DNA from: Octopus vulgaris | Taxonomy: Eukaryota | Direction of reading: 5' to 3' | Length of the DNA: 64,000 bases | Assembly: GCA_951406725.2 (NCBI GenBank) | Contig: OX597838.1 | Span: forward strand, 37,324,001 to 37,388,000 | In this document: positions 1-64,000 of the stretch, piece by piece | How the letters are laid out: each line of letters begins with the position of its first letter | How positions within the stretch are numbered: position 1 is the stretch's first letter | The notes under the pieces: generated by a model | Told to the model about the DNA's origin: nothing | Seen by the model: the letters and a program-made list of their open reading frames with translations, nothing else | Database searches by the model: none | Position numbers and translations under genes: made by a program

Positions 1-6
1 TATATC

Positions 7-145
7 TATATTGTATAGAGGGCATTAATACACATAAATGCCTCACACTAAGAGGGACAAAGTCATTACTACCATTTTGGTAGTAATGACTTTGTCCCTC
101 TTAGTGTGAGGCATTTATGTGTATTAATGCCCTCTATACAATATA
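7..145. repeat. Perfect fold-back palindrome (68-bp arms, TTT loop at 75-77) in a (TA)n context
   Basis: 7-74 is the exact reverse complement of 78-145 (..gtcattactacca ttt tggtagtaatgac..); a TA/TG microsatellite follows. Confidence 0.95.
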
Positions 146-403
146 TATATATATATATGCATTAACACATGCGTGTGTGTGAGTGTGTATGTATATATGT
201 GTATGTATATATATATATGTATAGATATGTGTGTGTATGTGTATATATATATATATATGTATAGATATGTGTGTGTATGTGTATATATATATATGTATAG
301 ATATGTGTGTGTATGTATATATATATATATATGTGTGTGTGTGCATGTATATATATATGTGTTTGTGTATGTATATATATATATGTGTGTGTGTGTATAT
401 ATA

Positions 404-455
404 AAAGGCGGTGCTCCAGCATGGCCGCAGTCAAATGACTGAAACAAGTAAAAGA
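404..455 (+). mobile_element. 3' tail fragment of SINE family S1
   Basis: aaggcggtgctccagcatggccgcagtcaaatgactgaaacaagtaaaag matches the tail of the full copies (e.g. 5137-5570). Confidence 0.85.
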
Positions 456-471
456 AAAAAAAAAAAGAAAA

Positions 472-514
<43 letters not shown>

Positions 515-1135
515 TATATATTTGTTTGAATGCGTGTATGTTGGTTTTCTTCAGTAATTTGTTATGAGGATTCATTTATTTGTGTGTGTCACTGAGCATG
601 TGAGTTTGTGTGTGTGCGTGACTGAGCATGTGTGTGTGACTGAGCATGTGTGTGTTTGTGTGTGTGTGCCTTTCAATCTATATATGTAAATTTATTTTTA
701 AAAATTTACCTGTGCACTCATGTCTATGTATGTCCATGTGGACAACTGTTTGTTTTCATTTTTAATCATAAAAATCTATATTCACTCATATTTATTTTCT
801 GTTTTTTTTTTCATTATTCTAATTTGTTTATTTTCTTCCATCCTTATTATTATTTTTAATTTTTTTCTTTTTCTATGTTTTGCTTTAAAATCAAATTTTC
901 AGTTTTTACATTAATTTTTCAGTTGCTAAAATTCTTATTTTTATTTAATCTATGTATTTTTTATTTTTGAATTTGATTTTGCTGTTTTATGCTTAATCTT
1001 TTATTTTGTTTATTATTTTCATTATGTATCCCCCACCCCTTCCCCTTAAGGAACAAGGGGGATAGGTTTGAACATGCAAAGCAGAGCATTCACTGCTTGT
1101 GAGTCCTTGCTCAATGGTAGCACAACGAGAATATA

Positions 1136-1369
1136 AGGCGGCGAGCTGGCAGAAACGTTAGCACACCGGGCGAAATTCTTAGCGGTATTTCGTCTGTGGC
1201 TACGTTCTGAGTTCAAATTTCGCCGAGGTCGACTTTGCCTTTCATCCTTTCGGGGTCGATAAAATAAGTACCAGTTATGCACTGGGGTCGATGTAATCGA
1301 CTTAATTCGTTTGTCTGTCCTTGTTTGTCCCCTCTATGTTTAGCCCCTTGTGGGTAGTAAAGAAATAGG
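1136..1369 (+). mobile_element. SINE family S2 (tRNA-like head; central gtcgactttgcctttcatcctttcggggtcgataaa domain)
   Basis: More than 12 near-identical copies in the window; A/B-box-like head (gagctggcagaaacgttag ... gagttcaaattc). Confidence 0.85.
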
Positions 1370-1760
1370 TAGCACAACTGGGAAAACAGAACATAAAAAC
1401 CACACAACGCAACATGTGGCTACATTAAAACTTCTACATGGCTCAATTCGTTTGTACCTGTTTGGACATTTCAGTCAAATATGCTCAACAAACATAAAGA
1501 GGCTTTGTTAACTGTTTAACTGTAGTGGAATTCTATGGGCAATTATTTAATAGACATGACATAAGGGTCTTGTTCAGCTGTGTCCCCTGTGTAAAAATAA
1601 TTTTAGTGAACACCCCTAAACAGCACACAGAGGCGCTATGCTCATGTTGGGTTAGCTCTGAATGCCCAACTCTATGGTTGTGGTCTATGATGCACAGGTG
1701 GTGTCCAGTGGTAGCAGAAGCAATGGCAGTGGCAGGAACAACAGCAACAGCAGCAGCAGT

Positions 1761-1955
1761 GTGGAGGCGCAATGGTCCAGTGGTTAGGGCAGCGGACTCG
1801 CGGTCATAAGAACGCAGTTTCAATTCCCAGATCAGGCATTGTGAGTGTTTATTGAGCAAAAACACCTCAGCTCCACGAGGCTTCGGCGAGGGGTGGGGGA
1901 TGAACCCTGCTGTACTCTTTCACCACATCTTTCTCTCACTCTTTCTTCCTACTTC
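1761..1955 (+). mobile_element. SINE family S3, 5' part (tRNA-derived head)
   Basis: Matches the 5' part of the full-length copy at 59712-60096. Confidence 0.8.
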
Positions 1956-2290
1956 TGCCACAAAGCAGAGGAACCATGGTGTGACCCACTATGGTGTGAC
2001 CCACTATGGTGTGGTAAACTTTCAGACCCTAGTCTAGATTGCGAATCCTCTGTACCTCAGGATGGTTCAGCTCTCCACCCGTTAAAAGCCACCGTTTACT
2101 GAATGAGGATAACAATGTAGCTTTCGCACCCGTGCAACCGCCAGTCTATCGCGTGTGGTGGGTGGATTTTCAAGTTGCCACACGCATTCTTAGTAGCTTA
2201 AAGATTATTCTTCGTGGCTAATGGTGTGAGTCTTGATTGGAAGAAGAAGACAACAGCAGCAACACAAACAATGTAGGGTCACATACATAG

Positions 2291-2610
2291 AAATATGTTG
2301 GAACAATGGAGGGCCCCTTTAAGCTGTGCCTAAATAACCACAGGTTCTCTTTTAGGATCCCAGAGAGGAACAACATTGCAGCATTGGCAAACTAAATTTG
2401 GTGTTTAAAATAACTGGGAATACCATAGAAGAGTAAATTGAAGCTACTAGAACCACCCCACACCTCAATGGATGGAAATGGTGCAAACTTTGCTTAGTCG
2501 AGAGGACAAGGATCCTTAAAAATTTGCTTGTTCTAGGGGCCTTCTTAAATTCAAAAAGTGAAGTGTTTAGTCTATACCCATATGATAGAAAATTCATAAT
2601 TGAATATTGA
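2291..2610 (+). pseudogene. Decayed Penelope-like element ORF, GIY-YIG endonuclease C-terminal part
   Basis: Manual translation gives KYVGTMEGPFKLCLNNHRFSFRIPERNNIAALAN*IWCLK, then after a frameshift GWKWCKLCLVERTRILKNLLVLGAFLNSKSEVFSLYPYDRKF. This matches the PLE motifs YIG.T...FK.R..NH..SF, LS.YIW.LK and C.LCL.EK..I...LN.RSE. Confidence 0.8.
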
Positions 2611-3289
2611 ATGGAAAACATAGAGAAACGTATATGAACTTACCCTTTTCAGACACAACTGAAATTGTTCAAAGGGTGTTGACCCCATCACGCCCAGAAG
2701 AAGTTTCGGTTTGAAAATATTTTCATTTCAGAAGTTTTACACCACCAAGCTGACCAAGATTATATTTTTACCTCCATTTGGGAAGAGGTTATGCACCCTC
2801 AACTAGCAGGTTTGGTGAGTCACTTGTGTTACTATGTGCAATAGTAGACCTGAAACCAATTATAACATTCTAATTAGCCGTAACCAATAATTACATAACA
2901 TGTTATTGCTCAAAAAACACTTCTTTCAGAGCATGGTTTTTATTGGACTTATGGACAACTGACCAAGATATATATATATAAAGGTTTGGTCGCTGTTTAG
3001 TTACATATTTAGGAGTTGGTTATAGATTTACTTATTGTATTTATTTACCAAAACTGTTGTGTATTGGGTAAATGTGTTTGAAAGTCGTGCTTTCTTTGGC
3101 ATGTTTGTTCCCAAACAACACTTATTTTAGTGCTGTTGACATTGCTGGACTGAATGGTAGTGCCCAGGTGTCAAAACCATAATGATATCTGTAGGGCAGC
3201 TGATGATGGAGGTATGTTGGATTGTTGGTATGGCTGTTTTTGTATATGTGGAATAGTATTATAACACAGCGTTTTGATATATATATATA

Positions 3290-4053
3290 TATGTCGCTTG
3301 TCGTTGGGTTTTCCCACGCCCGTCTCCGCGGGACCACTCTTCCATCTTCCCCTCCGCTGGAGTCCTTTTCCTAACCCCCCCCCCTTTTTTTTTTTTTTTT
3401 CGTTACACACACGCGCACACATATACACACATTGCTTAAACATATACATTACTCTTACACACATTCAATCTACTCGCCACTAATACTACCACGACACTGG
3501 ACACACACACACACTACTACTCAACACACGCTGGCACGCTACATACGCCCCCACCCCTTCTCCTCCCTCCCTTCCTCCCTTTTCTTACTACTGACCTTTG
3601 TCTGCTATGCTGCTGCTATGCTGACCACCGTCTTGCCCTACCTCACACGCCTACACACAGACGCACACACTAACACATACATATATTTTTTGTTTTTTTA
3701 CCTCGCCTCACACACACACATACACACACGCACACACTCACACATACACACACATCTGTTGCGTTACCAACCTTGTCTCCACTCTTTTGCCTTTAAAAAC
3801 CCACTTTGCTCTTGTTATCGTAAACATCCGCCTTTCACCATGTGCTACTCCTAACACCAGTCGTTTTTTTTCTCTATCTCCGTTGCCCGCTCCGGGATCT
3901 TTCTTTCCCTCTCTTCCTTCTTTATGTTTCCGACGAAGAGCTCCGCTCGAAACGTCATACCTCCCTGCTTCCATTTCCTGAGCGCCTATTAATAATAATA
4001 CTGTAATTGTTCCATTGTTGTTGTTTTTTTGTTTCCCGTTTGGATTAAAATTA

Positions 4054-4072
<19 letters not shown>
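3290..4072 (+). mobile_element. (TA)n-embedded PLE-like insert ending in a family-C-like pLTR with a degenerate hammerhead (3930-3956)
   Basis: Flanked by (TA)n on both sides. Contains ccgacga-a-gagc tcc gctc-gaaac-gtc followed by tcctgagcg..., similar to family C copies at 29003, 36846 and 38186. Confidence 0.6.
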
Positions 4073-4087
<15 letters not shown>

Positions 4088-4131
4088 AGTCAGTAAATGG
4101 TGGGGTTGTTTTAATTGCATGTGGAGAAATG

Positions 4132-4440
4132 ATAGAAAAGGAAAAAATAATAATAATAAGGCAGAATGCTAAATTGAAAGCAAATTTTAATATAAATGGA
4201 TGTAAGAAAGATTAAAAAAGAAAATCAAAACGGCTTCATTGTAAGGCAAATTTTCAAGATGAGGAAGGACAAAAAAAAATTTTTTTTGAATTGTTTTTCC
4301 CCTTCCTCATCTTAAAAGCATTTTTTGTTCCCTTCCTCATCTTGAAAATTTGCCTTGTAAGGAAAGCCAGTTTGATTTCCTTTTTTAATCTTTCTTACAC
4401 CCATTTATATTAAAATTTGCTTTCAATTTAGCATTCTGCC

Positions 4441-4472
<32 letters not shown>

Positions 4473-4486
4473 TATTCCTTTCCTAT
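4132..4486. repeat. Imperfect inverted repeat (~140-bp arms) between (TA)n tracts
   Basis: taataaggcagaatgctaaattgaaagcaaattttaatataaatgg... versus ...ccatttatattaaaatttgctttcaatttagcattctgccttatta. Confidence 0.9.
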
Positions 4487-5136
4487 ATATATATATATAA
4501 CATATTATTAATATGGTCAGGTTAGTTAATGATTGTATTTCTAGTCAACGGAATATCAACGAGGCTTTAGCCATCCCATTTGTGAGTAACATATCCATAA
4601 TGTTTGTCTCTTGTTCTGGGAAACACCAAACTGAAAATGCTTGTCTTGAGTAATAGGAAACTGATAATTTTCAAAATCCTGCATTGCATGATAATGTGTG
4701 AACTCCACACTGACTAATAAGAAAAATAATAATGCTTGGATCCTTCCTGATAATGCTTGAATTCTTTTCCTGAATTTTAAGTAAGCTTATGTTAACAGAA
4801 ATTTTTGCTTTCGTTAATGTCAAATTGATAATGCTTGTATCTGTCTTCATTGATGTCTCATCAATAATGTTTGATCTGCGGCTGCCACGTACTGCATATT
4901 TGAAACCGTGGTCTATGCCTTTGTTGTCTTGAAAATATTGTAGATATTTTAACCACAAAGTCATTATTAAACCCCCATAAACATTATGTTAACTACATAA
5001 CCATTAAACCTATATACACCAAATTTATAACTCCATAACCATCATTAAACCTCCTTAGCCATCATTACTAAACAGGCATAAACATGTCCAAGATATGATT
5101 GATATATATGTATGTGTATATATGTATGGTATATAT

Positions 5137-5305
5137 AGGCGCAGGAGTGGCTGTGTGGTAAGTAGCTTGCTAACCAACCACATGGTTCCGGGTTCAGTCC
5201 CACTGCGTGGCATCTTGGGCAAGTGTCTTCTGCTATAGCCCCGGGCCGACCAATGCCTTGTGAGTGGATGTGGTAGACGGAAACTGAAAGAAGCCTGTCG
5301 TATAT

Positions 5306-5363
<58 letters not shown>

Positions 5364-5570
5364 TTGTGTGTCTGTGTTTGACCCCCACACCATTGCTTGA
5401 CAACCGATGCTGGTGCGTTTACGTCCCCGTCATTTAGTGGTTCGGCAAAAGAGACCGATAGAATAAGTACTGGGCTTACAAAGAATAAGTCCCGGGGTCA
5501 ATTTGCTCGACTAAAGGCGGTGCTCCAGCATGGTCGCAGTTAAATGACTGAAACAAGTAAAAGTAAAAGT
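5137..5570 (+). mobile_element. SINE family S1, full length (tRNA-derived head, internal TA/TG microsatellite, LINE-like tail)
   Basis: Head ggcgcaggagtggctgtgtggtaag...ccgggttcagtccc; about 15 copies in the window. Confidence 0.9.
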
Positions 5571-6118
5571 ATGTATGTACGTGTGTGTGTGTGTGTGTGT
5601 GTGTGTAGAGTTTACTGTTCTGTTGAGGTAGGATCAATAAAAGAAATGCACCATTCTTGTGAATATTGGGGGGTGGGTGTATGTTTGTTCCCCACCATTG
5701 CTTGACAACTGGTGTAGTTTTGTTTACGTCCCTGTGACTTAGTAGTTTAGCAAAAGTGATCGATAGAATAAATATTCCAGTTGATTTGTTTAATTAAAAG
5801 TTCTTCAAAGTGATGTCTCAGCATGGCTGAGGTCTAATCAGTAAAACAAGTAAATTTATACATATATAAATACATATATATGTATATCAGTGTGTGTGTA
5901 GCCCCGGGCCGACCAATGCCTTGTGAATGGATTTGGTAGATGGAAACTGAAAGAAGCCCGTTGTATATATGTATGTATATATGTGTGTGTGTGTATGTTT
6001 GTGTATCTGTGTTTGTCCCCCTAGCATTGCTTGACAACCGATGCTGGTGTGTTTACGTCCCCGTTACTTAGCGGTTTGGCAAAAGAGACTGATGAAGATT
6101 ATATATACATATATATAT

Positions 6119-6482
6119 AGGTGCAGGAGTGGCTGTGTGGCAAGTAGCTTGCCAACCAGCCACATGGTTCCGGGTTCAGTCCTACTGTGTGACATCTTGG
6201 GCAAGTGTCTTCTACTATAGCCTTGTGAGTGGATTTGGTAGATGGAAACTGAAAGAAGCCTGACATATATGTATATATATATAAGTGTGTGTGTCTGTGT
6301 TTGTACCCCTAGCTTGACAACAATGCTGGTATGTTTACGTCCCCGTCACTTAGCGGTTCAGCAAAAAGAGACCGATAGAATAAGTACTGGGCTTACAAAG
6401 AATAAGTCCCGGGGTCGATTTGCTCGACTAGAGGCATGGCCGCAGTCAAATGACTGAAACAAGTAAAAAGAGTAATAGAGTA
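6119..6482 (+). mobile_element. SINE family S1 (partial copies also at ~5680-5850 and ~5897-6095)
   Basis: Aligns by eye to 5137-5570. Confidence 0.85.
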
Positions 6483-6522
<40 letters not shown>

Positions 6523-6919
6523 TTCTGTGTAATGTTCACACTCACATAGATGCAGTTACAGACATACACAAACGTATGTATGCGTGAGTGTTACAAAAAA
6601 AAACAAAAAATGCGAGTGAAAATGCAGAGGACAGCTCAAGGGAGAAGGAAACATTATTTTTGTTTCATTTTAGCATCTCTTTCACGTGTCTCTGGTCTTC
6701 CCTTTTTATTCAATTATCAACGATGTGAACAGAAGAGCGAAATGGTGGAGAGAAGGAGAGGTGGAGAGGTGGAGGGGTGTTGTAAGCTGTACCATTAGAC
6801 TTCTCAATAAAGATAGCATTTCTTAGCAAGAACAACGGTCTTAGCTCTTTCTTCCCTTTCTCTCTTTCTCTCTAATCATCATCATTATCCAATCAATAAC
6901 AATAACGACAGCAAAAATA

Positions 6920-7821
6920 ATTTGACTTCATATTTCTCCCTAACCACAATCATTTCTCTCCCTCTCTCTCTCATTCATTCACTATCTCTCATTCATTCAC
7001 TCTCTCTCTCTCTCATTCACACACTCTCTCTCATTCACACACACTCTCTCTCTCTCATTCACTCTCTCTCTCTCTCTCATTTTACACTCTCTCTCTCATT
7101 CACTCTCTCTCTGTCTCATTCACTCTCTCTCTCTCTCGTTCACTCCCTCTCTCTCATTCTCTCTCTCTCATTCACTCTCTCTCATTTGCTTGTTCTTTCT
7201 GTTCTGGGCTCTCTCTCTTTCTTTCTTTCCTTCATTCTCCCCCTCTTCTTTCTCATTCATTCTCCTTTTTCTCTCTCTCTCATTCATTCATTCCGTCCCA
7301 TCATCTTTGTCTGGCTGTCTTTCTTTTCATCCATTCCCCCTCCCCATTCTTTCTGTCTTTCTTTCATTCATTCTCTCCTTCTCATTCACATGCTCTTTCT
7401 GACTTCTTATCTCTCTTTCACTGTCGCTTGTTTTTTTCTGTTCTGGGTTCTCTCTCTCCTTTTCCTTCCTTCCTTCTCCCCACTTCTTTCTCTTTTTCTT
7501 ATTCATTCATTGTCCCATCATCTTTGGCTGTCTGTCTCTCTTTTCATCCATTCTCCCCCACCCATTCTTTCTATGATTCATTCCTTCTCTCTCTCATTTT
7601 TTCTCTTTCATTCTTTCTCTCTCTCTCTCTCTCTCTCGTTCTTTCTCTCTTCCTTCCTCTCTTTCTCTCTTCTGTGTCTCTCAACTTCTGTTTGTAACAC
7701 CTTTATCCTCTCACCTCTGTCTCCATACAAGACTACCCACATCCTTTCTCTCTCCTCATTCCTCTCCCTTTTCATTCCTTCTCTCTCTCTCCTTCTCTGC
7801 CTCCTCCTTCCTCTCCTACAG
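6920..7821 (+). repeat. ~900-bp CT-rich (CT/CATT) low-complexity polypyrimidine tract ending in CTACAG
   Basis: Direct composition; ends at an acceptor-like AG at 7820-7821. Confidence 0.9.
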
Positions 7822-8434
7822 CATTAGCCACACCAACTCCCACTTCATGGCAAAGCATTCCCTTCTTCTCCAGACATGTCCAGTCAAAGACAAGACAAAC
7901 TTCATTGCCGACACCACCACCACCTTCCCTTCCACCAACCTCTCTTCCACCACAAAAAAAACACAACAACAACCACCACCACAACTGCCTTGTCATCCTC
8001 ACATGGGACTGTCTTGGATTATTTTATTGTGCCAAAAACTTCTGAAGACAATGGAGCCTGAATAGCAATGAGCTAATGGAATCTCTCAAGTAGAACTAAG
8101 TTGAATTAGAGCCAAACCAGAAGATTCCAGAGAACTTTTAGCAATCCTGGAAGTCTGAAAGTTTTCTGCGGCTGGTCACTAATTCCAATGACGCTCTACA
8201 GATTACCACCAACAGGTTAATTCTATAACGTCACCTTTTTATTTTAAAGAATGCTCTGGGGATGGACGGGTCATTGCATGTCTTGTTTTTTTTTATTGTT
8301 TTTAATGGTGTTTTTTTGTTGTTTTTTTTGGGGGGGGGTATTTAGTTTTTGGTTTTAGAGGGTGGTTGTGGGTAGTGGGGGGTTGGGTATATTTTGTTTC
8401 TGATTTTATTTTAGGCTATTTATTTAGCAATAGT

Positions 8435-9000
8435 ATGATGGTGATGTTGGGGTGGTAGCACTGATGATGTTGGCTGTGGTGGTGGTGATGATAGTTGTGG
8501 TAGTGGTGGTGGTGATGATGGTGGTGGTGATGATGATGGTGGTAGGTGGTGGTGGTGGTGATGATGATGGTGGTGGTGATGATGATGGTGGTGTTGGTAG
8601 TTGTGGTAGTGGTGGTGGTGGTGATGATAGTTGTGGTAGTGGTGGTGATGATGATAGTGGTGATGATGATAGTTGTGGTAGTGGTGGTGGTGGTGATGAT
8701 AGTTGTGGTGAGTGGTGATGGTGGTGATGATGATGGTAGTGATGATGATAGTTGTGGTAGTGGTGGTGGTGGTGATGATGATAGTTGTGGTAGTGGTGGT
8801 GATGATGGTGGTGGTGATGATGATGATGGTGGTGGTGATGATGATGGTGGTGGTGATGATGATGGTGGTGGTGATGATGATGGTGGTGATGATGATATTT
8901 GTGGTAGTGGTGGTGATGATGCTGGTTGTACTGATGGTGGTGGTAATGATGTTACTGGTATTGTTGGTGATGGTGGTAGTAATGTTAAGTGGTGGGGGAG
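8435..9000. repeat. Degenerate (GGT/GAT/AGT)n trinucleotide tract
   Basis: Direct sequence; the ORFs here are poly-V/M/D/H artefacts. Confidence 0.9.
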
Positions 9001-9438
9001 GGAGTAAATGAAACGTTTGGGTGGGGGCGAGGTGGAAAATGAAATGCATTTTTCTTTTTATATGTATGTATTTGTATGCAAAAGAGATACGCCCTGGCAC
9101 TAGCAGCAATGACAACAACAACATTCGCAACTGTAACAACAACAACAACAGTCGCAAATGAAAGCGTACACACACACACTAATAGAGTCACGCATGTACA
9201 TATACACACAGGTTTACATATTCGCATACAGAGCAGAGGCACTTGCAAACATTCACACACTTTCAAGAACACACACTAAAAGCATTCTCACACATTTTCA
9301 TACACACATATATATATACACACACACATATACATGCACACTCACACACATATATATATATATCCACGCAGATACATGCATATATATATATATACATACA
9401 CACACACATCTATATCCCTACATAGATACATGCACATC

Positions 9439-9479
<41 letters not shown>

Positions 9480-9576
9480 GTCTATATTCACACATAGATA
9501 CATGCACATCTACATATATATATATATATATACACATGCACACACATCTATATCCATACATAGATACTTGCACATC

Positions 9577-9610
<34 letters not shown>

Positions 9611-10075
9611 TCTATATCCTCACATAGATACATGCATATGCATATACATGCACATATATATGTATATCCACACATATGTATATATGCATATGTATATGCA
9701 CATACACATTCGCACACACACATGGATACAGATGCACAAATATACACAGACACACACATAAATTTATGAATACACATGCATGCAAGTATTTCGTCCGCAG
9801 ACATCTACACTTACAAACCTACTCATGCACACACACACACACACACACATATATAAATAAATTATACAAAACAAATACAATAAACACAATAAAAAAAGGA
9901 ACCAAAAGACTGTTCTGGAATAAATAAATAATGGTGGTTCTTTTAACCTGAATAGTCTAATGTCACCACTTTAACCATTTTCGTGTTCTGTGCACGAATG
10001 TGCATGTATATATAGATGCGTATATATACGTACATCTGTGCATATGCAAACATGTTTTGGTATATATGTGAGTAA

Positions 10076-10308
10076 AGGCTGTGAGCTGGCAGAAACGTTA
10101 GCACGCTGGGCGAAATGCTGAGCAGTATTTCGTCTGCCGCTACGTTCTGAGTTCAAATTCTGCCGAGGTCGACTTTGCCTTTCAAAATTTTTGGGGTCGA
10201 TTAAATAAGTACCAATTATGCACTGGGGTCGATATAATCAACTTAATCCGTTTGTCTGCCCTTGTTTGTCCTCTCTGTCTTTAGCCCCTTGTGGGTAGTA
10301 AAGAAATA
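10076..10308 (+). mobile_element. SINE family S2
   Basis: Matches 1136-1369. Confidence 0.85.
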
Positions 10309-10365
10309 TGTATATATGTGTGTATGCATATATGTATATGTGAATGTATGTGTACACGTGTGTAT

Positions 10366-10752
10366 ACTCTTTTACTTGTTTCATTCATTTTGACTGCGGC
10401 CATGCTGGAGCACCGCCTTCTAGTCGAGCAAATCGACCCCAGGACTTATTCTTTGTAAGCCTAGTACTTATTCTATCGGTCTCTTTTGCTGAACCGCTAA
10501 GTTACCAGGACGTAAACACACCAGCATCGGTTGTCAAGCAATGGTGTGGGGGACAAACACAGACACACAAACATATACATACACACACACATATATACAT
10601 ATATACGACGGGCTTCTTCCAGTTTCCGTCTACCAAATCCACTCACAAGGCTTTGGTTGGCCCGAGGCTATAGTAGAAGACACTTGCCCAAGGTGGGACT
10701 GAACCCAGAACCATGTGGTTGGTAAGCAAGCTACTTACCACACATCCACTTC
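10366..10752 (-). mobile_element. SINE family S1
   Basis: Reverse complement of the S1 consensus. Confidence 0.85.
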
Positions 10753-11089
10753 TGCTGTTCCATTTTTTAAAGCATAGAGCTGATGTCACATCAAGCATTG
10801 AATCAGGTGTGAAGAAGTTTTGGCTCCTTCTATCAAGATTCCAGGGTCACCCATGATGGAGGCCAAAGAACTCTGGCACAACAGCATGAGCTTTGTCAAG
10901 TCAAATGCTGCAACTCTGGGCCAGAGGTTTCATGGTTCTTCTTGCTGCACCACTTGTCCTCTCTCTCTTGAACCAGATCTAATGGCTTGCTTTCTAACCT
11001 AGTATTTGTTACATGTTAACAAGAATATATATCTGCAGTTGGCAAATATGAACAGAGCAGAGTATATCTCTTAACAATTAAACATCACG

Positions 11090-11758
11090 ATTTGGACTGC
11101 ATTTCGAGCGTGATCGTTCCGAGCGTCACCTTACTGGCACTTGTGCCCGTGCTAGTAGGATGCTAAGAGCATCATCAGAGCATGATCGTTGCCAGAGCAG
11201 CCAACTGGCTTCCATGCCATTGGCATGTAAAAGGGCACCATTCGAGCATGATCATTACCAAAGTCGCCTTACAGGCACCTGTGCTGGGGGCATGTGTAAA
11301 AGGATTTGAGTGAGGTCGTTGTCAGTACCGCCTGACTGCCCCCCCCCCCATAATGGTGGCACGTAAAAAGCACCCACTACACTCTCAGAGTGGTTGGCAT
11401 TAGGAAGGGCATCCAGCTGTAGAAACTCTGAAAAATCAAGATTGGAGCCTGGTGTAGCCATCTATTTCTTTATTGCCCACAGGGGGCTAAACATAGAGGG
11501 GACAAACAAAGACAGACAAAGGGATTAAGTCAAATACATCGACCCCATTGCGTAACTGGTACTTATTTGATCGACCCCGAAATGATGAAAGGCAAAGTCG
11601 ACCTTGGCGGAATTTGATCTCAAAACGTAGCGGCAGACGAAATACGGCTACACATTTCGCCCGGCCTGGTGCAGCCATCTGGTTCGCCAGCCCTCAGTCA
11701 AAATCGTCCAACCCATGCTAGCATGGAAAGCGGACGTTAAACGATGATGATGATGATG
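11090..11758 (+). mobile_element. Retroposon 3' end with (GAT)n tail (RTE-type tail; other copies ~14105-14175, 14575-14745, 17109-17400), interrupted by an S2 SINE
   Basis: ggcattaggaagggcatccagctgtagaaact ... acccatgctagcatggaaagcggacgttaaacgatgatgatg; the reverse complement recurs at 17109-17400. Confidence 0.75.
11464..11663 (-). mobile_element. 5'-truncated S2 SINE with a 17-bp target-site duplication
   Basis: gcctggtgtagccatct (11447-11463) and gcctggtgcagccatct (11664-11680) flank it, with 1 mismatch. Confidence 0.85.
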
Positions 11759-12229
11759 CCTTCCCCATTCGTCAGCTCCTCAAAAGAAGAAATAAAGGTC
11801 TAATTACATAGGAACCATGAAGTGCAATTCAAACACACACAATCAAATTCTAAACACATCTTCCGTTACAGTTTCAAGAGGTTTAGCAGCAGCATAAAAC
11901 CAACCATCATATGGATTGATAGAACACTGCATCTTTTCACCAGATAGGTGATCAATAAAAAAAATAAAAACAGAAAAAAACGATTACCAAATGCAAAAAT
12001 ACATAAAAATAGAAGAAAAAACAATTATAACAAACACATCAACATTTCCTTTGCAAAATTGAGCTCGTCGATCAAAACGCTGATAATGTCAATGTGTTAT
12101 ATAATTGACTCATATTTCTGAAAACGTAAATGGCTACATATAAAATTCAGCATATATCGCAGCATTAGTTTAGAGTAAATTTGATTGGCTGTTACAAGAT
12201 CAGCTCAAACAGTGACTATACAATTATAC

Positions 12230-12414
12230 ATGTGTGTGCGTGTGTCTATGCACATGTGTGTGTATATATATGTATGTATATATATATATATATATGTGTA
12301 TGTATATATGTATGTATATATATACGTGTGTATGTATGTATATATATATATGTATATATATACGTGTATGTATGTATGTATATATATATGTATGTATATA
12401 CGTGTGTATGTATG

Positions 12415-12454
<40 letters not shown>

Positions 12455-12502
12455 TGTATATATATATATATGTATGTATATATATATATATATGTATGTA
12501 TG

Positions 12503-12537
<35 letters not shown>

Positions 12538-12592
12538 GTATGTATATATATATATGTATGTATGTATATATATATATGTATATATATGTATG

Positions 12593-12625
<33 letters not shown>

Positions 12626-12871
12626 ATATATATATATATATGTATGTATATATATATATGTATGTATGTATGTGTATGTATGTAAATGGCATAGGTAAAC
12701 ACAGTTTGAGATTCAAAAGGAACAACAACAACAACAACAACAGGTATATATATTCACGAACGTCTCTTACTGTCGGTTGAATATGGTGCTTGGTGAAATT
12801 GATGTTTGTGCTTCCAAGTGAATGTACACACAAAAACTTGCAAGCATAAGTACTAACATAGAGTAAATAAA

Positions 12872-12914
<43 letters not shown>

Positions 12915-13037
12915 ATATATATATGTATGTATATATATATAGTCTCATGTAGTAAACTTACATATGCACCATACATCCATATATATATATACAGATTTAT
13001 AAAAATACATATATGCACACATATGCATGCATATGAA

Positions 13038-13069
<32 letters not shown>

Positions 13070-13364
13070 CATGCATAAATATATATATGCATAAATGTAT
13101 ATATGCATATATGTATGTGTATATATAGATATGTGCAAAAATATATATATGCATACATGTGTATTTGTATGTATATATATATGTATGTGTATATGTATGT
13201 ATATATATATATATGTGTGTGCATAACTATATATATGCATATATGTATGTGTTTATGTATGTATATATATATATATGTATGTGTATATGTATATATATAT
13301 GTATGTGTATGAATATATATATATATATATATGTGTGTGTATATGTATGTATATATATATATGC

Positions 13365-13407
<43 letters not shown>

Positions 13408-13436
13408 TATATGTGCATGTGAATGTATATACATAT
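12230..13436. repeat. Degenerate (TA)n/(TATG)n/(TG)n microsatellite region (with a short unique island ~12685-12870)
   Basis: Direct sequence. Confidence 0.9.
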
Positions 13437-13610
13437 GGTGGAGCAAAAATATGGCAATATCCTCATCCTGCCCTACAAAAACTGTGCCTTGTCAAAAGCA
13501 ATTAAGGTTGTTTTCTTTTTATTGAATGATATTTTTTACTTACTTAGAGTTCTATTGGAGGCTGACTGTAACTACCACTTAGCTAATACTCTCTCTGTAT
13601 TCTTTTCGTA

Positions 13611-13687
<77 letters not shown>

Positions 13688-13690
<3 letters not shown>

Positions 13691-14090
13691 CGCAGGAGTG
13701 GCTGTGTGGTAAGTAGCTCGTTTACCAACCACATGGTTCCGGGTTCAGTCCCACTGCGTGGCATCTTGAGCAAGTGTCTTCTGCTATAGGGCAGGGTCGA
13801 CCAATGCCTTGTGAGTGGATTTGGTAGACGGAAACTGAAAAGAAGCCTGTCGTATATATGTATATATATGTGTGTGTGTGTTTGTGTGTCTGTGGTTGTC
13901 CCCCTACCATTGCTTGACAACCGATGCTGGTGTGTTTACGTCCCCATCACTTAGCAGTTCGGCAAATGAGACCGATAGAATAAGTACTGAGCTTACAAAG
14001 AATAAATCCCGGGGTCGATTTGCTCAACTAAAGGCGGTGCTCCAGCATGGCCGCAGTCAAATGACTGAAACAAGTAAAAAAGAGAAAGAG
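13688..14090 (+). mobile_element. SINE family S1
   Basis: Full-length match to S1. Confidence 0.88.
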
Positions 14091-14214
14091 AGATATATAC
14101 ACATGCTCACACCAGCCCCAGTCAAACCGTCCAACCCCTGCCAGCATGGACAACAGACATTAAATGATAATGATCATCTATATACATATATATATATATA
14201 TATATAAACATATA

Positions 14215-14309
14215 TCATTGGTAGTGAAGTAGGCAGCATGTCAGTCTCATAATCAAGCAACTTATGTTGAGGAATCTAAAAGTCGTGAGTTCAATCCTCA
14301 CCTGGGGCA
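14215..14309 (+). pseudogene. tRNA-Met(CAT) elongator-type pseudogene with a 22-nt intron-like insert (14252-14273)
   Basis: tagtgaagtaggcagcatg tcagt ctCATa [atcaagcaacttatgttgagga] atctaaaagtc gtgagttcaatcctcac ctggggca aligns to eukaryotic tRNA-Met. The insert lies between canonical positions 37 and 38. The acceptor stem is mismatched; an oligo-T run lies at ~14322-14328. Confidence 0.8.
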
Positions 14310-14842
14310 CATCATTTGTAATTTTTTTGTCATAGGCGCTGGAGTATGGTATATAGCTTGCTTGCCAACTACGTTTCTGGTTTCAGTCCCACTGCATGGC
14401 ACCTTGGTCAAGTGTCTTCTTCTATAGCCTCAGGCCCTCCAAAGCCTTGTGAGTGGATTTGGAAGACAGAAACTGAAAGAAGCCTGAGGCGGGTGAATGT
14501 TGGTGACTGGGAGAGCACCAAGTCTTACAAAATTCTGGCTGAACTTATCTTTTCTAACTCAAGAAAGCATGGAATCATCATCATCATTTAACGTGGGTTG
14601 GACAGTGTGACCATAGCTGGCAAGCTGGGTGGTGGTGGTGTACCAGACTCCAGTCTGATTTGGCATGGTTTCTACAGCTGGATGCCCTTTCTGACACCAA
14701 CAACATTACAGAATGTCCTAGGTGCTTTTAAGTGGCACATTGCATGGGGTGTGGCTCCATAAATATTAATATGACACTGTTGATAATGAAGATGTTTATT
14801 TATGTTTACATTTGTTTGTGTGTATATATATATATATATATA

Positions 14843-15023
14843 GTCAATAATAAAAGGGTAAAATTAATTAATTATTAATTAATTTTATTTACCAAGTAGT
14901 GTTCAGTATGTAAAAAGACCATTCACGGTATATTTAAAACATTACGTTATATAATTAGGGTTCAGTAAAATAAAAAAATTATTTTACTGAACCCTAATTA
15001 TATAACGTAATGTTTTAAATATA
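14843..15023. mobile_element. Family A PLE-like terminal fragment with a perfect 45-bp-arm hairpin (14929-15023)
   Basis: Homologous to 35801-35925. Arms tatatttaaaacattacgttatataattagggttcagtaaaataa and its reverse complement; (TA)n on both sides. Confidence 0.8.
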
Positions 15024-15984
15024 TATATATATACATACATATATATGTTTGCATGTTTGCATGTATAAATACACATTGCTTTATATATACATTCAGTGTT
15101 ATATGTTTGCACGTTCTCTCTAATTTTTCTCTCTTTTTATAAGTGTGTGTGTGGTGTTGCTTTTTAAATTTATTTGTATAAGCTTGTCTGTTCGCTCTAT
15201 ATTTGAAATATTTGCTTAATTATAATTTGCATGTTGCAAAAACACCCCCCCCCCCTAATAATCCATATGAAAAGGTAAGTCTTTTTCTAAATATTTTTTC
15301 CAACATCAGAAATGGTCAGAGTTGAATTAGATATGATGATTAGGAATGTATCAAATATTAAATGTTAGTTAACATTATTCTGTAGGTGAGAGAATAAGGG
15401 AGACAATTTTGAGCATGTTCAACAATTAACTTACATCAGCAAGGTTGTTGCCTTCACCAGGAATTTTCCAATATTTTTCTCATATGTATTCTTATTTTGT
15501 TCTAATTGTTAGAATATCAAAGTAAATAGTGAAAGCAGTTCAGAATTTTATTTTCATTTAAACACTACAAGAGCTAATTAAACATATATTCAATATTAAG
15601 ATTGACTCAACCATCTGTTTACACGTCATCTACACCAATTTATGATTCAGCTGCTAGGAAATAGCAATTGCTATTTAAATCAGTCAGAAACTATAAACAT
15701 GTATTTTTCTATATAAAAACACCCATCTATATGTATGGTCATTCATATATCTATCTATATATATGTGTGTGTATGTACCATCATTAAAATTGATTTTAAC
15801 CATCCCTTCTCATACTATCTACATCAATTTTGGTACAACTGGTAAGCAATAGCAATTGCTATTTAAAGCGGTCACAAACTGTGTATATATATATATATAT
15901 ATGCACCCAGCTATGTGTGTGTATACAGGCACTCACAGATACACACACATGTATATATATATATATACACACACACACATATAA

Positions 15985-16310
15985 GTGAAGGCATGTGGTT
16001 TAATAGTTAGAGGTATTTGGCTCACAATCGTGAGTTCAATTCCTGGTGACGTGTTGTGTCCTTAAGCAAGACACTTTATTTCATGTTGTTCCAGTCCACT
16101 CAGCTGGCAAAAATAAGTTGTACCTGTATTTCAAAGGGCCAACCTTGTCACACTTTGTGTCACGCTGAATTTCCCCGAGAACTACGTTAAGGTTACATAT
16201 GTCTGTGGAATGCTCAGCATGTTAATTTCCCGAGCATGTTAATTTCCCGAGCAAGCTGTTCTGTTGATCGTATCAGCTGTGATCCTCGTCATCATAGCTA
16301 ATAAAGTGCT
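15985..16310 (+). mobile_element. SINE family S4 (tRNA head + CORE-like domain + tail shared with S3), decayed
   Basis: tgtgtccttaagcaagacactttatttcatgttgttccagtccactcagctggcaaaaat; matches the reverse complement of 58949-59268. Confidence 0.8.
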
Positions 16311-16533
16311 CCTTTATATATATATATATATATATAAACATTCAGATGAATATGGTACTTAAGTTGAGGCACCAGAATTTAGTATGGTATTATCCATACA
16401 ATTTCAAAGTAAGGTGATTAAAATCAAAATAAATAACAAGGATATCCAGAGGTAATGCTGTACAATTGTTTCATGCAACTCCATTTAATTGAACGATGCA
16501 ATCATTACATCAATTTAAAATGCATAGCATGAT

Positions 16534-16619
16534 TGCTCTGAAGATTGCTCTGCATTTTAAATTGATGTAATGATTGCATCGTTCAATTAAATGGAGTTGC
16601 ATGAAACAATTGTACAGCA
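16534..16619 (+). ncRNA. Type-I hammerhead ribozyme motif, family B, inside fold-back insert 16338-16654
   Basis: tgct CTGAAGA ttgctc...(58 nt)...gagttgcat GAAAC aatt GTA cagca; helix I is imperfect at the inversion junction. Confidence 0.7.
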
Positions 16620-16838
16620 TTACCTCTGGATACCCTTGTTGCTTATTTTGAATTATATATATATATATATATATAAAAATTAATCAAAGGACATACTAGG
16701 TATGTCAACCTGCTTGAAATAACAGTCAAAACTCTTATTATTAAATCGGCAAAAATACACCGATGAAAACTACAGAAATCAAACAAAGGCAAAATCAGGT
16801 TAAGATAATCTACTAACACACATTTAAGTATTTGGACT

Positions 16839-16889
16839 CACGTGGATCGATTTCTGCATTGGTAAAGACCTTAGCTTCTTCAGCACGTG
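16839..16889 (-). ncRNA. Minimal type-I hammerhead ribozyme in TA-flanked insert 16680-17090
   Basis: Minus strand reads cacgtg CTGAAGA agctaaggtctttaccaatgca GAAAT cg ATC cacgtg: 6-bp helix I, intact core, palindromic helix III. Confidence 0.85.
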
Positions 16890-17398
16890 TTACCATTATT
16901 AGAGACTCCCAACCCATTGCGTCGAAGTCTGTGCTGCAACTGAATTCGTTTCACGTCGAAATCATAACAGCCACTGGGGTAAAATAATCTCGATACAATT
17001 TATGAGAAAAATAATTCACCAAAAATTAATTTACATTGTTACATTGGATAATAATAGAATTAATGACACCTTCGTAAATTAATTTTTGGTATATATATAT
17101 ATACATATATCATCATCATCATCATCATCGTTTAATGTCCGTTCTCCATGCTAGCATGGGTTGGACGATTCGACCGGGGATCTGGGAAGCCAGAAAGCTG
17201 CACCAAGCTCCAGTCTTATCTGGCAATGTTTCTACAGCTGGATGCCCTTTCTAATGCCAACCACTCCGTGAGTGTAGTGGGTGCTTTTTATGTGCCACCT
17301 GAACTGGTGCCAGGCGAGGCTGGCATCGGCCATGGTCGGATTGGTGCATTTTACGTGCCACCTGCATGGAAGCCAGTCGAGGCGGCACTGGCTTCGGC

Positions 17399-17434
<36 letters not shown>

Positions 17435-17436
<2 letters not shown>

Positions 17437-17675
17437 AAAGGAAATGTTGATCTCTATATCCAACTAATCCAGAAATGGCGTTCTCAAGTAATCTATATAC
17501 GTGTGATCTTTCGTTATTTTTTCCCTCTATAACTGCGTGAATTATTTTTAAGTATACATTGTCTGGGAGTCTTTTCTTAGAGTAGAAGAAATAGCTAAGG
17601 TTTTTTGGCCGCTATTTCTAAAAGTTCGGTGCGTGGTAAAGTAAATTATTTTACTGAACCCTAATTATATAACGT
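17435..17675 (+). mobile_element. Family A PLE-like pLTR fragment (degenerate GAAA half only)
   Basis: Reverse complement of the 40340-40540 and 35905-36100 family sequence; (TA)n on both sides. Confidence 0.7.
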
Positions 17676-17780
17676 ATATATATATATATATATATTATAC
17701 ATGAATATGGCATGATTTTACTTGATATTTATTTTTACAATTTGTTTGTCTTCAACGTTTGTTGTTTTTTTCCATTGCAG

Positions 17781-17955
17781 TGCACGGAAGAGACCAGTTC
17801 CGTACCACCGACCCACACCACCTACACCAAGTTCTTTGAGCAGCTTTTCTTACCGATCCTACAGCAGATCTCGGAGTCCATCTCGAGAGCTGAGTTGTAG
17901 TCGAAGTCGCAGCCGTAGTCACAGCCACAGCAGATGTTACAGTCGCGGCCGCTAG
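17781..17955 (+). CDS. Srrm234: Last coding exon of Srrm2/3/4 (Srrm234): C-terminal half of the eMIC domain plus RS-rich tail
   Basis: Strong acceptor tttgttgtttttttccattgcag|, phase 2. Reads (S)ARKRPVPYHRPTPPTPSSLSSFSYRSYSRSRSPSRELSCSRSRSRSHSHSRCYSRGR*, matching the SRRM3/SRRM4 motif RRITSARKRPIPYYRPSPSS followed by RS repeats. Confidence 0.88.
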
Positions 17956-18935
17956 AAGTGAGGGGGGGAATGAAAAAGAGAGAGGGGAGAGATCAAAGCA
18001 TACGCAAAAGACAAATGAAGAGGAGGAGGAGGAGGAGGTAGTGAAGGGGTTAAGAGAGAAAGAGAAAGGAAGGATTAACGAGTGGGTTTGAGAGGAGCAG
18101 AGAGAGAGAGAAAGAGAGTGTGAGTGGAGAAATACAAGATTGGGACCAAATTATAAGTCGATGAGCGAGACCATGATATTTCACAAGAGAGAGAGAGAGA
18201 GTTAGTGGAAGAGGAAATGAAGATGTGTGAGTGTGTATACTTGTATATGTGCATGAGTGTGTATGTACATGTATGTGTGTGTGTATATATATGTATATAT
18301 ATATGTAAATGTATGTACATGTATATATGAATGTATGTATATTTATATGTATGCATGTATTTATAAGTATAGATGCTTACAAGTAGTGAAAGGGAAAAAG
18401 TGAGAGTGAGTAAAGGAGAATAAAAAACTGAGAAAAAAATGGATTTTAAGTGTGTGTGTGTGTGTGAAAGAGAGAAACAGAGAGAAGGAGTATGAGTGAA
18501 AGAGGAAGTACGAGTGATAGTATGAATGAGAGAAAGATCTATATATATATATATATAGCAGATAATTTAGATAATCTAAATGAAATATTCTTAACTAAGT
18601 TCTTAGTAATTGCTCCAGGATGATTACTAAATTTGCTAATGTACTTAAAGATTGGTCAACGGTTTACGATATTGGAAGTAAGAGTCACTGTGTAAATTAA
18701 GCGTAATATATGTAGTGTATGTGTGAGAAAGCAAGAATTTGGCAGCCAGACCCATGACATAAGCCAGTATGCTACAGATTCCACAGATTGTATAAAGAAG
18801 AGGGTGGGGCATTGTTGCATTGCGGGGATAAGTCTTCCGCCCTCGCTGAGTCCGTCTGTCTGTTTGGTAGAGCAGAGCATGATCAGATTCTCTCGATATT
18901 CCAAACATTAAATGAATCTTATTGTCTTTGGCCCT

Positions 18936-18974
<39 letters not shown>

Positions 18975-19158
18975 CACACACCCTCTGCACTAAGTCATTC
19001 TAATTTCATATGATGTTATTAATTAATTAATTATACTTTCAACTGCAAACCTGTCCATAACAATAAATGATTATTATAATAATTACTACTACTATTAGAA
19101 TATGAAGAATTATCATACTAGATAAATCAGATTATCCTTGATATTAACATTAGTAAAG

Positions 19159-19905
19159 TCAGCAAGCTGGCAGAATCGTTAGCACGCCGGCCGAAATGCT
19201 TAGTGGTATTTCGTCTGTCGTTACGTTCTGAGTTCAAATTCCGTCAAGGTCAACTTTGCCTTTCATCCTTTCGGGGTCGATAAATTAAGTACCAGTTATG
19301 CACTGGGGTCGATATAATCGACTTAATCCATTTGTCTGTCCTTGTTTGTCCTCTCAGTGTTTAGCCCCTTGTGGGTAGTAAAGAAATAATTATTTCGTCT
19401 GCTGTTACGTTCTGAGTTCAAATTCCGCTGAGGTCGACTTTGCCTCTCATCCTTTTGGGATAGATAAATTAAGTACCAGTTATGCACTGGGGTTGATATA
19501 ATCGACTTAATCCGTTTGTCAGTCCTTGTTTGTTCCCTCTATGTTTAGTCCCTTGTGGGCAATAAAGAAATAAGAAACGTTAGCATGTCAGGTGAAATTT
19601 TTAGCAGTATTTCGTCTGTCTTTAAATTATGAGTTCAAATTCCGCCGAGGTCGACTTTCATCCTTTCAGGGTCAATAATTTAAGTACCAGTTGCATGCTG
19701 GGGGACGATCTAATCAACTGCCCCCCCCCCACCCCATCCCTTGTGTCTAGAGTAGAAAAGAATCATTAGCACCCTGGGCAAAATGCTTCAGAGCTTTACT
19801 TCCATCATTACGTTCTGAGGTCAACTTTGCCTTTCATCCATTTGGGGTCGATAAAATAAGCACCAGTTATGCACTGGGATCGATGTAATCAACTTAATCC
19901 ATTCC
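19159..19905 (+). mobile_element. Tandem array of ~4 decayed S2 SINE units
   Basis: The S2 core recurs head-to-tail at ~19160, 19390, 19575 and 19765. Confidence 0.85.
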
Positions 19906-20786
19906 CAGGACTTGTTGGCTTTCTACCAAAATTTACAACTAATGTTAATAGCAGTAAACATTCTACTACTACTAATAATAATAATGATAACACCAACTTG
20001 AATGATAATAATAATATAGATGGGCTACAGCAAATATTCAGCTCAATACCACAGATTTGCTTGTCAGTTGTTTGACCTTAACCAGCTGAGCATGTCCCTT
20101 GTTGGCTGATATGTGCATCTCTGATCATGAGCAGAAGTAGTGGGGGATCATCATGTGTTGAGAGGAACAGATACTCCTTTTGAAGTACTCAATAGAAGTA
20201 CTCAGTAGAGCAAGTGGCTTACCCAAAGGAATACTCTCTGGCATGTTCCAAGTTTATTCAATCTCAAATCCTAAGTTCAGCTTAAGCCAAAGTTAAGTAC
20301 TAAAATAATAAAAAAAAAAGAATGAGATAACATAGGAGCTGCTATGTGGTCACAGGGTCTGCTATATATAGTAGTGAAGTCTCTCTCAAAGAGCTTTACA
20401 TAATTAAGGGGTAGGGGAATCTAACACACAAGAAAATGCAGTATGGAGACATAATATATACGTGAAATAAACTGTGGGAAGGTCATAGCTGGATTGCCTT
20501 TGATATTACGGTATGCTGCTCAGTCAGAGGTGACTTGATGTAACTGCATTAATAACTAAAAATGGGGCGGGGGCGGATATTTTGTTGGTTTTTCTGCACA
20601 TGGGAATCAAATACCGAATTTCTACAGTCTGGAGAAATGGCAGATCTTGTTAAATTATGGTTGTGAATCTATTGCAGTCGTTGCTTTAACATTTCAACAT
20701 ATACATATGTACTGTCTGTCTGTTTGTCTATCTATCTTCATTTACTTAGCTCTATATTATGTATTTAGTAATCCATTAAATTATGG

Positions 20787-21060
20787 CACTCCATTGGTTA
20801 TGATGACGGAGGTTCCAGTCAATCCGAATCAACCGAACAGCCTGCTCGTGAAATTAACATGCAAGTGACTGAGCACTCCACAGACATGTGTACCCTTAAC
20901 AGAGTGTGACAAGGCTGTCCCCTTTGAAATACAAATACAACAGAAACAGGAAGAAAGAGTGAGAGAAAGCTGTGGTGAAAGATTACAGCAGGGTTCACCA
21001 CCACCTCCTGCCAGAGTCCCATGGAGTTTTAGGTGTTTTCGCTCAATAAGCACTCACAAC
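20787..21060 (-). mobile_element. SINE family S3, partial
   Basis: Reverse complement of parts of 59712-60096. Confidence 0.8.
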
Positions 21061-21540
21061 GTGAAACTTTAGGGAAACCTTTTCCTAGCTGATCTGTAAG
21101 ATAGTGAAGGGCTGGTTGTAATTCTTGGTTTTAAGTTCAAATACAACCAAAGTTAGATACAAAAAAAACAAACAAATAGTATGAGCTAACAAAGATGCCT
21201 TGATAGAGTCAGTGGATCTGCGAGAACTACCAACCACATCTAGCTAGTGTGGCCTAGGGGTTAAGGTGTTGTACGCAGCATCATAAGAACATGGTTTCAA
21301 TTTCCGGTCCAAGTAATACATTAGCAAAACAACTGCAAGTTGCTCTGCAATCGCTGTGAGATCTGATGCATAACAATGTGCAGCTTTGCGGGTGATGTCG
21401 ATTTGATAAACGGAGTAAGCTAATGGGGAGCATGAGCATTTGATAGCTATAAGCAAATCAACTCCAAGGGCTGTTTGGCAAGATATTACAGAACCACTGT
21501 TTGTCAATTATGACATGAGAGTCCACCATATCTATCCTGC

Positions 21541-21780
21541 TGTGACCATCCAATTGGATTCTCCTTTCAGGTGAAGCATAGCCTGGACTGCAACACCTAA
21601 TAATTTTCTTACACACATACACACACACATCCTGGACTGCAACATTTAATAGGGTTTTTAAAACACATATATATATATATGTGTGTGTGTGTGACTGTGT
21701 GTGTGTTTAAAGAATATCTATTAGATGTTGCAGTCAAGAATATGCTATACCTGAAAAGAAAATACTATAGGATGGTCATA
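21541..21780. repeat. Imperfect fold-back element with a microsatellite centre
   Basis: tgtgaccatcc..tttcaggtgaagcata..gactgcaacacctaata versus tattagatgttgcagtc..tatgctatacctgaaa..ggatggtcata. Confidence 0.75.
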
Positions 21781-22759
21781 ACTAGAGTGCCCTTAATTCT
21801 ACATAGGTGTGCTTGATGAGAGAGATAGATAGATAGAGATAGATAGATAGATAGATAGATGTGTATATATATATATATATATAGGTGGCGAGCTGGCAGA
21901 AATGCTTAGCGGTTTTTCGTCTGCCATTACATTCCGAGTTCAAATTCCGCCGAGGTCGACTTTGCCTGTCATCCTTTCGGGGTCGATAAATTAGGTACCA
22001 ATTACGCACTGGTCTGTTCAACTAGAAATGACCAAGGGCTAAATGGGCAACTTTGGAGAATCCTCCCTCAGTTGATCTGCAAATACAGCAAAACAATGGT
22101 TGCAATTTGCCAGGGACTTTGCATTCCTTTGTTTACAACACCCTGAATTTTTACTAGCACCCAGGTCAAATCAAGGAACAAAACCCGTGAAAGTATGAAA
22201 TGTGAGACTCCTTCCAGGGATCACAGTCGAAAATTTTCATGGAAGACAACAGTGTTACGACTGCTGATGAATTTAGCAGACAAATGACAAAATGGAGGTA
22301 CGAGACACACCTTTCCACCTCAAGTCTAAAACCAAGTGTAGCTTGTAGCCAATAGATGCTGATACTGATTAAACTAATATCCATTCTTTAAGGGTTTTAT
22401 TTAGTAATCTCTTAATCTCTCAGCTCTTCTATATAATCCTCTACCTTGCTATATATATATATATAGATAGATAGATAGATATTATACTTGTATTTATTTT
22501 GCTTCCTAATTCATTCACACATCAATTCATCTGTATAATATTCTATTTTCTCTTTTGTATATAATCCGCTGATAATCTGTCCGTCTATTCATATATTTAT
22601 TTGTCCATTCATAAAACCACTAATGAATCTAATACATACACGTGTGCTCCTCATCTGTCTGCATATATATATATATATATATGTACATAGATGTCTATGG
22701 AAGAATCTACCACCACAGCCCTCCCAGGAATAATAGGGAAAGAAGCTGGCCATATATAT

Positions 22760-23010
22760 AAGTTCAGTAAAATTTAGATTCAGATGAATATGGTACTTAA
22801 GTTGAAGGCACCAGAATTTAGTATGGTATTATCCATATAATTCAAAATAAGGTGATTATAATCAAAATAAGCAACAAGGATATCCAGAGGTATTGCAGTA
22901 CAATCGTTTCATGCGACTCCATTTAATTGAACAATGCAATCATTTCATTACATCAATTTAAAAATGCTGAGCAATATTTAGCTGCATAAAAATATAGAAT
23001 TTAGTCCTTT
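22760..23010 (-). mobile_element. Family B PLE-like pLTR with a decayed hammerhead (22894-22986)
   Basis: Closely similar to 16338-16530. Minus strand reads tgcag ctaaata ttgctc...gagtcgcat GAAAC gatt GTA ctgca. Confidence 0.8.
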
Positions 23011-23449
23011 GAATTTAACTATCTATTCTACATAAGAACTCACCGGACAGATTACTAAACCTTTTAGTGATCTAATTCTCTGATAGATTTTGCCATATCT
23101 TCTCCCTGTGTGCTCCCAGTGCAAGAAGCAAAGCTCTGGCAAACTGACTTGTCCTTTGAGAGACACAGTGCTCCCTCTGATTCCATCTCAGTACATACAC
23201 ATGAATTAAGAGTGCAAGCTAAACCTTTAGCATTCATGGCCACACTACATTGTCATTTTAGGCAAAGTAGTCAGTCAATCAGCTGGAAATAGTAGCCAAG
23301 TCAATCATTAAATTACAGTCTTGAAAAACGTAGGCCTTAGATGTACAAATACGTAAATAATTAAGATAGGAGCTCTTGCAAATGGAACACCTTTCATCAA
23401 ATGTCTGTTCAACTAGAAATGACCACGGGCTAAATAACAACAGCCAACT

Positions 23450-23700
23450 GGCACTCCATCGTTGATCCCCTCAATGTGCAAGTGGCTTGAGTACTCCACA
23501 GACATGTGTACCTTTAATGTAGTTCTATGGGAGATTCAGTGTGACACGCAATGTGACAAGGCTGGCCCTTTGAAATACAGGTACACTGGTGCAACGTGAA
23601 ATAAAGTGTCCTTGCTCAAAGGCATACTGTTCCACCGGAGTCGAACTCATGCCCTTACGTCTGTGTGCAAAATACTCTAACCACTGAGCCATGCACCTTC
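23450..23700 (-). mobile_element. SINE family S4, decayed
   Basis: Matches 58949-59268 with deletions. Confidence 0.75.
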
Positions 23701-24339
23701 AGACAACCTACACACATATAGACACATGATGCATATATGCTGTGTAATTTATATATAATTCCAAATTATTTTGCAAAAGTTTTTGCGTTTTTGATCAAGA
23801 ACCTAAAAACCAAAGAATTTTAAAAAAAATAACGATAATAATTGCATTATATTCGTTCCTTCAAACGAATTGGTGACATCATCAAATAATTTTTTTTTCA
23901 TATATTTTGCTATTTTTTAATTTTTTTTTACAATTTATATTTTTGAATAAAATATTTCCTTTTTATGTTTGATCTACTGGAAGAAAAAGATTTGCAAGTT
24001 TAATTTATAATTTAACAATTAAATAAATCATTCCCACCCCCTCCCCGCTCATATCTAATCTACAGTACAGTTTGTGAGGTTATTATTATTATTATTATTT
24101 TTTTTTTTTTCACTTTTAATGAAATATTGATCTGCAACTTTTTAAATTCTTTAATGCAATCCATTTTATATTCTCATACATATGGCCAGACATTCGGAGA
24201 CACACATGCATCTACATATATATACATAACTTATGCTTTTGTGAGTACATATACATATTTAACTGTATCTACAAACGCAAAAATAAGTGCACATTTGTAT
24301 AAATGAATACAGACATACATATATATGTATATGTATGCC

Positions 24340-24702
24340 AGGCGCAGGTGTGGCTGTGTGGTAAAGTAGCTTGTTTACCAACCACATGGTTCTGGGTTCA
24401 GTCCCGCTGCGTGACACCTTGTGCAAGTGTCTTCTACTACAGCCTCGGGCCGACCAAAGCCTTGTGAGTGGATTTGGTAGACGGAAACTGAAAGAAGCCG
24501 GTCATATATATGTATATATATATGTATGTGTGTTTGTGTGTCTGTGTTAGTCCCCCTAGCATTGCTTGACAACCGATGCTGGTGTGTTTATGTCCCCGTT
24601 ACTTACAAAAAGAATAAGTCCCGGGGTTGAGTTGCTCAATTAAAGGCGGTGCTCCAGCATGGCCGCAGTCAAATGACTGAAACAAGTAAAAGAGTAAAGA
24701 GT
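24340..24702 (+). mobile_element. SINE family S1
   Basis: Match to S1. Confidence 0.88.
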
Positions 24703-25941
24703 ATACACATACATACGTATGTATGTATGTATAGAGCTAGGCTGATGCAAATAGGCAAAAGAGAGCTCAAAATATGAGTATATGTATATTCGTATTAGTA
24801 TTTAGCAGGAGTTGGCACGCCAGGCGAAATGCTTAGCGGTATTTTGTCTGTCTTTATGTTCTGAGTTCAAATGCTGCCAAGATCGACTTTGCCTCTTCAT
24901 CCTGTCACGGTCGGTAAATTAAGTACCAGTTGTGTACTGAGGTCGATCTAATCGACTGACCCCCTCCCCCAAAGTTTTGGGCCTTGTGCCTAGAGTAGAA
25001 AATAATATAAGGTAGCAAGATGACAGAAATGTTAGCACACATATATACACACACACACAGCCCATCGTTTGTATTATAGTGCATTGTTGTACCATTCAAA
25101 ACTTTTTATTCTTTACAAACAATTCACAATGCTTCAAGGGAACTACAATACTCTCCTATATGTATATGTGTGTATACATATGCAAGTATGTACAATTTAT
25201 GCACACAGGAGTAAGAGTATGCCTGCATTCACCAAAATAAGGTACACATCTGTATTTATACATTGTATATATATATATATATGCATTTGTTTGTATACAT
25301 GAATGTATGTAGTCTTGCATACATATACACATACAAGTGTATACATATACACACGTTATGAGTGAGGGTATGTTTATATTCACAAAAATGGTACATATTA
25401 ATCTATGTATACACGTGTGTGTATAAATATATATATATATATATAGTGACACCCTTCTTGTGTATGAGCAAAACCATTGCTAGAAAGAATTATTGATTAC
25501 TATATTATTTAAAACTTAAAAGGTTTGGCGGTTTTACATATCCAGTTAGGGGAGTTTGTTAATATAATTTGATAATCCACATTTCAAACTTACTTCTTTT
25601 TGAGATATATATATCTAAATAAAAAGGGGCTTGTATGATTGGGTATAGAGGGATATATATAATTCAAAGGAATTCCAACTCTGTTTTTTAATGTTTTACT
25701 TATATTCTTTATAATATTAATGTAGAATATAGAGTATATAGTATAAATAGTATATATAGTAGTAAAATGAAATGAAGTATTGATTGTCTTATTGAATAGA
25801 TGAAATATTGGATATCAAATATAAAGGGACTAGTATACTTTCTTGCATTATAGCAGTCTTCAAGGTCCCAAGTTGTGACAGGAGTGTTTCAACACACACA
25901 CACACACACATATATATATATGTAACAGTTATATATGTAAT

Positions 25942-26330
25942 AGGCACAGGAGTGGCTGTGTGGTAAGTAGCTTGCTAACCAACCACATGGTTCCAGGTTC
26001 AGTCCCACTGCGTGGCATCTTGGGTAAGTGTCTTCTGCTATAGCCCCAGGCCGACCAATGCCTTGTGAGTAGATTTGGTAGACGGAAACTGAAAGAAGCC
26101 TGTCGTATATATGTATATATATGTATGTGTCTGTGTTTGTCCCCCTAGCATTGCTTAACAACCGATGGTGTGTTTACGTCCCCGTCACTTAGCGGTTCGG
26201 CAAAAGAGACGGATAGAATAAGTACTGGGCTTACAAAGAATAAGTCCTGGGGTTGAGTTGCTCGACTAAAGGCGGTGCTCCAGCATGGCCGCAGTCAAAT
26301 GACTGAAACAAGTAAATGAGTAAAGAGAGT
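25942..26330 (+). mobile_element. SINE family S1
   Basis: Match to S1. Confidence 0.88.
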
Positions 26331-27407
26331 GTGCATAAACATGTATGTGCTTACACACACACACACACACACACACAATACAGTGAGGGTGGGTACAAGT
26401 ATAAAATCATATCCAAGTACTAAGAGGTGTAGAAACATCTGTCAAATCTTTGTACATATTTTCCCATTCAATGAGCTTTAAACTAACCTCATCTTCAATA
26501 TCTCCATCTTTCTTTTCTCTCTTCCCTTTACTCAAACAAAGCCATTTTCCATTGGGTATTTTGTTTCCAGTGGGTTTTTAGAGGGTTCAGGCAGTAGTTT
26601 TCTTTAGGAGAAGCACACAAGCAAGGATCAAATCTGGCTCCACTGTCTCAGTTTGGTATGGTGCCTGTTGTTGGATGTACTTCCTAAAGTCAAGCCATCC
26701 GCTTAACAGTAGTGCATTTTACATGGCCCCAGCACGACTGAAGGTGATTCGTGACTTGCAGGATTAAGGAATTCCCATGACTGAAAGGTGTTGTGGCTTG
26801 AGACAAAGGAATAATATAGTGAGAAGAACAGATTATAGTTAATATTTATAGAAGCTAAGGTGGTGATTGGGCAGAACCTTTAGCATGGTGGGGAAAATGC
26901 TAAACAGCATTTTATCTGTTTTTACATTCTGAGATCAAATTCCACTAAGGTCGACTGACTTTCATCCTTTTGGGGTCAATAAAATAAGTACCGGTTGCAT
27001 ACTGGGGTCGATGTAATTGATCGCTAATAATTGTAATAAAGATGATAAGGATTTCTATATTGACCACAAGGTACCCCCTCCACACAAAATATGATTTTTG
27101 TTTTGTTATTTAAAAACTGGCGGACAGAACATGGTGAGCTGGGTGTAAGTAGATATTTGGAAGAATAATGATACTGACAATGGTGAAGGTAGGTTTATTG
27201 AATATAAATGGAATAACACTGAATTCCAGTTTGTTCACACAAATTCTAGCTATGTTTATGATTACTGATAACAGACAATAAGGATATAGAAACATGGTCA
27301 GGATTATGAAGTCTATAGCAGGAATATAATAAATAGTAGTAGTAAACAAATAATATATGATAATATACAAATACAATAAGATTCGACCAATATTTATTTC
27401 TTTACAG

Positions 27408-27935
27408 GAGGGTTACACAATATTCATCAGAAAAAAAAAATTTTGCAACTGCTTTGCCTAGTCTTAGCTTCATCTACCTATTTATTTATACTGTGAATAT
27501 ATATATGTATATATATATTTATATATATGTATGTATATTTATATATATATATATGTATATATACATATATATATATGGAAAGAATGAGGAGAAATTTTTA
27601 AAATATCATGGAAGAAAAAAAAAAGAAATGAGAAAATGATATTAAATTAAATTAAATTAAATTAATAAATTTAAAAAAATAATATAACAATAAACAAATA
27701 AAATAATTCATGTCAAATTTTTTCAATTAAAAAAATATTTATATTCATATATATTATGTATATATGATATATATATATATATACATAATATACACTCACA
27801 TATACATACATACATTATTTAAATTATTTCAAATTCTCATTGTAACCCTCCCCTACAATCGAGAGATCAAAATGATTGTAACTTGTTTTATTTTTCAAGT
27901 AAATAAAATTCAAAATAAGCTCAATTGTAAAATTA
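27408..27935 (+). other. Candidate terminal (3'UTR) exon of Srrm234
   Basis: Acceptor tatttatttctttacag|G at 27407; AATAAA at ~27664, ~27696 and ~27902, followed by GU/U-rich sequence; a matching candidate donor AA|GTGAGG at 17958. Confidence 0.4.
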
Positions 27936-28131
27936 TTCCAGGTGTTGCTCTTTATTTATTATTCGTTGTTGTTGCTGTTGTTATTGCCTTCTTCACTTTG
28001 TATATATTTTACATTATGTACAGGTATTTACAAATGAAAATATACCTGACAAAATTTCTTGCAAACCTTGTGCAAGATTTATCAACACAACAGAAGTTTC
28101 ACAACAAATATTGCGTGCTTGTGTGCGTGTA

Positions 28132-28703
28132 TTGGGTTGTCTGGAAAGTTTGTGTTCGTGCCGATTTACAGTAGCTTACCTTTCGACTTATTTTAGAACA
28201 TGGTTGAGTCCATAAAATAGGATTTGACTACACCTCCATTTAGGGCACAGTTTAAGCTATCGTTTCGTGGAAGAAGGTTTATGTTCCCATAACCTGTGTT
28301 AATTCTGTAACCCTTTAAAATGGAATATAAGAAAGTTCATTTTCGGCACTTGATGCTTTGGGAACCAGACAAAAATTGCTGCATATCGGCTGGGATGTGT
28401 TACCCCACCCTCCATATTCACCAGATATTGCTCCTTCGGATTTCCACTTATTCAGGTCTCTGGAGAATAGTCTTAATGGTAAAAATTTCAATTCTTTGGA
28501 TGACATTAAAAAGATTCCTTGATGCATTCTTTGCCATGAGACCACTCAATTCTGGGAAGCGGGTATTTTCCAGTTAAATGAAAGATGGAGATGCATTGTG
28601 CAATAAAATGGTTCATATTTGGTTGATTAAAAATGTAATGGCAAGTATTTATTGACCTTTTTCTTTCCTTTAAAAATCCACACGTACTTTCTGGACAACC
28701 CAA
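28132..28703 (+). mobile_element. Internally deleted mariner transposon with TIRs and TA TSD
   Basis: TIRs ttgggttgtctggaaagt / actttctggacaacccaa flanked by TA. N-terminal MEYKKVHFRHLML, then C-terminal WDVLPHPPYSPDIAPSDFHLFRSLENSLNGKNFNSLDDIK. Confidence 0.92.
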
Positions 28704-28705
28704 TA

Positions 28706-28879
28706 CTTTTATCAAAGCTGCAAAATTAAGACAAAAACTATTTCACCGAGTTTACGTTCCTGTTTGTTGGACAGTTGTTATGAAAACTCGCAACAAAAAA
28801 CTTCATCACAACTGTCTGACAAACAGAAGTGAAATTCTGAATAACAGTTTTTATGATAATTTTGCAGCTTTTATAAAAG
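28706..28879. repeat. Imperfect inverted repeat (MITE-like)
   Basis: cttttatcaaagctgcaaaatta..tgtttgttggacagttgt versus acaactgtctgacaaaca..taattttgcagcttttataaaag. Confidence 0.8.
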
Positions 28880-29002
28880 CACATTACTCTACCTTTGGTA
28901 TTCGAGTACTATCTTTTCCAACTTATTTTACACTTATGTACTAACCTGTTTGTGTGTGTGTGTGTGTGTGTGTGGGTGTGTGTGTGTGTGTATATACATA
29001 CA

Positions 29003-29204
29003 TAGAGGGAGAGTTCACGAAAAAAACAACAACAAAAGACGAAGACAGGTGGTGTACAAAACAAACAGATGTATTAGTATAACGCTCAGGAATAGGAAAA
29101 GTCTTTTACGTTTCGAGCCTAAGCTCTTCTACAGAAAGGGACACAGAAGAAAACAAAGAGAGAAGAAAAAAATGTGTGTAGTGGCTACCGATCTATCATG
29201 GCGA
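29003..29204 (-). mobile_element. Family C short retroposon with a variant hammerhead-like motif
   Basis: Minus strand reads cttt ctgtaga a gagc ttag gctc gaaac gta aaag; homologous to 36846-37035 and 38186-38355. Confidence 0.75.
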
Positions 29205-29317
29205 CATACATATGTGTGTGTAATAATAATAAGGATTACTATGAAGTAGCATAGCATTACCTTTAAATCCTTTTTATACATATTCCTCTGATATATGAAG
29301 TATACAAAGAAGAAAAA

Positions 29318-29760
29318 AATTGTAGGTGTAGACGATCTTTATTTCATAATCCAAGTTGGTAAAGATCCAATATAAATTTTACATTTTATATTGGATCTGT
29401 ACCAACCTGGATTATGAATTAAAAATCGTCTACACCTACAATTATATCAGCATGTGTATATATAAAAAATTTTTTCAGAGTGAAATAAAAATCTAAGACT
29501 GTGGAAGATTTTAGAACATTTATAAGTAGGTGTTACAGCTGTTTCCGGGATATTTTTTTATATCCCTTTATCAGAGACGGTGTGAGAAAATGATTAAGCA
29601 ATAGTTGCTTAACCATTTTCTCACACCATCTCCAATGAAAGGATATATAAAATATCCTGGAAACAGCTGTAAGACCTATTTATAAATGTTCTAAAATCTT
29701 TCACAGTCTTGGATTTTTATCTTATTCTGAAAAAATATTATATATACACATGCTGATATA
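29318..29760. mobile_element. Double fold-back insert (hairpin 29318-29443 + hairpin 29444-29760) carrying two opposed family D hammerhead motifs
   Basis: Minus 29530-29578: gtct ctgataa agggata..tatcccg GAAAC agct GTA acac. Plus 29628-29675: atct ccaatga aaggata..atcctg GAAAC agct GTA agac. Confidence 0.85.
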
Positions 29761-30349
29761 TGACCTGTGTTGGACTCCTCATTCATATAATCACTGAACC
29801 TGGAGCTTAACTATAGTCTGTCCATAGCACTTACTTAGTATTACCTGCCATCTTTGGGTCTTATTGACACCATTACCTCACATACATACATAATACATAC
29901 ATACATACATACATATATCTTTAGGTAAATATATTCAATAAGAATATTATGTACTGAATTTATAGAGTGCTCAATTGTAGGAAAATATTAATACTATTAA
30001 AGTATTTATATATTTAATACGAGCGATATATACATATATTTTTTTAATAATGTCATTATTAATATAAGGAAATTAATATCCAAACTCACCTTAAAGATAA
30101 ACCCGTGTGAAAATACTTATTGTATTAAAAATATATGTAAATAAATAAATCTATATAAATATAATGTATAAATAAATTTGTTAGTTTAAAAGTATTGCAG
30201 AAGAATAACCAAGGAAGTATATATGGAATTAATGACTCTCATCAAAAGTAGTAATTTTTAATTTATCTTTCAAAAAACAACATTTTACAGTTTTACTTCG
30301 AATTTTTTAAAATCTTTCATTTGATATATTATACAATATTCATATTTTA

Positions 30350-30441
30350 TATCTCTGAAGAGCAGAAGCGTTGGGAATAAATGCTTATCAATATAGGATT
30401 TCATTATAGGGACAACACTTCTGTGAAACGATCGTAAGATG
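30350..30441 (+). ncRNA. Intact type-I hammerhead ribozyme with extended helix II, inside inverted-repeat insert ~30053-30625
   Basis: tatct CTGAAGA gcagaagcgttg...caacacttctgt GAAAC gatc GTA agatg; predicted cleavage after 30436. Confidence 0.9.
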
Positions 30442-30639
30442 CTTTAAATAAATATTCAAAACTTTTAAACTACCAAATTTATTTATACATTATATTTATA
30501 TTTATACATATTTACATATATTGTTATATATATCTATTTATCTATATTTTTAATTTAATAAAAATTTTCACACGGGTATAACTTTATGATGAGTTTGGAT
30601 ATTAATTTCCTTATATTAATAATAATATTAAATTATTAA

Positions 30640-31735
<1,096 letters not shown>

Positions 31736-32156
31736 CTGTATGATGTGGAAAATATTCCACCAGCACTGTCCGAATGATGTTGGCATCACCTTCAAAATAC
31801 ATCCAAGGCTTGGACCACGTGCCATCCGTCCACAACAAAAATCTAAATCGTATCACATAACGACAATACGGCACAACTATTTCACCTCAATTGGACCCGC
31901 TCTCTTCAACATTACACCAGGACATGTCAAAAAAGAAACTGACCACACAAAATTCAAGAAGTCTTTGGACAAATTACTTCAAACAGTCTCGGACAAACCA
32001 CCCACACCCGGATATGTCTCCGCAAACAATAACTCTCTGCTCGAATGGCACTTGGTGCCCAAATCCTGAATTGAAAGACTTTGCCAGATGGTGCTATTAA
32101 GTTAGATATGGCCTGGGCCAATACTGGCCAAAACCTTTCTAAGTTATTCTAAGTTA
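31736..32156 (+). mobile_element. 5'-truncated LINE 3' end (CR1/L2 group ORF2 C-terminus + 3'UTR)
   Basis: ORF ..[50 protein letters not shown].. is homologous to the end of 34285-35226; the tail ends in a ttctaagtta repeat. Confidence 0.8.
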
Positions 32157-32157
32157 T

Positions 32158-32202
<45 letters not shown>

Positions 32203-32211
32203 CATACATAC

Positions 32212-32252
<41 letters not shown>

Positions 32253-32310
32253 CATACATATATACATACATACATACATACATATATACATACATACATA
32301 TATACATACA

Positions 32311-32344
<34 letters not shown>

Positions 32345-32346
32345 CA

Positions 32347-32380
<34 letters not shown>

Positions 32381-32806
32381 CATACATATATACATACATA
32401 TATACATACATATATATATACATACATACATATATACATACATACATATACATACATATATATATATATACATACATATATATATAGATACATACATATA
32501 TACATATATATATATACATACATATATATATACATACGTACATATATACATACATATATACATACATACATATATACATATATATATATACATACATATA
32601 TATACATATATATATATACATACATATATATATACATACATATATATATATACATATACATATATATATACATACATATATATATATACATACATATATA
32701 TATATATACATACATATATATATATACATACATATATATATATACATACATATATATATATACATACATATATATATATACATACATATATATATATACA
32801 TACATA

Positions 32807-32866
<60 letters not shown>

Positions 32867-32881
32867 CATACATATATATAT

Positions 32882-32922
<41 letters not shown>

Positions 32923-33052
32923 CATATATATATATACATATATATACATACATACATATATATATATACATATATATATATACATACATATATATATATA
33001 CATATATATACATACATACATATATATATATACATATATACATACATACATA

Positions 33053-33084
<32 letters not shown>

Positions 33085-33143
33085 CATATATATATATATA
33101 CATATATATACATACATACATATATATATATATACATATATAT

Positions 33144-33174
<31 letters not shown>

Positions 33175-33319
33175 CATATATATATACATATATATATATA
33201 TACATACATATATATATATATATACACACATATATACATACATATATATATATATACACATATATACATACATATATATATATATATACACATATATACA
33301 TACATATATATATATACAC

Positions 33320-33374
<55 letters not shown>

Positions 33375-33522
33375 CATATACATACATATATACATATACA
33401 TACATATATACATATACATATTATATATATATATACATACATACATATATACATACATACATATATATACATATATATACATATATACATACATATATAC
33501 ATATATACATACATATATATAC

Positions 33523-33557
<35 letters not shown>

Positions 33558-33916
33558 CATTTATATACATATATACATACATATATATACATATACATAC
33601 ATATACATATATACATACATATATATACATATACATACATATATATACATATACATACATACATATATATACATATACATACATATATATACATATACAT
33701 ACATATATATACATATACATACATATATATACATATACATACATATATACACATATACATACATATATATACATATACATACATATATATACATACATAC
33801 ATATATATACATATATATACATACATATATATATACATATACATACATATATATACATATACATACATATATATACATATACATACATATATATACATAT
33901 ACATACATATATATAC

Positions 33917-33949
<33 letters not shown>

Positions 33950-34100
33950 CATATACATACATATATATACATATACATACATATACATATACATACATAT
34001 ATATACATACATATACATACATATACATACATATATATATATATACATACATATACATACATATACATACATATATATATATATATACATATACATACAT

Positions 34101-34151
<51 letters not shown>

Positions 34152-34216
34152 CATACATATATATACATATACATACATATATATACATATACATACATAT
34201 ATATACATATACATAC

Positions 34217-34248
<32 letters not shown>

Positions 34249-34275
34249 ATACATATATATATACATATACACACA
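32157..34275. repeat. ~2.1-kb degenerate (TA)n/(TACA)n microsatellite
   Basis: Direct sequence. Confidence 0.95.
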
Positions 34276-34276
34276 C

Positions 34277-35292
34277 GACCTCAGTTGCTAAGATGGCCAC
34301 CCTTGATAGCTATGCAGATGACACAAAAGTCTCCCACAATACAAAACCCTGGAAATATTGCACATCTGCAACAGGAGTTGGATACAATATACAGGTGGGC
34401 TGAGGACAACAACATACAGTTTAATGCAGGTAAGTTCCAGGCCCTGCGCTACTGGTACACAAAGCTAAACGACATGGTGACTGGATACACTGGCCTGGGA
34501 AGAATTGCAATTCCTGAGTCAAAATCAGTGCGTGACCTGGGCATTGACATGAGCAATGATGCATCTTTCCAAGTGCATATTACTAATCTGGTGATAAAAT
34601 GCAGACGGCTAGATGGATGGGTTCTCCGAACTTTCAGAACAAGAGAGAAGGAGACACTGATGGTCCTGTGGAAAACTTTCGTCCTCAGCCGCTTGGACTA
34701 CTGCTCCCAACTATGGTCACCACACAATATAAAACTAACAGCAGAACTTGAAGCAATTCAAAGAAGCTACACAAAGAAGATCGTCTCAATGCAACATGTC
34801 AGCTACTGGGAAAGACTGAAAGTATTAAAACTCTTCTCCCTAGTGCGAAGGCAGGAGAGATATGCAGTGATATACATTTGGAAAATCCTGGAGGATCTTG
34901 TCCAAAACTTTATCATTCAAAATTACCCCAACCGCAGAACGGGGCGCCACTGCATGGTGCCAAAGATTCTAACATCCCCATCAAAATACAGGACCAGATA
35001 CTGCAACAGCTTGGGTTTCAGAGGACCACAGCTCTTTAACATCCTCCCTAAATGCCTGAGAGACTTGCATGGTGTGGATGTGGGTTTCTTTAAAACCAAA
35101 CTGGATCTCTTCTTGTCGGGGGTCCCAGATGAACCTACCTCACGACAGGAGACACAGATGCGGGCAGCGGCATCGAACTCCCTTGTTGACCAAGTGCCAC
35201 GTATCAGAGGTGGATTCACATACTAGTGTAGCTCATTCTGCGGTGGTGCCCCAGCATGGCCGCGGCTTTCGGGCTAAAACATTTTAAAGGAT
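34277..35292 (+). mobile_element. 5'-truncated LINE (CR1/L2 group): RT YADD motif to C-terminus, plus 3'UTR
   Basis: agc tat gca gat gac aca aaa = SYADDTK (frameshifted), then [72 protein letters not shown]. Confidence 0.92.
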
Positions 35293-35357
35293 TTATATAC
35301 ACACATACATATATACACACACACACGTAGTTCAAAATTGCATAGACGGTCTTGAAA

Positions 35358-35403
35358 CCACCTGATGAATGTCCATTGAAGTGACAAGAAACGATCGTAG
35401 TGG
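35358..35403 (+). ncRNA. Intact minimal type-I hammerhead ribozyme in insert ~35327-35605
   Basis: ccac CTGATGA a tgtc cattgaagt gaca a GAAAC gatc GTA gtgg; predicted cleavage after 35399. Confidence 0.9.
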
Positions 35404-35590
35404 ATATCTTAATTAATCTTAATTATATTTAATTTATATAAAAAATTTTATGCATTGGATTAAGTCTTTCTTTGTTTGATTTGCATAATAGTGGTTTTGT
35501 CTCTAATTAATATTATATTATATTTCTATAAAATTGGATTCAATCCTAAATCTGATTTTTCCCTGTAAATTTGGATTTATTCCCTAATAT

Positions 35591-35621
<31 letters not shown>

Positions 35622-36077
35622 TATATACATACATATATATATGTGTGTGTGTGTGTGTGTGCGTATGTATGTATGTATGTATGTATATGTAATTTACTTA
35701 TATACATACACATAAACAATACATACACATATATATAATTTTTCTATATACATACGCAAACAATACACACACATATAGTTTATATATATATATATATATA
35801 TCAATAATAAAGGGTGAAATTAATTAATTTAGAAATAATCATTGATTTCACCAAGTAGAGTTCGGCATGTAAAAGACCCATTCAAGGAAGGTTTAAGTAA
35901 TACTAAGTAATTAAGGGTTCAGCAACGATTTGCCTCACCACACACCGAATTTAGAAATAGCAGTCAAAAAGTTTTGGCTATTCTTTCTTAAATGGGAGAT
36001 CCCAGTAAAACCAAAGCACTTAAAAAGCAAACGACGCAATCAAAAGAGAAAGAAATGACGAAAATCATTCTATATTA

Positions 36078-36177
36078 AGTCACCTACGGACGTACGTTTC
36101 GGAATTAAATCAATTGCAGAGCATAAAAATTAAATAATTATGTCTTACCTGACTATTTTCCTCCTCAGCGTAGGACT
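36078..36177 (-). ncRNA. Intact type-I hammerhead (family A) with a long helix II insertion, inside fold-back insert 35801-36292
   Basis: Minus strand reads agt cctacg CTGAGGA ggaa..(53 nt)..ttcc GAAAC gtac GTC cgtagg tg act. Flanking 79-bp inverted arms at 35904-35982 and 36214-36292. Confidence 0.88.
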
Positions 36178-36290
36178 CTTCAATCATAAATAATTGCGTC
36201 AACTCATGGTATCAATAGCCAAAACTTTTTGACTGCTATTTCTAAATTCGGTGTGTGGTGAGGCAAATCGTTGCTAAACCCTTAATTACT

Positions 36291-36349
<59 letters not shown>

Positions 36350-36845
36350 CATACATATATATATATATATATTCGATTTGAGGTTGTGTGTTGTGTTAAC
36401 TTCATGAAGTGATGGTTTCATCCAAGGAAATACTGGTTCAATACCTAGTATTTTGCGAGAATTTACATATACATACATACATGCATACAAACACACCTGC
36501 AGCTATATATTTCTGGTAATCTCGAGAGAGTAATCAAGTGCTTGTGCCGCATGTTAACTCCCTTCATCTCTTCATCAAAGCAATACTACTTGCAGTGTGT
36601 CATGCGACAGATGTCGAAGCAATCGTAGTGTAACGTGACACGAAATGCTTTGCTCAAAGGCACACTGTAGCATCCCGTCCAAGAATCGAACCCACAATCT
36701 CACAATCTTGAGTGCAACATCCAAACTATTAACCCTGGATTTGTCTGTATACACACACACACACGAAGAGTCATATATACACAAAGTCAAAAGACACAAA
36801 CCTCTCTCTCTATACACACACACACGTATACACAGACATACACAG

Positions 36846-37035
36846 TTCGCCATGATAGATCGCTAGCCACTAGCCATTCTTTATTTTCTCTCCCTGTTTC
36901 TTTCTGTGTACCTTTCTGTGGAAGGGCGTAGGCTCGAAACATTAAAGACATTTTCACTTCTCGAGCGTTATACTAATGCATCTCTTTGTTGATTACTCCA
37001 CCTGTCTTCGTCTTGTTTTTTTCTGAATTCTCCGT
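36846..37035 (+). mobile_element. Family C short retroposon
   Basis: cttt ctgtgga a gggc gtag gctc gaaac att aaag; homologous to 29003-29204. Confidence 0.75.
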
Positions 37036-38133
37036 GTATATATATATATATATATATTTATTTATTTATTTATTATAGTCATAATAGGTAGGAGTAAGCA
37101 GTAAGATGGAAACATTATTTTTACAACAAAACCTTTAGATAATTCCCTCGATAATTAATCATGTGAAGAAATGGATATGGTAACACCTGCGCACATTCCA
37201 ATAGTTTAGAGATACTGCATATTTAAATTAAATGGTAATTGTCAATTTTCTTAATTATTTATATGATAGAAGATTCCGTTTCTTTGTCCCTTGTCTCCAT
37301 TTATCAAATTTTAAGATATCTTTATTTTCTATTTTCATATATCCATTCCCTTTTTTTTTAGTTTCATTTTTTATTTGCTTTTGTTTTGCTTTGTTTTGCT
37401 TTGATCTTCTTTCGAGTTTATCTTCTTCCCTTAACACTTGTGTAATTTATACTCCTTCCTTGTTTAAGAATCATATCTTAACCATTCAATTGCAGCAGAA
37501 CCAATATCTGGTCCTATAGTTCAGAATTACAAGTAATCTCGACCTTATTAACTTACAGTTTATACTCTATTTATTTGTAATTCCTGATTATGAATTCTTA
37601 GTAATTAATTAAACGTCGATACTTCAAGTTTTAAATGATAAGCAATACAATGCTCCATTTTGATCTGTAAATTTGCAAATATTTCTCCATCACGGAGGTT
37701 CCAAAATTAGAGCAGTAAACGCCAAAAGCCTGTCACTGACCTAACAGTTCTTGAATTTATTGTAGTAAACGCCAAAAGCCTGCTACTGACAAATAAAGAG
37801 GTTGTGAGTTATTAAATTTCTTTACTGGATGTCAATACTATTCACCGGTGGTAACAGAAAACAATAGCTTAAGGTTGATGGCTAGAAACAGGCGACCTAC
37901 TTTTGTATAAATGCTACACTGAGCCAAATCCGCCCGCAAATCTGAGCCAAATTGTTTTGGTTCTGGCGAAGATATCATTGTGATGGCTGTTCTCTATATT
38001 ATCGATAGATCGATTGATAAAATTGAATCATGAACGCACCCAAATGCATATCTGAAACAGTTGTAAGCCTATAATAAAGAAAGGAATGCATATAAACCAT
38101 ATTTCTGAGGAACTTATAGTCGTGTGTATGTGC

Positions 38134-38185
<52 letters not shown>

Positions 38186-38189
<4 letters not shown>

Positions 38190-38354
38190 GGAGAGTATTC
38201 ACAAAAAGAAACAAAAGACGAAGACAGGTGGTGTAGAAAACAATGTATTATAACGCTCGGGAATAGAAAAAGTCATTAGCGTTTCGAACCTACGCTCTTC
38301 CACTGAAAGGAACACAGAAAGAGGAGAGAAAAATATGTGTGTAGTGGTTAGCGA

Positions 38355-38355
<1 letters not shown>
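38186..38355 (-). mobile_element. Family C short retroposon
   Basis: Homologous to 29003-29204; inserted between TA and TG tracts. Confidence 0.75.
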
Positions 38356-38399
<44 letters not shown>

Positions 38400-38419
38400 G
38401 CACACTCACACATACATAC

Positions 38420-39052
38420 ACAATTTACATGTGATAGATGGTAGAATGAATGCAGAGATGTACCAAAATATTTTGAACAATAATTTATGGGACTCTGTAG
38501 AAAAGCTCCAGATTTGTGAATGGTGGGTTTTACAACAAGATAACGACACGGCGAAGTCTACCAAAAAATGGATTGTCGATCACAATATAAAATTATTAGA
38601 ATGGCCAAGCCAGTCACCTGTCTTGAACCCAATTGAAAATTTGTGGCGTTATTTGAAAATTAAAATTCATTCAAGAGCCCCAACGTGCATTCCAGATGTG
38701 AAGAAAATTTGTCAAGAAGAATGGGAAAATATTCCTAAAGAAACATGCGAGTCATTGATTAAGAACTACAAGAAGAGATTGGTTGAAGTGGAACTGAATA
38801 ATGGTTATGCTATGAAGTATTAAATCAGAATTATCAGTTATTTATGTTCTGTATGAATACTTTTTTCACCCCTAAATATTTATAATTGTATATAAATTCC
38901 TTAGTTACTATAACTTATTAGTTTCTTTTGCATATTCTTAGTTTGTGCATGCGTATGTAAATATAGTATTGGTATATCCCATTTATGTTCATTAGAAATT
39001 AAATATATAAAGAATTTTGACATGTACGAATATTTATTTCCACCCACCGTGC
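38420..39052 (+). mobile_element. Tc1-like transposon 3' half (DDE transposase fragment + right end)
   Basis: IDGRMNAEMYQNIL..LQQDND..TAKSTKKW..LEWPSQSPVLNPIENLW..WENIP..LIKNYKKRL..NGYAMKY*. Repeated terminal motif tatgaatactttttt-cacccc (~38852) and tacgaatatttatttccaccc (~39024) suggests IR/DR-type ends. Confidence 0.9.
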
Positions 39053-39096
<44 letters not shown>

Positions 39097-39257
39097 GTAT
39101 ATATACATACATCTCTATTTATATATACATGCATATGTGGGCACAGGATGTCATGAAACTTGTACAACAAAATAGTACGAAGCACGTGTACATGGAACAT
39201 GGACTATTCTTTCGAACGACGAAAAACACAAATGTGTGTGTGTGTATATATATATAT

Positions 39258-39315
<58 letters not shown>

Positions 39316-39318
<3 letters not shown>

Positions 39319-39693
39319 CGTAGGAGTGGCTGTGTGGTAAATAGCTTGCTTGCCAACCACAGTGGTTCAGTCCCACTGCGTGGCACCTTAGGCAAATGTC
39401 TTCTACTATAGCCTCGGGCCGACCAAAGCCTTGTGACTGGATTTGGTAGACGGAAACTGAAAGAGGCCCGTCGTATATATATATGTGTGTGTATGTGTGT
39501 CGGTCTTTGTCTCCCAACATCGCTTGACAACTGATGCTGGTGTGTTTACGGCTCCGTAACTTAGCGGTTCAGCAAAAGAGACCGATAGAATAAGTACTTG
39601 GCTTACAAAGAATAATTCCTGGGGTCTATTTGCTCGACTAAAGGCGGTGCTCCAGCATGGCCACAGTCAAATGACTGAAAAAGAGTATAAGAG
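39316..39693 (+). mobile_element. SINE family S1
   Basis: Match to S1. Confidence 0.88.
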
Positions 39694-39725
<32 letters not shown>

Positions 39726-40266
39726 TTGACATGCCTGTATATGCATGTAGATATAAATGCACAATGCGTACACACACAAAATACATATCACAGAACACAC
39801 AGAAAGAAACAGAGATTCGTTCAGAATGTTATTCGTTATTTCAGCCAAATAAAGAAGAAAAACTAGACATAACTGCTACGAGGAAAAAGTTTAATAAATT
39901 TCAGTAGAAGTAAGGAAGTATGACTTCAAGATATTGATGAAATCCCTCGAACGTGGATCAGGCTAAATTGATCGAAAACTTCGTATTACAATACTTGATA
40001 GAGAAATCCCCGAAGCTCAGTGGGGGGGGGGTTACAGTGATGATGTTCTACCAGCAATAACTAATTGTAACCCTTCAGCTGTAGAGAGGCTTAGAAAGGT
40101 CTTATATTGATTAAAAAGAAAACCAGTAATATTTCCATTTCGTTTGATATATCGCTAATAAGTGTATCTCTTTAGATATTACCTTTTATCTTAACACTGG
40201 CTTGTGTTATCTTTATCAGAAACCAAAATGGAAATCTATATTACGTACACAAGCATTTAAATCACT

Positions 40267-40321
<55 letters not shown>

Positions 40322-40323
<2 letters not shown>

Positions 40324-40652
40324 TATAATTATGATTATTTTTAAAGGGTTCAGCAAAAAGTTTGCTTCACCACATACCGAACTTTAGAAACAGCAGCCAA
40401 AGAACTTAGCTATTTCTTCTACGATAAGAAGAAACTCCCAGACAACATACACTCAAAACAATTCACGTACGCAGAGAGGAAAAACAACGAAATTCACTCG
40501 GCATTTGATTACCTGTGGACGCGTTTCGGAGTTAGATATGAAAAATGCAAAAATCACATTTCCATTCCAAGTTTACCGAAAATGGCCCTTTTAACATGCC
40601 GAATACTACTTGGTGGAATTATTAATTAATTAATTTTACCCTTTATCAATAT

Positions 40653-40655
<3 letters not shown>
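40322..40655. mobile_element. Family A PLE-like insert with an internal inversion and a half hammerhead
   Basis: 40340-40540 has the same orientation as 35910-36105 (minus strand ctcc GAAAC gc GTC cacagg). 40570-40655 is the family terminus in the opposite orientation. (TA)n on both sides. Confidence 0.8.
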
Positions 40656-40690
<35 letters not shown>

Positions 40691-41005
40691 GTGCATTGTT
40701 TTGTTCTATACTATTATGTTTGACCTTAATGTTCATATGTAGTGGTTTAATAAATTATGTGATTGGGTATTATCTGGTAGTTGATTATTGATTAAGATGT
40801 ATTTCTCCATTTTCTTATTTTGTATTATTAATTTGTGGTAAAACATTTTACTTTTGCCCATATAATACAGTAAATGAATTAATTGCATCGCAGTTCTTAA
40901 CATTTATGTATTAAATTTGTTGGGTGCTTTACTAGCAGTATATTGGATATATGTTATCCCATGGTGGGTTGCACTCACAACCCCCTATCTCAATTTGTAA
41001 TTATA

Positions 41006-41059
<54 letters not shown>

Positions 41060-42767
41060 CTTGTTAGAAATATTTCTATCCACAAATAAACAAATACTGG
41101 ATGCTAACACAGAATAAAGTACTGAAGGGATGAGACTTTAATTTAATATGTATTCCTCTGATTATATGAATAAGCTCGACTGTTAAAATAAACTGTCGCC
41201 AGAAACTAAATAACCGTAAATCGTATTTTTATTTTAGACAATATTCTAATAAAAGAAATGATGATGTATCAAAATTCTTGAAAGCTAAATTTGACCAAGC
41301 CTACAACCATTGCGACAGTTATCGAATAATTACCTTATAATAAACAGGTATGAGAATACCTGTTGCTGATCAATAAATATACCTGATAAAAAATGCAAAT
41401 GAAAGACGGAAGAACTATTACAGGCACTAGTGATAGGGAGAGGAAAAGTAGTGATAGTCATGGCGCGTATATATTTAGCAATCATCCGATGTCGCGATTC
41501 ACTAGAATGTTTCCCACGTGATCAACAAAATTTGATTAATCACGGCATTGCGTGGGATAGGCTCCAGCGATGGCCTGGTGTTTCACCGTGCTTCTTTTTT
41601 GAGCCTATCAACCAGTATAAATTCGATGCATCGTAACTAATAGACAAAGAGACTTGGAGTGGAGCAGAGAGAGCGTTGACCGGCACTGTAAGAGTAGGCC
41701 AAGAGAGATGGCAGACGACAGCTGACAACACAAAGGAAATGAACAAACGACAGAAGTCAGTTGGCGTCAAGCAATTAACAACACTTCACAAAGAACAATA
41801 ACATTAAAAACTCTCATTCGACGTTTAGTCACTTGTAGTAACATCATTGTATTTCTTTTTTGTGTGTATGAAAAGAATAAAATTTTGATCATCAAACATC
41901 TCAACAGACTCCTGTGTTCTTCGTACATTACTATCACTATATTCGATAAGGAGGACTTAAAACTGAAGTGCCTATAACAACGTAAGAACGAATGGCGGCA
42001 AATAAAGCACGACAATTTGATACCTTTCCTGCGTTTGACGATGTTGAGATATCTTCCACTGAAAATTCTTGTAATGGAAGTACGAATTACTGTAGCAGAG
42101 CTTAATTAGCTAATTAATCAAGGTCTGAACCTGAAAAATTATTAGTGGTAAGTTTCATAATGTAATGGAATAGTATCAAAACAAATCTAATACTTCGCAA
42201 ATATTAAACATTGCCTACCGTAAAAAAAAAAATAAAGATAAACTGATTCGGAAACATGCATATATATGCAGACACATACATCTGCACACATCCATGCGTT
42301 CACCCACAAAGGAAACACAAGATATATACGGGTACACAACGCTCACACACAAGCATAATAAAACACATACATACAGATGCACAAACATGTATATCTGTAA
42401 TAGTTGGGTTTTTTTAAACTTGTTTTTGTTATATTTTATATGGTAGAACATTCTGGAGCCTATTTAAATAAGTTTTAACGGTGTACAGTAATAGAAAATA
42501 TAATTTTACGGATGGTCTTTATTAAATGCCTTGTGGACGAATCTTGATCGATCGATTAATTGACAAATATAGCGTTTAGTAATTACATTTCGAAAGAATA
42601 TAAAATTCGGAATAATTGTGTCTCCGTGACTGTGTGTGTGTGTGTGTGTGAAGGTAAAATATATACAGATGTATGGGGGTCTTTTCAGTGGTGTGGTTTC
42701 AAGTTCAGTCCCACTGCACAGCACCTTGTGAGGTGAATTTGGTAGACGGAAACTATGTGAAAGCCCA

Positions 42768-42822
<55 letters not shown>

Positions 42823-43100
42823 ATAAGTACCAGTCTTTAAAAAAAGTACATTGATATACCTGGGGAAACGATCGTCTTTTGCCAATTAAACACGTGCACT
42901 GGCAGAATTGTTAGCACGTCGGGCGAAATGCGTAGCAGTATTTCATTAACTGCTACGTTCTGAGTTCAAATTCCAACGAGGTCGACTTTGCCATTCAGCC
43001 TTTCGGAGTCGATAAAATAAGTACCAGTTACGTACTGGGGTCGATGTAATCGACTATCCTCTTCTCTCAAATTTTAGGCCTTGTGCCTATAGTAGAAAGG

Positions 43101-43133
<33 letters not shown>

Positions 43134-43297
43134 TGTTGTCAATGTTATTTCGCCAGGCATTCCGTGACCACCTCAGCGACTCTGTCCCTTTTGTCCTGCC
43201 TATTCCATTGTGTAAATTAAGTACCAGTGAAACACCGGGGCCGATGTAATCGACTGGTACCCGCCCAATTTCAGGCCTTGTGCCTATAGTAGAAAGG

Positions 43298-43331
<34 letters not shown>

Positions 43332-43740
43332 GTCAGTGTTCTTTCGTCAGACATTCCGTGACCTCCTCAGCAACGTTCTGTCCCTCTTGACCCGTCCATT
43401 CCATTCTGTTTCTGTGTTATGTATCCCTTTCGGCGCTTGCATGTTTATGTGTTTAATGGGGTTTACGTGTGTCTTGTGTGCATTTTTATGCATCTATAAA
43501 ACTGTTTCTACCCAATATTTATTTATTTCTGCATTTATATTTATCCTCATTCTGTCTTTAATCGTCAGGTTACATAATAGTTGCGGGTTAAAAAACAGGT
43601 TACCATCTCCAGCCCTACTGACTCCTAAAAGCCGGTTCCCCTGTTTCCGTGGCGTAAAGTAGTGATAGTCATGGCGCGTATATATTTAGCAATCATCCGA
43701 TGTCGCTATTCACTAGAATGTTTCCCACGTGATCAATGAA

Positions 43741-44260
43741 GTATTTCGTCTGTCTTCGTGTTCTGAGTTCAAATTCCGCTGAGGTCGACTTTGCCTTTCA
43801 TCCTTTCGGGGTCGATAAATTAAGTACCAGTTACGCACTGGGATCGATATAATCGATTTAATCCGTTTGTCTGTCCTTGTTTGTCCTCTTTGTGTTTGGC
43901 CCCTTGTAGGTAGTAAAGAAATAGGTATTTCGTCTGTCTTTACGTTCTGAGTTCAAATTCCGCCGAGGTCGACTTTGCCTTTCATCCTTTCGGCGTCGAT
44001 AAATTAAGTACCAGTTACGCACTGGGGTCGATATAATCGACTTAATCCTTTTGTCTGTCCCCTCTATGTTTAGCCCCTTGTGGGTAGTAAAGAAATAGGT
44101 ATTTCGTCTGTCTTTACGTTCCGAGTTCAAATTCCGCCGAGGTCGACTTTGCCTTTCATCCTTTCAGAGTAGATGAATCAAGTACCAGTTGCATACTGGG
44201 GTCGATATAATCGACTGGCGCTTTTCCCAAAATTTCGGGTCTTGTGTCAAGAGTAGGAAA
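43741..44260 (+). mobile_element. Tandem trimer of S2 SINE units (other S2 copies at ~21883, 24808, 26858, 42898, 49175, 50250)
   Basis: The core repeats at ~43741, 43926 and 44099. Confidence 0.85.
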
Positions 44261-44508
44261 GTCCAATGACCGAAACATATAATAGATAAAGATATGCGAT
44301 CAGAAAACACACATGCAATGTAACTGTGAAGAATGTATGAACAGTTACGTGTAGTTCATTGAATAAAAATGACGAAAAGAGAAATTGAAAGCAACCTGAG
44401 TTGTAGTGAAAGCTTTGAAAGACTGTAAGATAATCTATTTTCAGCAGATGACAAAGTGAAAAATTTTGAATAAAATGCAGCATAAATCTAAACGTAACGG
44501 GTTTTAAT

Positions 44509-44833
44509 GCATGCCCAGTTGACAAGGTATGCGATAAGGAAGAAAGAAAACTTGATAGATATGAGTTAGCTTGGGAGGTTAAGCAGCTGAGGTCGATGAA
44601 AAAGGTTGTCATAGTACCAATAGTTATCGGGAACAGTGAGTAAAAATCTTAAGTACGTGGAATAAATAGGGGCTGAAATGAAGGTGGAGCATTTGCAGAA
44701 AACAGCACAGCTTGAAACCGCTCAAATACTCTGGAAGGTGCTCGAAAAATATGGGGTGTTACTTTAGTTCATTGGCAGTGAACAGCTGGCACCGTAGTAC
44801 ATCGCCAGCGTCAGAAGCTGTGCAAAGACAATG
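44509..44833 (+). mobile_element. R4/Dong-clade LINE 3' fragment (restriction-like endonuclease C-terminus) abutting (TAA)n
   Basis: ACPVDKVCDKEERKLDRYELAWEVKQLRSMKKVVIVPIVIG..TVSKNLKYVE*IGAEMKVEHLQKTAQLETAQILWKVLEK matches K..KY..L...VVPIVIG..LQK.ALLGT..ILRKVL; followed by (TAA/TAG)n at 44834-45045. Confidence 0.85.
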
Positions 44834-44879
44834 AATAATAATAATAATAGTAGTAGTAGTAGTAATAATAATAATAGTA

Positions 44880-44921
<42 letters not shown>

Positions 44922-45589
44922 GTAATAATAATAATAATAATAATAATAGTAATAATAATAATAGTAATAATAATAATAGTAATAATAATTATAGTAATAA
45001 TAATAATAGTAATAGTAATAATATTAGTAACAATAATAATAGTAATTCTTTGGGGTCTGAATAATGTACCTCTGGAAACATGAGTGTTCCGTTCAACATC
45101 CTTAACAAAGGCATAATTGTCCTCGGTGATATTTGAACTTAGGACATAAATCCAAAAACGAAATGCTTCAAAGCATTTTGTCCGACGCACTAATGGTTCT
45201 GCCAGATAACCACCTTATTAAATTATTGATAACTATTGTATTTTCTCCGACGCTCCACCGATTCCACTCTATCTGTCAGTCCATCGCCTCTAAACACAAG
45301 ACCTATTATCAAACATTGAATTAACCAAGAGAACGTGATACAATATGTCGGAGGAATATCAGAAGAATTACCAAATCATGAGGAAAATGGAAAGACAAAG
45401 AACTGAATTTCTTCACCCTTCAGACCAAGATTTAATTCTTTAGATTTATTTGGAGTTTTGCTCGGTTTTAGAAAATTTCTTTGTATATTTGTAATTTTTC
45501 TTTCATTTTTAAATTCTAACAGAATTGGGTGAAAAATCAAGAATTTTGTTAGATTTGTATTTTTGTTCTGTAATTCTGAGTATTTATGC

Positions 45590-46472
45590 ATTTGTACACA
45601 CACACACAAATATATATACAGACATACATACACGCATATATACACACACGCACATATACACACTTATATACACACACACATACATACACACACATACACA
45701 CATATATATACACAAACATACACACATACATATATACACACACATACACATACATACACACATATATACACATACATACACATATATACACACACACAAA
45801 TATATACACACACACATATATACACACGCACACATATATACACACGCACACATATACACACAAATATATACACACACATATATACACACATATATACACA
45901 CACACACACATATATATATATACACATATATATATATATTTGTATATGTGTGTTTATATGTATATACATACATTTGTATTTGTATGTGTGCGTATATATA
46001 TATATATGCATACACACACACTTTTATGTCTATGTGTATGTATGTATATATAATATATATATACATACAAACATATATATACCCACGTATATATATATAT
46101 GTGTGTGTGTGTGTGTGAATATATAAATATATATATATCGGGTTTCGGTTGGCAGCATGTCATTCATTTTCAGAACAATAAGGTCTGTCTTGCAAAGATG
46201 GCGACGGCGAAGCAAAGACTAGAAGAAAATATTTCAAAAGACAAGAAAAGTACAAAATTAACAGCGACAACTACAAGAGACAAAAAGAAAAAGTCATATA
46301 TAATCAAAAACAAAAAGAAAACGAAACAAAATAGCGAAGACAAATACTGAATTATTTCTTTTTTGTTTTTTTGTCTGTGAAAATTTTCTGCAGAAATTCA
46401 GATTAATAATTGGAAAACAAATCAACGCTATCCATATATGTTGGTATATAGATAGATTCGTGAGTGCATATA

Positions 46473-46507
<35 letters not shown>

Positions 46508-46551
46508 CAGTACTTGGAGAAGAACGGAACGAAACGAACGAATCGAATCGA

Positions 46552-46605
<54 letters not shown>

Positions 46606-46766
46606 GCATATATATATATGTATGTATATGCATATATATGCACACACGAATCTATATCAGACAAAAGATTTGAAATTTTAAATCGCAGGGTATGCGTGTG
46701 TGCATACATGTTATTTAAACTTAATCCTATACAAACATGCATGCATGCGCATGCACACCCACCCAC

Positions 46767-46819
<53 letters not shown>

Positions 46820-46862
46820 CATATACATATATATATATATATATATAGACATATGTATGCAT

Positions 46863-46901
<39 letters not shown>

Positions 46902-47446
46902 CATACATATATATAGACATACATGCATGCATATACATACATATATATAGACATACATATATGCATATACATACATATATGCATATACATACATATATGC
47001 ATATACATACATATATATAGACATACATATATGCATATACATACATATATATAGACATACATGCATGCATATACATACATATATATAGACATACATATAT
47101 GCATATACATACATATATATAGACATACATGCATGCATATACACACATATATATAGACATACATGCATGCATATACACACATACATATAGACATACATGC
47201 ATGCATATACACACATACATATAGACATACATGCATGCATATACACACATACATATAGACATACATGCATGCATATACACACATACATATAGACATACAT
47301 GCATGCATATACACACATACATATAGACATACATGCATGCATATACACACATACATATAGACATACATGCATGCATATACACACATACATATAGACATAC
47401 ATGCATGCATATACACACATACATATAGACATACATGCATGCATAT

Positions 47447-47483
<37 letters not shown>

Positions 47484-47788
47484 GACATACATGTATGCAT
47501 ATACATGTATATATACACATATATACATATACAGAAATACGTAGATATATATATGTATATATGCATATATGTACACACACACATACATATATATATACAC
47601 ATGAACACACACATATACGTATGCGCATGTACATGTAATCGTATAAACAAACATGCGTACATATATACATAGATATATATAAACAACATATACATATTCA
47701 TACAGACATATATACATCTACACATACACACACACGCACATTTGTATATATTTGTACAGACAAATGCTCTTGTATAAACATGTATGTC

Positions 47789-47819
<31 letters not shown>

Positions 47820-48075
47820 ATGCATACATGTGTCTCTATATATATGTATGTATATGCATGCATGTATGTCTATAAATATGTATGTATATGCATGCACGTA
47901 TGTCTATAAATATGTATGTATATGCATACATGTATGTCTGTATATATATATGTATGTATATGCATACATGTATGTCTGTATATATATATATATGTATGTA
48001 TATGCATACATATGTCTATATATATGTGTGTGTGTGTGTATGTATATATACATGTACACATGTATACATCCATAC
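45590..48075. repeat. Large CA/TA microsatellite region including a 26-bp minisatellite (acatacatgcatgcatatacacacatacatatag-type, ~47000-47450)
   Basis: Direct sequence; unique islands at ~46140-46440 and 46500-46770. Confidence 0.85.
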
Positions 48076-48526
48076 AATTACATGCACAAATATTCTACAC
48101 ATAAGTAGATGAGAGAGAGTGAGGGAGAGAAGGTTCTGGAATTCTTAGTTATTGTTAATATTTTTTATTTTGTTTGTGTTTTGAGTCGGTTTTTTTTTGT
48201 GTGGTTTTCATCTTTATATTTGTCTTTGTTCTTTATTTAAAATCATCCAACCGTGAAAGAAGAATTTAAATAACGCGAACAAACAAACAAGCCAGTGGCG
48301 ATGACGACGACGATGATGATGACACGACAAATGGCAATAACGGTAAAGAGGAATGGAACAATGGAAACACAAGAATAAGAATCATTTTTGTCTTTATTGG
48401 CCCTGAAGATGCAGAGATCTGGGCACAGAATGTAGTCCGAATACAAATCAAAAACGATGGGTGTTCTTTTTCTAGTTGCGCAAAACATAGGCGCAGGCGT
48501 AGCTGTGTGGTAAGAAGATTGTAAGA

Positions 48527-49092
48527 AGGCGGTGAGCAGGCAGAAAGGTTAGCACGTCGGGCGAAATGCTTAGCAGTATTTCGTCTGCCGTTACGTTCTG
48601 AGTTCAAATTCCGCCGAGGTCAACTTTGCCTTTCATCCTTCCGGGGTCGATTAAATAAGTACCAGTTACGCACTGGGGTCGATATAATCGACTTAATCCG
48701 TTTGTCTGCCCTTGTTTGTGCCTTCTGTGTTTAGCCCCTTGTGGGTAGTAAAGAAATAGGTATTTGGTTAGCTGTTACGTTCTGAGTTCAAATTCCGCCG
48801 AGGTCGACTTTGCCTTTCCTCCTTTCGGGGTCGGTTAAATAAGTACCAGTTGCGCACTGGGGTCGATGTATTTCTTTACTACCCACAAGGGGCTAAACAC
48901 AGAGAGGATAAACAAACGGATTAAGTCGATTACATCGACCCCAGTGCGTAACTGGTACTTAATTTAACGAGCCCCGAAAGGATGAAAGACAAAGTCGACC
49001 TCGGCGGAATTTGAACTCAGAACGTAGCGGCAGACGAAATACTGCTAAGCATTTCGCCCAGCGTGCTAACCTTTCTGCCTGCTCACCGCCTT
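48527..49092. mobile_element. Inverted S2 SINE pair (plus dimer 48527-48870, minus monomer 48871-49092)
   Basis: Both heads read ggcggtgagcaggcagaaaggttagcacg, a variant not seen in the other copies. Confidence 0.85.
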
Positions 49093-49702
49093 CTATCTTC
49101 TTATTGGTGCAGGTTTTGTTGTACGATTCAAAATAGATGAATAGTTTCTGATTTAGGTACAAAACCAGCTGTTTAGAGCGCATGGGGTTCGTTAATATCA
49201 TTGACCCTATATTATTTTATCGATCCTGAAAGAATGAAAGGCAAAGTCGACCAGAGTGAAATTTGAACTCAAAACAAAGAGCTGCAAGAAATGCCGCGAA
49301 TATTTTTCGCTCGGCGTTCTAACGATTCAGCCATCTTTCTGTCCTTATGACTTTGAAGACGACGTCTGAACGTTCGGCTTTTGCCGAACGACCTTCACAA
49401 ATGATTTGATTATAGCGATCAAATGTTCGTGCCGCACGGTAGCTCACTCTCTCCATCAAATCAACATTGTCTGAACAGGTACAAGGTGTACCACGCATTA
49501 GGGGTCGAAGTGATTGCAAAGCAATGCGAAATTAAGTGTTTTGCTAAAAAACAAAACAAAAAAAAATCATCGCACAGCTCTGTCTAGGAATTGAAATCAC
49601 GTTCCCGCGATCGTAAGTGCAACGCCTTAACCACTAGGCCATGCGCCGCCCTCATAAAGATATAAAAACGGTTATCATAATAATAATAATAATAATGATA
49701 GA

Positions 49703-50200
49703 AGTGTCATCATGTACATTGTTTTGTCTTGGTATAAAAGAAGGGCTACAGCAAATATTCTGCTCAATACCACAGATTTGCTTGTCAGTTGTTTGACCGT
49801 AACCAGTTGAGCATGTCCCTTAGTGGCTGATGATATGTGCATCTCTGATCATGAGCAGAAATAGTAGGGGAGCATCATAGCCGTGTGTTGAGAGGGATTC
49901 TTTGGGGTTTGAATAATTCATCTCTGGAATTATGAGTGTTTCGTTCAACATCCTTAAACAACCCTTATTCAGAGACCTTTTGAATGGGATGAGTTATTCG
50001 ACCAGAAGAAAATTCTAACTGGGCCCCACATACAAGATCATGTGCTGTTTATCTTGATATGAGATCACCATGTCGCGCACATATGGTTGTGATTCATGTG
50101 CCTAGTGTACCCTTATCAGATGGGTAGTCATGATGAGTATACTGAGCTTCGTATATTTTACCCCAGTGTCACTTTAATAGCATGCACGGCCCTCTCTCTC
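49703..50200 (+). mobile_element. Non-coding repeat inserted in (TAA)n (partial copies at ~20017-20170 and ~45045-45105)
   Basis: gggctacagcaaatattctgctcaataccacagatttgcttgtcagttgtttgacc recurs at 20022; all copies abut (TAA)n. Confidence 0.75.
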
Positions 50201-50239
<39 letters not shown>

Positions 50240-50954
50240 TTTTTCAAATTTTGGCACAGTGCCTGCAATTTCGGGGGTGGGAAGTCGATTTCATCGGCCT
50301 CAGAGTTCAACTGGTACTTATGTTATCGACCCTGAAAGGATGAAAAGCTGAGCCAACCTTAGCTGGATTTGAACTCGGAGTGGAAAGAGCTGTTTGAAAT
50401 GCCGCTAAGCATTTTGCCTGACATGCTAACGGGTTCTGTTGTAATAATAATTTTTTCGTTTTGTCATGTTATTTTCTCTTTCGCATTTACTTATTGAGAG
50501 CTCTTTATAATATCGCTATACATCAGAGATTATTCCTTGTGTGTTGAGATATTCACAGTGATTTAATCAGTCTTGCTCTGACGAAATGTAATTAAAGTCT
50601 TGAAGAATTCTTTGCTGATGTTACGACATCGATTCACGTATTTAGAATAATGTAGCTAGTGTCCGATGCGATAATGTGATTTTTAGCCGTTAGTAATATT
50701 GCGTTAGTATCAGACAACATTTAAGTTAATTTATTCCATCCATTTTACTCCTTGCCCTTTTCTTCCACCATGTTGTCACTGATTTCTCCTTTCTGTTGAC
50801 TTATCTCTAAAAGAGAAACGGCATTCCGTCGCTAAACGTTGACGACGGGAGTCCTAGTGAAAAGTCTGTATAATAGCGTATACGTCATATAAATATATCG
50901 AGGGGTGTATCTTTACTTTCATTTAGAAGCGATCATAAAATCGTCTAGGTAGGA

Positions 50955-51320
50955 TTCTTTACTTGTATCAGTCAGTTGACTGTAGCCATGCTGGAGCACC
51001 GCCTTTGGTCGAGCAAATAAACCCCAGGACTTATTCTTTGTAAGCCTAGTAGTTATTCTATCGGTCTCTTTTGCCGATAGTATCGGTTGTCAAGCGATGT
51101 TAGGAGGACAAACATATACACACAAACATATACACACACATACATATATATATACATACGACGGGTTTCTTTCAGTTTCCGTCTACCAAATCCACTCACA
51201 AGGCTTTGGTCGGCCCGAGGCTATAGTAGAAGATACTCGCCCAAGGTGCCACGCAGTGGGACTGAACCCGGAACCATGTGGTTGGTAAGCAAGCTACTTA
51301 CCACACAGCCACTCCTACGC
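50955..51320 (-). mobile_element. SINE family S1
   Basis: Reverse complement of S1. Confidence 0.85.
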
Positions 51321-52214
51321 TTAGTAGTAGATTCTTTTTCCTTTCTTTTTCTTGTTTTCTGTTTTGCAAATATAAAAAGAAAAATAATAATTAGAATGGA
51401 TATTTGAAAGCTAAATAAGGTATTTAATAGAACGATAGATTTATGGATATTTTTTCGTAACAACAAAGCTGTTTTTATCAAACGTATAATTTGCATTTCA
51501 AATCCGTTCAAACACTGACTATTACATTGCTTCAAATTGATTTCAAACCAGCCATTATTTAAAGCGTGATTAATTATATTATCATTGTCATCATCAATAA
51601 AAACGTAGCAACATGTTCGTAGACACTCCACTGGAACTGTGTACAAATTTTTGCTGGAAATTATCAAGAAACAAGAGACGGTTAGCCCCAAAGGTTCCTG
51701 ATTGGCGTAACAAAAGATAAGAGATATCGACAATGAAAATGTCTATATTTTCGAGTAAACAAAGTTTATTATACAGTAAAGTCTATTTACCAACGCAAAG
51801 TGGCAGTCCTACGTAGGACGATGTTACTAATTTTTAGCCCCAGGTAAACATCTTTTCTAGCTGGCTACCGGCACATGATCTGTGTCCGTATACTGTGATC
51901 AAGGGAGTCTACTGCTCCCTTTCTAGCCGTAGCGATAGCTATAGAACAATGGTTTCTGAGTAATTTCCCTTCGTCGGTACCAGATAACCGCTGGCTAGAG
52001 ATAGCAGCCACTCGCTCTTGCTCACAGTATATACTTTTAAAGCGACACACAGTCACTGATCCCGTAGAGAGAAAAACAACTAGTTTTAAATCTCTGAGCG
52101 AGAAATATGTAGTAACAGTAAAGCCTATTTGCCAACGGAAACTTTATTGTGATAGTCGGGTACTGTTTATAATACAAGGCGCAAAATCTACATGTTATTG
52201 TATGTGTGTATATG

Positions 52215-52254
<40 letters not shown>

Positions 52255-52256
<2 letters not shown>

Positions 52257-52375
52257 TTTTTATGCGTAATGAGATAAAAAAAAACCAAGGCTGTATAGAT
52301 ATTAGAGCATTTATAGATAGGTCTTACAGCTATTTCTAGGATATTTATTAATAATATCCCTTCATCGGAGACGGT
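52255..52375 (-). mobile_element. Family D PLE-like pLTR fragment with a hammerhead motif (52321-52372)
   Basis: Minus strand reads gtct ccgatga agggatatt..aatatccta GAAAT agct GTA agac; homologous to 29480-29580. Confidence 0.8.
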
Positions 52376-52393
52376 ATATATATATATATATAT

Positions 52394-64000: not shown

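Follow-up and report, generated by a model that had tools for sequence, protein, structure and literature searches.

The exon at positions 17781-17955 of the analysed window (the whole stretch of 64,000 nt from Octopus vulgaris, C25:37324001-37388000) raises the question of which gene it ends and how the octopus divides the eMIC and the canonical Srrm2-like role between genes. Taken alone, the exon belongs to a well-known class; the finding is the two-gene arrangement to which it leads.

Exon 12 ends an eMIC-bearing gene

The 175-nt exon lies on the + strand and encodes (S)ARKRPVPYHRP, which is followed by an RS tail and a TAG stop. Its AG acceptor (17779-17780) is preceded by a U-rich tract. 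The features in this part of the window are:

1..17780, + strand: 3′ part of the last intron (intron start C25:37317629, 6.4 kb before the window)
17701..17780, + strand: end of the 24,152-nt last intron, with the AG acceptor and its polypyrimidine tract, whose U content is not unusual within this gene
17781..17955, + strand: exon 12, the last coding exon, with the C-terminal eMIC half, RS tail and TAG; from sequence and from spliced entry in 4/4 runs
17956..18230, + strand: start of the 3′ UTR; contigs run to at least about 18200, and the first AATAAA is at 18419

A sequence-only reading had assigned this exon to the eMIC terminus of a Srrm234-family gene and placed the preceding RRITS exon outside the window, behind an intron of more than 17.7 kb. 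Both statements are borne out. Exon 11 (C25:37317482-37317628, 147 nt) is located 6.4 kb before the window start and matches Pfam SRRM_C (PF15230) with 32.6 bits, which is above the cut-off and the only SRRM_C match of the genome. It ends with RRIT plus AG before the GT donor, the junction codon is Ser, and the last intron is 24,152 nt long and of phase 2. Exon 12 completes the motif, and the eMIC/SRRM_C domain thereby extends across a phase-2 junction, as is characteristic of the Srrm234 family. In the profile comparison that had been suggested, exon 12 alone matches SRRM_C weakly (E 0.18), and the match improves to E 0.004 when the read-through flank is included.

The predicted spliced entry at 17781 is found as well. 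In 4/4 runs, a contig carries the last bases of exon 11 into the exon-12 acceptor. The compared runs originate from four studies and two organisms and were taken from 24 listed runs, 20 of which contain the exon-12 stretch; they were chosen for holding exon 12, so that isoforms skipping it are invisible by design. They are sets of contigs, bear no tissue labels, and give neither level nor tissue; that they are RNA is a guess, none being recorded as such. Exon 12 is real and spliced, and with it the coding part of an eMIC-bearing SRRM gene ends.

The window holds 206 low-repeat open reading frames of at least 55 aa. The two that overlap exon 12 were excluded, and among the 204 scanned against Pfam only a DDE transposase exceeded the cut-off, which fits the claim that exon 12 is the only host coding exon in the 64 kb, in a scan that short exons would escape. 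Three sub-cut-off matches to viral families were taken as chance. The transposase fragment belongs to DDE_3 (window 38254-38823, + strand, E 1e-7). Three further stretches (window 34300-35226, - strand; 31850-32069, + strand; 61821-62261, + strand) have no Pfam match and are presumably LINE reverse transcriptase remnants, as they resemble its C-terminal part by eye. Window 30600-34300 is a near-pure TA/CA microsatellite of about 3.7 kb with a GC content of 16-20% in 2-kb bins.

A probable twelve-exon gene on C25

A profile search for cwf21 (PF08312) yields two loci. One is C27:11415; the other, C25:35789896, lies 1.55 Mb upstream of exon 12 and shares its strand. The upstream gene had been expected to be a Srrm2-like gene with a cwf21 domain. 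The domain is present, but the gene is not the canonical Srrm2-like one, a role that appears to be held by the C27 copy. Upstream of exon 12, the C25 gene is modelled with the following exons (first position and length):

C25:35789609, 358 nt, + strand: exon 1, first half of cwf21
C25:36065940, 99 nt, + strand: exon 2, second half of cwf21
C25:36736527, 168 nt, + strand: exon 3, decayed THQ block
C25:37035543, 69 nt, + strand: exon 4
C25:37138430, 63 nt, + strand: exon 5
C25:37208470, 45 nt, + strand: exon 6
C25:37218172, 105 nt, + strand: exon 7
C25:37254260, 282 nt, + strand: exon 8
C25:37273758, 81 nt, + strand: exon 9, from splice scores and the length sum only
C25:37301351, 417 nt, + strand: exon 10
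C25:37317482, 147 nt, + strand: exon 11, N-terminal eMIC half

Joined together, the 12 exons can be read through for 660 aa in one frame with no stop inside; they extend over 1,552,347 bases. All acceptors are AG, and 11/11 introns are GT-AG, of phase 2, and between 9.7 and 670 kb long. Exon 1 matches the cwf21 profile with 39.9 bits, above the cut-off, and exon 2, which lies 276 kb further and is spliced to exon 1, continues the domain. Exon 1 is spliced at its acceptor in 3/4 runs and joined to the next exon in 2/4. The protein consists of 23% S, 13% R, and 9% K and has an Arg/Ser-rich middle. Exon 1 has no PDB match at E 0.01, an absence that its proline run makes weak evidence.

Eight of the exons were found by composition, splice scores, and homology in C25:36.066-37.324 Mb (no N), downstream of the 276-kb intron 1. 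Exons 3-11 sum to 1,377 nt, which is the exact upstream length of the X15 eMIC contig before the junction. Exon 9 is the only candidate between exons 8 and 10 in which both splice sites score and both ends are of phase 2, and one reason for accepting it was that it brings the sum to this length. The site C25:37289730 was discarded as an exon because it has no donor. The phase-2 candidates at 36401464, 36759383, and 37150358 show no homology and would break the sum.

Among the four runs, no single contig was found that covers both exon 1 and exon 12. The two ends are linked by the 1,377-nt sum in X15, by the reading frame of P0235, and by the lengths of the X3 and X8 contigs. P0235 (352 aa), presumably from another cephalopod, contains homologues of exons 1-8 in one frame; within C25 residues 1-387, 209 positions are identical. 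For the long contigs of X3 and X8, the length implies a start inside the CCG repeat of exon 1; they were not placed on exon 1, for which another first exon or a filter effect is possible. The X15 cwf21 contig covers exons 1-2 and runs 30 nt beyond them, an overlap such as adjoining contigs should have. Additionally, one abalone protein matches the + strand of C25 colinearly, with its residues 36-81, 81-107, 445-494, and 494-541 in order, and residues 1-288 of the same protein match the C27 locus as a single block. Exon 12 likely ends one 12-exon transcription unit of about 1.55 Mb.

In 3/4 runs, a 5′ exon is spliced into coding exon 1 (L003:1212-1214), which makes the gene longer than 1.55 Mb. 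Searches of the genome with 0 or 2 mismatches and of the 100 kb upstream did not locate this exon; a gap may hide it, or it may be made up of two exons. In X2 and X15, contigs are interrupted where exon 3 begins (C25:36736527), which implies a second upstream sequence there, either unspliced intron or an alternative first exon leading to a cwf21-less, SRRM4-like form. At the boundary of exons 4 and 5, the Haliotis asinina isoforms P0149/P0148 and P0027/P0026 differ by an 8-residue insert, possibly a microexon within the regulator itself, and no counterpart was found in the octopus intron. Two microexon candidates on the + strand and none on the - strand were obtained within the C25 gene (1.32 Mb); both end in a local-repeat motif and were rejected.

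With exon 1 and exon 11 as queries, no octopus protein of the C25 gene was matched in the collection searched, and none there spans the gene, in agreement with the suggestion that it is easily missed by annotation.

An intronless copy with the canonical N-terminus

The second cwf21 locus is an intronless gene:

C27:11247-12158: intronless paralogue of 303 codons with the canonical N-terminus and no eMIC

Its frame is uninterrupted across the positions of the C25 introns and the locus is unlinked, as in a retrogene. Over 68% of its length, the protein is 100% identical to a named Octopus vulgaris protein. Its cluster includes O. sinensis XP_029656664 (289 aa); Sepia pharaonis CAE1318731 (259 aa) belongs to the next one (86%), and both proteins stop at the same lysine-rich point. 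Many molluscan and other relatives are 218-226 aa long and stop at the equivalent exon end. From these end points, the relatives would represent a short ancestral isoform of which C27 is the putative retrocopy. If the copy is older than the octopus-cuttlefish split, a poly(A) remnant and a target-site duplication would be expected to have disappeared. P0035, a public 216-aa O. vulgaris model, departs from the 303-aa frame near residue 205 and has a different end; it is likely a mis-spliced prediction.

The C27 protein aligns with residues 1-252 of human SRRM2 and with the 26-residue SRRM2 chain of 6qdv. The first 26 residues of SRRM2, which we take to be the part inserted at the catalytic centre, fit this chain. 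SRm300/Cwc21 is located at the catalytic centre as a binding partner of Prp8 and Snu114, and it stabilises the switch loop of Prp8 (PMC5835773, PMC6380292).

The two-gene architecture is very probable. It is also probable, with somewhat less confidence, that C25 is a dedicated SRRM3-like eMIC gene that arose after the C27 retrocopy took the housekeeping job. As C27 keeps the canonical N-terminus without an eMIC, the ancestral splicing gene has likely been split into a housekeeping and a neural version, as in vertebrates. The proposed sequence starts with retroposition of the short ancestral isoform, which would have generated C27 before octopus and cuttlefish diverged. The C27 protein would enter the activated spliceosome like SRRM2/Cwc21. 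Subsequently, the C25 locus, relieved of housekeeping, would have lost its spliceosome-core segments, and by analogy with mammals and flies its protein may promote microexon inclusion through contacts of the eMIC with U2AF/SF1. The eMIC would be confined to neurons mainly through transcription of C25 and not through an ELAV-controlled choice of the last exon. At known elongation rates, a 1.55-Mb transcript would need many hours to be made. One may speculate that such a transcript would favour non-dividing cells.

Control of the last exon

Vertebrates restrict the eMIC by transcribing Srrm3/4, and non-vertebrates by processing Srrm234, in Drosophila via Elav/Fne (PMC8797185, PMC10551640). The octopus could accordingly possess two genes and still gate the eMIC post-transcriptionally: C25 would be broadly expressed, and ELAV-type proteins would choose between early polyadenylation (after exon 5 or 11) and exon 12, as in Drosophila. 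This agrees with the published rule for non-vertebrates (PMC8797185), and the abalone has both an eMIC and a non-eMIC last exon. Read-through stops follow exon 11, an ATTAAA is found 22 nt into the last intron, where intronic polyadenylation is possible, and the exon-12 acceptor contains three UUUNUUU motifs in 80 nt, which places it in the top 2% of random windows. However, no RS-rich competing last exon was found among the 70 pyrimidine-rich acceptors of the 24-kb intron. The acceptors of exons 4, 5, and 11 have at least as many motifs, and the range over the other 11 acceptors of the gene is 0-10, so that the exon-12 acceptor is not distinctive among the 12 and the proposal of ELAV-type sites at its U-rich tract finds no support here. 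With the N-terminus decayed, a C25 isoform without the eMIC would moreover have little role left. Post-transcriptional gating is on balance unlikely.

Quite improbable is the division of C25 into more than one transcription unit, in which a cwf21 gene would be followed by an SRRM4-like eMIC gene or isoform that lacks cwf21 and starts from an internal promoter before exon 3. The sequence entering at the exon 3 start in X2 and X15 and the unplaced long X3 and X8 contigs would be explained by it. P0235, however, joins exons 1-8 in one frame, all exon phases match, and the lengths of the X3 and X8 contigs point into the exon 1 repeat. An extra internal promoter is compatible with a dedicated eMIC gene on C25.

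Segment decay and phylogeny

Identities to abalone were counted over the N-terminal 26 residues, the linker, the cwf21 core, and the THQ block, in this order:

C27: 23/26, 21/26, 36/52, 40/55
C25: 10/26, 6/26, 41/52, 19/55
Frog SRRM3: 8/26, 8/26, 36/52, 8/55
Turtle SRRM2: 23/26, 17/26, 34/52, 35/55

P0235 follows the C25 pattern. Within the octopus, the N-terminal peptide and the THQ block are decayed only in the eMIC gene, which keeps the cwf21 core; this combination is a measure of our own, set on two SRRM3 proteins, and not a published criterion. In an ungapped 39-residue eMIC window that was chosen around the junction, C25 has 36/39 identities to abalone and oyster and 35-36/39 across three molluscs vs 22-23/39 to two echinoderms and 24/39 to three SRRM3-like proteins. 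The canonical N-terminus and the eMIC are found in one protein in abalone, oyster, Solemya, and two echinoderms. The octopus has two cwf21 loci and does not show this single-gene form.

In a tree of 37 rows and 146 columns, the short and the diverged cephalopod proteins each form a clade with 100/100 support, with stems of 0.30 and 0.97. The tree keeps the two cephalopod copies apart. A topology that unites them is not rejected by the AU test (p 0.365), and the same is true of one that groups all diverged copies (p 0.238). In the free tree, C25 is placed among the molluscs (93/87 with one bivalve) and is not grouped with the vertebrate paralogues. The tree cannot date or resolve the duplication. 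Several diverged copies (P0034, P0150, P0197, P0207, L003:1240), including nemertean, cephalopod, and fish-like SRRM3 proteins, start with MYDG or MFDG vs MYNG in the canonical ones.

An ancient split would trace the diverged eMIC genes of vertebrates, of cephalopods, and of the nemertean Tubulanus back to a single paralogue of early bilaterians that other lineages lost. It would account for the decay of the same segments in all three, for the MYDG/MFDG starts of several copies, and for a joint clade that the AU test tolerates, but it is highly improbable. Many losses would be required, gastropods, bivalves, annelids, echinoderms, and insects would have had to retain an eMIC on their canonical gene, and both the eMIC identities and the free tree ally C25 with molluscs.

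Comparison with known systems

The C25/C27 pair resembles vertebrate SRRM3 (SRRM4/nSR100) and SRRM2 in that a separate eMIC gene stands beside a canonical paralogue without the eMIC. Like C25, vertebrate SRRM3 has an intact cwf21 core, a decayed N-terminal peptide and THQ block, an RS middle, and a terminal RRITSARKRP. In contrast, the eMIC of C25 is mollusc-like (36/39 vs 24/39), and the gene is probably not an orthologue of SRRM3. It also differs in spanning 1.55 Mb, and the canonical partner in the octopus is an intronless 303-aa copy, in contrast to the 2,752 aa of SRRM2.

Drosophila Srrm234 shares with C25 an eMIC encoded by two exons, with the C-terminal half in a distal last exon, and a cwf21 domain in the same gene. 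It is a single gene with an ELAV/Fne-controlled alternative last exon (PMC8797185, PMC10551640), whereas the octopus has two loci, a competing last exon was not found, and C25 has lost the canonical N-terminus.

The Srrm234 proteins of the molluscs Haliotis asinina (XP_067651386), Saccostrea echinata (XP_061196464), and Solemya velum (KAL5016739) agree with C25 in a near-identical eMIC, the block order, and motifs of the middle part. Unlike the octopus, they combine the canonical N-terminus and the eMIC in one protein, and the abalone has both eMIC and non-eMIC last exons.

A parallel in gene number is found in the nemertean Tubulanus polymorphus, which was compared by protein models and is a long branch that is not placed in the tree. 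Of its genes LOC141900009 and LOC141903573 (P0034, P0062), one is canonical without an eMIC in the model examined and one is diverged with the first eMIC half.

Implications for cephalopod neural splicing

There is an even chance that coleoids independently repeated the vertebrate solution. A retrocopy would have taken the core spliceosome role, the parent would have become a megabase-sized, neuron-transcribed eMIC master gene, and the nemertean would have done so a third time, with the same two segments decayed each time. No description of the two-gene octopus arrangement was found in the literature searched; Torres-Mendez 2019 and its supplements, which lie beyond that search, may cover cephalopods. 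If true, the octopus would be an exception to the published rule (PMC8797185), and the two largest-brained lineages would have converged at the molecular level on the master switch of neural splicing. From the segments lost each time, one could tell the parts of SRRM2 that work in the catalytic spliceosome from those that serve the eMIC. Given that no spanning protein is present in the collection searched, expression atlases may miss or fragment the C25 gene. A dedicated gene could be knocked out or counted in single cells without touching housekeeping splicing, which would make the cephalopod microexon programme testable.
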